The notes beneath the pieces were generated by a model, which was not told the DNA's origin, did not search any database, and was given only the letters and a program-made list of their open reading frames with translations. From contig CAWJNJ010000006.1 in NCBI GenBank assembly GCA_963844245.1, forward strand, positions 392,142 to 456,141: a DNA stretch of 64,000 nucleotides, read 5' to 3'. Every line of letters begins with the position of its first letter. Positions within the stretch are counted from its first letter, which is position 1. The stretch comes from an uncultured Acidobacteriota bacterium (lineage in GTDB: Bacteria; Acidobacteriota; Vicinamibacteria; Vicinamibacterales; 2-12-FULL-66-21). Below, piece by piece: positions 1 through 64,000 of the stretch. A program made the translations under genes and the position numbers.

Positions 1-155
1 GCGGACGCACACCGGTCGAGGCCGGTATGCACCTGATCCGTCTGCCGCGTCGGCCCGACAAAGCGCCGGCGATCCGGATCACGGTGGGTATGAAGAACGC
101 GCCCGAAGGCTGGCGCGATTACTTCTACTGGAACATGGAACTGGACGAGAGTTGA
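1..155 (+). CDS. C-terminal end of an unidentified protein (5' part lies outside the window)
   Basis: Open frame (codons from nt 3) ending at TGA 153-155: ...ITVGMKNAPEGWRDYFYWNMELDES*. No family recognised. Confidence 0.3.
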   Translation, partial: GRTPVEAGMHLIRLPRRPDKAPAIRITVGMKNAPEGWRDYFYWNMELDES

Positions 156-228
156 GCCCCGGCGGCCCCGTTTCGTCCTGCTTCCCAACGCCGCTCCCGA
201 GTCCGACCGCGCACACGCACGCATCATC

Positions 229-1254
229 ATGACATCCGCCACCCCATCCCGCATTACCGGAGTCCGTCCGCTCTGGGGCGTCGAAGGTGGCTGGCTCACG
301 ATTTCCGGCGACGGATTCACGATGGAGCCGCTGCCGGACGTCCGTATCGGCAGCGTGCCGGCGAGGATCGTGGCCGGCTCCGGACGGGAGCTCCGCGTCT
401 GTGTTCCGGGTGGTCTCGACGGGGGCAGCACGCCGGTCCGGCTTCAGAGCGTTCCCGGTGAATCGGCGCTGGTGCAGATCGGCGCGCCCCTCGCGACCGG
501 GCTGCACCTGGTCGACAACCCGGCGTTCGATCGCAACGGCAATCTCTTCGTCACCTTCAGCGGCTCGCGCGGACAACAATCGCCGGTGTCGATCTACGTC
601 GTTCGGCCCGACGGATCACGGGAGCCGTTTGTCACCGATCTGCCGAATCCCACGTCGCTGGCCTTCGATCGGCAGGGCCGGCTGCACGTGTCCAGCCGGT
701 TCGACGGCAGCGTTTACCGGATCGCCGATGACGGCTCCCCAGAGGTCGTGGCCACCGACCTTGGTGTCGCGTGCGGAATCGCGTTCGATGCTGACGGCAT
801 TCTCTTCGTCGGCGACCGGGCCGGATCGATCCTGCGCGTGGACGACGGGAAGGCGGTGGTGTTTGCAGCCGTCCCATCGAGCATCGCCGCATTTCACCTC
901 GCCTTTGGGCCTGATGGTTCGCTGTTTGTGACCGGCCCGACGCTGAACACGCGCGACGCGATCTATCGTGTGTCCCCGAACGGCATGGTGGACGTCTTCT
1001 ACGAGGGCTTCGGCCGCCCGCAGGGCATGGCTTTCGATGACGCCGGACGGCTCTACGTCGCTGACGCGATTGCCGGCGCCGGCGGACTGTATCGGTTCGC
1101 GGCGGACGGCGGTGAGCCCGAACTGCTCATCTCCGCGGGTGGGCTCGTGGGCCTCGCATTCGGACCGGGCGGAACCCTGGCGGTGGCCTCTGCCGACACG
1201 GTCTATCGGCTGGACGCCGGCATCGGCGGGCTGTTACCCTTCACGCGCCCATGA
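229..1254 (+). CDS. IPT/TIG-like domain plus NHL/SMP-30-like beta-propeller repeat protein
   Basis: 341-aa ORF. N-terminus ITGVRP..WLTISGDGF is IPT-like. It is followed by repeated blades (AFDRQGRLHVS, AFDADGILFVGD, AFGPDGSLFVTG, AFDDAGRLYVAD). The stop overlaps the next start (ATGA at 1251-1254). Confidence 0.6.
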   Translation: MTSATPSRITGVRPLWGVEGGWLTISGDGFTMEPLPDVRIGSVPARIVAGSGRELRVCVPGGLDGGSTPVRLQSVPGESALVQIGAPLATGLHLVDNPAFDRNGNLFVTFSGSRGQQSPVSIYVVRPDGSREPFVTDLPNPTSLAFDRQGRLHVSSRFDGSVYRIADDGSPEVVATDLGVACGIAFDADGILFVGDRAGSILRVDDGKAVVFAAVPSSIAAFHLAFGPDGSLFVTGPTLNTRDAIYRVSPNGMVDVFYEGFGRPQGMAFDDAGRLYVADAIAGAGGLYRFAADGGEPELLISAGGLVGLAFGPGGTLAVASADTVYRLDAGIGGLLPFTRP

Positions 1255-2726
1255 ACCAACTTTTCCGACGAAAAGCCATTTCCGATCTCCTGCCGGACAC
1301 GCCTGGTGGTTTAAAACGCGAACTCGGGGCCGGCGACCTGATCATGCTCGCCATCGGCGCCGTCATCGGCGCGGGTATCTTCTCGTCGATCGGCACCGCG
1401 GCGGCCGGCGAGGTTCTGCCGACCGGAGAAGTCGTTCGCTACGGCGCGGGTCCCGCGCTCATCTTCTCGTTCATCCTGCTCGGGATCGTGTGCGGTCTCG
1501 CGGGCCTGTGCTACGCGGAACTGGCGTCGATGATTCCGCAGGCGGGCAGCGCCTACGCCTATTCCTACGCAACCCTGGGCGAGTTGATCGCCTGGATCAT
1601 CGGCTGGGACCTGATCCTCGAGTACGCCGTCGGCAACATCGCGGTTGCGATCGCCTGGAGTGGTTACTTCACTTCGCTGCTGAGTGGATTCGGGATCAAC
1701 CTGCCGGACTATCTCACTCACGGGTACCGGACGGCTTTGTTGAGCTCTAATCCGGCCGTCCATGCCTTGCTCGATACGGCGCCGCGGATTGCCGGCATCC
1801 CGATCCTGCTCAATCTGCCCGCAGCGGCCATCGTCCTCGCGGTTACCGCGTTGCTCTACATCGGCGTCCGCGAGAGCGCGCGCGCGAACAACGTCATGGT
1901 CGTCATCAAGCTGCTCGTGCTGGCGGTCTTCGTCGGGCTGGGCGCGATGCACATCGACACGGCCAACTATGTGCCGTTTGCCCCCAATGGCTGGACCGGG
2001 ATTCACCAGGGAGCGGCGATCGTCTTCTTTGCTTACATCGGCTTCGACGCCATATCGACGGCCGCGGAAGAAACGAAGAATCCTCAGCGCAACATGCCGA
2101 TCGGCATTCTTGGCGGCCTGGCCATCTGCACAGTTATTTACGTGATCGTCGGAATCGTCGCAACGGGCTTGGTTCCCTACCAGGAGCTGAAGGCCGCTGA
2201 TCCGCTGGCGCGGGCCCTCGAAGTTGCCGGCCTGCCGCTGGCGAGCGTGTTCGTCGCCTTCGGAGCGGTGGTGTCGCTCACGGCCGTTCTGCTGGTCTTC
2301 CAGTATGGCCAGCCGAGGATCTTTCTCGCGATGGCGCGCGACGGGCTCCTCCCGAAGTGGGCCTCGACGATCCATCCCAAGTATCGGACGCCGCACATCA
2401 CGACGGTGCTCACCGGTGTGATCGTCGCGCTCGGCGCGCTCGTCGCCGACGAAAACGAGATTTACGACCTCACGAACATCGGGACCCTGTTTGCCTTCGC
2501 GATCGTCTGCATCGGTGTCCTCGTGCTGCGCTACAAGGAACCGGACCGTCCGCGGCCCTTCCGCGTGCCGTTTGTGTGGGGCGTCAGTCTCGCGGGCGCG
2601 GCGGCGTGCATCTACACGATGAAGGGCCTCCCGACCCACGCCTGGGAGCGCTTTGGGATCTGGCTGATCGTTGGAATTGCCTTCTATTTCCTCTACGGGT
2701 ATCGCCGCAGCAAGCTCCGCTCATAA
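1251..2726 (+). CDS. APC-superfamily amino acid permease
   Basis: 491-aa ORF with about 12 hydrophobic segments. N-terminal [26 protein letters not shown] signature and [15 protein letters not shown] motif are typical of amino acid/polyamine permeases. Confidence 0.85.
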
Positions 2727-2740
2727 GAAAAAGATCCTCG

Positions 2741-2772
2741 AGCCGTGGTGGGCCTGCAAGGCTGCCACGGCT
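2741..2772 (+). terminator. GC-rich stem-loop downstream of the permease gene (no U-tract)
   Basis: AGCCGTGG (2741-2748) pairs with CCACGGCT (2765-2772), with an inner GGCCT/AGGCT helix. It starts 15 nt after the permease stop. The lack of a T-run makes intrinsic termination uncertain. Confidence 0.35.
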
Positions 2773-2867
2773 GAGTCGCCCTCCGATCTGGCTCGCTCAT
2801 CAGTTCGCGCAGTTCCGCGTGGTAAAATCGCTGTTTTGCTGATCTCGGAAATTCCTCACCACTAAAC

Positions 2868-5825
2868 ATGGCGCACGACTGGATCGCGGTCCGCGGGGCT
2901 CGCGTCCACAACCTCAAGAATGTGGATGTCGACATCCCACGCGACAAGCTCGTCGTTCTGACGGGTCTGTCGGGTTCGGGAAAGTCGTCGCTTGCCTTCG
3001 ACACGATCTACGCCGAGGGCCAGCGGCGTTATGTCGAATCGCTGTCGTCGTACGCGCGCCAGTTTCTCGAGCAGATGGAGAAACCGGACGTCGACCTGAT
3101 CGACGGCCTGTCGCCCGCGATCGCCATCGAACAGAAGACCACGGGGTCCAATCCGAGATCGACGGTCGGGACCGTCACCGAGATCTACGATTACCTGCGG
3201 CTGCTCTTTGCCAACATCGGTGTGCCGCACTGTCACCTGTGCGGACGCGAGATCGCCTCGCAGTCGCTCGAGCGGATCGTCGACATGGTGATGCTCGCAC
3301 CGAACGACGAACGCGTGAACGTGCTGGCCCCGATCGTCCGCGGTCGCAAGGGTGAGTTCAAGAAGGAGCTCGCCGGGCTGCGGGCGAAGGGCTTTACCAA
3401 GGTCCGCGTCGATGGCCAGATGCGCTCGCTCGACGAAGACCTGAAGCTCGATCGCCGTCGAAACCATACGATCGAGATCGTTGTCGATCGACTGGTGATC
3501 AAGAGCGGCGTCGAACGGCGGTTGGCCGAGTCGGTCGAGATCGCCCTCAACCTCGCCGAAGACATCGTCATCATCAACACGCTCGATGGCGGCGACCGGC
3601 TGTTTTCGCGACGCCTGGCGTGCACCTTCTGCGGCGTGAGCATGCCCGAGATGACGCCGCGCGCATTCTCGTTCAACTCGCCCCATGGCGCCTGCCAGGA
3701 GTGCCAGGGTCTCGGGGCTGTTTACGACTTCGATCCGGGCAGGCTCGTGCCTGACGAGTCGCTGACGCTGCAGGACGGCGCGATTGCGCCATGGGCCAAA
3801 GGCGACCGCAAGCTGGTGCGCGAAGCGCTCGCCGCGCTGGGCCGCACGTTCGGGATCGACCTCACGCTGCCCTTCAGCCGACTGCCACGAAAGCTTCGCG
3901 ACCTCGTGTTCTTTGGTGCCCCTGCCGCGAAGCGTGAGAGCCCGGCAGCGGCGCGCCCGGAGCGGAGCGCGAGCGAGCGCAGGGCGCCAGGCGGGGCGCA
4001 GGGGGCCCCGCCGAAGAAAAATGACCCGTTTGGCGCCGGCTTCGAGGGTCTGATTCCCAACCTGCGGCGTCGCTATGAGGAGGGCACCTGGGCGGACCAG
4101 GAGGACCTCGAACCCTATCGCTCGTTGCGCCCGTGCCCGACCTGCAGCGGCGAGCGGCTGAAGCCGCAGAGTCTCGCGGTCCGGGTCAAGGGACGCACCA
4201 TCTCCGAGTACGTCAACCTTGCGATCAGTGAAGCTGTCCATGTCTTCGACAGCATCGAGCTCACCGACCGCGAGACGCTGATCGCCAGCCGCATCATGCG
4301 CGAGATCCGCGACCGCATCCACTTTTTGGACGATGTGGGCGTCGGGTATCTGAGCCTGGCACGGAGCGCCGCTACGCTCTCTGGCGGTGAGGGACAGCGC
4401 ATCCGTCTCGCGACGCAGATCGGTTCGAACCTCACCGGCGTGTTGTATGTGCTGGACGAACCGTCGATCGGGCTGCATCAGCGTGACAACCGTGCCTTGC
4501 TCGCGACGCTGGCCCGGCTCCGGGATCTGGGCAACACCGTCCTGGTCGTCGAACACGATGAGGAAACGATCCGGACGGCGGACTACGTCGTCGATCTTGG
4601 GCCCGGCGCGGGCGAGCACGGTGGCGAATTGATTTTCCAGGGGCCGCCCGCTGGCCTGCTGGCGAACGGACATGGTTCCCTGACGGGCGCCTATCTGCGT
4701 GGTGACAAGAGCATCCAGACGCCCGGCAGCCGCCGCAAGCCGACCCGCGGTGAGATCGTGATTCGCGGCGCGCGCGCGAACAACCTGAAGGATGTGGACG
4801 TTTCGATTCCGCTCGGTCTTCTGACCACGGTGACGGGCGTCAGCGGATCGGGAAAGTCCACGCTGATCAACGAGATCCTCTACCGCTCGCTCGCTCGCAC
4901 CTTCTTCCGCGCCGGCGACGAGCCGGGTGCACATTCCGGGATCGAAGGCATCGACCAGCTCGACAAGGTGATCCAGATCGATCAGTCACCCATCGGGCGT
5001 ACGCCTCGGTCAAACCCGGCGACTTATACGGGACTGTTCACGTTCATCCGCGACCTGTTCGCGATGCTGCCCGACGCAAAGGCGCGAGGGTTCCGGCCGG
5101 GTCGCTTCTCGTTCAACGTGAAAGGCGGCCGGTGCGAGGCCTGCCAGGGTGACGGCGTCATCGCGATCGAGATGCACTTCCTGCCGAACGTCTACGTCAC
5201 CTGCGAACAGTGCAAGGGCCGCCGCTACAATCGCGAGACGCTCGAGATCCAGTACCGCGGCAAGTCGATCGCCGATGTTCTCGATCTCACCATCGACCAG
5301 GCGTTGCCGCTGCTCGAGAACTTCCCGCCGATCGCCAACAAGCTCCGGACGCTGCAGGACGTCGGCCTTGGCTATCTGCAGCTCGGCCAGTCGGCAACGA
5401 CGTTGAGCGGCGGTGAAGCACAACGCGTAAAGCTGTCGAAAGAGCTGTCACGCCGGGGCACGGGCCGCACGCTCTACATTCTCGACGAGCCGACGACAGG
5501 GCTTCATTTCGCCGACACGCACAAGCTGCTCGACGTCCTGAACAAGCTCGTGGAGCAGGGCAACACCGTCGTGATCATCGAGCACAACCTCGACGTGATC
5601 AAGTCGGCGGACTACGTGATCGACCTCGGGCCAGAGGGCGGCGCCGGGGGCGGCAGGATTATCGCGACAGGGACTCCTGAGAAAGTAGCAATGAGCCGAG
5701 AATCCTTTACGGGGCGTTTCCTCGCCGAGGTTCTCGGAGCCCAGGGTGAGGTCAATGCCTCCGAAACAGCCAGCCTGCCGGCGGTGGTTCCGACTGCGGG
5801 CAAGAGGCGACGCAAACATGCGTGA
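2868..5825 (+). CDS. uvrA: Excinuclease ABC subunit A
   Basis: 985-aa ORF. Two ABC modules are present ([14 protein letters not shown] / [12 protein letters not shown]; [12 protein letters not shown] / [12 protein letters not shown]), plus the CxxC zinc modules typical of UvrA. Confidence 0.97.
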
Positions 5826-6032
5826 CACCGGCATCGGCAGCAACCTGGGAGGTGGTATGTCTTCATCAGGCACACACAAGCTGCTGTGGTTCATCAGCCA
5901 CACTTTTGGCTTTCAAAGCTGTGGCTCGCAAGCCACAACCGCGCCGAAGTCGACCGATGGTCAGTCTGGATGCCATAAGCTAAGGCATTCGGGTACAATG
6001 ACTTACACCACATTTTTCGCCGCGCAAAAGTA

Positions 6033-6048
6033 TGGCAGAGGCTTTGCT
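6033..6048 (+). promoter_or_regulatory. Sigma-54-type -24/-12 motif match upstream of lpxC
   Basis: TGGCAG-aggct-TTGCT has GG (6034-6035) and GC (6046-6047) 12 nt apart, matching TGGCAC-N5-TTGCW. It lies 39 nt upstream of the lpxC ATG. This is a motif match only. Confidence 0.25.
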
Positions 6049-6086
6049 GAGCTCGGGGTGGTTCCCCAAGTTCGCCTAGAGAGGCC

Positions 6087-7004
6087 ATGAACGCTCAGCG
6101 CACCCTTCGCCGCCACGTCTCCTGCACCGGGATCGGACTTCATTCCGGCAACAAGGTCACTCTTTCACTGAAGCCGGCCCCGGCTGATTACGGCATCCGT
6201 TTTCACCGCACCGACCTCGGCGTCGAGATACCTGCGACCATCACACACCTCGGCGGCATGCAGCAGTATCAGACCGGCCTGGCCCGCGAGGCGGTCTCGG
6301 TCGAGACCGTCGAGCACCTGCTGGCCGCGCTCAGCGCCCTTCGGATCGACAACGCGATTGTCGAAGTCAACCACCCCGAAGTGCCGATCATGGACGGCAG
6401 CGCCGCTCCGTGGGTGCATCTGATCCTGAACGAGGCGGGTGTCAAGCAATTGTCCGCGCCGCGCCGGTACCTCAAGGTCCTGCGCCCGATTTCGCTGGCC
6501 CAGGGCGACAAGCGCATCTCCCTGTATCCCGCGGATCATCTCAAGGTCACCTACAGCATCAGCTTCGATCATCCGCTCCTGCGTCACCAGTCGCGGACGA
6601 TGAAGATCACAGAAGAGAGCTTCGTCGAAGATATTGCTCCGGCGCGCACCTTCGGTTTCCTCAAGGAAGTCGAGATGCTGCGTCAGCGCGGCCTCGCCCT
6701 GGGCGGGTCGCTCGACAACGCCATCGTTCTCGGCGAGACGGGCGTTCTGAACAACACGCTCCGCTTCGAGGACGAGTTCGTGCGTCACAAGATCCTCGAC
6801 GCGATCGGCGACCTGTCGCTCGTGGGTCACCCGGTGATCGGTCACCTGGTGGCGCACCGTGGCGGCCACGCGTTGCACACGGCATTCGCCGCCAAGATCC
6901 TGGAAGAGCGGGATGCGTGGAAGCTGGTGGAAGCGCCCGTGGACGCCGAGGTCACCCGGCCAGTGGGATCCCGGGTTGGTGCGACGGCCCGTCTGGCGAA
7001 CTAG
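6087..7004 (+). CDS. lpxC: UDP-3-O-acyl-N-acetylglucosamine deacetylase
   Basis: 305-aa ORF with LpxC hallmarks GIGLHSG, VEHLLAAL, HKILDAIGDL and HRGGHALH. SD-like AGAGAGG lies upstream. Confidence 0.95.
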   Translation: MNAQRTLRRHVSCTGIGLHSGNKVTLSLKPAPADYGIRFHRTDLGVEIPATITHLGGMQQYQTGLAREAVSVETVEHLLAALSALRIDNAIVEVNHPEVPIMDGSAAPWVHLILNEAGVKQLSAPRRYLKVLRPISLAQGDKRISLYPADHLKVTYSISFDHPLLRHQSRTMKITEESFVEDIAPARTFGFLKEVEMLRQRGLALGGSLDNAIVLGETGVLNNTLRFEDEFVRHKILDAIGDLSLVGHPVIGHLVAHRGGHALHTAFAAKILEERDAWKLVEAPVDAEVTRPVGSRVGATARLAN

Positions 7005-7126
7005 ATCACCACGAGCGTCCTGGTCGTCGTCGGGGATCCGCAGGCCTCGCACCAGTCGATCCCCTCAGAGACCAGATCGCACTTCAGCGCGTAGCGCCCC
7101 GGCCTCGCCGGCGGCGTGATGATCAT
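7001..7126 (-). CDS. Candidate unannotated small ORF (41 aa, three Cys)
   Basis: ATG 7126 to TAG 7001 encodes MIITPPARPGRYALKCDLVSEGIDWCEACGSPTTTRTLVVI. 38 of 41 third codon positions are G/C, which is the coding signature of this genome. It starts 17 nt after the stop of the 99-aa gene on the same strand. The RBS is weak and it falls below the ORF-track length cut-off. Confidence 0.4.
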   Translation of the reverse strand: MIITPPARPGRYALKCDLVSEGIDWCEACGSPTTTRTLVVI

Positions 7127-7143
7127 CTCCACATCAGCGGCTG

Positions 7144-7443
7144 CTACTTGTCGATCGTCGATTCGTCCGAGACCGGTTCGGTCTTCGCGAGCCGCTTCAT
7201 GTAGGCGGCCAGCCGCTCGTTCTCGTAGGAGACAAAGTTCAGGAACAGGCTCTCGGACAGGTACTGCCGGCGTTCGTCGTCGGTCAGTTGCTCGATCACG
7301 TTCTGGATTTCACGGGACGTGTCCTCGAACGAATAATCCAGATCTGACTTGGCGTTCAGTTCCTTGTACAGCGTCTCGAGAACAGTCAGCAGATCGCCGT
7401 CGATCGCGACATCGGCCCCGCTGGTCAGCTTTACATTGCGCAT
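7144..7443 (-). CDS. Hypothetical small acidic, predicted-helical protein (99 aa), third gene of the ECF-STAS operon
   Basis: ORF starts 3 nt after the STAS gene stop. No family recognised. Confidence 0.6.
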   Translation of the reverse strand: MRNVKLTSGADVAIDGDLLTVLETLYKELNAKSDLDYSFEDTSREIQNVIEQLTDDERRQYLSESLFLNFVSYENERLAAYMKRLAKTEPVSDESTIDK

Positions 7444-7446
7444 GGG

Positions 7447-7788
7447 CTACGCTCCGAAGCTTTTGACGGCGCTCGGCTCGTCGGGGTGTACCTCGATAAA
7501 GTTCTGCGCCCCGGTCATCGTCAGCATCGTCTCGACTCGCTTCTGCACCCCGGCGAGCTTGAGGGCGCCGCCAGCGGCGCTGGCCTGGCGGTAGAGATCC
7601 ATCAGGCAGCCGATCGTGGCGCTGTCGACGTAGCCGACCTCGCTCAAGTCGACGACCAGCTTCTTCTCGCCCGCGGCGAGCAGTTGTGTCACGACCGTGG
7701 AGAACTCGGACAGGAGCGGGTACATCAACCGCGACTCGCCGACGCGAACGATGGAGACGCCGTTGGCTTGTTCGGTGCTCAGGTTCAT
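7447..7788 (-). CDS. STAS-domain anti-sigma-factor antagonist (SpoIIAA/RsbV-like)
   Basis: 113-aa ORF. KLVVDLSEVGYVDSATIGCLMDL matches the STAS phospho-Ser loop (DSxxxG). It starts 2 nt after the sigma gene stop. Confidence 0.85.
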   Translation of the reverse strand: MNLSTEQANGVSIVRVGESRLMYPLLSEFSTVVTQLLAAGEKKLVVDLSEVGYVDSATIGCLMDLYRQASAAGGALKLAGVQKRVETMLTMTGAQNFIEVHPDEPSAVKSFGA

Positions 7789-7790
7789 TC

Positions 7791-8435
7791 CTACACTCCG
7801 GAACGCCGGCTACGCGGCCGCGAGGGAACCCCGCGAAGGCGTTGCGCCGACTGTTTATCCTGCTGACGTTTCAGTTGCCGCGCCAGTTCGATGCGGCCGC
7901 GATTTATCCGTGACTTGACCGTGCCCTCGGGCAGCTCGAGTTTCTCCGCGATCTCCTGGTACGAGAGCTCCTGCAAGTCGCGAAGGACGACCGCGGTCCG
8001 CAGCGTCACCGGCAGCGCCTGCAGCGCATCCCGCAGCGTGGCGCGGAGGTCCTGGTGTTCAGCCGCGGCGTATGGCGTGCGGTCGCTCGATGCCGGCTGC
8101 AGGTCGGCGGTGTCGACTTCGCGCGCAATCGTCTGCCGCTCCTTCCGGACGCTGCGGTAGTGGTCGATGCAGAGGTTCCGGCTGATGCTGACGATCCAGG
8201 TCTGGAAATTGGCCCGCCGGTCGAAGGTGGCGAGTGCCTTGAAGATCTTGATGAAGATGTCCTGCGTGAGGTCTTCGGCCTCTTCGTGCTTGCCGACGAA
8301 CTTGTAGGCGACGTTGAACACCTTGCGCCAGTTCTGCCGGACAATCTGCTCCCACGCGACCTGGTCGCCCTTGAGACACTGCTCGATCAAGCGGTCGGGC
8401 GTCGCCGGCTGTGCGGCGGGTGAGTCAACGGACAT
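7791..8435 (-). CDS. ECF-type RNA polymerase sigma-70 family factor
   Basis: Region 2 (EDLTQDIFIKIFKAL..FQTWIVSISRNLCIDHYR) and region 4 (LRDLQELSYQEIAEKLELPEGTVKSRINRGR) are present. There is no region 3. Confidence 0.9.
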   Translation of the reverse strand: MSVDSPAAQPATPDRLIEQCLKGDQVAWEQIVRQNWRKVFNVAYKFVGKHEEAEDLTQDIFIKIFKALATFDRRANFQTWIVSISRNLCIDHYRSVRKERQTIAREVDTADLQPASSDRTPYAAAEHQDLRATLRDALQALPVTLRTAVVLRDLQELSYQEIAEKLELPEGTVKSRINRGRIELARQLKRQQDKQSAQRLRGVPSRPRSRRSGV

Positions 8436-8471
8436 GCGTCATCTGACTGAAATCAGGCGGGAAACACCGGA

Positions 8472-9749
8472 ATGATATCAGATAAGATTGGCGGATTCAT
8501 CGTGACGCTCACCGGATTCCATAGACAAGGAGGCGCGCTCGTTTGCGACGAGGTGCCCCTTCGAGACATCGCCGCGGCAGAAGGCACGCCGCTCTACGTT
8601 TACAGCGCGAACGTTATCGCCGAGCGGTTCACGGCAATCGCCGAGGCGTTCGCCTCCTACCCGCACTCGCTGCACTACGCGCTGAAAGCCAACTCGACAC
8701 TGGCGATCGCCCGGCTGCTGCGCAGTCTCGGCGCAGGAGCGGACGCAAACTCGGGCGGCGAGATTGACGTCGCCCTGCGCGCCGGCTTCATTCCGGCGCA
8801 GATCGTCTTCACCGGCGTTGGCAAAACACAGGCAGAGCTCGCGCAGGCGATCGACCTGGGCGTGATGACCATCAACGCCGAGTCGGCCGGCGAGATCGAG
8901 CGCATCGATGCGCTCGCCATCGCTCGCCAGGTTCGCGCCAGAATCGCGTTGCGGGTGAATCCCGACATCGACGCCAAAAGCCATCCCCACATTTCCACCG
9001 GGCTGAAGACGAACAAATTCGGCGTGCCGATCGATGCCGTCACCGAATTGTGCAGACGCTTTGCAAACGCCGCCGGCGTTGAGATCGTGGGCTTGCACAT
9101 CCACCTGGGATCGCAGATGACCGAGCTTGGGCCGCTGCGCAAAGCGTCCGAGGCGATCGTGGCGCTGTCGCGCGAGCTGCGAAACCTGGGCGTCTTCATC
9201 GACCACGTCGATCTCGGCGGCGGTCTCGGCATCTCGTACGACGGCTCGCCCGTGCCGACCGCGAAGGAGTATGCCGAGGCGCTGCTACCCGCGGTACGTG
9301 ACTCGGGACTCAAGCTGATCCTCGAACCAGGACGGAACATCATTGCGCCGGCCGGCGTGCTGCTCTCGCGCGTCATCGACGTCAAACCGCAGGGCGGCGG
9401 CCGCCAGTTCGTGATCCTCGATGCCGGCATGACGGAACTGATTCGTCCGATGCTCTACAACGCTTTCCATCGCATCGAGCATGTCGAGAACATGGATCGT
9501 CCGTCAGCCGATTGCGACATCGTCGGGCCGCTCTGCGAGAGCAGCGACACCCTTGGAAAGAACCGCGTCGTGGCGCAGCCCGAAGTCGGCGACCTGATGG
9601 CGGTCCTCGACACGGGCGCCTACGGTGCCGTCATGGCCTCCAACTACAATCGCCGGCTGATGCCGGCCGAAGTGCTGGTGGATGGCGCGCGTTGGACCGT
9701 GATTCGCCGCCGGCAGACCATCGACGACCTGCTCGCGCTCGAAGCATGA
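8472..9749 (+). CDS. lysA: Diaminopimelate decarboxylase
   Basis: 425-aa ORF. Motifs GTPLYVYS, HYALKAN (PLP Lys), DLGGGLGI and GPLCESSD fit an Orn/DAP/Arg decarboxylase fold. An alternative GTG start exists at 8505. Confidence 0.92.
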   Translation: MISDKIGGFIVTLTGFHRQGGALVCDEVPLRDIAAAEGTPLYVYSANVIAERFTAIAEAFASYPHSLHYALKANSTLAIARLLRSLGAGADANSGGEIDVALRAGFIPAQIVFTGVGKTQAELAQAIDLGVMTINAESAGEIERIDALAIARQVRARIALRVNPDIDAKSHPHISTGLKTNKFGVPIDAVTELCRRFANAAGVEIVGLHIHLGSQMTELGPLRKASEAIVALSRELRNLGVFIDHVDLGGGLGISYDGSPVPTAKEYAEALLPAVRDSGLKLILEPGRNIIAPAGVLLSRVIDVKPQGGGRQFVILDAGMTELIRPMLYNAFHRIEHVENMDRPSADCDIVGPLCESSDTLGKNRVVAQPEVGDLMAVLDTGAYGAVMASNYNRRLMPAEVLVDGARWTVIRRRQTIDDLLALEA

Positions 9750-10342
9750 CGCGCGGTATTCTCGTCGCGTTCGAAGGGCTCGACCAGAGCGGCAAGCAGA
9801 CCCAGGCAGAGGGCCTGCGGGACTTTGTCGTGGCTCAGGGCCGCGAGTGCCAGCTCCTCTCCTTCCCCGACTACGACACGGCGATTGGATCCGAGATCTC
9901 AAAGGCGCTCCATGGTGGACGCGACTACGCGGCCGACACCCTGCAGCTGCTGTACGTAGCCAACCGCTACGAGAAGCGGACGGCGATCGAGACGCTGCTC
10001 GCAGCCGGCACGACCATCGTCTGCGATCGATATGTCGCGTCGAGCATCGCGTATGGCGAGGCACAGGGGCTGGATGCCGGCTGGCTGACCGACGTCCAAC
10101 GGTTCCTGCCAGCGCCCGATCTCACCATCGTGCTGGATATCGCGCCCGAGACGGCCGTCCAACGGAAGTCCACGAACCGCGATCGCTACGAGCGGGACCT
10201 CGCCCTGCTGTCACGCGTGCGTCAGAGCTATCTCCGGCAGGGTACGCAAGAAGGCTGGCGCGTCCTCGATGGAGAGCGGCCAAAGGCCGACGTCTCGCGG
10301 GACGTAATCACGGCAGTCGCGCCGCTGCTCGCGCGGCCGTAA
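9746..10342 (+). CDS. tmk: Thymidylate kinase
   Basis: MTRGILVAFEGLDQSGKQTQ P-loop and CDRYVASS (DRY) motif. The ATG at 9746 overlaps the lysA stop (ATGA). The ORF-track frame opens earlier at 9512, but that part is antisense-like low complexity. Confidence 0.9.
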   Translation: MTRGILVAFEGLDQSGKQTQAEGLRDFVVAQGRECQLLSFPDYDTAIGSEISKALHGGRDYAADTLQLLYVANRYEKRTAIETLLAAGTTIVCDRYVASSIAYGEAQGLDAGWLTDVQRFLPAPDLTIVLDIAPETAVQRKSTNRDRYERDLALLSRVRQSYLRQGTQEGWRVLDGERPKADVSRDVITAVAPLLARP

Positions 10343-11030
10343 GCGCCCGTACCTCCCGCGCCCCCGCGGCGAGCAGCACCCGGGCGCAGGCGTCCACCGT
10401 CGCACCGGTGGTGCTGACGTCATCCACGACGACGACGATCGCGCCAGCAGGGATGTGCCGCCGCAACCGGAAGGCGTCCTTCAGGTTGGCGTGGCGTTGC
10501 CCTTCTGGCAGGTCGGTCTGGGTCGTCGTCGCCCGTCGGCGCCGAAGTGCGTGCACAACCGGAAGCCCGATATGCGCCGCCAGTTCCGCCGCCTGGTTGA
10601 AGCCGCGGTTGTAGTGCCGCCACAGGTGCAGTGGTACAGGGACGGCGAAATCCGCGCCGTCCAGCACCTGCGCGCCCGCCTGGATCATCAGCGCGCCAAG
10701 CGGCCTCGCCACTGACCGGCGCCCCTCATACTTCAGGGCGTGGACGATGTCTCGCAGGGCGGCTTCGTAAGGACCGACTGACCGTCCGCACGCGATGACC
10801 CGATGACCGCGCCGGCATCGGGAGCATCGTCTGTCACCCTCAGGGCCCTGTCTCCACGAGGGGAGCGTGTCTCCGCAGGTCTCGCAGAGTGGATCGCGCG
10901 CGGCAGGGATGGAGGCCCAGCACTCGGGGCACACCGCCCCGCGCGTGGGTCGCTCGAGAGGGATCCGGCAGCACGCGCAGCATGGCGCGAGCAGGGCAGC
11001 GAGCAGCGCGTCGCTCACCGCCCGGATCAT
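10308..11030 (-). CDS. ComF-family phosphoribosyltransferase-domain protein
   Basis: N-terminal Cys clusters (CCACC, CPEC, CETCG, CSRC) plus the PRTase loop VVVVDDVSTTGATV. It converges on tmk and overlaps its 3' end. Confidence 0.8.
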   Translation of the reverse strand: MIRAVSDALLAALLAPCCACCRIPLERPTRGAVCPECWASIPAARDPLCETCGDTLPSWRQGPEGDRRCSRCRRGHRVIACGRSVGPYEAALRDIVHALKYEGRRSVARPLGALMIQAGAQVLDGADFAVPVPLHLWRHYNRGFNQAAELAAHIGLPVVHALRRRRATTTQTDLPEGQRHANLKDAFRLRRHIPAGAIVVVVDDVSTTGATVDACARVLLAAGAREVRALTAARAAARLP

Positions 11031-11067
11031 CCGGCTGCCTTTCCGGCCTCAGGCGACCGGGCTCCGA

Positions 11068-11568
11068 TCAGGCTTTGGCTGGCGGCTCGTCGGTGACTTC
11101 GATCTTCTCGGCATCGCCCCACAGGCGTTCGAGCGCGTAGAACGCCCGCGTCTGCGGCGTGAAGACATGGACGATGAAACTGAAATAGTCCATCAGGATC
11201 CACTCGGCGCGGTCGTACCCTTCGGTGTGCGCGGGCCGCATCTTGAGGGCGCGCAGCGTCTCGTCGATCGCATCGGCGATCGCCTTCACCTGCCGCGAGC
11301 TGAGACCTGAGCACAGGATGAAGAAGTCCGTGAATGCCGGTGTATTCCGAAGGTCGAGTACGACGACATCCTGCGCCTTCTTGTCGAGGGCGGCCTGCAC
11401 GGCGCGGGCGACATCGGCGGGCAGCTTCTTGCTGCGCCTGGTTCGTGGCGCCACAACCGCCGGCACCGCGCCTTCCGCGCCGGTCACGTCGGCCGGTGTC
11501 ACACGCTTGCGCGCGACGCCCGCCGCTTTAGTCTTCGTACCTGTTCGTTTCTGTTCAGTTTTGGCCAT
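11068..11568 (-). CDS. rsfS: Ribosome silencing factor RsfS with a basic N-terminal extension
   Basis: Core AQDVVVLDLRNTPAFTDFFILCSGLSSRQVKAIADAI..WILMDYFSFIVHVF. Start assigned to ATG 11568 (MAKTEQKRTG..). The longer track ORF (to 11727) runs through nadD. Confidence 0.85.
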   Translation of the reverse strand: MAKTEQKRTGTKTKAAGVARKRVTPADVTGAEGAVPAVVAPRTRRSKKLPADVARAVQAALDKKAQDVVVLDLRNTPAFTDFFILCSGLSSRQVKAIADAIDETLRALKMRPAHTEGYDRAEWILMDYFSFIVHVFTPQTRAFYALERLWGDAEKIEVTDEPPAKA

Positions 11569-12244
11569 GCAAGTGATCTGCCGCGGAATGAGTGAGCGGA
11601 CGCTGCCGGTAGAGTGCGTGCTGTGCGATGTGATGTTCCACCCCCGGCGGCACGAGCCCCGAGAGGGACCGCCGCTCCGCGATGCGGCGGCGAATGTCGG
11701 TCGATGACACGTCCGGCGTCGGCGCATCGACCAGGTAAATCGACGTCCCCGGCGCGGTCGTAACGCGCGGGAGCCGCATCCGATCCTTCAACATCGGGAG
11801 GCGCTCTCGCAGCGACTGCAACGACATGCCCGGACGCGACACCACGACGAAGTTCGCCAGGTCCAGGACGGCAGGATAGCGGTTCCACGTTTCAATTTCT
11901 GCAAACGCATCCGCGCCGGTGATGAAGAAAATCTGCGACGCCGCCAGCGAGAGCGACTCGCGCAAGCGCAGAAGTGTGTCGGCCGTAAAGGACGGACCTG
12001 CCGACATCAACTCGATGTCGGACGCCGCCAGTCCATCGACCCCGTTCACCGCGATCGCAGCCATCGCGAAGCGATGAAAGGCGGATGACGCCGGTTGCAT
12101 GCGGTGAGGGGGAACGTGTGACGGGATCACCAGGACCTGGTCCAGCTGCAGGGCTTCACGCGCGGCCAGCGCCGCGTCGATGTGGCCCAGGTGGATGGGA
12201 TCCAGGGTGCCGCCCAGGACGCCGATGCGAGCGCCCTCCTTCAT
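11555..12244 (-). CDS. nadD: Nicotinate-nucleotide adenylyltransferase
   Basis: GVLGGTLDPIHLGHI (HxGH) motif. Start assigned to ATG 12244 (MKEGARIGVLGG), 20 nt after the obgE stop. It overlaps the rsfS start by 14 nt. Confidence 0.9.
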   Translation of the reverse strand: MKEGARIGVLGGTLDPIHLGHIDAALAAREALQLDQVLVIPSHVPPHRMQPASSAFHRFAMAAIAVNGVDGLAASDIELMSAGPSFTADTLLRLRESLSLAASQIFFITGADAFAEIETWNRYPAVLDLANFVVVSRPGMSLQSLRERLPMLKDRMRLPRVTTAPGTSIYLVDAPTPDVSSTDIRRRIAERRSLSGLVPPGVEHHIAQHALYRQRPLTHSAADHLHGQN

Positions 12245-12263
12245 GCCCGGTCCGGTTCCATCG

Positions 12264-13361
12264 TCAATCGATGACAGGATCGTGCACCGATTCGGCGTCT
12301 GCGCCCGCGGCCGCCGCGGCCGCGTCACGCGCGCGCCCTTCCGCGACTTCGCGCCAGACGGCCTCGAGCATCTCGGGCAGGCCGTCGCCGCTGGCGGCAG
12401 ACACAGCGTGGACGGGGATTCCGCGTTCCTGCAGATGAGCGCGCAGGCGTTCCAGCCGGTCGGGGTCGTCGAGCGCGTCGATCTTGTTGGCGGCGACGAT
12501 CACGGCCTTGTCGGCGAGGCGTTCGCCCGAGGCATCCCGTCCGGGAAAGAGCGCGAGCTCGCGAGTGATGACCTCGTAGTCGTCCAGGGGATCACGCCCG
12601 CTCGACGAGGAGACGTCCACGATATGCACGAGAACCTTGGTTCGTTCGAGATGGCTGAGGAATCGCGTTCCCAGGCCATGACCCGTGTGGGCGCCCTCGA
12701 TCAGACCGGGCACATCGGCGACGACGAACGAACGATCACCCGAGAGGCCGACGACGCCGAGGTTGGGCACCAGGGTGGTAAACGGATAGTCGGCGATCTT
12801 CGGACGTGCCGCGGAGATGCGCGAGATCATCGTCGACTTGCCGGCGTTCGGATAGCCGACGAGACCGACGTCTGCCAGGAGCTTCAGGTGCAGGCGGAGG
12901 TCCTTCTCCTCACCGGGAAGGCCAGGCTGGAACTTGCGCGGCGCCCGGTTCGTGGAGGTCGCGTAAGTAGCGTTGCCGTGCCCGCCGAGGCCGCCCTTCG
13001 CGATCAATACTCGCTGGCCCTCGACCGTGAGATCCACAACCTCGAGGACGGTGCCGTCCTCTTGCTTCTCGTAGACGACCGTGCCGATCGGCACGCCAAG
13101 ATCGACGTTGGTGCCGTTCTTTCCACGGCGATTGGAGCCTTCGCCATGCGCGCCGCGACCGGCTTCGAAAATCTTCTGGAAGCGGAAATTCAGGAGGGTG
13201 TTGAGATTGGCCTGGGCGACCAGGTAGATCGAACCGCCCGGACCGCCGTCACCGCCGTCAGGACCACCGCGCGGGATGAACTTCTCGCGGCGGAAGCTGA
13301 GAGCGCCGCGGCCGCCGTGACCGGCGACCACGTGGATCTCTACTTCATCAACAAACGACAT
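12264..13361 (-). CDS. obgE: GTPase ObgE/CgtA
   Basis: Obg-fold Gly-rich N-terminus (GGDGGPGGS), G1 GYPNAGKST, G3 DVPGLIEGA and G4 NKID. Confidence 0.95.
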   Translation of the reverse strand: MSFVDEVEIHVVAGHGGRGALSFRREKFIPRGGPDGGDGGPGGSIYLVAQANLNTLLNFRFQKIFEAGRGAHGEGSNRRGKNGTNVDLGVPIGTVVYEKQEDGTVLEVVDLTVEGQRVLIAKGGLGGHGNATYATSTNRAPRKFQPGLPGEEKDLRLHLKLLADVGLVGYPNAGKSTMISRISAARPKIADYPFTTLVPNLGVVGLSGDRSFVVADVPGLIEGAHTGHGLGTRFLSHLERTKVLVHIVDVSSSSGRDPLDDYEVITRELALFPGRDASGERLADKAVIVAANKIDALDDPDRLERLRAHLQERGIPVHAVSAASGDGLPEMLEAVWREVAEGRARDAAAAAAGADAESVHDPVID

Positions 13362-13383
13362 CGGACTCCATAGCGTGCAGCTT

Positions 13384-13410
13384 GTAAGCCCGACCTCGCG
13401 GTCGGCTTAC
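13384..13410. repeat. Palindromic stem-loop related to the GTAGGCCCGACCT element family
   Basis: GTAAGCCCGACC-tcgc-GGTCGGCTTAC overlaps the rpmA stop codon (13407-13409) in the rpmA-obgE spacer. It shares the core GCCCGACCT..GGTCGG with the copies at 39053-39077 and 61147-61171. Confidence 0.5.
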
Positions 13411-13673
13411 TCGGCGGCTTCGGCCGGGACGATGCTGATCGTGCGGCCGTGGGCGCCGTGATCCGCGAACTTCACCACGCCGGTGACCTTTGCAAACAGC
13501 GTGTCGTCTTTGCCGAGACCGACGTTCAAACCGGGACGGAACTTCCGGCCGCGCTGGCGAACGAGGATCGAACCGCCGGTGACGAGATTGCCGTCGTGGC
13601 GCTTGACCCCCAGGCGCTGCGAGTTGGAATCGCGCCCGTTACGTGAACTACCCTGACCTTTTTTTGTAGCCAT
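13407..13673 (-). CDS. rpmA: 50S ribosomal protein L27
   Basis: 88-aa [28 protein letters not shown].., a typical L27 N-terminus. Confidence 0.97.
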
Positions 13674-13712
13674 GATGTATTTCCAGGCCCGGCGCGGCGG
13701 CCAGGCTTACGA

Positions 13713-14027
13713 CTAGATTTCGATGCCCGTGATGCGGACGCGGGTGTAGGTCGCGCGGTGACCCTGCGTCTTGCGGAAACCCTTGCGGCGGCGCTTCTTG
13801 AAGATGCGGATCTTGGGTCCACGCTCTTCGCCGTCCACGACACCAAGGACCCGTGCGCCCGCCACGTGGGGAGCGCCGGCGAGCATCTCGCCGCCGTCCT
13901 TCTCGAGGAAAAGAACGCGGTCGATAGCGACCTGTGTGCCCGGTTCCGCCTCGATGCGATCGACCGTGACGGTCGTGCCCGGCGTGACCTTGACCTGTCG
14001 GCCACCGCTCTGAATGATTGCGAACAC
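13713..14027 (-). CDS. rplU: 50S ribosomal protein L21
   Basis: FAIIQSGGRQVKV.. is the L21 signature. Start assigned to GTG 14027, preceded by GGAGG (14036-14040) at 8 nt. The track ORF extends to 14051. Confidence 0.93.
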   Translation of the reverse strand: MFAIIQSGGRQVKVTPGTTVTVDRIEAEPGTQVAIDRVLFLEKDGGEMLAGAPHVAGARVLGVVDGEERGPKIRIFKKRRRKGFRKTQGHRATYTRVRITGIEI

Positions 14028-14142
14028 GTTCGAACCCTCCAACCTCCGCAACGCTACGGCCTTCAGGCCGCCAGCCCGTACAGGGAGGCCTTAATCGCTC
14101 TGTGCAAAGGTATTAGGGTAGCACGGCTGGCGCTGTGTAGGC

Positions 14143-14248
14143 AATGGCGGGGGATAAACCCCCGCCGCACATCGTCTGCTGCATGGACAGTCTGCGTCTG
14201 CGCGTCTGCTGCTTGGACAGTGTGCGGCGGGGGTTTACCCCCGCCATT
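14143..14248. repeat. 106-bp compound palindromic element (28/29-bp inverted arms around an 18-bp direct repeat)
   Basis: Left arm AATGGCGGGGGATAAACCCCCGCCGCACA (14143-14171) and right arm TGTGCGGCGGGGGTTTACCCCCGCCATT (14221-14248) are reverse complements apart from one indel. Each arm is itself a GGCGGGGG/CCCCCGCC hairpin. The core holds CGTCTGCTGCATGGACAG (14173-14190) and CGTCTGCTGCTTGGACAG (14203-14220). Confidence 0.85.
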
Positions 14249-14266
14249 ACTGAGTCGAGCGCAGCG

Positions 14267-15121
14267 CTATCTCAGCAGAATCCGGCTGCCGCGGATCTTC
14301 TGGGTGCTGAGCGCGCCCAGGAAATCAGGAATCAGCTGATCCATCAGCTCGAAGTAGGACGCCAGGGCTGGCGTGCTCTGCGAGAGCGGGTAGAGGACCT
14401 CGCGGCGCTGCGTCTCTGAGTAGAGCGTCGCGCCGGTGCGGCCGTCGATGAAGACGAACTTTGGTTCGAGGACGAAGCCCTTGCGCTCGCGATAGGTCCG
14501 GACCGGAACGACCACCCGGCGGCCGAGCTGGTCATACGTTTCGCGATTCTCGTTCTCGAAGCGCGCCGTCTGCTGCGGCGTGAACATGATCGTCCCGGTG
14601 ATGATCAGCGGGCTCTCGTATTCCTCACCGAGCTTCTTCCAGAAAGCCGCATCGGCAAAGATCCGCTCGTACTGCTCGAGATCCTTGCGGGTGCGGATGG
14701 CGTCGGCCTTCGATTTGTCCTCGACGCTCACGGCCCCCGGCGTCGCCGCCTGGGGCTTCCCAGTGGCGTTGGCAGCGGGCACACTGAGGTCCGCGACCGG
14801 TGCGATCGGGTCGGCCGGAGTGGGGCTGGTCTGGCCCTGCTTTCCAGCCAGCTGGATGAGCGGGAGCACTTCCGCCTCGATCACGCGCAGGTTGGTTTTG
14901 GTCCGCAGTTGACTGCGGAGAAGACGGACCGTCTCCATGTTGGCGTCGACGTCTTCAGTGCCGCCCGAGATGAACCCAGCGACCAGCACCCGGCGGAATG
15001 CACCGACGTCGAGCTTCGCCTGGATCGGCGTTTCGATCGGCACCTCGTAGAAGCTGGTGCACGCCGCCGTCAGGCCGAGCAGCGCGAGGCTAGCGATCGC
15101 GGCGACGTTTCGTGCGGTCAT
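14267..15121 (-). CDS. Hypothetical lipoprotein
   Basis: 284-aa ORF with signal peptide and lipobox (LALLGLTAAC). No family recognised. Confidence 0.6.
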   Translation of the reverse strand: MTARNVAAIASLALLGLTAACTSFYEVPIETPIQAKLDVGAFRRVLVAGFISGGTEDVDANMETVRLLRSQLRTKTNLRVIEAEVLPLIQLAGKQGQTSPTPADPIAPVADLSVPAANATGKPQAATPGAVSVEDKSKADAIRTRKDLEQYERIFADAAFWKKLGEEYESPLIITGTIMFTPQQTARFENENRETYDQLGRRVVVPVRTYRERKGFVLEPKFVFIDGRTGATLYSETQRREVLYPLSQSTPALASYFELMDQLIPDFLGALSTQKIRGSRILLR

Positions 15122-15443
15122 GGATTTCTTTGAAGAGATCGTAGTTCTGTCGGATGAGCGCGCTCTTCGAGTCCAGCTTCAGCGCCTGCTGATAGGCGGC
15201 CTCCGCATCGTCGAAGCGGCCCTGGTATTCATAGCCGATCGCGAGATTGTTCCAGGCTTCGGCGTAGGTCGGATCGAGCTGGGTGGCTTTCTCCCACCGG
15301 TAGGTGGCTTCCTTCCAGAGCTCGTTCTGCGCCGCCTTGATGCCGAACTCGACCTGGGCCTTGGCATCCTGGCGCGCGTCGGCAAATACCGGTGCAGCGA
15401 CTGTCAGCAGGGCGGCCGTCAGGACGAGCGTTCGCACAAGCAT
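15090..15443 (-). CDS. Secreted tetratricopeptide-repeat protein
   Basis: Start assigned to ATG 15443 (MLVRTLVLTAALLTVAAPVFA signal peptide). TPR consensus AEAWNNLAIGYEYQGRFDDAEAAYQQALKLD. The track ORF extends to 15536. Confidence 0.7.
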   Translation of the reverse strand: MLVRTLVLTAALLTVAAPVFADARQDAKAQVEFGIKAAQNELWKEATYRWEKATQLDPTYAEAWNNLAIGYEYQGRFDDAEAAYQQALKLDSKSALIRQNYDLFKEIHDRTKRRRDR

Positions 15444-15656
15444 GGGTAATGCGCTCACTATAGTCACCCGCCTACCGGGTCGCAACAAGTTTCCCCGTAA
15501 CCAAGAACGAGCCTGCCAGAGCAATGGACGTACCACGGAGGGGCGGAGAATTCACGCCTGTTTTCAGGAATTACCCTCGAAAACAGTGACTAATGTGTCC
15601 TGATTATCCAATCGCCGTTGCCGGGGCGACAACATACCGTTATATTTGGAAGCAGA

Positions 15657-15700
15657 GGCCGGGCCGCTAAGGTGCGCAAGCATCCGCGGCCGGCCTTTTT
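15657..15700 (+). terminator. Strong intrinsic-terminator-like hairpin with a GNRA loop and T5 tract, no upstream plus-strand gene
   Basis: GGCCGGGCCGC-taa-GGTGC-GCAA-GCATC-c-GCGGCCGGCC followed by TTTTT (15696-15700). It lies 35 nt upstream of the dprA ATG inside a visibly AT-richer 291-bp spacer. Confidence 0.55.
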
Positions 15701-15734
15701 GTGTCTGTCCGCGGCGGCGTGCGCGAGGTGTCCA

Positions 15735-16832
15735 ATGGACCTGCTCACCGCCGTTGCCGTGTCGATGCTGCCCGTGTCTCGCCTGAGAGCGGCGGCTGTT
15801 TTCAGGGAGCTGCGCCTCTCCGGAACACTACGCTCGATCGAACAGGTACTGGATCGCTGCGGCCTTTCCTCAGCCTCCGCGGAGGGCAAAGAAGCGATGC
15901 AGCGCTCGCTTGCGTCAGCCACCGTCGCACTGGCGGCCGCGGCCGACCACGGCATCCACGCCATTTCATGCGACGACCCGCGTTATCCGGGCCTGCTCGC
16001 CTGCACTGAGGATCCGCCGCCGGTCCTGTGGGCGAAGGGTGCGATCGACACCCTGGATGCGCCCTGCGTGGCGATCATCGGCTCGCGGGCCGCCTCTCCC
16101 TATGCGCTCCAGATCGGTAACCGTCTTGCCGCTGAGCTGGCAGAACGAGGTATTGTGGTGGTCAGCGGCCTCGCCCGCGGCGTGGATTCAGCGGGCCACG
16201 TCGGCTGCCTGGACGCCGGCGGCACGACCGTCGCGGTCACCGGCTGCGGCCTCGACACGGTCTATCCCCGAGAAAACGAGAAGCTGGCCGCACGGATAGC
16301 TGCTAAGGGATTGCTGTTGAGCGAGTTAGCGCCAGGTGCGCCGCCGTTGTCAGAGCACTTTCCGTTGCGGAATCGGATCATCAGCGGGATCTCGCTGGCG
16401 GTCGTCGTAGTCGAAGCTTCTGAGAAGAGCGGGTCATTGATTACAGCCGGCTGCGCCCTTCGACAAGGCCGGGACGTGATGGCGGTTCCTGGCAGCGTCC
16501 TCAGTGGCCGGAACCGCGGCTCCCACGCCCTTTTGAAGGTCGGAGCAAAGGTCGTGGAGACTGCGGACGATATCTTGGAGGATATGGGATGGAATGCCTC
16601 TGCCTCCACGTCCCGGGCCGGGCTCAGAGCCCCGTCCTGGACTTTGCACGCTGATCCTTTACTTTCGAAGATGGACGCCGGCGAGGTCTACCGCCTCGAC
16701 GACCTGGTCGCAGCGACGGGCACGACCGCGTCCAAACTTCTGCCCCGGCTCATGGAGCTGGAGCTGCTCGGGTACATCGAGGCGCCAGGCGGCGGACGAT
16801 TCGTCCGGCCGCCGGGCCTCAAAACCGGCTGA
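15735..16832 (+). CDS. dprA: DNA-processing protein DprA
   Basis: Core GSRAASPYA..VVSGLARGVDSAGH..GSLITAG. Start assigned to ATG 15735. The track ORF opens at TTG 15618 inside the terminator-like spacer. Confidence 0.9.
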   Translation: MDLLTAVAVSMLPVSRLRAAAVFRELRLSGTLRSIEQVLDRCGLSSASAEGKEAMQRSLASATVALAAAADHGIHAISCDDPRYPGLLACTEDPPPVLWAKGAIDTLDAPCVAIIGSRAASPYALQIGNRLAAELAERGIVVVSGLARGVDSAGHVGCLDAGGTTVAVTGCGLDTVYPRENEKLAARIAAKGLLLSELAPGAPPLSEHFPLRNRIISGISLAVVVVEASEKSGSLITAGCALRQGRDVMAVPGSVLSGRNRGSHALLKVGAKVVETADDILEDMGWNASASTSRAGLRAPSWTLHADPLLSKMDAGEVYRLDDLVAATGTTASKLLPRLMELELLGYIEAPGGGRFVRPPGLKTG

Positions 16833-16863
16833 GAGCCGGTTCTGGTAACGTAGGTCCACAGTT

Positions 16864-19291
16864 ATGGCAAAGGCACTCGTCGTGGTCGAATCGCCCGCAA
16901 AGGCGAAAACGATCAACAAATATCTCGGTAAGAACTACAAGGTCATCGCCTCGATGGGCCATGTCCGTGACCTGCCCAAGAGCAAGCTCGGCGTGGATGT
17001 GGACGAGGGGTTCGAGCCGTCCTACGAGATCATCGCGAGCCGCAAGAAGGTCCTCAAGGAACTGAAGGACGGAGCCAAGGGCGCCGACGAAATCTTCATC
17101 GCAACCGACCCTGACCGGGAAGGGGAGGCGATCGGCTGGCACCTCGCGGAGGAACTCGGTAGCGGTAACAAGAAAAAGATCCGCCGCCTGATGTTCAACG
17201 AGATCACGAAGAAGGGTGTGCTGGCCGCACTCGAACATCCGACGACCATCAACAAGCAGATGGTGGACGCGCAGCAGGCGCGTCGCGTGCTCGACCGGCT
17301 GGTCGGCTACAAGATCAGCCCGCTGCTCTGGGACAAAGTGCGACGCGGGCTCAGTGCCGGACGCGTGCAGTCAGTCGCCCTCAAGCTGGTCTGCGACCGC
17401 GAGCGCGAGATCGAGGCCTTCACCGCCGAGGAATACTGGAACATCACCGCGCGGCTCGGCGGCAAGGTGCCGCCGGAGTTCGATGCCAAGCTCCTCAAAC
17501 GTGACGGGGCCAACATCAAGGTCGGCAACCAGGAAGAAGCCGACAAGGTGCTGGCGGATCTCAAAGCCGCCGAGTGGCTCGTCAGCTCCGTCTCGACCAA
17601 GGAGCGCAAGAAGAACGCTGTTCCGCCTTACATCACGTCCAAACTGCAGCAGGCATCACGCTTCCCGGTGAAGAAGACGATGATGATTGCGCAGCAGCTG
17701 TACGAGGGCATCGAGCTTCCCGGTGAGGGCGCTGTCGGTCTCATCACCTACATGCGTACCGATTCGACGCGCGTGTCGGAAGACGCGATCACGGAGGTGC
17801 GGGCGCATATCGCCGAGAAGTTCGGTCCGGACTTCGTGCCCGAGAAGCCCAATGCCTATAAAACCAAGAAGGACGCGCAGGACGCGCACGAAGCGATCCG
17901 GCCGACCTCGCTGCAGTACGACCCCGAGTCCGTTCGTGCGCTGCTGACGCCGGACCAGTACTACCTCTATCGCCTGATCTGGAACCGGTTCGTGGCATCG
18001 CAGATGCCGCCGGCGATTTTCGACGACACGACGGTCGACATCTCCGCGGCCGTGTATTTGTTCCGCGTGAAGGGTTCGGTTCCGAAGTTCGCAGGATGGC
18101 TTGCCGTCTATGAGCGCGACATCCCGGAAGTCCGGACCGAAGGCGCCGGCCCCGATGCTGTCAGCGCCGAGGATGAAGACGGCTCGGGAGTCCTGCCGCC
18201 TCTGGCTGAGGGCGACCGTCTGAATCTGAAGGAACTGAAGCCCGAACAGAAATTCACGCAGCCACCGCCGCGCTACAGCGAAGCGACGCTGGTCAAGGCG
18301 ATGGAAGAGAACGGCATCGGCCGTCCGAGCACGTACGCCTCGATCATCGGCGTGATCCAGGCCCGTGACTACGTCAACAAGATCGAGGGGCGCTTCAAGC
18401 CGACCGTCCTAGGGCGCATGCTCGTGGACCGGCTGCTTGAGCCCGGCATTCGACGACATCCTCGACCTCAATTACACGCGTGAGCTCGAAGAGGACCTCG
18501 ACAAGATTGAAGACGGCGACTCGACTTACAAGGCCACCCTCGCGAGCTTCTACAAGAAGTTCCTGAAGGACCTCGACAAGGCCAAGAAGTTGATGCCCAA
18601 CTTCAAGGAAGGTGTGCCGCCGGACCCGGCCGTCGAGTGCGACAAGTGCGGCAAGGCCATGGTCATGAAGGCCGGCAAGTTCGGTCTGTTCCTCGCCTGC
18701 AGCGGCTATCCGGACTGCGAGAACACGCGCGAGCTCGAGACGGTCGAAGTCGGGGCCGACGGCGAAGCGATCGAAGAGGCGTGTGAGAACTGCGGCAAGC
18801 CAATGGCAGTCAAGCGCGGCCGCTTCGGTCAGTTCCTCGCGTGCACCGGTTATCCGGAGTGCAAGACCACGAGAAAGATCATCGCCACCAAGCAGGGCAT
18901 GGCGGCGGCAAAGCCTGACCAGATCCTCGACGAGAAGTGCCCGAAGTGCGAGTCCAACCTCGTCATCAAACAGGGCCGCTTCGGTGAGTTCACCGCGTGC
19001 ACGAACTACCCCAACTGCAAGTACGTGAAGCAGAAGTCCACCGGCGTGCTGTGCCCCAAGGACGGCGGCGACGTCGTCGAACGCAAGTCGAAGCGTGGGA
19101 AGGTGTTCTTCGGGTGCGCGAACTATCCCGATTGTGACTTCACGCTCTGGAACATGCCGATTGCCGAGACCTGCCCGGAGTGCAAGGCGCCGTTCCTCGT
19201 CGAGAAGATCACCAAGAAGCACGGTCGCCAGTTGGTCTGCAACAACGAGGAGTGTTCTTACGTGCGGTCCGAAGAACTGGCGACCGCCTGA
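16864..19291 (+). pseudogene. topA: DNA topoisomerase I, reading frame broken by one extra base (likely assembly indel)
   Basis: Toprim N-terminus (ALVVVESPAKAKTINKYLG, DPDREGEAI), active-site region LITYMRTDSTRVS and four C-terminal CxxC..CxxC zinc ribbons. The 16864 frame runs to 18483 and the continuation is in the 18437 frame. Deleting one T of TT 18437-18438 restores ..LVDRLLSPAFDDILDLNYTRELEEDLDKIEDG. Confidence 0.9.
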
Positions 19292-19304
19292 CGTTCGTTA
19301 ACTT

Positions 19305-19348
19305 CCAACTACCAACTACCAAAATCCAATTTGGAAGTTGGAAGTTGG
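19305..19348 (+). terminator. 19-bp imperfect hairpin built from CCAACT hexamer repeats, between topA and trmFO
   Basis: CCAACTaCCAACTaCCAAA-atccaa-TTTGGaAGTTGGaAGTTGG has two A:A mismatches. It starts 14 nt after the topA stop and is followed by a fourth unit, CAGTTGG. There is no clear U-tract. Confidence 0.5.
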
Positions 19349-19363
19349 CAGTTGGTAATTGAG

Positions 19364-20761
19364 ATGATCCACATAGTAGGAGGCGGTCTGGCGGGAAGCG
19401 AGGCCGCCTGGCAAGCCGCTTCCCAGGGCGTGCCGGTCGTGCTCTACGAGATGCGCCCGGTCCGGCCGACGGCCGTCCACAAGACCGGCGGCCTGGCAGA
19501 ACTGGTCTGCAGTAATTCCTTCCGCGGCGACAAACTCGACAATGCGGTTGGTCTGCTCAAAGAGGAGATGCGGCGGCTCGGCTCGCTGGTGATGCGCGCT
19601 GCGGATACCGCCCGCGTGCCGGCCGGCGCCGCGCTGGCCGTCGACCGCGACCGGTTCTCGGCCGAAGTCACCCGCGCCATCGAGGCGCATCCGCTCATCA
19701 CGATCCGCCGCGAAGAGGTCTCACGCATTCCGTCGGTTGACGGCCCGCTGATCATTGCCACGGGTCCCTTGACGTCCGACGCGCTCTCGAAGGAGATCGC
19801 GACCCTGGTCGGCGCCACGCACCTTTATTTCTACGACGCCATCAGCCCGATCGTCCTGGCCGAATCACTCGACCGATCCAAAGTGTTCCGTGCGTCTCGC
19901 TGGGGCCGCAGCCTAAGGGGAGCAGACGCCCCAGCGGATGTAGCCGGCCCGGCGTGTGGGGTTGACGATGGTGAAGGCGATTACCTGAATTGCCCTTTCA
20001 CCGCGGAGGAATATCAGCGGTTCTACGAGGCCCTGATGGCGGCCGAGAAGACCGCGCTGCACGAGTTCGACGATCCGAAGTTTTTCGAAGGATGTTTGCC
20101 GATCGAGGTCATGGCCTCACGTGGCGTCGACACGCTGCGCTTCGGGCCGATGAAGCCGGTCGGCCTTCCGGATCCTCGCACCGGGCGGGACGCATACGCG
20201 GTTGTTCAGCTGCGCCAGGACAATCTCGCGGCCTCGCACTACAGCCTCGTCGGCTTCCAGACGCAGATGAAGTGGGGCGAGCAGGCGCGTGTGCTGAAGC
20301 TGATTCCCGGACTGGAGAACGCCGAGTTCGTCCGCTTCGGGATGATCCACCGCAACACGTATATCAACGGCCCAACCGTCCTTCGCGACACGTGGCAGGT
20401 GAAGGATCGCGACGATGTCTTCTTCGCCGGTCAGATCTCCGGGGTCGAGGGCTACGTCGAGTCCGCGGCATCAGGGCTCATCGCCGGACGCAATGCGGCG
20501 GCACTGGCACAGGGTCGCACGCCGTCCGCCCCGGCGCGGACGACGGCCATTGGCGCGCTCGGTTACTACGTCTCCCACGCCGAGCCCAAGCACTATCAGC
20601 CGAGCAACATCACTTTCGGGATCATCCCGCCGCTCGTGCGCGAGCCCGGCGGGCCCCGCGTGCCGAAGCAAAAGGCGGAGCGCAACGAGCGGCTCTCCCA
20701 ACGTGCACTCGCGGACCTCGAGGCATGGATCCGGAGCCGCGACGCCGAGACCGTTGTGTGA
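19364..20761 (+). CDS. trmFO: Methylenetetrahydrofolate-tRNA-(uracil-5)-methyltransferase TrmFO (Gid)
   Basis: MIHIVGGGLAGSEAAWQAA FAD motif and conserved LVCSNSFR and GQISGVEGYVESAASG blocks. Start at ATG 19364. Confidence 0.95.
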   Translation: MIHIVGGGLAGSEAAWQAASQGVPVVLYEMRPVRPTAVHKTGGLAELVCSNSFRGDKLDNAVGLLKEEMRRLGSLVMRAADTARVPAGAALAVDRDRFSAEVTRAIEAHPLITIRREEVSRIPSVDGPLIIATGPLTSDALSKEIATLVGATHLYFYDAISPIVLAESLDRSKVFRASRWGRSLRGADAPADVAGPACGVDDGEGDYLNCPFTAEEYQRFYEALMAAEKTALHEFDDPKFFEGCLPIEVMASRGVDTLRFGPMKPVGLPDPRTGRDAYAVVQLRQDNLAASHYSLVGFQTQMKWGEQARVLKLIPGLENAEFVRFGMIHRNTYINGPTVLRDTWQVKDRDDVFFAGQISGVEGYVESAASGLIAGRNAAALAQGRTPSAPARTTAIGALGYYVSHAEPKHYQPSNITFGIIPPLVREPGGPRVPKQKAERNERLSQRALADLEAWIRSRDAETVV

Positions 20762-20813
20762 GCAGGAGTCGATCGCCCCGGGGTCGTATTGGCAGCAGGA
20801 AAGTGGGACAGGG

Positions 20814-21767
20814 TTGAAGGACCAGCTGTCTGAGTTCCTGGAGCACCTGCTCCTCAACGAGAACGCCTCGGCCCACACCGTTCGCGCCTACGAGAGCGAC
20901 CTCACGCAGTTCGTGACCTTCACCGCCAGGGACGCCGGCCGCAAACGCTACGAGCTGACACCAGACGACCTGACCCAGCTGACGATCCGCGCCTTCCTGG
21001 GCGACCTGCAGAAACGCGGGATCTCCAAGGCGTCGGCCGCGCGCAAGCTTGCCGCCATCCGCACCTTCGCGCGCTATCTCCGCCGCGAAGGTGTCATCGA
21101 GGACGATCCCTCGTCGCTCGTCGGCACGCCGAAGCGCGAGCAGCGGCTGCCCGCGCACCTGGGGGAGGCGGAGATGAACCGCCTGCTCGAGATGCCGGAC
21201 GCCTCCCAACCACTCGGACGCCGTGACCGCGCGATCCTCGAGCTGTTTTACGCCTCAGGACTGCGTTTGAGTGAACTTGTGGGGCTCGACATCGAAGACG
21301 TCAACCTCGCCGGGCGCATCGTCCGCGTGCTCGGGAAGGGGCGGAAGGAGCGGCTGGTGCCGTTCAACCGCTCGACCGAGACGGCGCTGCGGGCGTGGCT
21401 GAAGGACTGGGAGGCGATCGGTGCCGGCGCACAGGACGCCAAAAAGGAATCACCCTTCGCACGGCCCGTGGTGAAGAAAAAGAAGCCCCGGGTCCCGGTG
21501 TTCCTGAACTACGCCGGCGGACGTCTGTCGACGCGTAGCGTCGATCGCCTGGTGCGCAAGTATGTTGCCGCCTGCAGCACGCGTTTCGGGATCAGTCCCC
21601 ACGCGCTACGTCACTCGTTCGCGACCCACCTGCTGCAGCGCGGAGCCGACCTTCGAGCCATCCAGGAACTGCTCGGGCACTCCCGCCTCAGCACGACCCA
21701 GCGCTATACGCACGTCAACGCAACACAGATGATGGAAGCGTACAAAAAAGCGCACCCAAAAGCCTAG
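20814..21767 (+). CDS. xerC: Tyrosine recombinase XerC/XerD family
   Basis: N-terminal SAM-like domain (HTVRAYESDLTQFVTF) and catalytic HALRHSFATHLL, LGHSRLSTTQRYTHV. Start assigned to in-frame TTG 20814. The track frame opens at 20415 within trmFO, so the start is uncertain. Confidence 0.85.
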   Translation: MKDQLSEFLEHLLLNENASAHTVRAYESDLTQFVTFTARDAGRKRYELTPDDLTQLTIRAFLGDLQKRGISKASAARKLAAIRTFARYLRREGVIEDDPSSLVGTPKREQRLPAHLGEAEMNRLLEMPDASQPLGRRDRAILELFYASGLRLSELVGLDIEDVNLAGRIVRVLGKGRKERLVPFNRSTETALRAWLKDWEAIGAGAQDAKKESPFARPVVKKKKPRVPVFLNYAGGRLSTRSVDRLVRKYVAACSTRFGISPHALRHSFATHLLQRGADLRAIQELLGHSRLSTTQRYTHVNATQMMEAYKKAHPKA

Positions 21768-21786
21768 GCTCTTGGGTGCCCTTTTC
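21752..21786. terminator. Intrinsic-terminator-like hairpin between convergent xerC and the sigma-54 regulator gene
   Basis: GCACCCAA-a-AGCC-ta-GGCT-c-TTGGGTGC (21752-21779) followed by CCTTTTC. The stem includes the xerC stop TAG (21765-21767). Confidence 0.6.
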
Positions 21787-21800
21787 GGTCCAGCCCACCA

Positions 21801-23219
21801 CTACATAGTCTTCGCGAACTCGTCTTCGTTCAGCATCGGCCGGCGGCCGCCGCGAGCGTAATCGATGCCGAGCGTCTTGATCTTGTAGTTCATCACGCGC
21901 GGGCTGATGGCGAGCAGCTCCGCGGCGTCCTTCTGCACCCAGTTCGACATCTTCAGCGCTTCGACGATGGCCTGGCGCTCGATCTCTTCGAGTGCGATCC
22001 CGGTCGGCGGAATCTTGATCACCGGGCTCGCGTCACCTGACGCGTTGCTCGTGGACAGCTCGCCCAGGCGCAGATCCGTGCTCGTCAGCTGGGCGCTCTC
22101 TGTGAGCAGCACGCCGCGCTCGATCGCGTTCTCGAGCTCACGAATGTTGCCCGGCCAGTTGTAGCGCATCAGCAGCTTGAGCGCATCCGGCGCCACACCG
22201 TCGACACGCTTCTTCAGCTCACCGGCAAACCGCCGGAGGAAGAACGTCGCCAGTGCGGTGATGTCTTCCTTGCGCTCGCGCAGGGGCGGCGTCTCGATCG
22301 ACACGACGTTGAGGCGATAGTAGAGGTCCTCGCGGAAGTGACCGCTCGCCACCATCTGCGGGAGATTTCGGTTGGTGGCGGCGATCAGCCGGACGTCGAC
22401 GCGCAACGTCCGCGTGCCGCCGAGGCGCTCGAACTCGTGCTCCTGCAGGACGCGCAGGATCTTGGCCTGCGTGTTGGCGCTCATGTCGCCAATTTCGTCC
22501 AGGAACAAGGTGCCCCCGTCGGCCTGTTCGAAGCGACCGACGCGCTGCTTGTCCGCGCCGGTGAATGCACCTTTCTCGTGACCGAAGAGTTCGGACTCGA
22601 GCAGGTTCTCCTGCAGCGCCGCGCAGTTGACCTTGACGAAGTTGCGGGCCGCCCGAAGCGAATTGTGGTGGATCGCGCCGGCGATCAACTCCTTACCGGT
22701 ACCCGTTTCGCCGCGGATCAGGACGGTCGTGTTGCTCTTGGCGACCTTCTTGACGATCCCGAGCACCGACTGCAGCGCCCCACTCGCGCCGACGATGCGA
22801 TCGAAGTCGTAGATGTCCTGCTGCGTGTGCCGCAGATACTCGATCTCGTGCTTCAGACGGCGGTGCTCGATGGCCTTCTCGACCTTGACCTCCATCTCCT
22901 CGATCTCGAACGGCTTCTGCACGTAGTCGAACGCGCCGATCTTCATCGCCTCGACGGCGGTGTGAATCGAACCGAACGCCGTCATCAGGATCACGGCAGT
23001 CGTCGGATGCAGCGACTTGGCGGTGCGCAGCACGTCCATGCCGTCGCTCCCGCCCATCTTCAGGTCGCTCAGGACGACGTCATACTGGCCTTCGTGCAGC
23101 CGCTCGATGGCGATGTTGCCGTTGGGGGCCTCATCGACTTCGTGCTTCGCCTCCGACAGCGCGCGGACGATGCCGCGGCGGAGTGAATCGTGATCGTCTG
23201 CTACCAGAATGCGGCCCAT
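21801..23219 (-). CDS. Sigma-54-dependent response regulator (NtrC family)
   Basis: REC domain (ILVADDHDS..SDLKMGGSDG), AAA+ sigma-54 interaction module (GETGTGKELIA, ESELFGHEKGAFTGA) and a C-terminal Fis-type HTH (AAELLAISPRVMNYKIK). Confidence 0.93.
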   Translation of the reverse strand: MGRILVADDHDSLRRGIVRALSEAKHEVDEAPNGNIAIERLHEGQYDVVLSDLKMGGSDGMDVLRTAKSLHPTTAVILMTAFGSIHTAVEAMKIGAFDYVQKPFEIEEMEVKVEKAIEHRRLKHEIEYLRHTQQDIYDFDRIVGASGALQSVLGIVKKVAKSNTTVLIRGETGTGKELIAGAIHHNSLRAARNFVKVNCAALQENLLESELFGHEKGAFTGADKQRVGRFEQADGGTLFLDEIGDMSANTQAKILRVLQEHEFERLGGTRTLRVDVRLIAATNRNLPQMVASGHFREDLYYRLNVVSIETPPLRERKEDITALATFFLRRFAGELKKRVDGVAPDALKLLMRYNWPGNIRELENAIERGVLLTESAQLTSTDLRLGELSTSNASGDASPVIKIPPTGIALEEIERQAIVEALKMSNWVQKDAAELLAISPRVMNYKIKTLGIDYARGGRRPMLNEDEFAKTM

Positions 23220-23270
23220 CTCTATGTGTCTCCTGATTCGCTCTAACTGCTTGAATCGATACGCTGCTGT

Positions 23271-24470
23271 CTATCGAAACAGCTCGTGATTACCCGTCAC
23301 CGGCAGGGTGATGCGAAACCGCGCGCCCCCCTCCGGCCGTGCACTGACGTCGATGCGTCCGTCGTGGGCATCCACGATCTTGCGGACGATGGCGAGCCCC
23401 AGGCCGGAGCCCTGTGGCTTGGTCGTGAAGAACGGACTGAACATCTTGTCCATGACGTCGGCCGGCACTCCCGGGCCACTGTCCGAGACGTCCACCTGGA
23501 TCAGCGGCACCGCTTTGACGTCGCTGCCGACGGCCACTTCCTCTTCGGCCGGCAGTTGTGCCGCCGAAATGCTGACCCGGCCGGTGCCGTTCATGGCCTC
23601 GAATGCGTTGGTCAGGAGGTTCGTGAAGATCTGACGAAGCTGGTGCGGGTCGCCCTGGATGCCGGGCAGATCGTCAGGGAATGAGAGCGAAACCTCGATG
23701 CCGCCCCGGTTCCTGTGGCTCTCGGCCATCGACACCGCGTCGCGGACCGCTTCGTCCAACCGGATCTCTTCGACCTGCAGGCGGATCGGCCGTACGAAGT
23801 CGAGTACTTCGACGACGATGGCATTGGCCATCTTCGCTTCCTTGATGATGTCCTTGAGGATCGACTGCGCGTCCTGGTTCTCGGCGAGCTGCCGTTTCAG
23901 GAGCCCCGCCATGACCTCGATCCCGGCCAACGGGTTCTTGACCTCGTGCGCGATGGCGGCGGCCATTTCGCCGAGCGCGGCGAGCCGGTCGCGCAGCCGT
24001 TCGCGTTCTTCGAGCTGCTCGACGCGGGTCAGATCCTTGAAGAACAGGGTGGCGCCCGTGACCCGGCCGCGCTTGTCGCGCACCTGCGACAGGGTGTAGC
24101 CGATGACCTTGTTCGTCCGCTTGAGCCGCAGCTCGGCCCGGTTGGGCAGGTACGAGAGGTCGAACGCACCGGCGACGATGCGCAGCACGTCCGGGAGGTC
24201 CTTGAGAACGTCGGTGTAGGGCCGGCCGATATCAGTATCTTTGGGTGTGAGCCCAAAAATTCTGTAGGCCACGTCGTTCATCACCGCAATCTGACCGCTC
24301 TCTGTCACCGCCAGCACACCGTTGCGGAGGTTCCAAACGAGGTCGTGATAAAAGCTCTGCGGCACCGGGAGCGGTGCCGAAATGGAGGCTTTCACCTCGG
24401 TGTTCGCGCTCCTGTGCGCAGAACGTCCAGGTGCGGCCTTGCGGCTCTTCGCTGTCGCCATGAGTTCCAT
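23271..24470 (-). CDS. Cytoplasmic PAS-domain sensor histidine kinase
   Basis: PAS-like N-terminus, H-box AAAIAHEVKNPLAGI and HATPase G-boxes (DSGPGVP, GSGLGLAIVRKIV). No TM segments are evident. Confidence 0.9.
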   Translation of the reverse strand: MELMATAKSRKAAPGRSAHRSANTEVKASISAPLPVPQSFYHDLVWNLRNGVLAVTESGQIAVMNDVAYRIFGLTPKDTDIGRPYTDVLKDLPDVLRIVAGAFDLSYLPNRAELRLKRTNKVIGYTLSQVRDKRGRVTGATLFFKDLTRVEQLEERERLRDRLAALGEMAAAIAHEVKNPLAGIEVMAGLLKRQLAENQDAQSILKDIIKEAKMANAIVVEVLDFVRPIRLQVEEIRLDEAVRDAVSMAESHRNRGGIEVSLSFPDDLPGIQGDPHQLRQIFTNLLTNAFEAMNGTGRVSISAAQLPAEEEVAVGSDVKAVPLIQVDVSDSGPGVPADVMDKMFSPFFTTKPQGSGLGLAIVRKIVDAHDGRIDVSARPEGGARFRITLPVTGNHELFR

Positions 24471-24623
24471 TATTGTAAGTTGAACGAGCTCGGCACCTTC
24501 GGGGCAATCAATGTACCCGGCTCATCGAGGGGGGAAGGCGCCCAAAAGGCGCCCGAAAAACACAGTTCTGTGGGCCGGCCCAGCTGTGGGGGTAACGGAT
24601 CCGTCGGTCTGATTACGGAAACG

Positions 24624-26659
<2,036 letters not shown>

Positions 26660-26663
<4 letters not shown>

Positions 26664-27251
26664 CTTACGGTTTCGCCGAGCGCTTTCGCCGCCGCCGCGA
26701 GCACGCGCGGCACACGGAAGGGCTTGGTGAGATAGCCCTGCACGCCGAGATTAATGGCTTCGATCGCACTCGCCTCGCTCGAATACCCCGTCACGATGAT
26801 GACCGGGATATCGGCTTTGAGACGGCGCGCCTCGCGGATGACCGTGAGGCCATCGACGCCGGGCATGCGAAGGTCGGTGATGAGGAGGTCGGTACTGGAT
26901 CATGCGCATCCGGTCGACGGCGGTGCGGCCATCGGGCGCCACGTCCACTTCGTACTCGGCGAGCGCGAGGGTCTTGAGCAACAGCTCGCGGATGTTTTCT
27001 TCGTCGTCCACGACGAGGATCCGCGCGCGTCCACTGGGCGGGGCGGCAGGTCGCGGCGATCCGGCGCCGCGGCCCGAGCGTGGCCGCTGGGTTTCGAGCC
27101 AGACGTCGATGTCCCGTTTGCGGAACCGCCACTGGCGTCCGACCCGAACCGCCGGAATCTTGCCGGCCTTGATCAGGCGATAGACAGTACGCAGGTTCAC
27201 CTGCAGGTACTCGAGTACCTCTTCGGTCGTCAGGAACGCATCGTCGATCAT
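26660..27251 (-). pseudogene. Response regulator with N-terminal excisionase/MerR-type HTH and C-terminal receiver domain; frame broken by one extra base
   Basis: N-terminus LTTEEVLEYLQVNLRTVYRLIKAGKIPAVRVGRQWRF (HTH_17-like), a Pro/Arg linker, then REC (ILVVDDEENIRELL..). The 27251 frame and the 26866 frame join if one G of GG 26891-26892 is removed, giving ..RMIQYDLLITDLRMPGVDGLTVIRE... The ATG overlaps the kinase stop (ATGA). Confidence 0.8.
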
Positions 27252-28510
27252 GAAAAGGAGCCTGCGGACGTCACTTTATCACCCACGGCGGGAAGGACGA
27301 TCGTAAAGGCGGTGCCGCGCGGGGAACTGGCGGCTGTAATCGCGCCGCCGTGGTCCTGGACGATTCCGTAGGTAATCGCCAGCCCGAGCCCCGTCCCCTG
27401 GCCGACTTCCTTGGTCGTGAAGAAGGGTTCGAAGATGCGTGGCAGCACGTCGGGGGCGATACCGGGACCGGTATCCTCGATTTCGACAACCACCGAACTG
27501 CCCTCGGCACGAGTGGTGACGGTGATCGCACCGGAACTGCCCGAATCGGTGATTGCCTGCTCGGCGTTGAGGATGATGTTCAGCAGCGCCTGCTGGAGCC
27601 GCGCCCGATCGCCAAGTACGAAAGGCAGGCGGGTGGCGCGCTTATGGACGATCTCGACGTGGGCGCGGTTCGGGGCGGATTCGCGAAGCGCCATCGTGTG
27701 GTCGACGAGGTCATGGAGATGAAGGCTGTCGCGGGTGGCCGTCTGACGCCCCGTGAAGACGAGGAGGTTCGTGACGATCAAAGCCGCGCGCTCGGCTTCG
27801 TCGAAGATCCGCTGTAGCTCCCACCGCATTTTCGAATCGGCGGGGGTCTCTCTGATCATCAGCTCGAGGAAGCCGAGAACCCCCTGCAGCGGATTGTTCA
27901 TCTCGTGCGCGATCCCCGCCACGAACTGACCGAGCGACGCCATCTTTTCGCTGTGGGCGAGCCGGGTGCGGAGTTGGGCCTGTGCGGCGGCGTCGCGCAG
28001 ATGATCTTCGAGCACCAGGATCCGTTCGACCATCGGGGCGAGCTGCCGCGCCAGGTCGGCCGTCAGCTCGACGAAGAGTTCCTGATCCACCCTGGTCGGA
28101 GCCCCTTCGATCACCAGCGTTCCGAGCGCCCGGCGCCATCCCCTCAAGGACATGACCAGGCATTGCGCATCCCCGTCGCCGGTCACCTCGGGGGCATCGA
28201 CCCGGAGTCCCCGTGCCACCGAGGACGACTCGCTGGTGGGGATTCTGGCGGCCGAGGCCCGCTCGCGGGGGTCCGACGAGCCGCTGAGGGTCAGGACGTG
28301 CGCTTCGCGATCGTGCATCCAGATTGAGGTTCGGCGCACGCCAAAAATCGTCCCGACCTCGACAACCAGCGATTCGAGCGCCGTTTCCAGGGTCAACCGC
28401 GCCGCAATGCTCTTGGAAAAGACCAGCAGGGCGGTCTGCAGCCGTTTCCGGAGCGCAAGCTCCTTCGTGAGGCGATCGAACTCGCGCGATTCCATTGGTG
28501 ATCCAGGCAT
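27248..28510 (-). CDS. GAF-domain sensor histidine kinase
   Basis: GAF-like N-terminal half, H-box VAGIAHEMNNPLQGV and HATPase (DTGPGIAP, GTGLGLAITYGIV). Start assigned to ATG 28510 (alternative 28495). The track ORF start at 28570 lies within the 11-bp repeat array. Confidence 0.85.
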   Translation of the reverse strand: MPGSPMESREFDRLTKELALRKRLQTALLVFSKSIAARLTLETALESLVVEVGTIFGVRRTSIWMHDREAHVLTLSGSSDPRERASAARIPTSESSSVARGLRVDAPEVTGDGDAQCLVMSLRGWRRALGTLVIEGAPTRVDQELFVELTADLARQLAPMVERILVLEDHLRDAAAQAQLRTRLAHSEKMASLGQFVAGIAHEMNNPLQGVLGFLELMIRETPADSKMRWELQRIFDEAERAALIVTNLLVFTGRQTATRDSLHLHDLVDHTMALRESAPNRAHVEIVHKRATRLPFVLGDRARLQQALLNIILNAEQAITDSGSSGAITVTTRAEGSSVVVEIEDTGPGIAPDVLPRIFEPFFTTKEVGQGTGLGLAITYGIVQDHGGAITAASSPRGTAFTIVLPAVGDKVTSAGSFS

Positions 28511-28525
28511 TCTAAAATGGGGCCA

Positions 28526-28625
28526 CAGAAGAAACACAGCAGAAACACAGAAGAGACACCGCAGAAACACCGCAGAAACACGGCAGAAACCCAGAAGAAC
28601 GCCGCTGATGCCGCGGCAGAAACAC
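28526..28625. repeat. Helically phased 11-bp repeat array (core CAGAAACAC) in a divergent promoter region
   Basis: CAGAAACAC occurs at 28540, 28562, 28573 and 28617. Variants are CAGAAGAAACAC at 28526, AGAAGAGACAC at 28549, CAGAAACCC at 28584 and CAGAAGAAC at 28592. Spacing is mostly exactly 11 bp. The palindrome GGCCAAAAAATTGGCC follows at 28633-28648. Confidence 0.9.
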
Positions 28626-28693
28626 CGAAAGTGGCCAAAAAATTGGCCGAAGGCTACCGGCCGCTGGCCGGCGTCTAAATCAGCGACAACGAC

Positions 28694-29278
28694 ATGCCGT
28701 CGTCAGACGAAGAGTTAGTCACCCTCTCTCAGGGGGGTGACCTCGACAGCTTCAACCAGCTGGTTTTACGCTGGGAACGGCCGATTTATGCCCTGGCTTA
28801 CAGGGTCATCGGCCGGGAGGAAGAGGCACGCGATGTCGCCCAGGAAACGTTCCTCCGCGCGTTCCGCGCAATCAAGGGGTTCAAAGGCCAGGCCAAGTTC
28901 TCCTCCTGGCTGTACCGGATCACCCTGAACTTGTGCCGGGACTGGATCCGGAAGGAGCGTCGCGCGCCGGTCTCCCAGGCGCCCGAGGGGATCGACATCA
29001 TCGAGCTGGCCGGCGAGGCGACTCCGTCGGAGTCGATCGAGGACCTGGTCGGACGCAAGCAATTGGGTCTCGCGGTCAGCAAGGCCATGGCGCTCCTCCC
29101 TGAGGAGCAGCGCACCGCGATCATCCTGAAGGAGTACCACGGCCTGACGTTCCAGGAGATTGCGGATTTACTGGATTGCCCCTTGAGCACGGTGAAGACC
29201 CGGCTCTACCAGGGGTTGACAGTAGTCAGGAAACAGTTAGAGAGTGCCGGCGTCAATGGCGCGGCGCTGAGACGGTAG
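28694..29278 (+). CDS. ECF-type RNA polymerase sigma factor (RpoE-like)
   Basis: Region 2 EEARDVAQETFLRAFRAI..FSSWLYRITLNLCRDWIR and region 4 ILKEYHGLTFQEIADLLDCPLSTVKTRLYQG. Confidence 0.9.
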   Translation: MPSSDEELVTLSQGGDLDSFNQLVLRWERPIYALAYRVIGREEEARDVAQETFLRAFRAIKGFKGQAKFSSWLYRITLNLCRDWIRKERRAPVSQAPEGIDIIELAGEATPSESIEDLVGRKQLGLAVSKAMALLPEEQRTAIILKEYHGLTFQEIADLLDCPLSTVKTRLYQGLTVVRKQLESAGVNGAALRR

Positions 29279-29306
29279 TCTGTAAGAAGTGACGGGTGTG
29301 CGAACG

Positions 29307-30104
29307 ATGTGTGACAGCCCTACAAGCAAGGAACTGATCGTCGGGTTTCTCTACGACGAGCTGACCAACGCGGAACGCAAGGACCTCGACGCGCACCTTG
29401 CCGTCTGCGGCGACTGCCGGATGGAGCTCGCGGGGCTCCGCTCGACGCGAACGCACCTGGCGTCGTGGGCGCCACCGCAGCCCGATCTTGGCTTTCGCAT
29501 GATCAGCGGCGGATCCGCGCCCGCTCCGGCATTGCCGCGACGGCCGCGTTTCGCCCCCGCGTTCGCGTACGCCGCAGCGGCGGCGATCGTTCTCGCGGCG
29601 GCCGCGGCGATTGCGAACGTTGAGATCAGGTACGGCAGTGACGGGCTGATGGTTCGGACCGGGTGGGTCGACCAGCCCCAGGCCGGGTCGGTGCAGGCTC
29701 AGGGTGACTCTCGTGGGTCGGGCGGGCTTGTGAACACGTCCGCGTCGACCGGTGGCGCCGTCTCGTTCGCCGAGCTCGATCGCCGCCTGCGGACCATCGA
29801 ATCCGCAATCGCGCGCGAATCATCGTCGGGCATGCAGCTGGCGTCGAGCCAGGCCGGGCTGTCGGATGTGGAGCTGCTGCGCCAGGTGCGGCAGATGCTC
29901 AGCCAGGCGCAGACCCAGCAGAAAGCGGACTTTGCGCATCAGATGCTGCAGGTCGTCCGGGACGTCCAGCAGCAGCATGTGTCAGACATCGCCGCGATCC
30001 AGCAGGGGATGGAGCATTACCAGGGCATGACCAACGCCGAGATCGCGACCAGCCGTGACATGTTCAATCAGTGGATCCGCGCCTCGGCGCGACAGGAGAA
30101 ATAG
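29307..30104 (+). CDS. Membrane-anchored anti-sigma factor (zf-HC2 type)
   Basis: HLAVCGDCRMEL zinc motif, a single TM (FAYAAAAAIVLAAAAAIA) and a Gln-rich C-terminal coiled coil. ATG 29307 (track ORF starts at GTG 29289). Confidence 0.75.
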   Translation: MCDSPTSKELIVGFLYDELTNAERKDLDAHLAVCGDCRMELAGLRSTRTHLASWAPPQPDLGFRMISGGSAPAPALPRRPRFAPAFAYAAAAAIVLAAAAAIANVEIRYGSDGLMVRTGWVDQPQAGSVQAQGDSRGSGGLVNTSASTGGAVSFAELDRRLRTIESAIARESSSGMQLASSQAGLSDVELLRQVRQMLSQAQTQQKADFAHQMLQVVRDVQQQHVSDIAAIQQGMEHYQGMTNAEIATSRDMFNQWIRASARQEK

Positions 30105-30107
30105 ACG

Positions 30108-30845
30108 GTGAAGACCCACGCGTTGATACTCGTCGTGACCATGATCGGGTTCGCGCCCCCAGCGAGCGCTCAGGATCCTCCGCCGGCAACGCCTCCACCA
30201 GTCACCCAGCCACCGGTGGTGCCGCCGCCGGTAGCCGCGGACGCCACTGCCACGGCGGCAGCGAAGCCGGCCGCACCGCCCGCCCCAGTGGCCTTGTCCG
30301 GTGAGGATGTTCGACGTCGGCTCGAAGCGATCTACTACCTGGAGTCGGGATTGATCGCCGCGGTGAAACTGGCCGCTCGTCAGACCGCAAGTGAGATCCA
30401 GCGGGTCCAGCCCGGACTGATGATGTTCAGCTCCGCGCCGGTGAAGGCCCATGGGACGTACCTGGAAGGGTACGGCGTGGTCTTTCACATCGAGATCCCC
30501 CAGGTCATTCCAAGTGTCGCGTCACTGATGGAGAGCATCGAGCAGAATCGCAATCCCGCGCAGAGGGCAGCGGTGCCAGGGCCCCCACTCAACCCCAACG
30601 CCCACTACGTGCAGTCGATCAAGACTGAACTGATCAACACCATGGTGAAGATGAGTCAGTCACTCGAGTTGCAGCCCGGTGAGACCTTGACCGTCTCCGC
30701 TCGCGATGGTTCGGAAATGCCCTCACAGGTGGCCCCGCCAAGCACCATGACCATGCAAGTGAAAGGCAAGGATCTCGCCGACTTCACCGCCGGGCGAATT
30801 ACGCTGAGCGAAGTCATCCGGCGCGTGACCGTGCGCGGATTCTAG
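30108..30845 (+). CDS. Hypothetical secreted protein with a Pro-rich N-terminal spacer
   Basis: GTG start preceded by AGGAGA. Signal peptide MKTHALILVVTMIGFAPPASA. No family recognised. Confidence 0.6.
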   Translation: MKTHALILVVTMIGFAPPASAQDPPPATPPPVTQPPVVPPPVAADATATAAAKPAAPPAPVALSGEDVRRRLEAIYYLESGLIAAVKLAARQTASEIQRVQPGLMMFSSAPVKAHGTYLEGYGVVFHIEIPQVIPSVASLMESIEQNRNPAQRAAVPGPPLNPNAHYVQSIKTELINTMVKMSQSLELQPGETLTVSARDGSEMPSQVAPPSTMTMQVKGKDLADFTAGRITLSEVIRRVTVRGF

Positions 30846-30867
30846 GGCGCTGGGCTACAATCGGCCC

Positions 30868-31341
30868 ATGTCGCACGGGCGCATCTTTGCGCTGGCCCTC
30901 GCCCTGCTGTTCACCGCGTCCTGCGCTCCGCCGGTTGACTTGAAGCAGGCGCTGCAGGTGACCGACGTCTCGGCGGGCTGGTTCGATGCCGGTTCGGTGG
31001 ACGGGCAGAACAAGCTGGTACCGAGCGTGACCTTCCGGTTGCGCGACACCTCGGGCAAGTTGTCGCGCGTCTCCCTGAACGTCATGTTCCGGTTCGTGGC
31101 CTCCGGCGTCGACAACGACGAGATCTTCAAGCAGCGGATCGACTTCACCAACGGTCAGACCGAACTCCTCACTATTCGATCCACGGCCGGCTTCACGGGC
31201 ACGCCTCCCCAGAGCCGGCTGGACATGCTCAAGAACAGCAGTTTCCAGGACATGGTCGCGGTGATCTTCGTCCGTCAGGTGTCGGCGCAGTGGCTCGAGA
31301 TGCATCGCGTGCCGATCGAGCGCCAGCTTCTTACCCGGTAA
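30868..31341 (+). CDS. Hypothetical lipoprotein
   Basis: 157-aa ORF with lipobox ALLFTASC. No family recognised. Confidence 0.6.
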   Translation: MSHGRIFALALALLFTASCAPPVDLKQALQVTDVSAGWFDAGSVDGQNKLVPSVTFRLRDTSGKLSRVSLNVMFRFVASGVDNDEIFKQRIDFTNGQTELLTIRSTAGFTGTPPQSRLDMLKNSSFQDMVAVIFVRQVSAQWLEMHRVPIERQLLTR

Positions 31342-31349
31342 CCATTCGT

Positions 31350-32777
31350 TTGGCCCATCCTCCCATCGCCACCACGACAGTCGCCGAAACGCCTGCCCTC
31401 GAGCGCCGGCTTGGCCCGCTCGATGCCGCCGCGATCATCGTCTCGAACGTCATCGGCGGCGGCATTCTGTTCACACCGCCACAGGTAGCCGCCGCCGTGC
31501 CGAACGCCTGGCTGTTCCTGGGTGTGTGGGTCGCCGGTGGCGTGCTGGCGTTTGCCGGCGCCATGGCCTACGCCGAGCTCGCAGCGCTCCGGCCCCGCGC
31601 CGGCGGCGAGTACGTTTACCTGCGGGCGGCCTATGGACGCCTGATGGCGTTCCTGACCGGATGGACATCGTTTGTGGCCGGGTTCTCAGGTGCGATCGCG
31701 GCGAGTGCGGTCGTCCTGGCTTTCTACGTCGGCCGGTTTGTGCCGGCGGCCGCCGACACCACGCCGATTTTCACCATCCCACTGCCTTACGTGCCGCTGA
31801 TCTTCTCGCGGCAATCGGCCGTGGCTCTCTCAGCCATCGCATTGATGTCCTGGGTCCACTTGCGCGGGGTGGGCCCCGGCCGCTTTGTCGGGAACATCCT
31901 CGCGGCGTTGAAGGTGTCGGCGCTGCTCATCTTCATTGCGCTCGGTCTTTCGGTGGGGGCCGGATCCTCGGCCAACCTCCAGCAGGGGGCAACCGGCGTG
32001 CCGGCGGCCGCGTGGCTGCTCGCATTGATCCCGGTGATGTTCACCTATTCGGGGTGGAACGCGGCTTCGTATGTCGCTGAGGAAATCAAGGATCCAGGCC
32101 GCAACGTCCCGCTGGCGCTCGGACTCGGCACCGCCGCCGTCATCGTGATCTACGTGCTGCTGAACCTGGTCTACCTGTTCGTGCTCCCGGTCGGGGAGCT
32201 CGCCAAGGTGCAGGGCAGCGTGCTCGATGTCATTGCCGACCGCCTGCTCGGCACCAGGGCCGGCGACATCATGGGGATTGTCTCGATCGTGAGCATCGCG
32301 GCGAGCATTTCAGCCATGACGTTTGCTGGTCCCCGCGTCTACTACGCGATGGCGCGTGACGGCCTGTTCGTGAAGCCGGCCGCCAACGTCCACCGCAAGT
32401 ACCGCACGCCGGCGGTTGCGATCGTTGCGCAGGCGGTGTGGAGCGGCCTGCTGGTCCTGTCGGGCAGCGCGCAGACGCTGACGACCTACACGGGCTTCGC
32501 GGTTGTCCTCTTTGCCGGGATCGCGGTGTCGACCTTGTTCGTGCTGCGGCGGCGGGAGCCTGATGCGCCGCGGCCATTCAGCGCCTGGGGCTATCCCTTC
32601 GCGCCTGCCGTCTTCACGATTGCCAGCGCGTTCATCGTGGCCAATGCGCTCTGGACGGATCTCTTCCGGCCGATCGCCTATGGTGGCTCGTGGGGACCGT
32701 CGGCCGCTGGGCTCGTGGTGATCGCGCTCGGTCTGCCGGTCTACTTCGTGCTCCGGTCGCGCGCGCGCAACGCGTAG
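31350..32777 (+). CDS. APC-superfamily amino acid permease (second copy)
   Basis: LGPLDAAAIIVSNVIGGGILFTP signature and about 12 TM segments. The start is uncertain: TTG 31350 lies just after the upstream stop, while the track ORF start GTG 31290 would overlap the lipoprotein gene by 52 nt. Confidence 0.82.
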   Translation: MAHPPIATTTVAETPALERRLGPLDAAAIIVSNVIGGGILFTPPQVAAAVPNAWLFLGVWVAGGVLAFAGAMAYAELAALRPRAGGEYVYLRAAYGRLMAFLTGWTSFVAGFSGAIAASAVVLAFYVGRFVPAAADTTPIFTIPLPYVPLIFSRQSAVALSAIALMSWVHLRGVGPGRFVGNILAALKVSALLIFIALGLSVGAGSSANLQQGATGVPAAAWLLALIPVMFTYSGWNAASYVAEEIKDPGRNVPLALGLGTAAVIVIYVLLNLVYLFVLPVGELAKVQGSVLDVIADRLLGTRAGDIMGIVSIVSIAASISAMTFAGPRVYYAMARDGLFVKPAANVHRKYRTPAVAIVAQAVWSGLLVLSGSAQTLTTYTGFAVVLFAGIAVSTLFVLRRREPDAPRPFSAWGYPFAPAVFTIASAFIVANALWTDLFRPIAYGGSWGPSAAGLVVIALGLPVYFVLRSRARNA

Positions 32778-33115
32778 AGCGTCAGCAGCGCCAGCGTGCC
32801 GTCGCTCGCGGCAAACAGCAGAAACGACGGCGGCGACCCGCGCAGCAGGTAGTCCGCGACGAAGAGCACGGCACCGGCTCCCTTCAGGAGCGGCCCCATC
32901 ACCCACATGTAGCCCCGGTATCGTTCCGGATCTCGCCAGGGGAGGTAATACCCTGCGCCTACGGCAAGCAGGAACAAGCCATTGAGGTCCGAAAAGATCC
33001 GTGGGCTGGCTGGCGGCACACCGAAGGCGGATGCCAGCGTGCCGGGCACTGAAAGCAGAAGGGCCCCTACGACGACGTCGTAGAGGCCCGAAATAGCGGC
33101 AACGGTAGAGAGCAC
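32741..33115 (-). CDS. Hypothetical small integral membrane protein
   Basis: 124-aa ORF with about 4 hydrophobic segments. It converges on the permease gene and overlaps its 3' end. Confidence 0.5.
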   Translation of the reverse strand: MLSTVAAISGLYDVVVGALLLSVPGTLASAFGVPPASPRIFSDLNGLFLLAVGAGYYLPWRDPERYRGYMWVMGPLLKGAGAVLFVADYLLRGSPPSFLLFAASDGTLALLTLYALRARDRSTK

Positions 33116-33123
33116 GCCGAAGC

Positions 33124-34150
33124 TTACTGGATTCTCTTCATGTCACCCTTGTAGATGACCGTCTCCCCCGGCGTGATCATTACTTCGAACTGGACCGTCT
33201 CGAAGCCGTCCGCCCGGATCTCGACCCGGTGCGCACCGGCCTCGATCTGGAGCTTCTGGAAGTTCCCGTCGAAGCTGTCCACTTCGCCGACGTAGTACCC
33301 GTCGACGTAGACCTGACCCTGGATCGGCCTGACCTTCAGACGAAGGCCGCCGATGTCCCTGGAGTTCTCCCGGCTGTAGCCACCACCGTAGCCGCCGCCC
33401 CCGCCGTAGTAGCCGCCGCCGCCGCCGTAGTAATACGGGGCGCCGTAGCCCCAGGCGTAGGGCGAGTAATAGCCCCAGAGATACGGATCGTAGAAGTAGC
33501 CGAGGCCGAAGCCGTAGCCGGCGTAGTAGTAACCGTAGGGATAGCGGCTGTAGTAGTTGTTGTACCGGTAGTAGGGATTGTAGTAATGGCCCACCTGACC
33601 GTAGGTGACTGGACGGTGTTCGTAGCGCGGTGCCAATGACCGGACGCCCTTCGCGCGGACGCGCATAAGTCGGCACCGCGCGCCGCCCGGACGCGTCGCC
33701 ACTCGGGGCACTGGCGCTGCTGCCCGGGGCCGCGGCGCGGCGCTGCTGGTCATCAGTGGTGCGGGCGTTGTCACGCGTTCCGACGTTGTCACGGTTGGCG
33801 GAGCTCGTACGCTGACCCGAGTTGTCACGTGGCGTCGCCCGGCGCTCCGGACGTGCCGGCGCAAAGTCGGTGTTGAATCCGCTCGGGACGACCGAGCCAG
33901 CATTGGCACCTGAAGTGGAAGACACGGAGGACGTTGATCCGCTCCGCGAATCCGAGTTGGAAGAGCCCGAATCGCTGCCGCCGCCCCCGCCACCGCCGCT
34001 GGCCGTTCGGCCGCTTCCGCCGCCCGAACTACCCGAACTGCTGCCGCCCGGATTCGGCCGCGCACCCTTGTCCTGAGCCAGAACCGGAGCAGTTGCCAAC
34101 GCCAGGATGGCGCCGGCGGTCACCCACGTGGTCAAGGTTCGACGGAACAT
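33124..34150 (-). pseudogene. Secreted Tyr/Gly-rich protein with a C-terminal PEGA domain; frame broken by one extra base
   Basis: ATG 34150 is preceded by GGAG. It has a signal peptide (MFRRTLTTWVTAGAILALATAPVLA) and a Ser/Gly/Asn/Arg low-complexity region in the 34150 frame. A Tyr/Gly-rich block and the PEGA domain (LKVRPIQGQVYVDGYYVGEV..GAHRVEIRADGFETVQFEVMITPGETV) lie in the 34065 frame. The junction is near 33630-33700. Confidence 0.7.
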
Positions 34151-34391
34151 AAGAAACTCCTCAGAAACCGCTGGCGGCTTGCTGGTCACCCCTATGGTGA
34201 CTGAAACCACCAGTGGCGTCAAAAGCAACGAGGCTGCCAGTGGACGAGCTCCGAATTGCTGGCAATTCACAGGCTGACGGCCCCCATGTCCTCCGGAGAC
34301 ATCAGCGTCGTCCACGCCGCGTGACAGCGCGAAGACATGCGTGGGGCCGGAGCGAGGCTCTGGTAGACTCGCATTTCGGCTCCTTTCACCC

Positions 34392-34920
34392 ATGATTCAC
34401 GCAACGACGGTCCTGGCTGTGCGCCACCGCGACAGCACCGTGATGGCCAGCGACGGCCAGGTCACCTTCGGGAACACCGTCGTCAAGCAATCGGCGCGCA
34501 AGATCCGCCGCCTTTACAACGATCGGGTGCTGGCGGGTTTCGCCGGATCCGCGGCTGACTCGTTCGCGCTCTTTGCCAGGTTCGAGGCGAAGCTGGAACA
34601 GTACCCGGGGCAACCTGGAACGGTCGGCGGTCGAACTCGCGAAAGATTGGCGAACCGACCGCGCGCTACGGCGTCTCGAAGCGATGCTCGTCGTCATGGA
34701 TCAGAAGGCCACGTACCTGTTGTCGGGCACTGGTGATCTGATCGAGCCGGATGACGGGATCATCGCGATTGGATCGGGCGGCCCTTTTGCCATGGCGGCC
34801 GCGAAGGCGCTGGCCCAGCACACCGCGCTCGACGCCCGGACGATCGCGCAGGAAGCGATGAACATCGCCGGCGCCATCTGCATCTACACCAACGAAAACA
34901 TCACGATCGAGACGCTGTAA
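34392..34920 (+). pseudogene. hslV: ATP-dependent protease subunit HslV, frame broken by one extra G in a G4 run (likely assembly indel)
   Basis: [27 protein letters not shown].. (N-terminal Thr protease) continues in the 34573 frame as ..[32 protein letters not shown]... Removing one G of GGGG 34607-34610 restores ..[16 protein letters not shown]... Confidence 0.9.
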
Positions 34921-36303
34921 GTGGCCATCCCGCTCCCCGAATCCACCACGACCACCATCGAGGCGCTGACGCCCCGGCAGATTGTCGGCGAACTCGACAA
35001 GCATGTTGTCGGACAGAATCAGGCCAAGCGCGCGGTGGCGATCGCCCTGCGGAACCGGTCCCGCCGCCAGAAGCTGCCGCCTGAGATCGCCGAAGAGATC
35101 GCGCCGAAAAACATCCTGATGATCGGTCCGACGGGTGTCGGCAAGACCGAGATCGCGCGGCGACTGGCCAAGCTCGCACAGTCGCCGTTCATCAAGGTCG
35201 AAGCGTCGAAGTTCACCGAAGTCGGTTATGTCGGACGCGACGTCGAGTCGATGGTGCGGGACCTCGTCGAAATCGCCGTCGACATGGTGCGTGACGAGCG
35301 CCGCGGCGAGGTCCGCGAAAAGGCGCGCCAGGCCGCCGAGGAGCGGGTGCTCGATCTGCTCCTGCCGCCGCTGCCGTCCACACCCGACTACGACGGCCAG
35401 GCGGCGACGATTCGCGACCAGGCGCAACGGACGCGTGAAAAGCTCCGCGAGCAGCTCCGCGAGGGACGTCTCGACGACAAGCAGGTCGAGATCGAGGTCC
35501 GCGAGAAGTCTTTCCCCTCCTTCGAGATCATCGCCGGCTCGAATGTCGAAGAAGTCGACATCAACATGAAGGACATGTTGCCGGGGCTGTTCGCCGGCCG
35601 CACCCGCAAGCGCCGGCTGCGTGTTCCGGAGGCGCTCGACGCGCTGACGCAGGAAGAGGAACAGAAGCTGATCGACATGGAGACGGTCGCGCGCGCCGCG
35701 GTCGAGCGCGTGCAGGAGGCGGGGATCATCTTCGTGGACGAAATCGACAAGGTGGCCGGCCGGGAGGGTGGCCAGGGACCCGACGTCAGCCGCGAGGGCG
35801 TCCAGCGCGACATCCTGCCCATCGTCGAGGGCACCACCGTGAATACGAAGTACGGGATGGTGAAGACGGATCACATCCTCTTCATTGCAGCCGGCGCCTT
35901 CCACGTCTCGAAGCCGTCGGACTTGATCCCCGAGCTGCAGGGCCGTTTTCCGATCCGGGTGGAGCTCGAGGCCCTCAACCGCGACGACTTCGTCCGCATT
36001 CTGACCGAGCCCAAGAGCGCGCTGATCAAGCAGTACGTGTCGCTGCTCTCAACCGAGGGTGTCACGCTGACGTTCACCGACGGTGCGATCGGCCGCATCG
36101 CGGACTTCGCGATGCTGGTGAACGAGCGGACGGAAAACATCGGCGCGCGGCGGCTCCATACGGTGATGGAGAAGCTGCTCGACGAGATCTCGTTCGAGGC
36201 GCCGGATCTCACCGATAAGGAGGTCACGATCGACGCCGGCTACGTGGATCGCGCGCTGTCGGAGATCGCCCGGAACGAAGACCTGTCGCGGTACATCCTG
36301 TGA
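34921..36303 (+). CDS. hslU: ATP-dependent protease ATPase subunit HslU
   Basis: Walker [16 protein letters not shown], Walker [10 protein letters not shown] and the I-domain insertion. GTG start immediately after the hslV stop. Confidence 0.96.
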
Positions 36304-37562
36304 GGCGCGGTTCGCTTCCCTGGATCCGGGCGGCGGCCGCCGTCACGGCCGTCAGCGCCCTCGTCGCGTGTGGCAAGAAGGGACCGCCACTGCCGCCGCT
36401 GCGTCCCGTGCCCGGCCCGGTGACTGAGCTCGCGGCCCGGCGTGCCGGCACCGAGGTCCGCTTCTCGTTCAAGCTGCCGCTCCAGAACATGGACGCCTCC
36501 AGGCCCGTCAGTCTCGATCGTGTCGAGGTCTTCGCCGTCACGGTGGCGCCGGATGCCGAGGTGCCGCCGAACCGCCTCCTGCTGCTTCCGAAATACCTGG
36601 TTGCGACGATCCCCATCCGTCCGCCGGCAGAGGAAGACGAGGAGGGGGAGGCGGCCGCACCAGCGCCAAAGCCAGGGGCCCCGGTTCCTGTGAAGAAGGA
36701 GGATTCGCGCCCGGCCCCAGGCGACCTGGCGACTTTCGTCGAAGAGTTGAACGAGGCCAGGCTGAAGCCGCAGGTGCTGGCAACCCCGCCGACGGCAACG
36801 GGGACGCCGGCGCCTACGACGACGGAGGCGGTGGCGAGCGCGTGGGCCGCGACGGTCGCGAAGCTGAAGGAGGCGCCGGTCATGAGCCGCGTCTACGTCA
36901 TCAGGGGCGTCTCGCGGCAGGGCAGACCCGGACAGCCGTCCGAACGGGTCACCGTGCCAGTGCTGCAGGTGCTCCCGCCACCCACTGGCGTGGCGGTGGC
37001 GGTGGCCGAATCGAAGGTGACGCTGTCCTGGTCGCCACCAACCGTTGCGGATCCTCTGGCGGCGCTTGGCGCCGCCCCCGTCTACAACGTGTATGCCGCG
37101 GCCGGTGCCACGCCGCTGAACCCGGCGCCGTTGCCACTGACCACTTTTGAGCGTGCCGGCGTCGTCTTCGGGACGGAGGAATGCTTTGTCGTCCGCACCG
37201 TTGTCACGCGCGGCAATCTGTCGATCGAAAGCCCGGCGTCAACACCCGCGTGCGTCACCGCTACCGACACGTTTCCGCCCGCGGCCCCGAAGGGCCTGTC
37301 TGCGGTCGCCAACATCGGCGCCATCAATCTGATCTGGGACGCCAACACGGAGAGCGATCTCGCCGGCTACATCGTGTTGCGCGGCGAAGTCCCGGGTGAC
37401 AAACTGCAGGCAATCACCGCCGCGCCCATCCGTGAGACCACGTATGTGGACGCCACCGCAAAGCCAGGCACCCGCTACGTCTACGTGATCGTCGCAGTTG
37501 ACCGGGCGACCCCGGCCAACACGAGTCCACAGTCGGCACGGGTTGAGGAAACCGCCCGCTAA
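36300..37562 (+). CDS. Lipoprotein with an LptM-like lipobox motif and FN3/Ig-like repeats
   Basis: [14 protein letters not shown] resembles the CGxKGPL lipoprotein-attachment motif. The C-terminal half has an FN3-like pattern ([42 protein letters not shown]). The GTG overlaps the hslU stop. Confidence 0.6.
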
Positions 37563-37566
37563 CCCA

Positions 37567-37616
37567 CACGGAATACACGGACGGCACGGATCTCACGGAT
37601 CACGGATCTACACGGA
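37567..37616. repeat. Six CACGGA words in 50 bp (9-bp dominant spacing)
   Basis: CACGGA occurs at 37567, 37576, 37585, 37594, 37601 and 37611, between the lipoprotein stop (37560-37562) and the FAH gene ATG (37628). Confidence 0.85.
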
Positions 37617-37627
37617 GCGACCAGACG

Positions 37628-38398
37628 ATGAGACGGTTTTTCAGGATTGAGCACGGCGGGCAGGCGCGGCATGCGATCGAAGAGCAGGGTGAGTGGCGGT
37701 TGCTCGAGGGCGACATCTTCGGCGACTACACGGCCGGGGAGGCGATCGCGTCAACCGGGCACACGCTCCTGGCGCCGGTGCTGCCGTCCAAGATCGTGTG
37801 TGTTGGCCTGAACTACAAAGACCACGCCCTGGAGACCAACAAGCCGCTGCCGCCTGAGCCGCTGATCTTCATCAAACCGTCGACATCGGTGATTGGTCCC
37901 GCCGAGGCGATCGTTCTGCCGGACGGCATCGGGCGTGTCGATCACGAAGCGGAGTGCGCCGTGGTGATCGGCCGGCGCGCGACTCGCGTCAGCGAAGCGG
38001 ACGCCATGAGCTACGTGCTCGGGATCACGTGCGTGAACGACGTCACCGCGCGCGAGCTGCAGAACAAGGGCGCCGGCTATACGCGCGCGAAAGGGTTCGA
38101 CACGTTTGCGCCGGTGGGGCCGTGTATCGCGCAGGGCCTCGACTACAACTCGGCCAACGGATTGACGGTCGAGGGCTGGGTCAACGGCGAGAAGCGGCAG
38201 GCTTCGTCCACCCGGGAGTTGATCTTCCGCATCCCGATGTTGATCGCCTACATTTCCGCCAACATGACGCTGCTGCCCGGTGACATCATCTCCACGGGCA
38301 CGCCTTCGGGTATCGGTCCACTGCATGCCGGCGACACCGTCACCATCAAGGTCGAAGGTGTCGGCGAGCTCACGAATTCAGTACGGGAACAATCATGA
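37628..38398 (+). CDS. Fumarylacetoacetate hydrolase (FAH) family protein
   Basis: 256-aa ORF with [24 protein letters not shown] and [14 protein letters not shown] blocks typical of FAH-fold hydratases and decarboxylases. Confidence 0.88.
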
Positions 38399-39042
38399 AA
38401 ATCTTCATCGACTCGGGGAACATCAAGGAAATCGAAGGCCTCATGCCGCTCGGCATCATCGACGGGATCACGACCAATCCGTCGCTGCTCGCCAAGGAGC
38501 CCGGCGACTACCGGGAAAATCTCAAGACGATCTGCCGGATCGTCAAGGGGCCCACGAGCGCCGAAGTCGTCGCGCTCGACGCTGAAGGCATGATTCGCGA
38601 GGGCCGCGAGCTTGCCGCACTCGACGAGCACATCGTCGTCAAAGTGCCGTTCACGCGCGAGGGTGTCAAGGCGTGCAAGGCGCTCTCCTCTGAAGGCAAA
38701 CGCGTCAATGTGACGCTGATTTTTTCAGCCGCGCAGGCACTGCTGGCCGCAAAGGTGGGGGCGACGTATGTCAGCCCGTTCGTCGGCCGGCTCGACGACA
38801 TCGCCACCTCCGGCATGGGGTTGATCTCGGACATTGTCGAGATCTTCGAGAACTACCAGTTCACGACCGAGATCCTCGTGGCGTCGACGCGCGGGCCGAT
38901 GCACATCGTCGAAGCGGCCCGTCTCGGTGCCGACATCTGCACCTGCCCGGCGTCGGTGATCGAGGCGCTCTTCAAGCATCCGCTCACCGACATCGGCCTC
39001 GAGAAGTTCCTGAAAGACTGGGAAAAATCACAGGCGAAGTAG
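38395..39042 (+). CDS. tal: Transaldolase, short fructose-6-phosphate-aldolase-like subfamily
   Basis: 215-aa [31 protein letters not shown] (Schiff-base Lys)..[11 protein letters not shown]. The ATG overlaps the upstream stop (ATGA). Confidence 0.92.
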
Positions 39043-39077
39043 GCCCGACCTTGTAGGCCCGACCTTCAGGTCGGGCG
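39039..39077. repeat. Palindromic element: half copy plus full copy of GTAGGCCCGACCTTCAGGTCGGGCG
   Basis: GTAGGCCCGACCTT (39039-39052) is repeated directly at 39053-39066, then completed to the hairpin GCCCGACC-ttca-GGTCGGGC (39057-76). The 25-mer at 39053-39077 is identical to 61147-61171. It overlaps the tal stop codon. Confidence 0.9.
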
Positions 39078-39085
39078 CGAAACGA

Positions 39086-40627
39086 ATGGACACACTCAAA
39101 TATCTCGAAGATCTCGAGCGGCGGGCGGAACTTGGTGGCGGCGAAGACCGCCTGAAGAAGCAGCACGACGCCGGCAAGCTGACGGCCCGCGAGCGAGTGG
39201 ACCTGCTGTTCGATCCTGGCACCTTCCAGGAAGCCGACAAGCTCGTCACCCACCGCTGCCGCGACTTCGGGATGGATGAACAGATCATCCCGGGGGACGG
39301 CGTCGTGTGCGGGCAGGGGCGCGTCGATGGCCGGCCGGTGTTTGCCTTTGCGCAGGACTTCACCGTCTTCGGCGGCTCGCTCTCGGAGACCAATGCCGCC
39401 AAGATCGTGAAGGTGATGGACCTCGCGCTCAAGATGGGCGCACCGATCGTCGGTCTCAACGACTCCGGCGGCGCCCGCATCCAGGAGGGTGTGCTCTCGC
39501 TCGGCGGCTACGCCGACATCTTTCTGCGTAACACGCTGGCCTCCGGGGTGATCCCGCAGATCTCCGCCATCATGGGGCCGTGCGCGGGTGGGGCGGTGTA
39601 TTCGCCCGCCATCACCGACTTCAACATCATGGTCGAGGGCACGAGCTATATGTTCGTGACCGGTCCCGACGTCATCCGGACGGTGACGCACGAGGAAGTC
39701 ACCAAGGAAGAACTCGGCGGAGCCAAGACGCACAACGAGATCAGCGGCGTCGCCCACTTTGCGACGCCCGATGATCGCGAGTGCCTGCGGACGATCCGTG
39801 AGCTGCTCGGGTACCTGCCGTCCAACAACGTCGACGATCCGCCGCGGCGCGAAACGTCGGACCCCGTGGACCGGGAGGACGAAGCGCTCGAGTCGCTGAT
39901 CCCGGCCTCACCCAATCAGCCCTACGACATGCACGATCTCGTGCACATGATCGCGGACGAGGGTGCCTTCCTCGAGGTCCACCGTCACTACGCCAAGAAC
40001 ATCATCGTCGGCTTCGCGCGCCTCGGCGGACGCAGCGTCGGGATCGTCGCCAACCAGCCGGCCCATCTTGCCGGCACACTCGACATCGATGCGTCGGTGA
40101 AGGCGGCCCGGTTCGTGCGTTTTTGTGACGCGTTCAATATCCCGCTCGTCACGTTCGAAGACGTGCCCGGGTTCTTGCCGGGGACGCGGCAGGAGTACGG
40201 CGGGATCATCCGCCACGGCGCCAAGCTGCTGTTTGCGTATGCCGAGGCCACGGTGCCCAAGCTGACCGTGATCACGCGCAAGGCCTACGGCGGCGCCTAC
40301 TGCGTGATGTCCAGCAAGCACATTCGGACCGACGTCAACTTCGCGTGGCCGTCTGCCGAGATCGCCGTGATGGGCCCTGAGGGCGCCGTCAACATCCTCT
40401 ACAAGCGCGAGATCGATGCCGCCGACGACAAGGAAGCGGCACGGGCGAAGCGAGTCGCCGAGTTCAAGGAGAAGTTCGCCAATCCTTACGTCGCCGCCGC
40501 ACGCGGATTCGTCGACGAAGTGATTCGCCCGCGACAGACCCGGGCCCGGCTGATCGCCGCGCTCGCCTCGCTCGACACCAAACGGGACAAGAACCCACCC
40601 AAGAAGCACGGCAACATTCCGCTCTAG
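39086..40627 (+). CDS. Acyl-CoA carboxylase carboxyltransferase (beta) subunit, propionyl/methylmalonyl-CoA type
   Basis: 513-aa ORF with two crotonase-like CT halves ([10 protein letters not shown]; [23 protein letters not shown]). Confidence 0.92.
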
Positions 40628-40631
40628 GCAC

Positions 40632-40707
40632 GTGCGACATGCGAGGTGCGACGTGCTGACGTGCGGTGCCACGGGCTACGTTCGACGTCCGTGCGGACGG
40701 GTGCGCG
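40632..40707. repeat. Array of GTGCG-type words in the carboxyltransferase-biotin carboxylase spacer
   Basis: GTGCGAC at 40632 and 40646, GTGCTGAC at 40653, GTGCGGT at 40661, GTGCGGAC at 40691 and GTGCGCG at 40701. A TACAAT -10-like hexamer follows at 40724-40729. Confidence 0.7.
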
Positions 40708-40745
40708 AAGCTTATCTCCTGCTACAATTTACGGTCACCATCGAT

Positions 40746-42260
40746 ATGAAAATCCTCGTCGCCAACAGGGGAGAGATCGCCGTCCGGATCATCCGCGCGT
40801 GCCGCGAGATGGGCATCCCGTCGGTGGCCGTCTATTCCGACTGCGATCGCGACGCGCGCCATGTCCGAGAGGCCGATCAGGCCGTCCACATCGGTCCCAG
40901 CCCGGCGGCACAGAGTTATCTCCGTATCGACGGCATCATCGAGGCCGCGAAGCGCACCGGTGCGGACGCCGTCCACCCCGGATATGGCTTCCTGGCCGAG
41001 AACGCCGCATTCGCCAGGGCGTGCCGCGATGCCGGGCTGACCTTTATCGGACCGACGCCCGAAGCGATCACTCTGATGGGCAGCAAGACCGCGGCCCGCG
41101 AGATGGCGATCAAGGCAGGCGTGCCGGTCGTGCCCGGAACTGACAAGCCCTTCGATGCTGCAGCGCCGGACGAAGAGATTGTCGCGGCCGGCGCCAGCGT
41201 GGGTTATCCGCTCGTCGTAAAAGCGGTGGCGGGCGGCGGTGGCAAGGGGATGCGCACGGTCGACGGGCCGGGGGATTTGCTGGGCGCCATCGCGACGGCT
41301 CGTTCGGAAGCCGGTTCGGCCTTCGGTGATAGCGCCGTCTACCTCGAGCGGCGGATCGTGAAACCGCGGCACATCGAAATCCAGCTTCTCGGCGATCAGC
41401 ACGGGACGGTAATCCCGTTTGTCGAACGCGAGTGTTCCATCCAGCGGCGTCACCAGAAGGTCGTCGAAGAGTCGCCGTCCATGGCCGTCACACCGGAGCT
41501 CCGGAAGAAGATCGCATCGGCGGCGGCAGCAGTGGCGCGCACGGTCGGGTATTCGAACGCCGGGACGATCGAGTTTCTGCTCGACGAGGACGGCTCGTTC
41601 TACTTCCTCGAGATGAACACCCGGCTCCAGGTCGAGCACCCGGTGACGGAGATGGTCACCAGCGTTGATCTCGTTCACTGGCAGATCCGCATTGCCCGCG
41701 GCGAGAAGCTCGACATCGATCCGGAGCGCGCCTTGACGCCGCACGGTCACGCGATCGAGTGCCGCATCTACGCCGAAGACCCGGACCTGAGCTTCATGCC
41801 GTCTCCGGGGTTGATCCGTGGCCTGCGACCCGCCTCCGGTCCTGGGATTCGCGACGATGGTGGCGTCGGTGTCGGGTATACGGTGCCGGTGTTCTACGAC
41901 TCGATGATTGCGAAGCTCGTGGCGTGGGGCAGTACGCGTGCGGAGTCGATCTCGCGCATGGGACGAGCGCTGCGCGAATACCAGGTGCTTGGGATCAAAA
42001 CGACCATCCCGTTCTTCCTCTGGTTGATGCGCCAGCCTGAGTACAACGCCGGCGAATACGACACGACATATCTGGACCGGCTGCTGAAGTCGCGCACCGA
42101 GAGCTTCAGTGAGCCGCAGCCTGCGGACGAAGACCTGGCCGCCATCGCGGCCGGCCTCGATGCCTGGTTCCGCGCCAACGTCGCCGCCGGTGAGCAGGGT
42201 TCCGGTAATCGCGGCAGCATGTGGAAGCAGTCGGCCCGGCGCGAGGCCCTGCGCGGATGA
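40746..42260 (+). CDS. accC: Biotin carboxylase subunit
   Basis: MKILVANRGEIAVRIIRA, ATP-grasp GGGGKGMR and EMNTRLQVEHPVTE. Start at ATG 40746 (track ORF opens at 40632). Confidence 0.95.
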   Translation: MKILVANRGEIAVRIIRACREMGIPSVAVYSDCDRDARHVREADQAVHIGPSPAAQSYLRIDGIIEAAKRTGADAVHPGYGFLAENAAFARACRDAGLTFIGPTPEAITLMGSKTAAREMAIKAGVPVVPGTDKPFDAAAPDEEIVAAGASVGYPLVVKAVAGGGGKGMRTVDGPGDLLGAIATARSEAGSAFGDSAVYLERRIVKPRHIEIQLLGDQHGTVIPFVERECSIQRRHQKVVEESPSMAVTPELRKKIASAAAAVARTVGYSNAGTIEFLLDEDGSFYFLEMNTRLQVEHPVTEMVTSVDLVHWQIRIARGEKLDIDPERALTPHGHAIECRIYAEDPDLSFMPSPGLIRGLRPASGPGIRDDGGVGVGYTVPVFYDSMIAKLVAWGSTRAESISRMGRALREYQVLGIKTTIPFFLWLMRQPEYNAGEYDTTYLDRLLKSRTESFSEPQPADEDLAAIAAGLDAWFRANVAAGEQGSGNRGSMWKQSARREALRG

Positions 42261-42772
42261 CCTTCGAGATCGATATCAACGGGCGGACGCGCACGGTCGC
42301 GATCGAGAAAACGTCGGAGCGGCACTACCGGGTGGTGCTCGACGGCGAGGTTCACACGGTCGACGCAGCGAGGGTCGGCGTCTACGGCTTATCGCTGCTG
42401 ATCGATGGTGAGGACGGCACCAGCCACGACGTACAGGTCACGCCTGGCGCGGCCGGCAGTGAGCTCCTGATCACCCACGGCGGCCGGACCCTGACCGCAA
42501 CCGTGAACGGCCGGCGGACCGGCCGCGCCGGCGCGGACACCGGAGCCGGCGCTCATGGTGAGCAGTCCGTGCTCGCCCCCATGCCTGGGCGCGTGGTCCG
42601 CGTTCTCGTCGCCGTCGGCGATGAAGTCGCCGTCCGTCAACCCGTTGTCGTCGTCGAAGCTATGAAGATGGAGAACGAGCTGCGTTCGCCCAAGGCCGGC
42701 CGGGTGAAGGAACTGAACGTCGCGCCAGGCACCTCGGTGGATGCCGGGCGTGTGCTGCTCATCATCGAGTGA
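42257..42772 (+). CDS. Biotin carboxyl carrier (biotinyl/lipoyl-domain) protein
   Basis: C-terminal VVVEAMKMENELRSP biotinylation motif. ATG 42257 overlaps the accC stop (ATGA). Confidence 0.85.
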   Translation: MTFEIDINGRTRTVAIEKTSERHYRVVLDGEVHTVDAARVGVYGLSLLIDGEDGTSHDVQVTPGAAGSELLITHGGRTLTATVNGRRTGRAGADTGAGAHGEQSVLAPMPGRVVRVLVAVGDEVAVRQPVVVVEAMKMENELRSPKAGRVKELNVAPGTSVDAGRVLLIIE

Positions 42773-42789
42773 CGCTGGCTCCTTGAGGC

Positions 42790-45700
42790 ATGACGCTGAA
42801 CGACGACGAGCAGCCGGCGCCCGAAGGTGAGGAGACACCAACCCCGCCCGAACCGCAGCCCGCGCCGCGGCGGCGTCGTCGTGTCGGCAGATTCTTCCTC
42901 CACGGTCTTGCCCTCATCACCGCCATCGTCGCGGGCCTGATCGTCACGCTGTTTTCGGTCGATATGGGCCCGTACGTCAAAGAGGAGGCCGAGAAGCGCG
43001 CCACCGCCTACCTGGATCGGCGGATGACGATCGGCCGGATTTCGGCGAAGCTGACGCCCGGCGACTTCGAGCTGCACGACGTCGTCATCCAGGGCCTCCG
43101 TCCTGAGGATCGTCCCTTCCTGAAAGCCAAGACGCTCACGGTGTCGCTGCCCTGGTGGACGATCGCGAACAAGGAACTGATCATCGAAGCCATCGACATG
43201 ACCGACTGGGAGATGGTGATCGAGAGCTTCCCGGGCGGCCGGCATAGCTTTCCACGTGTGAAGGGTCCGCCGCGGGACCCGAAGAAGCCGCAGACGAAGC
43301 GCTGGTTCACGACCACCCTTCGCCAGCTCCTGGCCTCGCGCGGGCATGTGACGTACGTGGATCACGGGACGCCGTGGTCCATCGATGCGCCGAACATGCG
43401 GGTGCAGCTGTTCCGCCGGCCGACGCGCAACGACTACGGCGGCACCGCGTCGTTTGACGGCGCCACGATCAGGATCCAGACCTACGAGCCGTTCAATGCC
43501 CGGATGCAGTCGCGCTTCAGCATGAAGCCGCCGAATCTGCATTTCGATCACATCAATCTGTTGACCGACGGCGCGGTCTCGATCCTCGACGGCGACTTGC
43601 AGATGGACAAGTGGCCCGAGCAGATTTACAGGATCAAGTCGAAGATCGACATCGCGACCCAGAAGCGCATCTTCTTCAACAAGGACAAGTTCACCGCGAC
43701 CGGGGACGCCGACTTCGAAGGGACCTTTCATTACTTCAGCGGTGGCCGCGAGTTGAAGGGTCGCTGGCAATCGCCCGTGGCCCACGTCAAGATCGGCAAC
43801 AACAACTGGCGATTTCCAGACCTTCGGGGCGACGTGCTGTGGCTCACGGATCGGCTCGAGGTCACCAACGCCAAGAGTCGGCTGTACGGCGGCACGGCTG
43901 ACTTCGACTACCGCATTCTGTCGATGGATCGAAAGTCCGGCCCGAAGCGAGCGGTGTGGGACGTCAAGTACCGGGACGTGGATCTCGCCCAGCTCACCGA
44001 CTTCATGAACACCGAGGGCATCCGGCTCGCCGGCCGCGCGACCGGCAACAACCGGCTCGAATGGCCGATGGGTGGCTGGGCGCAGCTGCGCGGCCGGGGG
44101 GAAGTCACCCTGCAGCCGCCCGGGGGCGTTCGGCCGATGGGGCGAGGGCTCGATCCGGCGCAGGTGGCGGTGCTGTCAGCCATCGAACCTGAGGCCGGCC
44201 CGTTCAATCCACGCGCACCGCTCGGTTATGTGCCGATCGCCGGCCACGTCGCCTACACGCTCGATCCCGAATGGATCACCCTCAGCGACAGCTGGATCGC
44301 CACCGAGAAGACGCACGTCAGCTTCACGGGCCGCACCGCTTACTATCAGCGCTCGCGCATCCCGTTCCATGTCAGCAGCCTCGACTGGCAGGAAGCGGAC
44401 CGCGTGTTCGCCGGCGTGCTCACGGCGTTCGGCTCGTCCACCACCGCGGTGCCAGTCGGAGGATTCGGGGAGTTCGAGGGTGTCCTGAACGGAGCGTTCA
44501 AGGATCCTCGCATCGAGGGCAACTTCAAGGGCGACCGGATGAGCGCCTTTGGCGTCGTCTGGGGCCGCGGCGATGCCGACGTCGTGATCGAAGACAGCTA
44601 CGCCAACGTCAGCCGAAGCTCGCTCGTGAGCGGCGCTTCGGAGATCAACGCCACCGGACGCTTCTCGCTGGGGTATCCGCGCCGCGATGGCGGGGAACAG
44701 ATCAACGCGAAGGTCGTGCTCAAGCGACGGCCGATGGTGGACCTCCGGACCGCCTTCGAGCTATACGACTGGCCCGTAGAGGGACTGGTGTCGGGCGAGT
44801 ACACGCTGACGGGCAACTACGAAACGCCGTTCGGGAGCGGCACGCTGCTCGTGGAGGAGGGTGTCGCGTACGGCGAGACCTTCGAGCGAGGCACAGCCCA
44901 GCTGAACTTCGAAGGGACCGGTGTGCGGGCCCAGAAATTTGAGGTCAAGAAGAGCACCGGCAGCATCACGGGCGCGGCGTGGATCGGTTGGGATGGCAAC
45001 TACTCGTTCACGGCGGATGGTGAGCGCATCCCGGTGGAATCGTTGAAGACGGCGGAGTATCCGACAGCGCCGCCCTCAGGCCTTCTTCGCTTCAAAGCCG
45101 CGGGCACCGGAACGTTCGAGGTGCCCCACTACGACGTCAACGTCGGCATCGTCGACCTGTTTGCAGGCGACGAAGGTATCGGCCAGTTGACCGGGCATCT
45201 CGCCATGCGCGGCGAGCTGCTGACCCTGGACTTCGAGGCGGCATCGGCGCGCCTCGCCCTATCAGGGGCCGGGCGGGTCGCAATGACCGACGAGATGGAC
45301 GCCGAGTTGACGTTGCGATTCAGCCAGACTTCCCTCGATCCCTACGTCCGCTTTTTCGAGCCCAGGCTCTCGCCGTTCACCAGTGCGGTCGTGGGCGGGA
45401 CCGTCCATATCACCGGCGAGCTGAGCAACGTCGACCAGCTTGTCGTCGAAGCCCGGGTCGAAGACCTGGACCTGACGCTGTTCGACTACAAGTTGAAGAA
45501 CGATGGCGTCATCGAAGTTGACCTGAATCGTCACGTCGCCGAAATTGGCCAGCTGAAGCTTCGCGGCGACGGCACACAGCTCGGCGTCACGGGGAGCGTC
45601 AGCCTCCACGACAAGACCATCGACGTCAATGCCACCGGCGATGCAAACCTCGGGATCCTCCAGGGATTCTTCAGAAATCTCCGGAGCTCCGGTGTCGCGA

Positions 45701-46951
45701 CTCTGACGGCCGGCGTGACCGGATCGCTCGACTTGCCGGTCTTTTCCGGGAAGGCAACGATCAGCGACGGCCGCATCCGATACTTTCCGATGCCGCGATC
45801 GCTCGACGACATCAACGGCACGGTGTCCTTCGATGCCGAAGGCGTTCGCGTCGACAATGTCGCGGCGACACTTGGTGGTGGCGCGGTTGTCTTCGGTGGC
45901 CGGATTGCGATGAGCGGGTTCGTGCCCGACGAGTTGAGTCTCACCGCGACCGGAGAGAGGATGCGGTTCAACTACCCGGAAGGCTTCCGCTCGGAGATCG
46001 ACGCGGATCTGACGCTGCGCGGCAGCATCCGTTCGCCGCTGCTGGGCGGCACGATCACGGTGCGCGACGCGCTCTACGGCCGTCGCTTCGAGACCAATCC
46101 CAATCTGTTCAGTTTTGGCGGCACGACTCTTCCACTCGGGGCACCGCTCACGGCGTCGGCGGTGCCGCTGCGGTTCGACGTTGCGCATCGACGCTCCCGC
46201 AGGCACCCTCCGCGTCGAAAACAATATCGCGAGTGTCGCGGCGCGGGCGGACTTGAGGCTCCAAGGCACTTACGACCGGCCGATCCTCTCCGGGCGAGCC
46301 GATATCGATCGCGCCAGCATTGCCTTTGAGGGGAACCGTTTCGTGACCAACCGGGGCACGATCGATTTTCTGAATCCCAATGTCATCGAGCCATACTTCG
46401 ATATCGAGGCCGAAACGCGCGCTCGAGTCTCTGACCAGACCTATCGCGTCACGATCTCTCTGCTCGGGACGATGCGCAGCCTGATTCCGACGATCACCTC
46501 CGATCCGCCTCTGGCGATGAGCGACATCATCAGCGTGCTGCTCGGCCAGGATCCGGACCTTGATAACGCGGAACTGCGGTCCTATAACGCGTCGGCAGCG
46601 TCGAAGAGCGAACAGGACCTGATCCGCGGGCTGGGATCACGGCTTCTCTCGAGCCCCTTCTCGGCTCCGGTCGGCAAGATCGCCGAGGAGGTGCTCGGCA
46701 GCGGGGCAACGGTTCTCATTCGCCCGAACATCGGCACCGACGCGGACCCTTTTGAGACGTCGGCTTACCTCGTGATCGGCAAACGTATTTCCAGCCGTGC
46801 CTACCTGACGTTCTCGCAGACGCTGGGCAACAGCACCCGCGAGCGGATCATCGTGCTCGAGTACGACCAGAGCGATCGCATCGGCTGGATCATCACGCAG
46901 AATGGCGACCGCTCATTCGCTGTCGACTTTCGGGTGCGGCGCGTTTTCTGA
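42790..46951 (+). pseudogene. tamB: TamB-like translocation and assembly module protein (AsmA/DUF490 family), frame broken by one extra base
   Basis: N-terminal anchor (RFFLHGLALITAIVAGLIVTLF), a long beta-rich body and a DUF490-like C-terminus (..RLQGTYDRPILSGRADI..YLVIGKRISSRAYLTFSQ..). The 42790 frame runs to 46329 and the continuation is in the 46115 frame. The junction at about 46171-46181 restores ..VPLRFD-LRIDAPAGTLRVENN... Confidence 0.8.
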
Positions 46952-49878
46952 TGCGGTTACTGCTCCTTCTCTTCTGCTGCTGCGCCATCGGGACGGCTGA
47001 CGCCACTGCCCAGCAGGCGCCCGCGCCGAGTCTCTCCGCCGGCCAGCCCTCCGCGGCGGCGGCCTATGTCGGCAAGCCAGTGTCGGCGGTGATCCTGATG
47101 GTGGAAGGGAAGCCTCTGACCGACGAGATGCTGCTCGGGCTGATCGAGTCGCGCGTCGGTACGCCGTTTTCCATGGCCTCGGTCCGCGAGACGATCGCGC
47201 ACCTCTATAGCCTCGGCCGCTTCCAGGAAGTCTCCGTCGACGCCGCAGCAGATGGAGAGGGCGTTCGCCTGACCTATCAGCTCGTGCCGGTCCACAGCGT
47301 GCAGCGGATCGAGTTCACCGGCAACCTTGGACTCTCGAAAGGCGACCTGCACAAGGTGGTTGTGGATCGCTTCAGTGCGACCCCGTCGGCGGCCCGCGCC
47401 GCCAATGTCGCCGAGATGTTGCAGGGCTTCTATTTCGATCGCGGATACCTCGCCGCGGCCATCCGTCCGATCGTGGACGTCAGGCATGATCCCGATGCCA
47501 CGATCCTGACGTTCGCGATCGAATCGGGCCCACGCGTGCGCGCCCGCACGGTGCTCGTCGAAGGCGATCCGCTGCTGCCGCGAGAGAAGTTCCTCGACCG
47601 GATTCATGCGTCGCCCGGGCAGATCTACCAGCGCATCGACGTCCAGGAGCAGCTGTCGGAATACCTCACCGTCCTGCACCGGCAGGGCCGCTACGAGGCG
47701 CAGGGCGCTCATCGGATCCTGGCGCAGTCTGACGATGGGCAGAGCGTGGACTTGCTGGTGACGATCGATCCGGGTCCCGCGATCTCGATACGGTTCGAAG
47801 GGGATCCGCTCCCGAAAGCGCGTCTCGACGAGCTGGTGCCGATCCGCCAGGAGGGTGCGGCAGACGCCGACATCATCGAAGACTCGGAGCGGCGCATCGC
47901 TGCCTACCTGCAACAGCAGGGTTACTGGAAAGCGCTGGTGACGTCGTCCAGGCGCGACGTGAACGGTGCGGTCGAGATCGTGTTCACGATCCGGCAGGGC
48001 CTTCAGTACCGGATCGAGGGTGGCGCCGCGGTGAGCGGCAACGCCTCTGTTTCGGCCCTGGAACTCCGTCCGGCGCTCCAGAACCTGGATGACGGCGAGA
48101 TCTTCACGGTGGCAAATCTCGAGGCGTCGCTGTCGGCCATTCGCGGGCTCTACCTGCGCCGCGGCTTTGCGCAGGTGAAGGTCGAGTCGGCGGCGAGCGA
48201 GGCTAATCCCACGCCTGCCGGTGAGGGCCGTGTGAAGCCGGTGATCGCAATTACCGAGGGCCCCCTGATTACGATCGGGACGGTTACCTTCTCCGGGAAT
48301 GCGGACCTTTCATCCGACGTACTCACCGCCCGTCTCGGCTTACGTCCCGGGACGCCCTACTACGAGCCCCAGGTCATCCAGGATCGCGAGATGGTCCTGT
48401 CCGAGTATCTGAACCAGGGATTTGCCGCCGCGACGGTCGATGTCGTCCCCACGGTCATAGATGGATCCGTGGTGAACATCGACTTCAAGGTCACCGAAGG
48501 GCCACAGAGTATCGTCGATCACGTGCTCATCGTCGGCAACATCAAGACCGACGTCAGGGTGATCGAGCGCGAGATCCAGCTGCAGGAAGGACAGCCGCTC
48601 GGCCTCGAGGCGATGTTCGAGACGCGCCGGCGGCTGGCACAGCTCGGTCTCTTCCGGCGGGTTCGGATCGAAGAAATCCCCCACGGTGAATCGAATCGGC
48701 GCGACGTCCTGATCACGGTGGAGGAGGGACCGGCGACCACGATTGGCTATGGTGGCGGTCTCGAACTGACTGAGGTCCTCGCTCGGGGCGACGCGGGCGA
48801 AGCCGTCAGCAGGTTCGAGCTGGCACCACGTGGTTTCTTCGAGATTGGACGCCGGAACATCAGGGGCAAGAACCGTTCAGTCAACCTCTACACGCGCCTC
48901 AGTCTGCGCTCCGACTTCGACGAGGCAGAGGGCGGGCAGTTTGGCTTTGCCGAGTATCGCGTCCTCGGTACGTTCCGGGAACCGCTCACCTTCGGATGGA
49001 ATGCCGACGTGACGATTACGGCCGCGATCGAACAGGGCGTTCGCTCCACGTTCAACTTCGCGAGGAAGGGCATCAATGGCGAGATTCTGCGCCGCCTGTC
49101 ACCGGGGGTGCGTGTCAGCGCACGCTACACCTTCTCGAACACCAGGATTTTTGACCAGAGGCTGACCGACGAGAGCGACCAGGCCACGATCGATCGCGTG
49201 TTCCCGCAGGTAAGCCTGTCGGTCGTGTCGAGCGCGATCGCCAGGGATACGCGTGACGACGTGCTCGAACCAACTCGGGGCACCTTCATGAGCGCGGAGG
49301 GCAGCCTGGCGTCGCGTTTCCTCGGCGGCCAGGTGGGCTTCACCAAGTCCTATGTGCAGGCACAAGGGTACCGGAGCCTGTCCAAGTCCGGCCGGCTGAT
49401 CCTGGCGGGTCGCATCGCGCTCGGTCTCGCGGACGGCTTTCCCAGGGAAATCGAGACCACCGACCTGGCTGGAAATCCAATAACGCAGACGATCGAGGAC
49501 CTTCCCGCCAGCGAGCGGTTTTTCGCCGGGGGCGACACGAGCGTCCGCGGCTTCGCGCTCGACAGCCTCGGCACGGCCGAGACGCTCACCCCCAACGGGT
49601 TCCCACGTGGTGGCAACGGCCTGGTGCTGCTCAATGCCGAGCTGCGCGTGCCGGTCTGGCGCAACGTCGGTGCGGCTGTGTTCGTCGATGCTGGTAACGT
49701 GTTCGAACGGGCGACGCATATCGATATCTCCGAGTTGCGGACCACCGCCGGCTTTGGCATCAGGTATCGTTCGCCGATCGGGCCGCTGCGGTTCGACGTC
49801 GGGTTCAAGCTCGATCACCGTCCGTACGGCGACACCGACCGGCAGGCATTTCACTTCAGTTTCGGTCACGCCTTCTAG
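46951..49878 (+). CDS. bamA: Outer membrane protein assembly factor, BamA/Omp85 family
   Basis: 975-aa ORF with signal peptide, POTRA-like repeats and a C-terminal Omp85 barrel ending ..RQAFHFSFGHAF. The ATG overlaps the tamB stop by 1 nt. Confidence 0.88.
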   Translation: MRLLLLLFCCCAIGTADATAQQAPAPSLSAGQPSAAAAYVGKPVSAVILMVEGKPLTDEMLLGLIESRVGTPFSMASVRETIAHLYSLGRFQEVSVDAAADGEGVRLTYQLVPVHSVQRIEFTGNLGLSKGDLHKVVVDRFSATPSAARAANVAEMLQGFYFDRGYLAAAIRPIVDVRHDPDATILTFAIESGPRVRARTVLVEGDPLLPREKFLDRIHASPGQIYQRIDVQEQLSEYLTVLHRQGRYEAQGAHRILAQSDDGQSVDLLVTIDPGPAISIRFEGDPLPKARLDELVPIRQEGAADADIIEDSERRIAAYLQQQGYWKALVTSSRRDVNGAVEIVFTIRQGLQYRIEGGAAVSGNASVSALELRPALQNLDDGEIFTVANLEASLSAIRGLYLRRGFAQVKVESAASEANPTPAGEGRVKPVIAITEGPLITIGTVTFSGNADLSSDVLTARLGLRPGTPYYEPQVIQDREMVLSEYLNQGFAAATVDVVPTVIDGSVVNIDFKVTEGPQSIVDHVLIVGNIKTDVRVIEREIQLQEGQPLGLEAMFETRRRLAQLGLFRRVRIEEIPHGESNRRDVLITVEEGPATTIGYGGGLELTEVLARGDAGEAVSRFELAPRGFFEIGRRNIRGKNRSVNLYTRLSLRSDFDEAEGGQFGFAEYRVLGTFREPLTFGWNADVTITAAIEQGVRSTFNFARKGINGEILRRLSPGVRVSARYTFSNTRIFDQRLTDESDQATIDRVFPQVSLSVVSSAIARDTRDDVLEPTRGTFMSAEGSLASRFLGGQVGFTKSYVQAQGYRSLSKSGRLILAGRIALGLADGFPREIETTDLAGNPITQTIEDLPASERFFAGGDTSVRGFALDSLGTAETLTPNGFPRGGNGLVLLNAELRVPVWRNVGAAVFVDAGNVFERATHIDISELRTTAGFGIRYRSPIGPLRFDVGFKLDHRPYGDTDRQAFHFSFGHAF

Positions 49879-49889
49879 TGAGGAGGAAG

Positions 49890-50516
49890 ATGATGCGAAT
49901 GTTCGTTACCCTGCTGATCGCGATCGCGCTTGCCCCTGCCGTGCGCGCCGACGTGATCGACCGCATTCTTGCGACCGTTGGCGGAGCGCTGATCCTGCAG
50001 TCCGACGCGGTGGCGGCGGCGAGGTTCGGCTTCGTGGAGTTACCGCCACAGGGTGATCGTCTTCAATTCACGCTGGATCGGCTGATCGAGCGGCGGCTGA
50101 TGCTCATCGAGGTGGATCGCTATGCGCCGCCCGAGCCGCCCCGCTCGCTGCTCGACGAACGGATGCAGCAGATCGACCAGCGAATCGGATCCGGCGAGCG
50201 GCTCGACGCGCTGCTCAGGGAGACAGGATTCACCGTCGAACAGCTCCGCGTCTACGTGCGCGACGATCTGCGCATCGAGAGCTATGTGCAGCAGCGTTTC
50301 GGCACGGCCTATCGTCCGTCCGAAGAGGAGATCTTCGCCCACTACCGGTCGCACGAGTCCGAGTTCATGCGGGACGGCAAGGTGCGCCCGTTCGAGGAAG
50401 TGCGCGAGTTCGCGCGAACGTCGCTGCTGGCCGAGCGTCAGGCCGCGGCGGTGCGTGAATGGATGGCTGGCCTTCGCCGCCGCACCGAAGTGAACGTCCT
50501 CTACCTCGGGCGCTAG
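49890..50516 (+). CDS. SurA N-terminal-domain periplasmic chaperone-like protein (no PPIase domain)
   Basis: Signal peptide MMRMFVTLLIAIALAPAVRA, then VIDRILATVGGALILQSD..LDRLIERRLMLIE, which is typical of the SurA N-domain. AGGAGG at 49881-49886. Start at 49890 or 49893. Confidence 0.6.
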   Translation: MMRMFVTLLIAIALAPAVRADVIDRILATVGGALILQSDAVAAARFGFVELPPQGDRLQFTLDRLIERRLMLIEVDRYAPPEPPRSLLDERMQQIDQRIGSGERLDALLRETGFTVEQLRVYVRDDLRIESYVQQRFGTAYRPSEEEIFAHYRSHESEFMRDGKVRPFEEVREFARTSLLAERQAAAVREWMAGLRRRTEVNVLYLGR

Positions 50517-52300
50517 CGCGCGACCTCGACTCGCACGTAGTCGATACCCGCCGACAGCAGGCGGCCATCGCCGCCGAGGCCGACGTCCACCGGCCGCTGC
50601 GTCCGGCTGAACTCCAGCGTCAGCCGGTTCACGCCGGCACGCCATACCGATTCTTCCACCTCGAAGACAACTGTCGTCCACTCTGTCGGAACAGCAACCG
50701 GCGCCTGTCGTCGTCCATTGACGATGGGCGTCATCATTTGCGGTGGTGCACCCGGATAGTTGAATGCCTGGGCGCGAACCTGCACCCGCAGCGGGGCGGC
50801 GTGATCGAGCGCGATCAGCAGCGTCGCGGGCGAGAAGGCCCAGCGGAACGTTACGCCGCCGCCTTCCTCCGCACCGTGCCAGCCGTCCTCGAGCCAGAGT
50901 TCGTCGGCACTGCCGATGTCGATCCGTCCATAAGGCCTGAGCTCGTCGCCGAGAAAGCGTTGCGATGACAGCAGGTCGTAGGAGCCGATCGGCAGATCGT
51001 TGCGGAGAGCGAAGACGAGACTCACCGGGTAGGTGAAGGGATTCCCGAACCATCGGTGGAAGGCCCGGGCCTGGTGCGCGCCGGCTTCGCCGAACGAGGT
51101 GGCTTCGCCGATGCGAACGTGGCCGTCCTGCGCCGCGCTCATCAAGGTGAGGTTCCAGAGCACCAGCAGGGCCCCGCCTGATGCGACGGTTCGGAGAGGA
51201 TGCCGCTCGACGACCCGGGTGAGGGTCTGGACCAATGCGGCCACGCCCAGTGTGAACAGCGGGAGCGTGCCCTCGAAGCGGCGTCCGCCGTAGCCGGCGC
51301 TGCCCCACCAGTCCTGGATCGACGCGTTGAAGTAGGTCATCACCGCGATGGCCGCGAGCGCCGGCACACCGATCCACGGCCTGGCGACGGCAAAGACGAC
51401 GAGCCCAATCGCACCGAGGTAGAGGACCGGGGACCAGCTGAAGAGGCCATTGCGCGCCGACCAGAGGATGTCGACGAGCTGCGGGTCCCACCAGCGGATC
51501 TGCGGTCCGACCGGCGATACCGCAAGGAAGGAACCATAGATCGACTTCCACGCGATCATCTGCGGGATGAATCCAACCACCGCACAGGCCGTGAAGATGG
51601 CCCCGACGGCCAGGGTACCAGTCACCACCGGCCGGTCGCGCCGGCGCGCCGCCGCCACGAGCATCGTCAGGGCCTCGTATGCAGGCAGGATGGCGAACAA
51701 CGCGTTCTGCCAGCGGATCAGGGTGATGAATCCGGCGATGAGACCGAGCAGCGCCCACTGCAGACGCGTTCGACGTCCGTGGGTTGCCGCCCACATCCAG
51801 GTGAACCCGGCGACGCCGGCCATCGACGGGGCATGCGTCATGCTCGGTTCCTTCACCATGTACCAGAGCATGAAGGACCCGCAGATCACGAGCGCAACCG
51901 CCCCCGCCGCGAGACGCCGGTCGAAGAAGATCGTGGTCAGCCGATAGGTGAACCAGCAGCCAAGCAGGGCGTAGAACAATCCGGCGATGCAGACCGCCTG
52001 CCGGTACGGATACGAGATGCCGTTCGTGCTGACATCGGCGCCAGTCGCCGCGAGCCGGTTCGCAATCGGGTGCGCGGCGGCGAAAAACGGCGCCCATACG
52101 ATCGCAGGTCCGATCGTCCACGCCGATTGCGCGTAGCCGGTCGGGGTCGGATTGAAGAGGTGAGCCTTGTCGCCGAGACCGAGCAGCTTGTAGTCGTTGC
52201 TGAACTCGACATCCCGATCGAACACGATCGAGCGCAGGTAGGCGAAATAGTAGAAGCCGTCGCTCTGAAGGCGCGCGCCGAGGTGAAGCTGGGCCGCCAC
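50513..52300 (-). CDS. Unassigned polytopic membrane protein, GT-C-like, with a C-terminal soluble beta-rich domain (paralogue B)
   Basis: 595-aa ORF from GTG 52300 with more than 10 TM segments. The first-loop motif is LQSDGFYYFAYLRSIVFDRDVEFSNDY. The in-frame upstream sequence (..DVLDGRARSRRIAPFLFAALFATG) has no start codon. The true N-terminus probably begins at GTG 52556 (GTGA overlap with the upstream stop) and joins through a one-base insertion between about 52300 and 52420. Confidence 0.6.
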   Translation of the reverse strand: MAAQLHLGARLQSDGFYYFAYLRSIVFDRDVEFSNDYKLLGLGDKAHLFNPTPTGYAQSAWTIGPAIVWAPFFAAAHPIANRLAATGADVSTNGISYPYRQAVCIAGLFYALLGCWFTYRLTTIFFDRRLAAGAVALVICGSFMLWYMVKEPSMTHAPSMAGVAGFTWMWAATHGRRTRLQWALLGLIAGFITLIRWQNALFAILPAYEALTMLVAAARRRDRPVVTGTLAVGAIFTACAVVGFIPQMIAWKSIYGSFLAVSPVGPQIRWWDPQLVDILWSARNGLFSWSPVLYLGAIGLVVFAVARPWIGVPALAAIAVMTYFNASIQDWWGSAGYGGRRFEGTLPLFTLGVAALVQTLTRVVERHPLRTVASGGALLVLWNLTLMSAAQDGHVRIGEATSFGEAGAHQARAFHRWFGNPFTYPVSLVFALRNDLPIGSYDLLSSQRFLGDELRPYGRIDIGSADELWLEDGWHGAEEGGGVTFRWAFSPATLLIALDHAAPLRVQVRAQAFNYPGAPPQMMTPIVNGRRQAPVAVPTEWTTVVFEVEESVWRAGVNRLTLEFSRTQRPVDVGLGGDGRLLSAGIDYVRVEVAR

Positions 52301-52552
52301 GCCTGTGGCGAAGAGCGCGGCGAAGAGAAACGGCGCGATGCGCCGCGAGCGCGCCCTCCCGTCCAGAACGTCGCCGCCGCGGGAAGCGGCAATGCCAGCA
52401 GCAGCCGCCGATGACGGCGATTACTGTCAGCGTCCACAGCCCGGGGCGCATCCCAAGGACCATCTCGAGGATTGAGCGGCGGGCCACTTCCCGCGCGCAG
52501 AGCTCCACGATCACGACCGCGAGAATTGCCCAGGCCCCCGGACGCAGGAACC

Positions 52553-54055
52553 TCACGGACGGACTTTCACGATCCGCAGCTCAGGGCCTGGATGCTCATC
52601 GCTGGCCGTGAACCGCGCGACCTCCTGCCCGCGCGTGAAGAGCGTCATGTAGGCGGTGAACTCCTCGCGGTACGTGGACGGCGACGCCAGGTACGGTCCA
52701 TAACACTGCGACGATGCGATGAGGTAGTCGGCGCGGGCCTCGACGTACTGGTCGTAGGTCAACTGGCGCAATTGACGCATGCGGCGACTCTCGTAGCGTG
52801 CCGGGAAGGTGAGGTGATTACCCTCCTGCACGATGCGGGATCCCTCCGGCGCGTTCTCGAGTATCCAGCGATAGGCGAGATCGGTGGTCGAGGTCTTGGC
52901 GATGATGCGGTCGAAACTCAGCGCCGTTGCCGCCGGCGGACCGAGCAGCGCAATGGTCAAGCCGGCGATGAGGGCAGTGCGAACACCGCGGGGAAACTGG
53001 TACCGCCGCAGGAGGCTCACGCCCGAGATCACCGCCGCGGCCGCCAGCACGCACAGCATCGGCACGATCGGCAGCATGTACCGCGCATAGATGATGCGCT
53101 GCTCCGCCACGATCAGGAAGTACGGGATCGTGAAGACCAGCGCGACGGCCCACGGTACCCGGCCCGGCCCGCCGACGGCTCGCACCAGACCCATGAGCAG
53201 CCCGCCGGTGATGAGCAGCATCCCCGGCAGCCCGAACTGCAGGCGGAGGTGCTTCAAGTAGATGATGATGCCGGCCTCCGGCGGCGGCGGACCGTTGCGG
53301 TACTCAGCCGTCAGACTGGCGAAGCGATCCAGAAATCCCGGCAGGTCCAGGATGGTGAACGGCGCGGCAACAAAGAAGGCCACGGCCGCGGCGCCGATCG
53401 CCGCCAGCGCGCAGACCATGCGTGACGGCCGCGCGGCGGGCGTCATCCAGCAGGCCAGCAGCGGCATCAGCAGCGCCAGCCCGCCGTTGTACTTGACTGC
53501 GGCTGCGAGGCCGGCCATTGCGCCGGCCCACACAAACGCCCGCACGACCGGGCGCTCGTGCGCCGTCAGCGCCATCAGCATGGTCAGCGCCACGAAGAAT
53601 GTCAGAGGGATGTCGGTCAGAACGTAGTGCGAGTAGCGGACGTGCAGGGGCATCAGCGCCATCAGCGCCGCGGCCAGCAGCGCGTGTCGTGCGCCCCAGC
53701 GCAGGCCGATCCGGAACACGACCAGCACCGTCGCGACGCCGAACGCCGCCGTTACGGCCCGCCCCCACAGGTAGAAGCTGTCGCTGGTGACGTGCGCGAG
53801 CGAGTCCCAGGCGCCGGTCACGGATCCGGCGATGAAGCGGACCACCGAAACGAGAAACTGGATGTAGATGAGGAGCTGGCCGTAGTCGAAAAAGTGAGGA
53901 TTGAGCGTCCCCGCCTTCATCATGCGCAGGGCGCGTTCGACGATTTCCGGTTCGTCAACGCTGAGGGCGTGCGGAATCCCATGCCCGAGCGCCCAGAAGC
54001 GCAGCGCTGCCGCGACCGCGAGAACGAGCAGCAGCCCGAGACGGGACGGACGCAT
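52553..54055 (-). CDS. Glycosyltransferase family 39 (ArnT/PMT-like) polytopic membrane protein
   Basis: MRPSRLGLLLVLAVAAALRFWALG..LSVDEPEIVERAL first-loop acidic motif, about 12 TM segments and a C-terminal periplasmic domain. ATG 54055 is preceded by GAGG at 8 nt. The track ORF starts at TTG 54088. Confidence 0.78.
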   Translation of the reverse strand: MRPSRLGLLLVLAVAAALRFWALGHGIPHALSVDEPEIVERALRMMKAGTLNPHFFDYGQLLIYIQFLVSVVRFIAGSVTGAWDSLAHVTSDSFYLWGRAVTAAFGVATVLVVFRIGLRWGARHALLAAALMALMPLHVRYSHYVLTDIPLTFFVALTMLMALTAHERPVVRAFVWAGAMAGLAAAVKYNGGLALLMPLLACWMTPAARPSRMVCALAAIGAAAVAFFVAAPFTILDLPGFLDRFASLTAEYRNGPPPPEAGIIIYLKHLRLQFGLPGMLLITGGLLMGLVRAVGGPGRVPWAVALVFTIPYFLIVAEQRIIYARYMLPIVPMLCVLAAAAVISGVSLLRRYQFPRGVRTALIAGLTIALLGPPAATALSFDRIIAKTSTTDLAYRWILENAPEGSRIVQEGNHLTFPARYESRRMRQLRQLTYDQYVEARADYLIASSQCYGPYLASPSTYREEFTAYMTLFTRGQEVARFTASDEHPGPELRIVKVRP

Positions 54056-54094
54056 GTCGCTCGCCTCGCGCCATTCGCGTTCAGCCAAGTAAAT

Positions 54095-55504
54095 TCAAGC
54101 CTCGTTACTCACGTGGGGCTCTGCCCCACACCCCGGCTCGGTCGCTCGCGGGGCCCCGACACCCCGCGCCGCTCCCTCGCAGGCGCGCCCTGCGCGCCGG
54201 GAGCGTGTGGTTTCTGAGCACGCTGTTTGGGGAAAATCGTAGCTTACTACAGGCACCGGTCTGGACAGCAGACGCTGGTAGAGGCGGATCGTCTCCTGGA
54301 CCGCGGCGGTCCACGAGAAGTCACGCTCCACGATCGCGCGCCCCTCGATCCCCATCTCCGTCAGCCGCTCCCGATCCTCGAGCGCACCGCTGATCGCGGC
54401 CGCGAGGGCGGCGGGATCGCCGGCTGCGACGATCCAGCCGTTGACGCCGTTCTTGACCTTGTCGGGCAGCCCCCCGGCATCCGTGACGACGCACGCCCGT
54501 CGGTGCGCCATCGCCTCCAGGGTGACCAGCGAGCTGCCTTCGTAGAGGGTGGGATGCACGAACAGGTCGGCTGCCTCGTACCACGAATGGAGCTCGCGGT
54601 CCGGCGCCTTGCCGGCAAACAGGACGTTGCTGGTGAGCCGCAGCTCCGACAGCAGTAGTTCCAGCTGCCCGCGGAACGGGCCGGCGCCGACGATAACCCA
54701 GCGCCACCGGCCGTGCGCCAGCCGTCCAGAATGCTCGCGCAGCGCAGCAAGTGCCTGGGCGAGCAGGTGAAAGCCCTTGTTCGCTTCGAGCCGGCCGACA
54801 CTCAACAGCACCACTTCATCGGTAGCAATGCCGGCCGCCTCGCGCACCCGGACGCCGTCGGCCGGATGCGCCATCGCGTCCACGTCCGCCAGATCCAACG
54901 CGTTTGGGATGGTCGCGATCTTGTCGTCGGCAACGCCCAGGTGCTGGCGGACCGCCGGCTCGAGGGCGCGGTCGGTGGCAATCACGGCGTCCGCCCGGCG
55001 CGCGCACGCGATGACGGCGCGTCGAAGTGGTAAATACGCAGCCCGCTTCAGCCTCGCACGGGACGGATCGGTGGCGCCAAACTCCTCGAGCCCCTGCGGA
55101 TTCAGAACCAGGGGCGCTGACAGCGAGGGCCGCCGTCTCGCGTAGCCGAGCACGCTCGCGCCGAAGCCGTGGACGATGTCCACCTCGCCGCGGGCGACCA
55201 TCTCGGCGGCGAGCATGCCGGCGCGGTAGCCGAAGAGGGGATAGGCGGTGCTCCGGTCGAGCACCGTCGTGCCACGCCGTCCAGCGAAGGGGAACGTCCG
55301 ATAAGGCACGAACGCGAGCTGCACGTCGGGGTGGACCGCGTCGGCGTCGGCCGGTGCGTGCGGCGTGCGTGTAATGAGCGTGACGCGGACGCCGTTTCTC
55401 GCCAGGTGCCGAGCGAGATCGTAGACGCTGCGCTCGAGGCCGCCGAGCCCGTGAAGCGGGAACACCGAACGCGCCGTGATCGCGACGCGGAGCGGGGAAC
55501 TCAC
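54095..55504 (-). CDS. GT4-family glycosyltransferase
   Basis: GT-B fold: N-terminal FPLHGLGGLERSVYDLARHL and C-terminal YEGSSLVTLEAMA..VVTDAGGLPD. The last 56 codons (54095-54262) have non-coding-like codon bias. The true stop is probably TAG-TAA at 54244-54249, reached by removing one base at 54252-54253. Confidence 0.82.
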   Translation of the reverse strand: MSSPLRVAITARSVFPLHGLGGLERSVYDLARHLARNGVRVTLITRTPHAPADADAVHPDVQLAFVPYRTFPFAGRRGTTVLDRSTAYPLFGYRAGMLAAEMVARGEVDIVHGFGASVLGYARRRPSLSAPLVLNPQGLEEFGATDPSRARLKRAAYLPLRRAVIACARRADAVIATDRALEPAVRQHLGVADDKIATIPNALDLADVDAMAHPADGVRVREAAGIATDEVVLLSVGRLEANKGFHLLAQALAALREHSGRLAHGRWRWVIVGAGPFRGQLELLLSELRLTSNVLFAGKAPDRELHSWYEAADLFVHPTLYEGSSLVTLEAMAHRRACVVTDAGGLPDKVKNGVNGWIVAAGDPAALAAAISGALEDRERLTEMGIEGRAIVERDFSWTAAVQETIRLYQRLLSRPVPVVSYDFPQTACSETTRSRRAGRACEGAARGVGAPRATEPGCGAEPHVSNEA

Positions 55505-56761
55505 AGCCGCGGCTCCCGGATGACGTCGTGGTAGAGCGCTTCGACGCGCGCGATCACGGCACTCGAGTCGAACTTCTCAGCCGTCCGCTTCGCGGCTGCC
55601 GCGCCGAGCCGCTGCCGCAGCACCTCGCCATGCCGGATCCGCCGCACGTCCTCGGCAAGCCCGGACGGGTTGTCGGATAAGAGGCCGGTAACCTCGTCCT
55701 CGACGATGTCGGTCGTGCCGCCGGTGTTCATGGCCGCGATCGGTATGCCGAGCGCGCTGGCTTCGAGCAGCACGCGGCTCAGCGACTCTGGACCTCGCGA
55801 TGGAAAAATGAGCAGACCGGCGTGCGCGATCCACGTCGCGGTCTGTGCCTGATCCAGCCACCCGGTGAACCGCACGTCCTGGCCGGATGCGCGCGCGGCC
55901 GCCTCGATGCGGGCGCGGTCAGGCCCGTCACCGACGATGACCAGGGGCCAGTCCAGTTCGGCGTGCCGAGCGACGTCCACGAGATGGTCGGTCCCCTTGT
56001 TAGGCGCGAGCTTGCCGACGTAGAGCGCGTAGGGGTCCGGCATCGGCCGCGGCGTCGCGGCCGCTCTCAGCAAAGCGCTCACGTTGACCGGATTGGGGAT
56101 GATTTCAAGCCGAGTCGCGCGCCAGCTCCGGGGCCCGCGCGAGAAGGTCCCGTGCGATGACCGAGCTCACCGCGATCACGGCGCTGGCCGACGCGAGTGC
56201 GTCGATCTTCTGCGCCATGTTGCGGCGCAGATACGTCTGCGCGATCGCGCGCGCGAATCCGAGGACGCCGATGCGCGGACGGCCATGCTGCACTCGAGCC
56301 GCCTGCGAGCAGCCCGGGCAGAGCGCGAGGGTTGCGGCCGTGTGGATCATGTCGGACCTGTAGCAGACCGGCCAGTAGTCGCGAACGGTCACGACACTCG
56401 GAATACCGCGGCGTCGCGCCGCCATCACGGCGGGCGGCGCCGACAGCACGTGCTGCCCGTGGACGACATCGATCCTGTTCGCGATGATCAGTTCTTCGAG
56501 CCGGCTCGCGAGCCGCGGGTACAACCGCTCATTCTTGAAGTAGTTCCTGACACCCGGCAGCGACGGCGCAAAGGCGTGGTACTCGATGACGCGAATCCCG
56601 TTGTAGACGGTCGAGGTCTCAGGCGCGCTCTTGCCGGCGACGACCTTGACGACCAGCACGGTGTGCCCCCGGTCCACGAGTCCGCGCGCCAGCTCATAGG
56701 TGCTCCAGCCGCTGCCACCGCAATTGGGCGGGAACGAATCGGTCGGGAGCAGGATGTTCAT
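55501..56761 (-). pseudogene. GT4-family glycosyltransferase, frame broken by one extra base
   Basis: N-half (56105-56761: MNILLPTDSFPPNCGGSGWSTYELARGL..) and C-half (55501-56082 frame: ..LEIIPNPVNV..YVGKLAPNKG..EASALGIPIAAMNTGG) join if one C of CC 56110-56111 is removed. Confidence 0.8.
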
Positions 56762-57911
56762 GGCGTTGGACGAAGTTGCCTGATCCGGTCGTCCAGGGTG
56801 CGGCAGTGCGCTTCCCAGCTGTACTCGCGCAACGCACGCTCACGAGCCGCGATCCCCAGCCTGACCCGCAGCTCGGCATCGTCTGCGAGTTCCGCCAAGG
56901 CCGCCGCAAGCGCATTGTCGTCCGACGGGTCGTAGAGCACGCCTTCTCGTCCCTGGCCGACCAGCTCGGGGATCCGCGCGATCCTGGGTGCGACCACCGG
57001 GAGTCCGGAGGCCATGTACTCGAACATCTTCAATGGCGACCAGTAGAACCCCAGCGCGAGCGGCTTGTGGGCGCCAATGTCGAATGGCGCGACACCGACA
57101 TGCGCGGACGCCAGTGCGGCAGGCATGAGACGAGTGCGGCAGCGCGCCGGTGAAGACGACGTGCTCCAGGCTGGCGGCTTCGGCCTTGACGGACGGAAGC
57201 TCCGGCCCGTCGCCGATGAACAGCGCCGAAATATCCCGACGGCCGCGCTCGCGCAGCCGGCGGATGGCTTTGGCCAGGTTGATGGCCCCGTGCCAGTTGC
57301 GAAAAGCTCCAGCGAACACCGCCACCACACCCGGCGGCGGCGTGAATGGCAGCGGACTCTCTGCACCCGGGTGAAACCGCACCGTGTCGGCGCCCCACTC
57401 GGCTTCGAGGATCTTTGCCGGCGGCGTCGAACGCGGCAGAATCGCGGCGTCGGGCGTGACAATGAGATCGGCGGCGGCGCAGAGACGCTCGCGCCAGCGC
57501 TGCATCGGCCGGACGAGCAACACGCTGTCGATCACCGCCTTGGTCGAGCCCGGATGGTCCACGACCGGCGCGTTGACTTCGAGGACGGCGCGCGCGTGCA
57601 GGTCCCTCGCGTGCAGGATCGCCTCACCACCGAAGTTGTAGTACCCGCTCCATCACGACGTCAGGCCGCAGCTGCTCGGCGATTCGCTTTACCGCACCGC
57701 TTCGCGCCCAGCGCAGTTGGTGGGCGCCAAAGGGCGGCCGCATCGGTAGCCACGTCACCGAGCCCGCCGGAAACGGAGCATCCCCAGGTCCGACCAGTAC
57801 GTGGACGTCATGTCCGAGCGCCGCGAGCCCCTCCGCAACCGCCGTGACATGGACGGAACCACCCTTGGTGCCGGGGACCGTCTGGTCGATCGCGGAGTAG
57901 AGGATCTTCAT
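56758..57911 (-). pseudogene. GT4-family glycosyltransferase, frame broken twice by single extra bases
   Basis: Segment 1 (57911 frame) is MKILYSAIDQTVPGTKGGSVHV..PDVVMER. Segment 2 (57562 frame) is YYNFGGEAILHARDL..VVFTGALPH. Segment 3 (57462 frame) is RLMPAALASAHVGVAPF..LKMFEYMASGLPVVAP... The junctions are at CCC 57644-57646 and at about 57131-57136. Confidence 0.75.
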
Positions 57912-58972
57912 TTCTTCACGAGCAGTGCGAAGAACGGACCGGAGCGAATGCGCCCGAACAGCAGCAGGTCCAGCTTCATGGCGAACGACAGCCCGCGAAG
58001 CGCCGCGTAGGTCGGACCGCTTGCCGCGATTCGCTCTTTGGCGGCCGTGCGCGCTTCGCGGATGGCGGCGGCATCGGCTTCCGCCGCACCCGCTCCCTTG
58101 GTCGTGGCGCGTGCGGCGGCCCGGCGCGCCATCGCCCGCTCCGCCATCCGCATCATGATGTTCTCGACGAAGCCACCGACGATCGGCGTGTAGTAGCGGA
58201 TGCGCTGGATGCGGAACCCGGCCGCCGCGACGACGCGTTCGAGATGCGGGACGTCCTCGAGCGGGTTGAGATGGTCCGACTTGCGCAGGCGCTCCTGGCG
58301 CAGGTCGATGAGGTCCCAGCGTTCGAGCTGCCGCGCCAGCTTGTTGATCCACTTCAGCCCGGCGGCAACCGGGGCGTTCTTGCGGACGTGCGTGTAGACA
58401 AACAGCGCGCCGCCCGGCTTGAGCACGCGCGCCGCTTCTGCGAGCATGCCGTCGAGCGCGTCGGGCGAGAGGTGCTCGAGCACGTCGAGCGACCAGGCCT
58501 TGTCGAACGTATTGTCGGCAAACGGCAACTGCCGCAGATCCGCCAGCATCAGGTCGATCTGCTGCCGCGCATCGTGCGAGAAAAACGGCGCGATATCGAT
58601 GCCGATGACATCGGCGCCGAGGTCCCGGTTCCACAGCACTGCGCGTCCGCTGCCGCAGCCCAGGTCCGCAATCAGTTCGCCCCGCTTCGGCGCCAGGAAG
58701 GACCGAAGCATGTCGTTGCGAATGCGAGAGCCGAGCAGTGGGGGAGACACTCGTTCGTGCCTGGCATCGGCATGCAGCGCCTCGTCCAGGTACTTGGTCT
58801 GCTCGGCATACATCTGCAGCGGACGGATATCGAGAAAGTCGCTCGGGTTCTCGTAGCCGCGGCCGCAGCCACTGCAGACGAGTCGCACCTGTCCGCCCTC
58901 CGCGCTCGATCGGACGAGCGTGCCCCTGCAGTCGGCGCAGCGGACGATGGACAGCAGGCGATCGGAAATCAT
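57908..58972 (-). CDS. Class I SAM-dependent methyltransferase with an N-terminal Trm112-like zinc ribbon
   Basis: CADCRG..CSGCGRGY zinc ribbon and SAM motif I ADLGCGSGRAV. ATGA overlaps at both ends. Confidence 0.85.
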   Translation of the reverse strand: MISDRLLSIVRCADCRGTLVRSSAEGGQVRLVCSGCGRGYENPSDFLDIRPLQMYAEQTKYLDEALHADARHERVSPPLLGSRIRNDMLRSFLAPKRGELIADLGCGSGRAVLWNRDLGADVIGIDIAPFFSHDARQQIDLMLADLRQLPFADNTFDKAWSLDVLEHLSPDALDGMLAEAARVLKPGGALFVYTHVRKNAPVAAGLKWINKLARQLERWDLIDLRQERLRKSDHLNPLEDVPHLERVVAAAGFRIQRIRYYTPIVGGFVENIMMRMAERAMARRAAARATTKGAGAAEADAAAIREARTAAKERIAASGPTYAALRGLSFAMKLDLLLFGRIRSGPFFALLVKK

Positions 58973-60156
58973 GATGCGTGCACGACGTCTTTCAAGAGGG
59001 CTTCGAGGCGTTCGGCCCGACGTGGCCAGGTGTAAGCGGCCGCGTCGCTCGATGCGGTGTGTGCGAGACGTCCGGCCAGCGCCGCGTCATTCATCAAGGT
59101 GCGCATGGCGCGCGCGATCGCGTCCGCACTTCCCGGCTCGACCAGTAGCGCGTTCTCACCGTCCCGCAGTACTTCCCTGATCGCCGGCAGGTCAGAGGCA
59201 ATGATGGCCCGGCCGGCCGCCATGTACTCGAACAGCTTGAGCGGTGACGTGAAGTGCGTCGAGATCGCCGAGGCCGGGTTCGGCAGGACCAGCATCGTCG
59301 CTTTCGCCAGGTGGCCGGGGACCATCGCGGGTGGGATGAGCCCCGTGAACGTCACCCGCTCTTCGATGCCGAGCGTGTCGGCCAACGCCGTCACGCGGGC
59401 GAGGTCAGGCTCGGCGGCGTGGCCGCCGACGATCAATCCACGAACCTCTGGTACGAGCGCGATCGCCTGCAACAGGATGTCGACGCCCTTCCACGCGTAG
59501 AGGTGCCCGGCGTAGCCGGCGACAGGCGCGAGACCGGCAGAGTGTGGTGGCGGTGGCGGTGTCGACGCCCTCATGCCGTCCGGCACAACCGCGAGCTTCT
59601 GTCGTGGCCCAAGCCGCCGCTGCAATTCGTCGGCAAGCGCCTGCGTAATGGTGACGTAGCCGTCCGCACTCTGCCACACGGCCGACTCTCGATCGGCGAG
59701 GCGCTTCAGTTTGGCCGGGCTCGCGGGCTTGGCGGTTGCGACCAGCTCGGGCAGAGCTGCCGCGACGTCCGGCGCGTAGCCGTGCGATTCGTAGACGACC
59801 GGCGCTCGCATGCCGGCCGGCATCATCAGCAGCGCGGCGGCGACCCCAAGGTCACGCGTGAGGATCACGTCGGCGCGCGCCTTGCCGAACGCTCGCCCGA
59901 ATACGAACGACATGTAACCAACGCGCGCGAGCAAGCCGGCGCCCTTCGGCGCGTTGGCCCGTTCGATGATCAGCGACTTGATCGACGGCAGTCCGTAGAA
60001 CTCGAACGGATCCCGGACCGGGCTGTGCGTGTCGGGCTTCACGACCAGGTGCACGGTGTGGCCGCGCTCGGCGAGCGCATGGCACGTTTCCATGGTCTGG
60101 ATGCCATTGGCCCGTTCGAGCGGGAAGCGGATATCGGCGAAGTACAGGATCCGCAT
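58969..60156 (-). CDS. GT4-family glycosyltransferase
   Basis: MRILYFADIRFPLERANGIQTMETCHALAERGH.. N-terminus and C-terminal SPLKLFEYMAAGRAIIASDLP. Start at ATG 60156 (the track ORF extends spuriously to 60876). It overlaps the upstream stop by 1 nt. Confidence 0.85.
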   Translation of the reverse strand: MRILYFADIRFPLERANGIQTMETCHALAERGHTVHLVVKPDTHSPVRDPFEFYGLPSIKSLIIERANAPKGAGLLARVGYMSFVFGRAFGKARADVILTRDLGVAAALLMMPAGMRAPVVYESHGYAPDVAAALPELVATAKPASPAKLKRLADRESAVWQSADGYVTITQALADELQRRLGPRQKLAVVPDGMRASTPPPPPHSAGLAPVAGYAGHLYAWKGVDILLQAIALVPEVRGLIVGGHAAEPDLARVTALADTLGIEERVTFTGLIPPAMVPGHLAKATMLVLPNPASAISTHFTSPLKLFEYMAAGRAIIASDLPAIREVLRDGENALLVEPGSADAIARAMRTLMNDAALAGRLAHTASSDAAAYTWPRRAERLEALLKDVVHAS

Positions 60157-61565
60157 CAATGCTGCTTCGGCTGCGATTCGTAGAACGACCCGCGGTCGGT
60201 GAGATAGCGATAGGCCAGCGACGGCCCCGTCAGTGGCAGGGTCACGAACGCGTGATAGGCGTTGCGGCCGGGCTCGAGCCGCTGCCGATCCATCAGCCGG
60301 GTTGCAAACTGCGCCATCAACGCGAGGTTCCACCAGGTGCACACGGCGATCGCGACAGCGAGACCGACGGCGAGCCTGTTGGTCAGCCACGACGAACGCT
60401 CGGGAACGCGTTGCCGGCCGGCCCTTTCCGAACGAGCCGCTGCCGTCCACAGTGCGGCCAGGCCGATGACGAGGATGATCGTCAGGTTCACGAAGCGCCG
60501 CTGGCCGAACGCGCCCGCGACCGTCCACGACTCGACACTGCCGGCGACGTAGACCTGCGAGGCAACCATGATCGCGAGGCTGACGGCAACGATCCTTTCG
60601 CGGACGAAGAAGAGACCGATCAGCGCCAGTATGGCCAGCGGCGTCCAGAAGAAGAGTCCGTGGTGCGGTGATGCCAGCACCTGCAGTCCATGCGGTGCGT
60701 ACCAGAACATTTTCCGTTGTACGTGCTCGGCGGGACCGGGATAGCCGTTGAGGGCGTTGTAGGCGAGCAGCTGTGGCAGATAGCCGAGGAGGGTCCCGGT
60801 CACGCCAGCCCGGCGGCGATCGGAACGCGAGAGCGTGGGCGCACCTGCGAGGCAGACCTGGCGACGCGCCGACCACGCGAAATCGAGCGCCGGTCCGAGC
60901 GCGAGGAAGACGTCCTGCTCACGGACCATGGCGAGCAGCGCCGCACAGAGTCCGAGCGCGAATGCTCCGCCGGCGGACCATGATCGGCGCACGTGCAACC
61001 AGACGTTGACGAAGAGCGCCACTGCGAAGGCCGAGCACGCATGCGAGAACGGTGGCGCGACGTACATGTAGAAGAGCAGCGGTGTGCCAAGCCAGACCGC
61101 CAGACCGGCGGCAAAGGCCCCGCTGGCCGGGCGAATGCTTCCATCAGTAGGCCCGACCTTCAGGTCGGGCGACGACCCGATCACCCGTGCGGCGCGGATC
61201 GACAGCAGGATGGCGAGGAACCCGTAGAACGCGGATCCGTAGGCCACCGCACGGACATACGGCGTCGTGAAGCCGTTCGCCTCGTAGCTGTCACCCGCTC
61301 GAGTCCACGCATCGGCCGCCGCGTAGAACGGCGACCACAGGATCGCCGCGCCCACCGTTCCGTAGTTCACACGTCGTCCGGCCGCGGTCTCGCGCTCGAG
61401 AAAGGTCTCGTGAAAGCCCCCCGACTGGGCGATGTTGCGGTCGTAGAAGTAGCGGTATTCATTCTCGAACGAGACGTCCCGGTCGAAATAGAGCGATCGC
61501 AGGTAGGAGAAATACTGCACCTCATCGGACGAGTAGAGCCGGGCCGTGACCGCCGGCAGCGACAC
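60156..61565 (-). CDS. Unassigned polytopic membrane protein, GT-C-like (paralogue A)
   Basis: 469-aa ORF from GTG 61565. The first-loop motif is LYSSDEVQYFSYLRSLYFDRDVSFENEY. The in-frame upstream sequence back to the CPBP stop (..LIALLDRLARFFLLTRREFLALALLFL) looks coding but has no ATG, GTG or TTG, so the start is unresolved. It contains an in-frame palindromic element at 61147-61171. Confidence 0.6.
   Translation of the reverse strand: MSLPAVTARLYSSDEVQYFSYLRSLYFDRDVSFENEYRYFYDRNIAQSGGFHETFLERETAAGRRVNYGTVGAAILWSPFYAAADAWTRAGDSYEANGFTTPYVRAVAYGSAFYGFLAILLSIRAARVIGSSPDLKVGPTDGSIRPASGAFAAGLAVWLGTPLLFYMYVAPPFSHACSAFAVALFVNVWLHVRRSWSAGGAFALGLCAALLAMVREQDVFLALGPALDFAWSARRQVCLAGAPTLSRSDRRRAGVTGTLLGYLPQLLAYNALNGYPGPAEHVQRKMFWYAPHGLQVLASPHHGLFFWTPLAILALIGLFFVRERIVAVSLAIMVASQVYVAGSVESWTVAGAFGQRRFVNLTIILVIGLAALWTAAARSERAGRQRVPERSSWLTNRLAVGLAVAIAVCTWWNLALMAQFATRLMDRQRLEPGRNAYHAFVTLPLTGPSLAYRYLTDRGSFYESQPKQH
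61147..61171. repeat. Palindromic element copy embedded in frame in a coding sequence
   Basis: GTAGGCCCGACCTTCAGGTCGGGCG is identical to 39053-39077. On the coding (minus) strand it reads SPDLKVGPT within an approximately 14-aa segment that is absent from paralogue B. Confidence 0.9.
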
Positions 61566-61651
61566 GAGGAACAGGAGCGCGAGAGCCAGAAACTCGCGTC
61601 GTGTGAGCAGGAAAAAGCGGGCGAGGCGATCCAGAAGGGCGATGAGGAATG

Positions 61652-62209
61652 TTACCTCAGCGCCACATGCTTCAGGATCTGCGCGAGGTTGAACCCGGCG
61701 TGGCTCACGACGGGCGCGATGATGCTGCCGCGGCGCAAATACACGAAACCCCAGAACGCCCCGAGCGTGCCGGTCGCAATCACCGCGTCGTAACCCTGCT
61801 CGAAGTGGCCGAGCCCGAAGAGCGCGCTGTAGAAGAGGACCCCATAGACGCCTCCGCCCAGATACTGCCCGAAGCGGTGGACGATAAAGCCGCGCTGGAC
61901 CTCTTCACGCACGCCGCCCGAGATCATGACCACGACCGCGAAAACGAGAATGTGGTTCCGCGTCTTCAGCAGGTCATGGAGTGGATTCGACACCACGTTG
62001 TGCAGGTACGGCGCATAGGTAATCACGAGCGCCATGATGAAGACGACGATGAAGAAGACGACCGGAATCATGAGGATGCCGACGACCACTTCCCGGAGGA
62101 CCCGGACGCGGCCGATCAGCACGTCGCGCGCGCTTTCGTGGTGCGCCCGCAGGAACAACAGGACCAGCCCGATCACGAGCGCCGCATCCAGCAGCGAGAC
62201 CGTAAACAC
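61652..62209 (-). CDS. CPBP-family intramembrane glutamic endopeptidase (CAAX protease-like)
   Basis: Motifs EEVQRGF (EExxR), FGLGHF (FxxxH) and HAGFNL (HxxxN). The frame stays open upstream to TAA 62336-62338 (RIGAILEVIICSGFPTQLLLIAVL..) without a canonical start, so the N-terminus is unresolved. Confidence 0.78.
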   Translation of the reverse strand: MFTVSLLDAALVIGLVLLFLRAHHESARDVLIGRVRVLREVVVGILMIPVVFFIVVFIMALVITYAPYLHNVVSNPLHDLLKTRNHILVFAVVVMISGGVREEVQRGFIVHRFGQYLGGGVYGVLFYSALFGLGHFEQGYDAVIATGTLGAFWGFVYLRRGSIIAPVVSHAGFNLAQILKHVALR

Positions 62210-62436
62210 GAATTGTGGATTCAGTCCGCCCCCGCTCGCCTGGACCGGCAGCCCGAACCCGCTCAGAACCGCAATCAGCAGCAGCTGTGTCGGGAATCCG
62301 GAGCAGATGATGACTTCGAGGATGGCACCGATCCGTTAACGGTCAGCAGTGCCGTTCGAGCCGGCGATGGTGAGGCGTCGATGGTAGATGGTAAACGCGC
62401 CTCATTATGCCGACAGCTACATGGAAAAGGGCCAAG

Positions 62437-62470
62437 GGAAGATGGAACATGAATCCCTCTTCCATCTTCC
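62437..62470 (-). terminator. Perfect 11-bp inverted repeat downstream of the glycine-zipper lipoprotein gene
   Basis: GGAAGATGGAA (62437-62447) and TTCCATCTTCC (62460-62470) flank a 12-nt loop. On the minus strand it is followed by CCCTTGGCCCTTTTCC. It lies 29 nt after the stop at 62499. Confidence 0.5.
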
Positions 62471-62498
62471 ATTCGCGTGCGCGCAGCGACGCGAAGCG

Positions 62499-63245
62499 CT
62501 AGCGCAGCCTAACGCGAAGCGTTACAGGCTGCGTCAACTTCACGCTGAGCGGCGTCCCGGCGGCGAGGCTGACTTCCTTCCCGCGCGTGGCGAGGACGAC
62601 GCCGGTGCCGCCGGCGCCGCCGATCGCGGCACCTTTGGCGGCACCGTCGCCACCGCCGATGATCCCGCCGATGATCGCACCACCGACGGCGGCGCCGCCG
62701 ATCTTGGCGGCGTCCTCTTTCTTCGTCCCCTCTGCAGTGCGCGCCACCGTCTCGGTGCGGATATTGGTGGCACCGCCTTCACCGGGCAGGTCGACACGGG
62801 TGAAACGGAACGCCACGGTGGCGCGACCCTTCACTTTGGCCGAGCGCTGCGCGTCGGTGATGTGACCGAGGACGACAGTCCCAGCGGGGAGCGCCTCGAG
62901 GCCGTCGCTCTTGACGGCGCTTCGCAGCGTGGCGCGAACCTGGTCCTCGACGTTGCTCGTGGCCGATCCGACCGACGTGCGCAGTGTCAGCGGCAGCTCG
63001 GTACCCGCCGGGAGAGTGACGTCGCGAAACGCGGGCGTGGGGTCGGCCGCCGGTTCCGTGGCCGCGGACGGCGTGGCCGCGACCGCCGCTGGCTTGTCGG
63101 CTTCGACCGGTGGCGCTGGTTTGCTGGCTTCGACTGGTGGCGCGGGCTTGGCCTCGTCACGCGTGACAACCGGCGCCGCCGCGTCGCCGCGCGAGCACCC
63201 GGCCGCCGCAAGGGCGATGGCCAACACAAAACTCAATTTCGTCAT
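62499..63245 (-). CDS. Lipoprotein with a Pro/Ala-rich spacer and a C-terminal glycine-zipper region
   Basis: Lipobox LAAAGC, duplicated KPAPPVEA(S/D)KPA spacer and GAAVGGAIIGGIIGGGDGAAKGAAIGGAGG glycine zipper. Confidence 0.6.
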   Translation of the reverse strand: MTKLSFVLAIALAAAGCSRGDAAAPVVTRDEAKPAPPVEASKPAPPVEADKPAAVAATPSAATEPAADPTPAFRDVTLPAGTELPLTLRTSVGSATSNVEDQVRATLRSAVKSDGLEALPAGTVVLGHITDAQRSAKVKGRATVAFRFTRVDLPGEGGATNIRTETVARTAEGTKKEDAAKIGGAAVGGAIIGGIIGGGDGAAKGAAIGGAGGTGVVLATRGKEVSLAAGTPLSVKLTQPVTLRVRLR

Positions 63246-63289
63246 GATAATGGGACTCCTCCAGCTCGAGTGTGCAACGCCAGTGCCGT

Positions 63290-63305
63290 TGGCAGCCGTC
63301 CTGCT
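63290..63305 (+). promoter_or_regulatory. Sigma-54-type -24/-12 motif match upstream of the partial regulator gene
   Basis: TGGCAG-ccgtc-CTGCT has GG (63291-63292) and GC (63303-63304) 12 nt apart. It lies 107 nt upstream of ATG 63412 in an AT-richer spacer. This is a motif match only. Confidence 0.2.
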
Positions 63306-63411
63306 AACTCATCTACCTTCCTGACGATTTTGACCGCCAAAGAGCAGATTTTTTAGCTCAGCGATGTAATTTCTGCTCGCTTGGCCATTTTGGATGGTAA
63401 GAATGACATTC

Positions 63412-64000
63412 ATGGACACGCAAGAACTAGAGAACGATCTCTCTGACCAGCCACCGGTTGGCGGCGAACGCGTCCTCATTGTCGAGGACGATTCGTCGAC
63501 CCGGTCCGGGCTGGCTGAGCTCGTCCAGGCGTGGGGCTTCTTTACCGACGAAGCGGCTGACGGTGAAGAGGCGATGCGCAAGATCACCACCTTCCGTCCG
63601 GCGATCATCGTCAGCGACCTGGTCATGCCGCGCATGGGCGGACGCGAGCTGCTGCGCGCACTGCACGATCAGCTGTCCGACATTACCTTCATTCTTCTGA
63701 CCGCGCAGGGGACGGTCGAGAGCGCTGTCGAAGCCATCAAGGACGGCGCCTACGACTACTTGAGCAAGCCCGTCGATCCCCAGCGGCTGAAGATCCTGCT
63801 CGAGAAATCGGTGGAACGGCAGGCGACCCTGCGCGAGGTGCGGACGCTTCGCCGTCAGCTCCGCGACCACGGCACCTTCGGGCGCATCATCGGGAACAGC
63901 GCCGGGATTCGCGGCGTTTACCGCGTCATCGAGCAGGCGGCGCCAACGAGTGCCTCGGTGCTGATCTCCGGCGAGTCGGGCACCGGCAAGGAGCTGGTGG
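63412..64000 (+). CDS. Sigma-54-dependent response regulator (NtrC family), 3' part outside the window
   Basis: My own translation from ATG 63412 gives MDTQELENDLSDQPPVGGERVLIVEDDSSTRSGLAELV..IIVSDLVMPRMGG (REC) and then ..FGRIIGNSAGIRGVYRVIEQAAPTSASVLISGESGTGKELV (AAA+ Walker A). It runs off the window end, so it is absent from the ORF track. Confidence 0.85.
   Translation, partial: MDTQELENDLSDQPPVGGERVLIVEDDSSTRSGLAELVQAWGFFTDEAADGEEAMRKITTFRPAIIVSDLVMPRMGGRELLRALHDQLSDITFILLTAQGTVESAVEAIKDGAYDYLSKPVDPQRLKILLEKSVERQATLREVRTLRRQLRDHGTFGRIIGNSAGIRGVYRVIEQAAPTSASVLISGESGTGKELV

What the first reader, a model, noticed from the sequence alone, without database searches (positions are those of the whole stretch)
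7144..8435. ECF sigma factor co-operonic with a STAS antagonist and an unassigned 99-aa acidic protein, with no recognisable anti-sigma factor or kinase
The three genes are separated by 2 and 3 nt. ECF sigmas are normally paired with a cognate anti-sigma factor. STAS antagonists normally act on an RsbW/SpoIIAB-type anti-sigma kinase. Neither a zf-HC2/RskA-type anti-sigma factor nor an HATPase kinase is encoded here. The STAS protein keeps the phosphorylatable Ser context (VDSATIG). By analogy with the small helical anti-sigma NepR in the PhyR-NepR-EcfG partner switch, the 99-aa protein is a candidate for a new anti-sigma class targeted by a STAS protein.
Basis: inference. Interest (0 to 1): 0.6.

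Follow-up and report, generated by a model that had tools for sequence, protein, structure and literature searches.

The report
Sigma factor, STAS, unknown small partner
A soil Acidobacterium encodes a stress-type sigma factor with a STAS switch protein and an unclassified 99-residue acidic protein; across hundreds of genomes these genes are kept and lost together, so the small protein is probably a new kind of sigma-factor regulator, though this is not proven.

Summary
Three minus-strand genes lie 2 and 3 nt apart: an ECF sigma (7791-8435), a STAS protein with the phosphorylatable Asp-Ser (7447-7788), and a 99-aa acidic protein, p99 (7144-7443). p99 matches nothing in Pfam, NCBIfam, PDB sequences or PDB folds. 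The flanks are housekeeping genes.

STAS and p99 are adjacent in every locus examined, including other Acidobacteriota classes where the flanks differ. The sigma sits directly upstream in four lineages and elsewhere in five. In 351 Vicinamibacterales genomes, p99 and the sigma ortholog agree in presence or absence in 346. One 100%-complete genome keeps STAS at the syntenic site but has lost both flanking genes, sigma and p99. The sigma's closest paralogs are each followed by a zf-HC2 membrane anti-sigma factor; the STAS-p99-associated sigma never is.

Best reading (confidence about 0.45): a three-part partner switch in which p99 is a small soluble anti-sigma factor displaced by STAS, like HsbA-FlgM-sigma28. 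"No kinase" holds only for the locus. The genome has RsbW-type kinases and about ten PP2C phosphatases elsewhere.

No binding is shown. A fold prediction of a STAS-p99 read-through fusion gave no support. This is a new variant of a known kind and recurs in sister genomes in this scan.

The parts
7791..8435 (-). ECF (group 4) sigma-70 family sigma factor, 214 aa, basic (pI 9.8), with a non-conserved basic C-terminal tail after residue ~195
   Evidence: ORF. Sigma70_r2, Sigma70_r4_2 and TIGR02937 hits. Orthologs at 58-97% identity across the order. pI.
7447..7788 (-). Single-domain STAS (SpoIIAA/RsbV-like) protein, 113 aa, with the phosphorylatable Ser in YVDSATIG
   Evidence: PF01740 at 6.8e-15 and TIGR00377 above its cut-off. 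Asp-Ser is invariant in 24 of 24 diverse orthologs upstream of p99.
7144..7443 (-). p99: unclassified small acidic protein. Conserved ~87-aa core (beta-hairpin, LDGDLL motif, three helices, ESLFLN..YENE motif) and a non-conserved acidic tail
   Evidence: No Pfam, NCBIfam or PDB sequence hit. More than 5,400 90%-identity clusters but only 322 50%-identity clusters. AF2 model pLDDT 71. No Foldseek match in PDB. Alignments A1 and A3.
8472..8480 (-). TGATATCAT, an extended -10-like (TGnTATnAT) motif 37-45 nt upstream of the sigma ATG; probable housekeeping-type promoter of the operon
   Evidence: Unique in the window. TGnTA..(A/T)T is found mostly 39-52 nt upstream of the start codon in 64 of 94 distinct orthologous upstream regions, against 1 of 94 after shuffling. 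The generic promoter scan did not score it because no -35 element is present.
7001..7126 (-). 41-codon relic of the radical-SAM gene that follows p99 in most relatives; here only its last ~40 codons survive
   Evidence: tblastn of the 41-aa ORF hits the 3' end of the long radical-SAM ORF about 1.3-1.6 kb downstream of p99 in more than 80 loci. In L070 the ORF 6376-7653 ends ...PGRYALKFDLVSEGIDWFEACGSPTTTRTLVVI.

Best explanation
The three genes encode a cytoplasmic three-component partner switch for one ECF sigma factor. p99, a small acidic helical protein, holds the basic sigma factor inactive and so acts as an anti-sigma factor. The STAS protein in its unphosphorylated form binds p99 and frees the sigma. 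The invariant STAS serine is phosphorylated by an RsbW-type kinase encoded elsewhere and dephosphorylated by one of the many sensor-linked PP2C phosphatases. That sets how much STAS is free to capture p99. The operon is read from a housekeeping-type extended -10 promoter, so control is mainly post-translational.

Shown: gene order and coupling, conservation, co-occurrence and co-loss, absence of any classical anti-sigma factor next to this sigma, conservation of the serine, and presence of trans-encoded kinases and phosphatases.

Inferred: every protein-protein contact, the sign of p99's effect on the sigma, and the identity of the kinase and phosphatase.
For: 1. STAS-p99 adjacency. STAS lies immediately upstream of p99 in all 24 diverse loci. 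The spacing is -8 to +14 nt in almost all of 126 loci. This includes nine non-Vicinamibacteria loci (five family-level lineages) where lysA/lpxC synteny is gone and the sigma is not adjacent.
2. Order sigma-STAS-p99. This order is kept in all 31 order-level loci first examined and in four lineages with different flanks: Vicinamibacteria, f50, f28 and f29.
3. Presence and absence. Among 351 Vicinamibacterales genomes that are at least 90% complete, p99 is present in 321 and the sigma ortholog in 318. They agree in 346, with 29 genomes lacking both, spread over at least 9 families and including single-contig genomes.
4. G154. This 100%-complete genome keeps an intact STAS ortholog (68% identity) between lysA and lpxC. 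Both flanking genes, sigma and p99, are gone and are absent elsewhere in the genome. This needs two separate deletions.
5. Paralogs. The closest sigma paralogs in the phylum are directly followed by a zf-HC2 transmembrane anti-sigma factor in 9 of 10 sampled loci and in at least 45 adjacent pairs found by crossing the coordinates. None of the STAS-p99-linked sigmas has one.
6. Unlinked cases. Every sampled p99-positive genome whose pair is unlinked carries a sigma without an adjacent zf-HC2 anti-sigma. These sigmas cluster (support 94/91) with a STAS-p99-linked sigma.
7. Gene position and charge. STAS followed by p99 mirrors rsbV-rsbW and spoIIAA-spoIIAB. The p99 core is acidic in all but a few orthologs (median pI 4.9, median net charge -6) and the sigma is basic (pI 9.8).
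8. Precedent. The STAS protein PA3347/HsbA binds the non-kinase anti-sigma factor FlgM (PMC8256260, read).
Against: No physical interaction has been measured or predicted. AF2 of the natural read-through fusion STAS-Gly-Pro-p99 gave pTM 0.55, and the p99 part scored pLDDT 58-79, no better than p99 alone at 60-84. This test is weak because the linker is 2 residues and only 20 rows pair the two proteins.

p99 resembles no known anti-sigma domain in sequence or fold. No natural fusions exist; the long hits are frameshift chimeras.

In five lineages STAS-p99 lies away from the sigma, next to unrelated genes: a GGDEF protein in L035 and a sigma-54 activator in L047 and L048.

Co-loss of adjacent genes is expected from single deletions, so only G154 is a clean test, and it is one event. 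Co-loss fits a positive cofactor as well as an anti-sigma factor. The backbone of the sigma tree is unresolved.
Confidence: 0.45

Rival explanations
1. p99 is a positive partner of the sigma factor: a Crl-like activator, folding chaperone or stabiliser. STAS sequesters it, so STAS is the negative element.
For: The co-occurrence and co-loss data fit this equally well. An acidic partner for a basic sigma is also compatible. The sigma has no recognisable negative regulator, but none is strictly required.
Against: The gene position after STAS matches that of anti-sigma factors in canonical operons. The sister paralog group uses an anti-sigma factor, so negative control is the ancestral logic. STAS proteins are known as antagonists of inhibitors (PMC8256260).
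Confidence: 0.15
2. STAS-p99 is a self-contained two-protein signalling pair whose target is not this sigma factor. The sigma gene is merely a frequent upstream neighbour or a co-transcribed gene.
For: The pair is the invariant core. In nine loci from five lineages it has no adjacent sigma and sits beside a diguanylate cyclase or sigma-54 regulators. Non-canonical STAS proteins with non-sigma outputs are known, such as SypA and HsbA-HsbD (PMC8256260, PMC5085249 listed).
Against: G154 lost sigma and p99 by separate deletions while keeping STAS. Presence and absence agree in 346 of 351 genomes. Every sampled p99-positive genome has a sigma of the type that lacks a zf-HC2 anti-sigma. The same sigma ortholog sits next to the pair in four lineages with different flanks.
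Confidence: 0.15
3. This is a canonical partner switch whose RsbW-type anti-sigma kinase is simply encoded elsewhere. That kinase, not p99, binds the sigma, and p99 is an accessory or modulator of STAS.
For: The genome holds 5 strong HATPase_c_2 proteins, 6 STAS proteins and about 10 SpoIIE PP2C phosphatases. An orphan ~147-aa RsbW-type protein at contig C9:15580-16020 is conserved in 260 of 301 genomes of the phylum. The STAS serine is invariant. STAS survives in G154 without sigma or p99, so it has another partner.
Against: The orphan kinase is just as present in p99-negative genomes, so it does not co-vary with the module. RsbW-type proteins classically target group 3 sigmas; I know of no case for ECF sigmas (own knowledge). 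This reading leaves the tight p99-sigma co-variation unexplained.
Confidence: 0.15
4. STAS itself binds and controls the sigma directly, and p99 is the antagonist that removes STAS. The roles of STAS and p99 are swapped.
For: Sigma and STAS are adjacent with a 2-nt gap. An earlier scan note on other STAS-ECF cassettes raised direct STAS-sigma binding (unchecked).
Against: STAS persists without the sigma in G154. In five lineages STAS stays with p99 rather than with the sigma. There is no precedent for a single-domain STAS acting as an anti-sigma factor (own knowledge).
Confidence: 0.07

Closest known systems
HptB-HsbR-HsbA(PA3347)-FlgM-sigma28 partner switch of Pseudomonas aeruginosa (PMC8256260; PMC5085249)
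   Same: A single-domain, serine-phosphorylatable STAS protein is proposed to capture a small, soluble anti-sigma factor that has no kinase domain and so release the sigma factor. The kinase and phosphatase acting on STAS are separate from the anti-sigma factor.
   Different: Here the sigma is an ECF (group 4) factor, not FliA. p99 has no similarity to FlgM: there is no PF04316 hit and the model has a beta-hairpin plus three helices. The STAS and small-protein genes are translationally coupled and usually sit in the sigma operon. No HsbR-like kinase/phosphatase is linked. Nothing has been tested experimentally.
RsbV-RsbW-sigmaB and SpoIIAA-SpoIIAB-sigmaF modules of Bacillus subtilis
   Same: The gene order has the STAS antagonist followed by the switch partner, in one operon with the sigma factor. 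The Asp-Ser phosphorylation site in STAS is conserved.
   Different: The partner here is not a GHKL/HATPase_c_2 kinase (99 aa, no domain hit). The sigma gene lies upstream, not downstream. The sigma is ECF type, not group 3.
PhyR-NepR-EcfG general stress switch of Alphaproteobacteria
   Same: A small soluble helical anti-sigma factor for an ECF sigma, displaced by a phosphorylation-controlled antagonist.
   Different: The antagonist there is a sigma-mimic fused to a receiver domain, not a STAS protein. NepR is about 60 aa with two helices and is unrelated to p99. The taxon and the ECF group also differ.
Bordetella btr locus (BtrS ECF sigma with BtrU PP2C, BtrW kinase and BtrV STAS; PMC7498569 listed)
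   Same: An ECF sigma gene is genetically linked to a STAS protein.
   Different: The btr locus encodes the kinase and phosphatase in cis. Its anti-sigma factor BtrA is a secreted type III substrate. It has no p99-like protein.
zf-HC2 (class I) transmembrane anti-sigma factors paired with the paralogous ECF sigmas in the same phylum
   Same: They occupy the position directly downstream of a closely related sigma (42-48% identity) and presumably perform the function proposed for p99.
   Different: They are membrane-anchored, carry the HxxxCxxC zinc motif, are about 200 aa and are followed by a B-box membrane protein. p99 has none of these features.

Membership tests
ECF (group 4) sigma-70 family | Regions 2 and 4 only, with a match to the ECF superfamily model | tested here: met
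   Sigma70_r2 at 2.5e-20, Sigma70_r4_2 at 3.2e-17, TIGR02937 at 126 bits against a cut-off of 42.9. There is no region 3 hit.
ECF sigma with a cognate class I (ASD/zf-HC2/RskA) anti-sigma factor | An anti-sigma domain protein encoded next to the sigma gene | tested here: not met
   The downstream genes are STAS and p99. Neither has an anti-sigma domain hit. The flanking genes are housekeeping. Paralogous sigmas in the phylum do have such a gene.
STAS / SpoIIAA-type anti-sigma-factor antagonist | STAS fold and a match to the antagonist family model | tested here: met
   PF01740 at 6.8e-15 and TIGR00377 at 54.6 bits against a cut-off of 53.45. In the AF2 fusion model the STAS part scores pLDDT 85-93 with alternating strands and helices.
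STAS / SpoIIAA-type anti-sigma-factor antagonist | Conserved phosphorylatable Ser/Thr after Asp at the start of helix 2 | tested here: met
   Asp-Ser is invariant in 24 of 24 orthologs from several classes. Whether the residue is actually phosphorylated cannot be tested with these tools.
RsbW/SpoIIAB anti-sigma serine kinases (as the identity of p99) | HATPase_c_2 (GHKL) domain of about 140 aa | tested here: not met
   p99 has 99 aa and no Pfam or NCBIfam hit below E=0.03. True HATPase_c_2 genes lie on other contigs.
FlgM, NepR and other known small soluble anti-sigma factors (as the identity of p99) | Sequence or fold match to the family | tested here: not met
   No Pfam hit to any anti-sigma family at E up to 1. 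A profile search of PDB sequences gave a best E of 0.095, to unrelated enzymes. Foldseek against PDB gave no hit with E below 2.9.
Partner-switching system (functional class) | A STAS antagonist, a switch partner that binds either STAS or the target, and a kinase/phosphatase pair acting on STAS | tested here: inconclusive
   STAS is present. p99 is the candidate switch partner by linkage and co-loss. Kinases and PP2C phosphatases exist only in trans and cannot be assigned. Binding was not tested. The fusion model is uninformative.

The most novel reading that the evidence does not exclude
p99 founds a new class of small soluble anti-sigma factors whose dedicated antagonist is a STAS protein. 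The two-gene STAS-p99 switch would be ancestral to several Acidobacteriota classes. It would have become the sole regulator of an ECF sigma paralog that does not have the zf-HC2 membrane anti-sigma factor kept by its sister paralogs. That would move control of this sigma from an envelope signal to a cytoplasmic phosphorylation network.
Probability: 0.4. Interest if true: 0.75.

Novelty: new variant of a known kind. Interest (0 to 1): 0.55.

Why it matters
ECF sigma factors are among the most abundant bacterial signalling devices, and their modes of control have been catalogued in detail. A search of the 2021 ECF reclassification paper found no occurrence of the word STAS (passages read). If p99 is an anti-sigma factor, it adds a new soluble anti-sigma family and a new wiring in which a STAS antagonist acts on an ECF sigma through a partner that is not a kinase. 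The module is present in 321 of 351 sampled genomes of Vicinamibacterales, a widespread group of soil bacteria (own knowledge). It therefore probably controls an important but unknown regulon there. Small orthogonal sigma, anti-sigma and antagonist triples are also useful parts for synthetic gene circuits.

Tried and rejected
1. Domain and fold assignment of p99. Pfam, NCBIfam, a profile search of PDB sequences, an AF2 model and Foldseek against PDB all gave nothing usable. A weak VapB/AbrB-like N-terminal resemblance (E=0.42) was not pursued as evidence.

2. Rosetta-stone fusions. The search of 1.84 billion representatives gave 322 hits. The long ones (P0261, P0318, P0359 and others) are frameshift or assembly chimeras of STAS plus p99, or of p99 plus the radical-SAM gene. 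They are not true fusions.

3. Pseudo-multimer. STAS and p99 are in the same frame, so I folded the natural read-through fusion with 20 paired and 42 unpaired rows. The result was pTM 0.55 with no gain in p99 confidence, so it gives no support and is a weak test. Sigma-STAS cannot be fused this way because the gap is 2 nt.

4. In-situ displacement. I checked whether STAS-p99 sits exactly where the zf-HC2 anti-sigma factor sits, upstream of the B-box membrane gene. It does not. The genes downstream of p99 vary: a cupredoxin-like gene, a radical-SAM gene and others. The own genome has no B-box homolog.

5. A missing kinase that co-varies with p99. The orphan RsbW-type gene on C9 is phylum-wide and present in p99-negative genomes, so it is uninformative.

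6. The zf-HC2 profile as a presence/absence marker. It is too generic (271 of 301 genomes hit), so only adjacency to the sigma was used.

7. An ECF-type autoregulated promoter. None was evident. An extended -10-like motif was found instead.

8. The first related-loci run failed because alignment A1 was too diverse. It worked with A2, but the 80 loci kept were all close relatives.

Full report
**What is in the window**

One search shows three minus-strand ORFs at the stated coordinates.
- 7791-8435: 214 aa.
- 7447-7788: 113 aa.
- 7144-7443: 99 aa.

The gaps are 2 nt and 3 nt. The 214-aa protein is an ECF sigma factor, with Sigma70_r2, Sigma70_r4_2 and TIGR02937 well above its cut-off. The 113-aa protein is a single-domain STAS protein, matching PF01740 at 6.8e-15 and TIGR00377 just above its cut-off. 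It carries the YVDSATIG motif, with Ser in the position of the phosphorylated Ser58 of B. subtilis SpoIIAA (position from my own knowledge).

The 99-aa protein, p99, has no Pfam or NCBIfam hit better than E=0.03. It is acidic and has no membrane segment. The flanking genes are uvrA and lpxC on one side and lysA, tmk, a ComF-like gene and rsfS on the other. No anti-sigma or kinase gene lies at the locus. The window is contig C6:392142-456141 of a 5.27-Mb assembly. Related loci are all from Vicinamibacterales in Acidobacteriota.

**p99 as a family**

A word-indexed search found 2,205 and then 5,466 related clusters at 90% identity. Almost none carries an informative name, and the few source names are mutually inconsistent. 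An exhaustive HMMER search of 1.84 billion 50%-identity representatives found only 322. The family is therefore compact and conserved.

- The conserved core is about 87 residues, with invariant G9, D15-G16-D17, E23, E45-I46, Q52, Y61 and E64, and the ESLFLN..YENE block.
- The acidic C-terminal tail in this genome is not conserved.
- The core is acidic in all but a few of 51 orthologs: median pI 4.9 (range 4.5-6.1) and median net charge -6. The sigma has pI 9.8.
- AF2 with 55 sequences gives a moderate model: pLDDT 71, pTM 0.42, an N-terminal beta-hairpin and three helices.
- Foldseek finds nothing in PDB, and a profile search of PDB sequences finds nothing.
- Longer proteins containing the domain are frameshift chimeras, not fusions.

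**STAS and p99 are the invariant core**

In all 31 order-level loci first examined the order sigma-STAS-p99 is kept, but so is the whole neighbourhood. The informative cases are 19 loci outside the order.
- In the 17 from other classes of the phylum (families f26, f28, f29, f30, f31, f43, f50, f51) the lysA/lpxC/uvrA flanks are gone. The two from a sister family in the same class (f19) keep lpxC and uvrA.
- A STAS gene lies immediately upstream of p99 in every one, and its Asp-Ser is invariant.
- Over 126 loci the STAS-p99 spacing is almost always -8 to +14 nt.
- The sigma is directly upstream in Vicinamibacteria, f50, f28 and f29.
- It is not upstream in f30, f51, f26, f43 or f31. There the neighbours include a GGDEF protein (L035) and a sigma-54-type response regulator (L047, L048).

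**The sigma belongs to a paralog family whose other members have a classical anti-sigma factor**

Sigmas at 42-48% identity occur in most genomes of the phylum. In 9 of 10 sampled p99-negative genomes, the best hit is followed within a few nucleotides by a ~200-aa protein with HxxxCxxC and one transmembrane segment, which is a zf-HC2 anti-sigma factor. A B-box membrane protein follows that. Crossing the coordinates gives at least 45 such adjacent pairs. None of the STAS-p99-linked sigmas has this gene.

p99-positive genomes whose pair is unlinked all carry a sigma without an adjacent zf-HC2 protein (L146-L151, L154-L156). In a maximum-likelihood tree these sigmas cluster (support 94/91) with a STAS-p99-linked sigma. 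The zf-HC2-linked sigmas of p99-negative genomes form a separate supported clade (96/93). The backbone of the tree is unresolved. Families f26, f19 and f28 have both types, so the two are paralogs and not a simple replacement. The own genome has no B-box homolog. Its nearest sigma paralog (40% identity) lies on contig C13 next to its own anti-sigma factor and a divergent RsbW-STAS-PP2C module.

**Co-occurrence and co-loss**

In 351 Vicinamibacterales genomes at least 90% complete, p99 is found in 321 and the sigma ortholog (E at or below 1e-50) in 318.

| Category | Genomes | Notes |
|---|---|---|
| Both present | 317 | |
| Both absent | 29 | the 19 listed lie in 9 families; four are single-contig genomes |
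| p99 only | 4 | G402, G527, G537, G566; three have only weak p99 hits |
| Sigma only | 1 | G448, an assembly of 820 contigs |

Because the genes are adjacent, joint loss by a single deletion is expected, so this table alone is weak evidence.

G154 is the clean case. It is 100% complete. Its syntenic locus reads tmk-lysA | STAS | lpxC-uvrA, with an intact STAS at 68% identity. The sigma gene on one side and p99 on the other are both missing, and neither occurs elsewhere in the genome. Two separate deletions around a retained gene argue that the sigma and p99 depend on each other. They also argue that STAS has at least one other partner.

**Kinase and phosphatase**

The statement that there is no kinase holds only for the locus.
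- The genome has 5 strong HATPase_c_2 proteins, 6 STAS proteins and about 10 SpoIIE-type PP2C genes.
- An orphan ~147-aa RsbW-type gene lies on contig C9 between aroA and a gene I did not verify.
- That gene is conserved in 260 of 301 genomes of the phylum, including p99-negative ones. It is a plausible trans-acting kinase, but it does not co-vary with the module.

**Structural proxy for a complex**

STAS and p99 are in the same reading frame (stop codon, 3 nt, then ATG). I translated the natural read-through product. I then folded it with 20 paired and 42 unpaired alignment rows. The result was pTM 0.55. The STAS part scored pLDDT 85-93 and the p99 part 58-79, no better than p99 alone. This gives no support for a STAS-p99 complex. 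The test is weak: the linker is 2 residues, few rows pair the two proteins, and no error map is returned.

**Interpretation**

All three pairwise links have some genomic support:
- STAS-p99: always adjacent.
- Sigma-p99: separate co-loss in G154, agreement in presence and absence, and a sigma without a zf-HC2 anti-sigma in every sampled p99-positive genome.
- Sigma-STAS: adjacent in four lineages.

The simplest model is a partner switch, sigma <-> p99 <-> STAS, with STAS phosphorylation set by enzymes encoded elsewhere. The closest precedent is HsbA (PA3347), a STAS protein that binds the non-kinase anti-sigma factor FlgM (PMC8256260). I put about 0.45 on p99 being the anti-sigma factor and about 0.85 on the three proteins forming one functional module. 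The main rivals are these:
- p99 is a positive cofactor of the sigma.
- STAS-p99 acts on another target.
- An unlinked RsbW-type protein is the real anti-sigma factor.
- The roles of STAS and p99 are swapped.

**Novelty**

A search of the 2021 ECF reclassification paper found no occurrence of STAS. The passages I read there do not describe this arrangement. The review of STAS-only proteins has no occurrence of ECF. Earlier notes from this scan report the same triad in several sister genomes and reach similar readings. I treated those notes as leads only. I re-derived the co-loss argument independently. I also added the data from other classes, the paralog and anti-sigma contrast, the trans-encoded kinase inventory and the negative fusion model.

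**Side results**

The 41-codon ORF at 7001-7126 is the 3' relic of the radical-SAM gene that follows p99 in most relatives. A TGnTATnAT extended -10-like motif lies 37-45 nt upstream of the sigma ATG here, and mostly 39-52 nt upstream in 64 of 94 orthologous upstream regions. It overlaps the first ATG of the lysA ORF at 8472, so the true lysA start is probably further downstream.

Noticed in passing
window 7001-7126 (-): The 41-codon ORF after p99 (MIITPPARPGRYALKCDLVSEGIDWCEACGSPTTTRTLVVI) is the surviving 3' end of the ~450-aa radical-SAM gene that follows p99 in most Vicinamibacterales. The rest of that gene has been deleted in this genome. This explains the coding-like codon bias noted in finding e1-3247805.
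   Followed up: yes
window 8469-8481 (-), overlapping the first ATG of the lysA ORF at 8472: A conserved CTGATATCATTCC motif (TGnTATnAT, extended -10-like and partly palindromic) lies 37-45 nt upstream of the sigma start here, and mostly 39-52 nt upstream in 64 of 94 orthologous upstream regions against 1 of 94 after shuffling. It implies that the lysA start at 8472 is spurious; alignments to other LysA proteins begin at residues 1-39, most often about 10-28. A conserved GATGACGC precedes the sigma ATG and forms a 5-codon overlapping mini-frame, which was not examined.
   Followed up: partly
G000 contig C13:28019-32500 (locus L152 2671-7028): A canonical module (FHA-GAF-PP2C, STAS, RsbW-type kinase) lies divergent to the nearest paralog of the sigma (40% identity), which has its own 501-aa anti-sigma-like partner. 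The PP2C hit is split over two frames, so it may be a frameshift.
   Followed up: partly
G000 contig C9:15580-16020: An orphan ~147-aa RsbW-type HATPase_c_2 gene lies next to aroA. It is single-copy in most genomes and conserved in 260 of 301 sampled Acidobacteriota genomes. Its STAS partner and sigma target are unknown.
   Followed up: partly
loci L132-L140, L142-L144, L149-L151 (other Acidobacteriota): A widely conserved cluster: ECF sigma, zf-HC2 anti-sigma factor, a B-box-type zinc-finger membrane protein (MKC.YH...C..C...LC..C), then small and large membrane proteins with LLxGxxFLL repeats that I did not identify. In some p99-positive lineages the same cluster lacks the zf-HC2 gene.
   Followed up: partly
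G154:C17:115000-125500 (locus L162): A 100%-complete Vicinamibacterales genome with STAS alone between lysA and lpxC. The STAS stop overlaps the lpxC stop region, so the deletions are precise.
   Followed up: yes
order-level genomes G527, G537, G566 (coordinates not returned): These genomes have weak p99 hits (E from 9e-12 to 7e-4) and no sigma ortholog. The hits may be decaying p99 remnants left after loss of the sigma.
   Followed up: no

Follow-up and report, generated by a model that had tools for sequence, protein, structure and literature searches.

Conservation and layout of the gene cluster

Do the glycosyltransferase genes that lie together in this 64-kb stretch of acidobacterial DNA (the window) form a conserved pathway, and what might that pathway make? 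Gene calls bore out the nine minus-strand genes, in the order proposed by an earlier sequence-only reading: a CPBP protease gene, GT-C A, GT4_1, a methyltransferase gene, GT4_2, GT4_3, GT4_4, a PMT_2 gene and GT-C B (Table 1). The proposed families (CPBP, four GT4s, a SAM methyltransferase and PMT_2) were all upheld by profile HMM searches, and all six stop/start junctions it had quoted could be read in the sequence, namely TGATG at 60154-60158, ATGA at 58969-58972, 57908-57911 and 56758-56761, and GTGA at 55501-55504 and 52553-52556. At the other two junctions the genes lie close together as well: the PMT_2 TTG start (54088) follows the GT4_4 stop (54095) after 6 nt, and a conserved in-frame ATC in GT-C A (61643) follows the CPBP stop (61652) after ~8 nt. 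Relatives carry the same 4-nt gene overlaps. The operon had been placed directly downstream of a tamB-bamA-surA-like unit; the two units are instead convergent, their 3' ends overlapping by 4 bp (50513-50516), and this placement of the SurA-N-like gene is kept in many loci. An orthologue of the chaperone gave a weak Rotamase_2 match. The window also holds lpxC (6051-7004), and the organism makes lipid A.

As had been claimed, no substantial ORF of the 64-kb window encodes Wzx/Wzy, an ABC exporter, a priming transferase, a GT2 enzyme or a nucleotide-sugar enzyme. The window is likewise free of genes for an initiating transferase, a flippase, a polymerase, a chain-length regulator or an exporter, as are the 10 kb around the cluster in relatives, and no exporter or priming genes adjoin the cluster here.

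Table 1. Genes and putative regulatory elements of the cluster and its flanks, in window coordinates
Feature	Position	Strand	Basis or remark
SurA-N-like periplasmic chaperone gene	49878..50516	+	Final gene of convergent tamB-bamA unit; 3' end overlaps GT-C B by 4 bp
GT-C B, paralogue of GT-C A, ~680 aa, accessory	50513..52556	-	30% identity to GT-C A, E = 3e-38
PMT_2 (GT39/GT83-like) GT-C glycosyltransferase, 511 aa, accessory	52553..54088	-	PMT_2 46.3 bits (cut-off 26.1), PMT 45.2 bits
GT4_4, intact GT4 glycosyltransferase, 469 aa	54095..55504	-	Glycos_transf_1 127 bits, Glyco_transf_4 84 bits
GT4_3, GT4 glycosyltransferase, ~419 aa, one 1-nt insertion	55501..56761	-	Pfam N- and C-domains
GT4_2, GT4 glycosyltransferase, ~384 aa, two 1-nt indels	56758..57911	-	tblastn with orthologues
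SAM-dependent class I methyltransferase, 354 aa, cytoplasmic	57908..58972	-	Methyltransf_11 76 bits
GT4_1, intact cytoplasmic GT-B/GT4 glycosyltransferase, ~395 aa	58969..60156	-	Pfam Glyco_transf_4 and Glycos_transf_1
GT-C A, polytopic GT-C-fold glycosyltransferase, ~495 aa (probable start)	60156..61643	-	Predicted structure, Foldseek, conservation
CPBP (Rce1-like) intramembrane glutamic protease gene, ~250 aa (most likely start)	61652..62405	-	Pfam, motifs, orthologues
Predicted hairpin GGAAGAUGGAA...UUCCAUCUUCC then CUUGGCCCUUUUCC	62423..62470	-	Between lipoprotein and CPBP genes; 11-bp stem in MFE structure
Lipoprotein gene, 248 aa	62499..63245	-	Translation: lipobox AAAGC, Pro/Ala/Thr-rich linker, Gly-rich C-terminal region
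Putative sigma54-type -24/-12 promoter element CGGCACTGGCGTTGCA	63273..63288	-	27 nt upstream of lipoprotein ATG
NtrC-type sigma54-dependent response regulator gene, divergent, 5' part (runs off window)	63430..64000	+	tblastn 81-85% identity to regulators of loci L001 and L002

Gene order is kept in at least 60, and about 80, species-level genomes of the soil acidobacterial class Vicinamibacteria, and because of this synteny the arrangement is more than chance. GT-C A served as the search anchor for the ~80 loci and is present in all by construction; GT4_1 was found in 68 of 70 eligible loci, the methyltransferase in 65 of 67, GT4_2 in all 67, GT4_3 in 62 of 63 and GT4_4 in all 61. The neighbourhood comparison thus revealed strict synteny across the class rather than scattered orthologues. 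CPBP was less constant (61/72 eligible loci) and PMT_2 far less so (35/59). The conserved unit comprises GT-C A, the methyltransferase and all four GT4s, in most loci joined by CPBP, and for these genes the idea of a single unit stands; PMT_2 and GT-C B, which had been counted in a nine-gene unit, are accessory.

Frameshifts in this assembly

The nine genes had been taken as intact ORFs, but four of them are broken: around six 1-nt indels, previously overlooked, interrupt CPBP, GT4_2, GT4_3 and GT-C B within the 12-kb cluster. GT4_2 runs through three frames, with shifts near 57636-57643, where the DNA has an extra G in GAGCGGGTAC, and near 57126-57134; intact orthologues of 378 and 384 aa align by tblastn (61-72% identity) as collinear segments in three frames, -3, -1 and -2. 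The insertion in GT4_3 falls in GGCGCGCGAC near 56118-56120 and divides the gene between two frames, in which an orthologue aligns over residues 1-214 and 215-418 and Pfam finds the N-domain (56105-56761) and the C-domain (55501-56082), respectively. GT-C B opens at GTG 52556 but changes frame near 52378-52398, its longest unbroken ORF being just 50513-52300; of the orthologue P0289, residues 1-53 match frame -3, starting at 52556, and residues 60-679 match frame -1. Two single-nucleotide deletions, near 62392 and 62338, disrupt the N-terminal part of CPBP. The cluster had been given a 5' limit at 62209, the start of the longest unbroken CPBP frame (61652-62209); orthologues of 241-255 aa align from 62335, and with the N-terminus rebuilt by comparison with locus L004 the start is most likely ATG 62405.

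The indels are probably long-read assembly errors rather than signs of pseudogenes, since amino-acid identity to orthologues (63-90%) runs unbroken over every shift and the same kind of break divides topA (16849-19291), tamB (42787-46951) and the alpha gene of an acyl-CoA carboxylase (40554-42772). It is improbable that the cluster in this genome is a decaying pseudogene array with real frameshifts and a lost pathway. Such decay would fit some six indels in 12 kb against three detected in the other 52 kb of the window, where detection was far less sensitive, but the genes split elsewhere are essential or conserved and both sides of each shift are free of in-frame stops, deletions and raised divergence. 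Other long-read MAGs are, moreover, broken at different places in the cluster (L003; fused PMT_2-B frames in L002 and L005), related MFD MAGs derive from Nanopore-only sequencing (PMC12313526), and L001 (with a megahit-style k141 contig name) and a JGI locus, which appear from contig names and source to be short-read assemblies, are intact. As four genes are frameshifted here, the cluster can be taken as functional in this organism only if the indels are errors.

Membrane and cytoplasmic enzymes

GT-C A has no Pfam or NCBIfam match. Its AF2 model (pLDDT 93.4, pTM 0.94) was searched against the PDB with Foldseek, and the top 24 matches were all GT-C enzymes, led by ALG12 (TM 0.52-0.54) and followed by STT3 and PglB; identity to ALG12 is just 10-13%, a likeness at the level of the fold. 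GT-C B, whose orthologues span 660-685 aa, was modelled through a 90%-identical orthologue (AF2, pLDDT 91.4) and matched EmbA/B/C and AftA best, while its C-terminal CBM6/35-like beta-sandwich (~50516-50938) aligned with CBM6/35/36 domains at TM 0.52-0.64. Both models match GT-C enzymes only (ALG12, STT3/PglB, AftA, EmbA-C, Pmt), in agreement with the GT-C fold first suggested. The two proteins had been left unassigned; they are paralogues and divergent relatives of PMT_2/GT39, not an unrelated family. Both score below the Pfam PMT thresholds, and 10 of 47 members of their family, including a Thermincola relative, score as PMT_2/GT39, one distant member being named 'RgtA/B/C/D-like' and GT39.

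GT-C A, GT-C B and the PMT_2 protein are all polytopic and carry an invariant Asp right after TM1, on the opposite side from an RR-flanked N-terminus. In GT-C A, TM1 is followed by SSD40E (D40 = 61524-61526) and FD54RD56, and D40, D54, W103, P105 and R382 are invariant. Translation of this gene probably starts at the conserved ATC, which aligns with the TTG start of L011/L012; the annotated start, GTG 61565, would cut off TM1, which in relatives is conserved upstream of many called starts. The PMT_2 protein has a VDE motif after TM1, ~10 hydrophobic segments and a soluble C-terminal domain of ~110 aa, and its TTG start is supported by an N-terminus, xEREWREASDMRPS, conserved in orthologues. 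It resembles PMT (GT39) in passing the Pfam thresholds for both PMT_2 and PMT and in the Asp-Glu pair right after TM1, shared with GT-C A, but lacks MIR domains and matches yeast Pmt1 weakly (E = 0.0046). The CPBP protein scores 61.3 bits against the Rce1-like Pfam model (cut-off 22.4) and shows the motifs REEVQR, FGLGH and SHAGFN.

No TM segments were predicted in the four GT4s or the methyltransferase. The GT4s are no closer to PimA/PimB' than to MshA, BshA or sucrose-phosphate synthase, and their best NCBIfam scores, far below the cut-offs, are with the EPS-type models stp2, stp3 and EpsE. GT4_4 ends in a tail of ~50 aa common only to the closest relative. The methyltransferase has an N-terminal CxxC...CxxC zinc ribbon resembling Trm112p, a weak match that does not reach the cut-off (E = 1.1e-3), and is extended at its C-terminus by ~110 aa.

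A possible lipid-anchored glycan

We tentatively read the operon as an assembly line spread over two compartments that makes a short, defined, possibly methylated, lipid-anchored envelope glycan, a reading that we hold at slightly less than an even chance; the product would preferably be a glycolipid or lipoglycan. The model starts from what was observed of gene content, folds, cytoplasmic or membrane location, acidic residues after TM1 and synteny. Owing to its first step, it would need no polyprenyl-phosphate priming enzyme. In the cytoplasm the SAM methyltransferase would O-methylate one sugar; a transporter encoded elsewhere would flip the glycolipid; and at the periplasmic face GT-C A would extend or decorate it from polyprenyl-phosphate-sugar donors, as would, depending on lineage, paralogues X and B and the PMT_2 enzyme, with B perhaps holding the glycan acceptor through its CBM-like domain. 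Which substrates are used, in what order the steps follow, that flipping takes place and what kind of product results are all inferred. GT-C A is the sole GT-C within 10 kb in many genomes, so that 'extension' in the periplasm may amount to one step. The CPBP membrane protein, which is co-conserved, may process or scaffold some component of the machinery.

Several observations favour a lipid-anchored glycan: the division between GT4s and methyltransferase free of TM segments and polytopic A, B and PMT_2 proteins; a core of GT-C A, GT4_1, methyltransferase and GT4_2-4 that at least 96% of eligible loci keep in order, with its 4-nt overlaps; the absence of priming, flippase, polymerase and export genes from the window and within 10 kb in relatives; and the confident, GT-C-only structural matches of A and B, with an Emb-like CBM on B. 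In the LM/LAM pathway, characterised GT-C enzymes work outside the cytoplasm with polyprenyl-phosphate sugars as donors (PMC3485146, PMC12041525). The lack of any particular PimA/PimB' likeness among the GT4s argues against the model, which also depends on genes not seen, since the lipid acceptor, flippase and polyprenyl-phosphate-sugar GT2 are not in the cluster.

Actinobacterial PIM/LM/LAM synthesis likewise proceeds from cytoplasmic GT4s (PimA, PimB') to extracytoplasmic GT-Cs (PimE, MptA/B, EmbC, AftA-D) with no polyprenyl-PP priming step, Wzx/Wzy or ABC exporter, and GT-C B has a C-terminal carbohydrate-binding module as do AftA and EmbC, in the latter a lectin-like CBM (PMC3044687, PMC3485146, PMC12041525). 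In contrast, the host here is a diderm acidobacterium, PI synthase, a PatA-type acyltransferase and Ppm1 are absent from the cluster, the GT4s are not specifically PimA-like, the GT-Cs belong to a PMT_2-related family rather than GT87, GT53 or GT85, and the genes form one tight operon with CPBP and methyltransferase genes. The lipoglycan-type logic put forward from the sequence agrees with the GT-C folds and the Emb/AftA architecture of B, but this evidence also fits LPS-core or lipid A glycosylation and the ALG pathway, neither of which the sequence-only reading had considered. The cluster is uncharacterised; its logic, GT-B inside and GT-C outside, is already known, and this combination of genes is a variant of it.

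Alternative products

An unlikely alternative is LPS core assembly with periplasmic decoration, in which the GT4s would glycosylate Kdo2-lipid A in the cytoplasm, MsbA would flip it and the GT-Cs would add polyprenyl-phosphate-derived sugars to core or lipid A. Lipid A-core needs neither a priming enzyme nor a dedicated exporter, matching their absence, and the LpxC-encoding organism has the lipid A required. ArnT (GT83) and Rhizobium RgtA/B offer a precedent as diderm GT-Cs of the PMT_2/GT39-83 clan that act in the periplasm on a flipped lipid-anchored glycan (lipid A/Kdo), with undecaprenyl-phosphate sugars and no dedicated exporter (PMC4402001), and an 'RgtA/B/C/D-like' GT39 name occurs in the GT-C A/B family. 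However, arn and rgt loci carry donor genes (the GT2s ArnC/RgtE and the ArnEF flippases) that are absent here, and four GT4s and a methyltransferase co-conserved with a GT-C are not a feature of those loci. Neither this cluster nor those of relatives contain or adjoin waaA (GT30), a GT9 heptosyltransferase, an O-antigen ligase, kds or other lpx genes, and GT4 enzymes are not specific for LPS core. The cluster is present across the class and here adjoins tamB-bamA-surA, but the adjacency to bamA is convergent and may reflect conserved gene order only.

Protein glycosylation we regard as quite unlikely. Here the GT4s and methyltransferase would build a polyprenyl-linked oligosaccharide (compare ALG2/ALG11 on the cytosolic face), and the GT-Cs would extend it outside (compare ALG3/9/12) and/or glycosylate periplasmic or lipoprotein targets (compare PMT, STT3/PglB), the neighbouring lipoprotein with its long P/A/T/S-rich linker being a candidate. 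Eukaryotic and archaeal ALG pathways share this division between GT4s inside (ALG2/ALG11) and GT-Cs outside (ALG3/9/12/6/8/10), with STT3/AglB; ALG12, STT3 and PglB are the best structural matches of GT-C A, and a bona fide PMT_2/PMT-type enzyme is present. Yet the cluster has no initiating phosphoglycosyl transferase of GPT or other type and no flippase, and GT-C A lacks the large soluble periplasmic domain of oligosaccharyltransferases. Some 40% of loci lack PMT_2 and some 40% the lipoprotein, in contrast to A and the GT4s, which are constant, and the lipoprotein gene appears to be a separate sigma54 unit.

Split polysaccharide loci are known, and hypervariability is typical of loci for EPS and O-antigen. 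An ordinary exopolysaccharide, capsule or O-antigen locus with its priming, polymerase and export genes elsewhere in the genome is very unlikely: it would suit the EPS-type NCBIfam scores of the GT4s, far below cut-off as they are, but not the absence of such genes from the 64-kb window and within 10 kb of the loci inspected, the nearly invariant gene content and order over about 80 species, or the several GT-C enzymes and Emb-like CBM, which are atypical there. PEP-CTERM/exosortase EPS loci (stp1-3, PrsK/PrsR) superficially share GT4s, a CPBP/CAAX-type membrane protein and a neighbouring sigma54-dependent response regulator with histidine kinase, but scores are far below cut-off (stp2 134.7 vs 409, stp3 97-106 vs 442, PEP_resp_reg 407.7 vs 502.6, pepcterm_CAAX 21 vs 81), there is no exosortase here, and the putative sigma54 promoter goes with the lipoprotein gene rather than with the operon.

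Upstream neighbours

The lipoprotein gene, present in 40 of 68 loci, encodes a product with no Pfam or NCBIfam match. The predicted sigma54 element occurs in 37 of 38 related loci with this gene and in none of 18 without it, against a background of 0.05 per kb; the putative promoter thus tracks the lipoprotein gene, not the glycosylation operon, and the lipoprotein gene is probably a separate sigma54-dependent unit. The hairpin between it and CPBP is a possible terminator or attenuator, although a simple terminator scan missed it and the 101-nt region around it is not unusually stable (z = -1.1). The divergent response regulator, assigned to its family by running Pfam and NCBIfam on an orthologue, is present in 57 of 68 loci.

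Operon layout and reading-frame breaks

Gene calls and Pfam searches bear out the family content that the sequence-only reading had assigned to the minus strand at 50.5–62.4 kb, a nine-gene envelope-glycosylation operon in the order CPBP/Rce1-like protein, GT-C A, GT4, Methyltransf_11 protein, three GT4s, PMT_2/PMT protein and GT-C B. GT-C A and GT-C B denote its two unassigned polytopic proteins, and the four GT4s are numbered in operon order. GT-C A as called is a 469-aa membrane protein without a Pfam match. All six stop/start overlaps described between neighbouring genes were found in the sequence, the two remaining junctions measuring 6 nt and ~8 nt, and a simple scan for promoters and terminators returned nothing convincing within the operon. 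The G+C content of the window is 64–70%. At 50513–50516 the stop codons of the glycosylation operon and of the convergent tamB-bamA-surA-like operon overlap by 4 bp, which leaves no space for terminators between the two; the convergent SurA-like gene is kept in many relatives.

The continuous ORFs implied by the sequence-only reading did not hold, as several operon genes are frame-broken in the window and the frameshifts had been missed. Using tblastn with intact orthologues from two related contigs, we located the breaks in GT4_2 and GT4_3 and found that the identity to the orthologues (61–72%) continues directly across each of them. Single-base indels are visible in the DNA at these breaks, for example GAGCGGGTAC in place of the expected GAGCGGTAC. 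Orthologues of GT-C B are 660–685 aa long; their first 53 residues align from GTG 52556 and the rest from ~52378 in another frame. The junction at 52553–52556 had been positioned correctly, but the GT-C B gene behind it is frameshifted and not intact. In the CPBP gene, which has two 1-nt deletions, ATG 62405 is the most likely start codon.

Features of the window, with the frames found in it and the presence of operon and adjoining genes in related loci (loci with the gene/loci with sufficient flank)
Feature	Position (nt)	Strand	Related loci	Reading frames in the window
LpxC gene	6051-7004
ECF sigma factor gene	7791-8438
topA	16849-19291			two: Toprim/Topoisom_bac vs zinc ribbons
Second sigma54-dependent response regulator, next to a PAS histidine kinase	21801-24521
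ABC protein	24624-26750
ECF sigma factor gene	28679-29278
Acyl-CoA carboxylase alpha gene	40554-42772			two: BC vs BT/BCCP
tamB	42787-46951			two, each with half of the TamB domain
GT-C B	50513-52556	-	11/35 (count partly limited by flank length)
PMT_2 protein	52553-54088	-	35/59
GT4_4	54095-55504	-	61/61
GT4_3	55501-56761	-	62/63	two
GT4_2	56758-57911	-	67/67	three
Methyltransferase	57908-58972	-	65/67
GT4_1	58969-60156	-	68/70
GT-C A	60156-61643	-
CPBP protein	61652-62405	-	61/72
Lipoprotein	62499-63245	-	40/68
Sigma54 -24/-12 element	63273-63288
NtrC-type response regulator	63430-64000	+	57/68

Beyond the operon, topA, tamB and the acyl-CoA carboxylase alpha gene, all conserved genes for single polypeptides, are also split between frames, which points to 1-nt indel errors throughout the assembly; gene calls in the window therefore need comparison with orthologues. 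As a practical warning, 1-nt indels corrupt gene calls both here and in related long-read MAGs. Many of the related contigs belong to Nanopore-only 'MFD' MAGs (PMC12313526), in which the frame breaks fall at positions other than in the window, and in relatives apparently assembled from short reads the cluster genes are intact. The indels in the operon are very probably assembly errors, and it seems improbable that the frameshifts are real and mark recent pseudogenisation, with a decayed copy of the cluster in this one genome.

Among the syntenic loci that we gathered from related genomes with GT-C A as anchor (L001–L083), several have the PMT_2 and GT-C B frames fused into one long ORF of 818 aa or larger (L002 18721–21177, L005 17385–21011 and L006 8429–11851). 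The 818-aa product of L002 aligns to the window in several frames, which indicates indels; in L005 and L006 a true fusion is possible.

Two polytopic proteins with a GT-C fold

GT-C A and GT-C B are paralogous (30% identity, E = 3e-38), and their family comprises 3,809 representatives (50% clustering) at E <= 1e-3 and 230 at E <= 1e-30, with no Pfam or NCBIfam model of its own. Neither protein has a Pfam match at E <= 0.01, that is, the gathering threshold of PMT_2 (PF13231) is not reached, and the sole NCBIfam hint for the two and for X, a third paralogue found in some relatives, is a weak match to the Leptospira 'LA_3751/LA_3752 putative glycosyltransferase' family.

A sequence search of the PDB with GT-C A gave no match. 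The AlphaFold2 models of GT-C A (pLDDT 93.4, pTM 0.94) and GT-C B (pLDDT 91.4, made on a 90%-identical full-length orthologue) are nearly all-helical, with many long hydrophobic helices forming a multi-helix transmembrane core. When the GT-C A model was compared with the PDB using Foldseek, ranks 1–24 were all GT-C enzymes (probability 0.98–1.00, TM 0.31–0.54), including ALG12, STT3/OST, PglB, AftA, EmbA/B/C, Pmt4 and ALG3; the top matches of GT-C B were EmbA/B/C, AftA, OST and AglB, with E down to 2e-7. Models and matches support the earlier 'GT-C-like' call for both proteins. The C-terminal beta-sandwich of GT-C B separately matches CBM6/35/36 modules (TM 0.52–0.64), and the Emb arabinosyltransferases share this architecture of a GT-C with a C-terminal CBM (PMC3044687).

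An alignment of 55 family members showed that a conserved TM1 directly precedes SSD40E, followed by FD54RD56. In this SSDE...FDRD pattern two residues, D40 and D54, do not vary, and conservation of D56 reaches at least 90%; W103, P105, H201 and R382 are conserved as well. The equivalent residues of GT-C B (D100, D114 and D116) are invariant in a B-centred alignment. Judged by the positive-inside rule alone, the acidic residues after TM1 would lie on the periplasmic side, and both proteins may use a polyprenyl-phosphate-linked sugar as donor.

When the A/B profile was compared in hhalign with the single PMT_2 protein of the cluster, the probability was 19%, too low to be of use. In sequence, however, the family shades off into PMT_2: PF13231 is matched by 10 of 47 members (best E = 1e-7), and PMT_2 is also present in a Thermincola relative (35% identity), which bears the name GT39 or 'RgtA/B/C/D-like'. 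GT-C A and GT-C B thus emerge as divergent PMT_2 relatives that do not qualify as members by HMM score. Together with X they are a divergent branch of the PMT_2/GT39-83 clan. The cluster also places a large set of 'hypothetical' membrane proteins (~3,800 clusters at 50% identity) in a family, with a fold and with residues that are candidates for catalysis.

GT-C A appears to begin at a non-canonical start, the ATC codon at 61643, preceded at a distance of 10 nt by a GAGG overlapping the stop codon of the CPBP gene (CTGAGGTAA; window 61641–61660). This ATC and the upstream peptide EVTF(P/L)IALL are kept in L004, L006, L001 and L009, MAGs from several unrelated projects that, to judge by their contig names (SPAdes NODE, megahit k141), were probably assembled from short reads; in the more distant L011 and L012 it aligns with a TTG start. 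The start chosen by gene callers is a downstream GTG, which drops TM1.

Soluble glycosyltransferases, methyltransferase and CPBP protein

None of the cluster proteins reaches a curated cut-off in NCBIfam. The PMT_2 protein is above the Pfam thresholds for both PMT_2 (46.3 bits, cut-off 26.1) and PMT (45.2 bits, cut-off 22.7), and its only match among PDB sequences is a marginal one to yeast Pmt1. Pfam places Glyco_transf_4 and Glycos_transf_1 above threshold on GT4_1 and GT4_4 as intact ORFs and on GT4_3 as two frame-separated halves; for GT4_2 we infer both domains from its collinear tblastn identity (61–72%) to the L001 and L002 orthologues, which have both in precomputed Pfam annotation. 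The four GT4s and the methyltransferase have no TM segments, which argues for cytoplasmic action. The solved structures closest to the GT4s (MshA, a sucrose-phosphate-synthase-like protein, BshA, PimA and PimB') are generic relatives, and those closest to the methyltransferase are assorted O- and C-methyltransferases. No specific sugar or acceptor is indicated. The methyltransferase has an N-terminal CxxC...CxxC with a weak Trm112p match. GT4_3 and its orthologues carry in the N-terminal domain a conserved Cys insertion, C...CPGC (around WPVCYRSD...LCPGCS), which is missing from the other three GT4s and may be a metal-binding or membrane-association element.

The CPBP protein (PF02517, 61.3 bits against a cut-off of 22.4) keeps all three catalytic motifs (EExxxR, FxxxH and HxxxN/D) as REEVQR, FGLGH and HAGFN, conserved in its orthologues, and is predicted to be an Rce1-like intramembrane glutamic protease. 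The cluster reveals a recurrent CPBP-GT-C pairing.

Conservation across related genomes

GT-C A has a 100% identical counterpart on a 591-kb contig, and its close homologues are all unnamed proteins from Acidobacteriota/Vicinamibacterales MAGs. A scan of one genome per species found relatives in 254 genomes, the best 80 of which are all Acidobacteriota MAGs, and Vicinamibacteria wherever classified further. Four Pfam-annotated neighbourhoods share the order divergent histidine kinase and sigma54 response regulator, lipoprotein, CPBP, GT-C A, X, GT4, methyltransferase, three GT4s, PMT_2, GT-C B and convergent SurA-like gene, with the lipoprotein and X present in only some of the four.

We mapped the window proteins onto the related loci and counted their presence wherever the flank was sufficient. 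The counts identify GT-C A, the four GT4s and the methyltransferase, usually with the CPBP protein, as the conserved unit. PMT_2, GT-C B and X are lineage-specific additions, and an HMM of the A/B family detects one to four GT-C genes per locus. Scattering of the orthologues among relatives, which the sequence-only reading had named as counting against it, is clearly not observed, the order being kept across related loci. An operon of seven to ten genes that keeps its order in 60 or more species-level genomes points to a glycoconjugate of the envelope that is conserved but not yet described.

X (~445 aa) sits between GT-C A and GT4_1 in L001 (6839–8188), L002 (11443–12780) and ~10 further loci. 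Five loci (L048, L060, L063, L068 and L082) have a B-like gene upstream of GT-C A and are without the CPBP gene or the regulator. Extra genes between GT4_4 and PMT_2 in some relatives look heterogeneous by translation (a BlaI/BlaR-like pair, more membrane proteins); in L001 the extras are a DUF2062 gene and a second methyltransferase, according to precomputed Pfam annotation. These inserted genes (BlaI/BlaR-like, DUF2062, second methyltransferase) give no hint of a donor or flippase.

A proposed two-compartment pathway and its alternatives

Vicinamibacteria (Acidobacteria subdivision 6) are diderm and among the most abundant soil bacteria; to our knowledge, almost nothing is known of their cell envelope. 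The literature that we searched on GT-C, CPBP or lipoglycan in Acidobacteria or Vicinamibacter does not describe the cluster.

The analysis shows which genes are present, how the proteins fold, which residues are conserved, where the proteins are predicted to act and how the loci are arranged in relatives. Inferring substrates and product from this, we tentatively favour, at somewhat less than an even chance, a two-compartment pathway that would yield a glycolipid or lipoglycan. On the inner face, the GT4s and the methyltransferase would assemble a short lipid-borne oligosaccharide, possibly O-methylated, for an unlinked transporter to flip; on the outer face, GT-C A, joined by X, PMT_2 and GT-C B where present, would transfer sugars to it from polyprenyl-phosphate donors. 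Neither the window ORFs nor the neighbourhoods of the four annotated relatives yielded an initiating transferase, flippase, polymerase, exporter, GT2 or nucleotide-sugar gene, the cluster contains no donor-synthesis gene, and the only ABC protein of the window is of the ABC-F type. That a priming enzyme, a polymerase and an exporter are all missing speaks for a defined glycan attached to an already existing lipid.

It would be a bolder proposal, and a somewhat unlikely one, that the cluster makes an unrecognised lipoglycan or complex glycolipid throughout the class Vicinamibacteria by an LM/LAM-like route, with GT4s and methyltransferase inside, the PMT_2-clan branch and the Emb-like GT-C-CBM protein outside, and the CPBP protease integral to the machinery. 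If true, this would be the first lipoglycan pathway of LM/LAM-like type outside Actinobacteria. Matches of the GT4s to the structures of PimA and PimB' have E = 1e-7 to 1e-9 and are weaker than those to MshA and other non-PIM GT4s. PI synthase, PatA and Ppm1 were found neither in the window nor, over a distance of 10 kb, in relatives.

The missing genes are accounted for equally well by decoration of the LPS core or lipid A in the manner of ArnT and RgtA/B (PMC4402001), yet the cluster is without any waa, kds or lpx neighbour, and we consider such a function unlikely. An LpxC gene located 44 kb from the cluster indicates that lipid A is produced; it is the only lpx, kds or waa gene seen in the window.

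The logic of GT4s inside and GT-C enzymes outside is already known from LM/LAM, ArnT/Rgt and the ALG pathway; the novelty lies in the lineage of the host, in the GT-C subfamily and in its constant association with a methyltransferase and a CPBP protein within a single tight operon. Another alternative, protein glycosylation via an ALG-like lipid-linked oligosaccharide, we regard as quite unlikely. An EPS or O-antigen locus with its export genes elsewhere is very unlikely in view of the near-invariant gene content of the cluster.

A Wzx/Wzy-, ABC- or synthase-dependent O-antigen/EPS locus would be expected to carry genes for an initiating phosphoglycosyl transferase, a flippase/polymerase or ABC exporter, a chain-length regulator and an outer-membrane export protein, none of which was found among the ORFs of the 64-kb window or in the annotated neighbourhoods of the four relatives. 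A PEP-CTERM/exosortase EPS system was rejected, as the scores for stp1-3, PrsR/PrsK and pepcterm_CAAX were well below cut-offs and no exosortase was seen.

The cluster offers a compact test case for the coupling of cytoplasmic GT-B and periplasmic GT-C stages in a diderm without a priming enzyme or dedicated exporter.

Sigma54 element and adjoining regulators

The sigma54 -24/-12 element (CGGCAC-N5-TTGCA) lies 27 nt before the ATG of the lipoprotein gene, beside the divergent NtrC-type regulator. Against a background of 0.05 per kb, it occurs in 37 of 38 loci with the lipoprotein gene and in none of the 18 without it, in which regulator and CPBP gene are direct neighbours. Between the lipoprotein and CPBP genes there is a hairpin followed by a U-rich tail. 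Sigma54 control of the glycosylation operon, considered because of the divergent regulator, is not supported, the element being present or absent along with the lipoprotein gene. The sigma54 system most likely controls the lipoprotein gene, and to judge by this co-occurrence the divergent NtrC-type two-component system may serve the lipoprotein specifically.

The lipoprotein, which falls into no known family, combines a lipobox with a Pro/Ala/Thr-rich linker and a C-terminal segment rich in glycine. Elsewhere in the window, the second sigma54-dependent response regulator, 42–44% identical to the one beside the cluster, adjoins a PAS histidine kinase. Of the two ECF sigma factor genes, the one at 28679–29278 is followed by a zf-HC2 anti-sigma gene.

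Follow-up and report, generated by a model that had tools for sequence, protein, structure and literature searches.

An identical palindrome of 25 nt stands twice in the window (the whole stretch of DNA that was analysed, 64 kb), once in the spacer behind a transaldolase gene and once inside the open reading frame of a membrane protein, here called gene A. This locus raises the question whether a dispersed repeat has entered a protein-coding gene in frame, to which kind of repeat it belongs, and how the gene could stay open. We consider it highly probable that the element is a GTAG-tagged REP of the Vicinamibacterales which, via insertion of a doublet, came to lie in frame in a loop of gene A, where it is read as SPDLKVGPT.

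Two copies of one palindrome in the window

The 25-mer GTAGGCCCGACCTTCAGGTCGGGCG has two exact matches in the 64-kb window, at 39053-39077 (+) and 61147-61171 (+), against a chance expectation of 0.00 in 100 dinucleotide shuffles, which confirms the claim of the initial annotation that the same 25-mer is present at both loci. No further match with up to three mismatches was found in the window, and a search of the window for other GTAG-tagged hairpins returned the two known copies and chance hairpins, nothing else. The REP content of the 64 kb thus amounts to two copies and one half-copy. The features of the window that are needed in the following are these:

38395-39042, plus strand: tal, transaldolase / fructose-6-phosphate aldolase family (Pfam TAL_FSA, E = 1.6e-59)
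39039-39052, plus strand: REP half-copy GTAGGCCCGACCTT, in tandem on the 5' side of the full copy
39053-39077, plus strand: REP copy outside genes, within the 43 nt that separate tal from a carboxyltransferase gene transcribed in the same direction
50513-52300, minus strand: paralogue B, which is 30% identical to gene A across ~410 aa and lacks the repeat in the equivalent loop
60156-61565, minus strand: gene A, polytopic membrane protein of 469 aa with a putatively GT-C-like fold, in the synteny Rce1-like > A > GT4 glycosyltransferase
61128-61175, minus strand: insert-bearing loop of gene A, approximately residues 131-146, boundaries uncertain by ~6 nt
61147-61171, plus strand in GTAG-to-hairpin orientation (gene A is on the minus strand): REP inside gene A, placed by exact match, sequence and frame

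The copy behind tal is in the ordinary extragenic state of the repeat. It had been described as lying downstream of tal and overlapping the stop region of this gene. The position downstream of tal is correct, whereas the exact 25-mer begins only 11 nt past the tal stop, and it is the half-copy GTAGGCCCGACCTT whose GTAG gives the stop codon of tal (TAG, 39040-39042). For the copy in gene A, the in-frame reading proposed earlier is confirmed by inspection of the sequence: on the minus strand, 61147-61171 is read as tCG CCC GAC CTG AAG GTC GGG CCT ACt, which encodes SPDLKVGPT (S132-T140 of gene A) inside an intact ORF of 469 aa.

A GTAG-tagged REP family with a cognate transposase

One genome for each GTDB species was scanned with the bare palindrome GCCCGACCTKCAGGTCGGGC, from which GTAG had been left off. 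It was found in at least 118 blocks of 8 kb, nearly all of them from MAGs of Vicinamibacterales/Acidobacteriota, and many of the matching blocks came from single assemblies, for example MFD10007.bin.2.204. The relaxed form of the palindrome is GTAGGCCCGACCT-N3-AGGTCGGGC; a looser pattern, CCGACCTNNNNGGTCGG, which has a gap of 4 nt where the real gap is 3 nt, gave no meaningful match. With up to three mismatches, at least 217 REP copies are present in 115 blocks of related MAGs, so that the two loci from which the element was first described are not its only sites.

Among the matches listed, the consensus of the REP is cGTAGGCCCGACCTTCAGGTCGGGCGtg, and GTAG stands directly 5' of the stem in 139 of 159 copies with a TTCA loop, GCAG in 10. 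Both window copies carry GTAG. Because GTAG was found beside the stem although it was absent from the query, the family has the anatomy of a GTAG-tagged REP, in which GTAG is followed by GCCCGACC-TTCA-GGTCGGGC, that is, by a G+C-rich stem of 8-9 bp closed by a TTCA loop. Neighbouring REPs lying within 150 nt of each other form at least 41 inverted pairs, with spacers mostly of 16-45 nt, and at least 32 direct pairs. At one locus (L057) the REPs make up a tandem array with a period of 47 bp and conserved spacers.

The spread and upkeep of such REP families on single-stranded DNA is ascribed to a RAYT, a HUH/Y1 tyrosine transposase present in single copy, and the inverted doublet (REPIN) is often the mobile unit. 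At locus L004, from the MAG MFD10007.bin.2.204, an ORF of 189 aa at 6033-6602 matches NCBIfam NF047646, REP-associated tyrosine transposase, with 92.5 bits (cutoff 80) as well as Pfam Y1_Tnp (E = 6.6e-10), and contains the motifs DHVH, WQ and YILDNP. This ORF was first located with an E. coli YafM probe and then confirmed with Pfam and NCBIfam. It lies between REPs that belong to this family, on the 5' side at 5184, 5308 and 5860-6013, the last of which are arrays of half-copies resembling the half-copy behind tal, and on the 3' side at 6590-6746; the stop codon of the RAYT falls within a REP loop. When this RAYT was used as tblastn query, no RAYT was detected in the 64-kb window or in any of the other fetched loci. 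The repeat family is thus one with a GTAG tag, a hairpin, doublets and clusters, and a cognate RAYT in a related MAG.

The insert-bearing loop of gene A

Gene A has no family match in Pfam or NCBIfam, and its homologues, of which there are thousands, are annotated only as hypothetical proteins of Acidobacteriota/Vicinamibacterales. An AlphaFold model based on 39 orthologues reached a pTM of 0.86. In a Foldseek comparison with the PDB, the top matches of this model were GT-C glycosyltransferases, namely STT3, ArnT, PglB, AftA and Emb (entries 6s7o_A, 5f15, 6gxc_A, 8if8_B and 7bvc_B) with a probability of 1.0; since the TM-scores are only 0.39-0.49, the label GT-C-like is reasonable but not proven. 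Proteins of the GT-C fold have conserved acidic residues in their first extracytoplasmic loop; D14 and E15 of gene A are invariant.

In the AlphaFold model, residues 132-146 are predicted to be non-helical and lie between the helices H101-131 and H147-160, with a pLDDT below 50 at residues 136-140. The segment from LLSIRAAR to WLGTPL comprises 14 to 95 residues among the best 120 homologues of gene A, and a loop of 14-15 residues is the common state and presumably the basal one. In the window, the loop holds 45 extra nt, namely the REP (25 nt) and ~20 nt of spacer-like sequence. The initial annotation had deduced about 14 extra residues from the comparison with paralogue B. There is indeed an extra segment, and its size measured against the orthologues L122, L123 and L126 is 45 nt or 15 codons; orthologues with an empty site are the better size reference because paralogue B is only 30% identical to gene A.

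Empty, double, single and decayed states of the orthologous site

The DNA of eight close orthologues of gene A (L119-L126, 79-90% nucleotide identity) was compared at the site of the insert. All eight share the gene order Rce1-like > A > GT4, and the site was found in the following states:

L122 (P0007), L123 (P0008) and L126 (P0010): empty site, ...CGG CTG ATT GGC GGC ACA CGT GGC GCC TTC...
L120 (P0003): perfect in-frame inverted doublet, CGCCCGACCTGAAGGTCGGGCCTAC + 20 nt + GTAGGCCCGACCTTCAGGTCGGGCG, 72 nt above the empty site
L121 (P0005): left arm decayed, right arm intact
Window gene A and L119 (P0002): left arm alone and ~20 nt, 45 and 39 nt extra, respectively
L124 (P0004) and L125 (P0006): decayed single copies

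The syntenic orthologues P0007-P0012 are without the segment, so that the question whether orthologues of gene A lack the insert can be answered with yes. In all six REP-bearing genes, the one in the window included, the left arm has the same position, orientation and frame. The REP is identical at 25 of 25 positions in the window, in L119 and in the left arm of L120, while the nucleotide identity of the gene around it is just 89.7% (L119) and 81.1% (L120). As RNA, the doublet of L120 forms a hairpin of 22 bp with -56 kcal/mol (z = -6.9). The presence/absence polymorphism at the orthologous site suggests that the REP may be mobile, and that a dispersed palindromic repeat colonised the ORF of gene A in frame is supported by the relatives that lack it.

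We propose the following course of events. A REP doublet of ~70 nt would have inserted into the DNA for a short loop that joins two transmembrane helices and lacks structure, by what we infer to be a RAYT-mediated transposition, presumably of the single-strand type. Because four of the six frames of the REP are stop-free and the length of the net insert is a multiple of three, gene A would have stayed open. All four stop-free frames are used in proteins, one of them reading PDLKVGPT, and the other two contain TAG or TGA. The insert would be tolerated in the loop, where it is probably translated and roughly neutral. The lineage of the window would then have lost one arm, with one intact REP and ~20 nt remaining. 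Since these 20 nt show no alignment to the spacer of L120, the window insert is only presumed to descend from a doublet.

One insertion or several

The relationships of the gene A sequences were reconstructed by neighbour-joining on codon columns, after removal of the loop and of all gapped columns, with 500 bootstraps and explicit split counting. L120 and L124 form a clade with the three empties L122, L123 and L126 at 99% bootstrap. The insert-bearing sequences were monophyletic in 0 of 500 bootstraps, and the three empties in 23%. Because the insert-bearers are not monophyletic, either a single ancestral insertion has been undone precisely at least once, or this one site has gained inserts independently three or more times. 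Precise excision is expected from transposition of the IS200/IS605 single-strand type.

Several independent insertions of REP/REPIN copies at the same position of gene A orthologues, which would make this site a hotspot, are a possibility that deserves serious attention, even if we are inclined to doubt it. Besides the polyphyly of the insert-bearers and the strongly supported clade that mixes them with empties, the contrast between the pristine doublet of L120 and the decayed single copy of its close relative L124 points in this direction. In addition, L127 (P0016) and L128 (P0014) have a long palindrome of quite another kind in the loop of gene A. It consists of CACAGAAGAAAACACAG-like units unrelated to the REP, folds at -57 and -79 kcal/mol in L127 and L128, respectively, and is read as ...HTEETQ.../...FSSV...; palindromes with no relation to each other have thus entered this loop independently. 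On the other hand, all six REP-bearers agree in where the left arm lies, how it is oriented and in which frame it is read, which may speak for a single origin, and the monophyly of the empties in nearly a quarter of the bootstraps leaves room for one gain and one precise loss. Judged from the aligned genes, the pristine copies of L120 and the full identity of the REP at 81% gene identity may in turn speak for renewed insertion, conversion or selection.

Selection is the next explanation to be considered. The intragenic REP could be kept because its hairpin acts in the mRNA, on translation pausing, RNase processing or the stability of the message, or because the peptide that it adds to the loop is useful. 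If the REP had diverged neutrally to the same extent as the gene, full identity of its 25 positions between the window and L120 would be expected with a probability of 0.811^25 ~0.005 only, and the REP of gene A folds, as RNA in mRNA sense, into a stable hairpin (minimum free energy -18.7 kcal/mol). However, the z-score of this hairpin is only -2.2. L122, L123 and L126 have an empty site, and the copies of L124, L125 and the left arm of L121 have decayed. The loop itself, hypervariable with lengths between 14 and 95 aa, is disordered by prediction. Insertion that was recent or repeated, or conversion templated by other copies, explains the consensus identity equally well. We regard maintenance by selection as improbable. 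Intragenic copies have kept the exact consensus in a host gene with ~19% divergence, perhaps because a RAYT goes on driving re-insertion or conversion, perhaps because a hairpin in the coding mRNA is under selection.

In-frame copies in other genes

The entry of a GTAG-tagged REP into a reading frame is not confined to gene A. The at least 217 REP copies were screened for an open frame and a coding-like composition on both sides, followed by a check with Pfam. The heuristic of frame-specific G+C (GC3) over- and under-calls, and only cases that are flanked by Pfam matches or lie within a domain were counted. Among the matches listed, in-frame REPs were found in eight further Pfam-verified proteins, where they stand between domains or within a domain match:

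LigD (doublet)
UvrC (three units)
MetRS
PrmA
PD-(D/E)XK nuclease
AMP-binding/ACP/acyltransferase fusion
TMEM260-like glycosyltransferase
Ser/Thr kinase-TonB_C protein

Approximately 4% of the at least 217 sampled REP copies are thereby verified as intragenic and in frame. L044, L075 and L089 were left out of the verified count. The candidates L026, L090, L096 and L035 look spurious and stem from the GC3 heuristic. Counted by host, the REP family is read in at least nine different proteins, among them MetRS, UvrC and LigD, and two or more palindromic elements, unrelated to each other, have independently settled in the loop of gene A.

Comparison with known palindromic repeats

GTAG REPs with RAYT/TnpA-REP, and doublets of the REPIN type, were reportedly described by Nunvar in 2010 and by Bertels and Rainey in 2011, and the Rickettsia palindromic elements (RPEs) are said to have been described by Ogata and coworkers in 2000. 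Di Nocera, De Gregorio and Rocco (2013, BMC Genomics, PMC3733652) describe superfamilies of GTAG- and CGTC-tagged REPs, RAYT genes with GTAG REPs on their flanks, head-to-head and tail-to-tail dimers as well as clusters, and GTAG termini that give TAG stops to flanking ORFs. They also report intragenic in-frame REPs in linkers and loops from several phyla, notably in DNA-repair genes and tRNA synthetases (PMC3733652). In the same paper, RPE-4 and RPE-6 of R. conorii are counted among the intragenic CGTC repeats, a group that is apparently without a dedicated transposase, RPE-1 is a longer palindromic insertion, and the acidobacterial examples are other repeats of the TIR type (PMC3733652). Neither the present REP sequence and its peptides nor REP hosts from the Vicinamibacterales were found in the text and supplements of PMC3733652 or in the other literature searched.

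With the GTAG REP/RAYT systems the present family shares the 5' GTAG, the G+C-rich stem of 8-9 bp, the loop of 4 nt, the arrangement in inverted doublets and clusters, the supply of TAG stops and occasional in-frame copies, and, as far as related MAGs are concerned, dispersal with most copies outside genes and a RAYT between REPs. It differs from them in its host, which belongs to the Vicinamibacterales, in a stem and loop sequence particular to this family, in the target, which is the loop of a polytopic, presumably GT-C-like membrane protein, and in an orthologous site that shows the whole series of empty, doublet, singlet and decayed states. The BIMEs of E. coli, which are mosaic clusters, are likewise regularly spaced alternating or tandem REPs with conserved spacers, comparable to the 47-bp array of L057, whereas their sequences are unrelated.

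The initial annotation had drawn a comparison with the RPEs and taken in-frame palindromes as rare outside Rickettsia. RPEs are indeed similar in outcome, as they are palindromes standing in frame in apparently functional ORFs (PMC3733652). The segments in which they stand are surface-exposed and tolerant. A kinship of the present element with them is nonetheless very improbable, since it is 25 nt long, RAYT-associated and tagged with GTAG in the large majority of the copies listed, in contrast to the CGTC-tagged RPE-4 and RPE-6 and the longer RPE-1. It has the tag, the hairpin, the arrangement in doublets and the transposase of a GTAG-REP/RAYT system and, judged by tag, length and the published RPE descriptions, is not an RPE; GTAG-tagged REPs with RAYT are the comparison that fits. 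The supposed rarity outside Rickettsia has to be toned down as well in view of the several phyla in PMC3733652 and the eight additional genes within this REP family alone.

Repeats can lead to misassembly of MAGs, and at 65% G+C long ORFs often arise spuriously, yet it is hardly conceivable that the second copy matches by chance, results from chimeric assembly at a repeat, or belongs to a pseudogene or spurious ORF, given that no chance match is expected, that the ORF is colinear with its orthologues on both sides of the repeat (58% mean column identity, 39 sequences) in conserved synteny, and that a copy at the same site is present in five independent assemblies.

Conclusions

The in-frame insertion of a GTAG-tagged REP into gene A is an event of a documented kind, as intragenic GTAG REPs and TAG stops derived from GTAG are already contained in PMC3733652, and no new mechanism is revealed by it. 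What goes beyond the routine is the full series of states at the site, the recurrent entry of unrelated palindromes into one and the same loop of a membrane protein, and copies that remain true to the consensus in a diverging gene. A single orthologous site documents how a REP/REPIN can get into a coding sequence and erode there, with the empty site, the in-frame doublet, the single arm and the decayed copy side by side. The GTAG-REP/RAYT systems and their intragenic copies are thereby extended to uncultured soil Acidobacteria, and the peptides derived from REPs provide a signature by which annotators can flag repeat-derived segments and spurious ORFs in such MAGs. The repeated occupation of the gene A loop, the range of host proteins and the persistence of consensus copies are pointers to a wider role, and we speculate, as a rather unlikely reading for the time being, that palindromic mobile repeats might be a regular generator of loop and linker diversity in the proteins of the Vicinamibacterales.

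In-frame palindromic inserts in gene A orthologues

Besides the 25-nt REP, other palindromic or repeat-like sequences lie within the reading frame of gene A orthologues. A palindromic one is found in two of the fetched loci of related MAGs:

L127 4001-5524 (orthologue protein P0016) and L128 5001-6398 (P0014): long palindromic element, distinct from the REP, in frame in the loop equivalent to window 61128-61175

This element is composed of CACAGAAGAAAACACAG-like units, folds with -57 and -79 kcal/mol, respectively, and is translated as HTEETQ... / ...FSSVFSS. Peptides of the "GNTEETQ" type occur in about 11 of the best 120 gene A orthologues, where the loop segment reaches up to 95 residues (P0075). 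Further repeat-like in-frame inserts are located in other loops of the protein (columns 300-340 and 430-470 of the orthologue alignment A1; P0013, P0016 and P0113). The first two of these proteins share the insert GGAPPPPALARGRRSAALPSGRSLGPQA; that of P0113 reads ...VGAGFSRPA and looks like another GTAG-REP family translated in frame.

The reading frame of gene A remains open upstream of its GTG start (window 61566-61650, minus strand) and encodes ...RFFLLTRREFLALALLFLV. In longer orthologues, this sequence aligns with the transmembrane helix at the N-terminus, e.g. MLFLLSRRELLALTLLFLL in P0056. No in-frame ATG, GTG or TTG is present in this upstream segment, so the start codon is non-canonical, or else the window copy lacks the first helix.

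Tandem copies and distribution of the repeats

At window 39039-39077, a 5' half-copy of the REP, GTAGGCCCGACCTT, stands in tandem immediately 5' of the full copy. Similarly, five 31-nt tandem half-copy units (cacggatcGTAGGCCCGACCTTTAGTAGTGa/g) followed by a full REP are located at 5860-6013 of locus L004 from a related MAG, just upstream of the gene for the REP-associated tyrosine transposase (RAYT). Slippage at the hairpin could have generated such half-copies, as could cleavage and joining by the RAYT that was aborted. A longer tandem array, with at least 8-11 units and a 47-bp period, is found in another locus (L057 4400-4800). Because its 22-23-nt spacers are conserved, being near-identical (..accacgaatgaccgaaatgtgc..), a CRISPR-like reading is ruled out; the array is BIME-like or cluster-like.

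The window also contains a second repeat family:

54115-54198: G+C-rich unit of ~85 bp, tggggctctgccccacaccccggctcggtcgctcgcgggg..., lying in the spacer 5' of the gene listed next
52553-54088, minus strand: PMT_2-type GT-C gene

Three tandem copies of this unit with 93% identity are present in Acidobacteria RIFCSPLOWO2_12_FULL_66_21 (L063), and weaker copies in L096, L032 and L114. A tRNA identity was rejected.

Among the matches listed, the sole non-Acidobacteriota assembly with several true TTCA-loop REP copies is the Gemmatimonadaceae MAG SMAG_U13238 (DATLXE), in which the repeats lie on short contigs of 1.8-7.3 kb (L043, L064, L074 and L075). These could be mis-binned Vicinamibacterales contigs, or the REP family could be genuinely common to both phyla.
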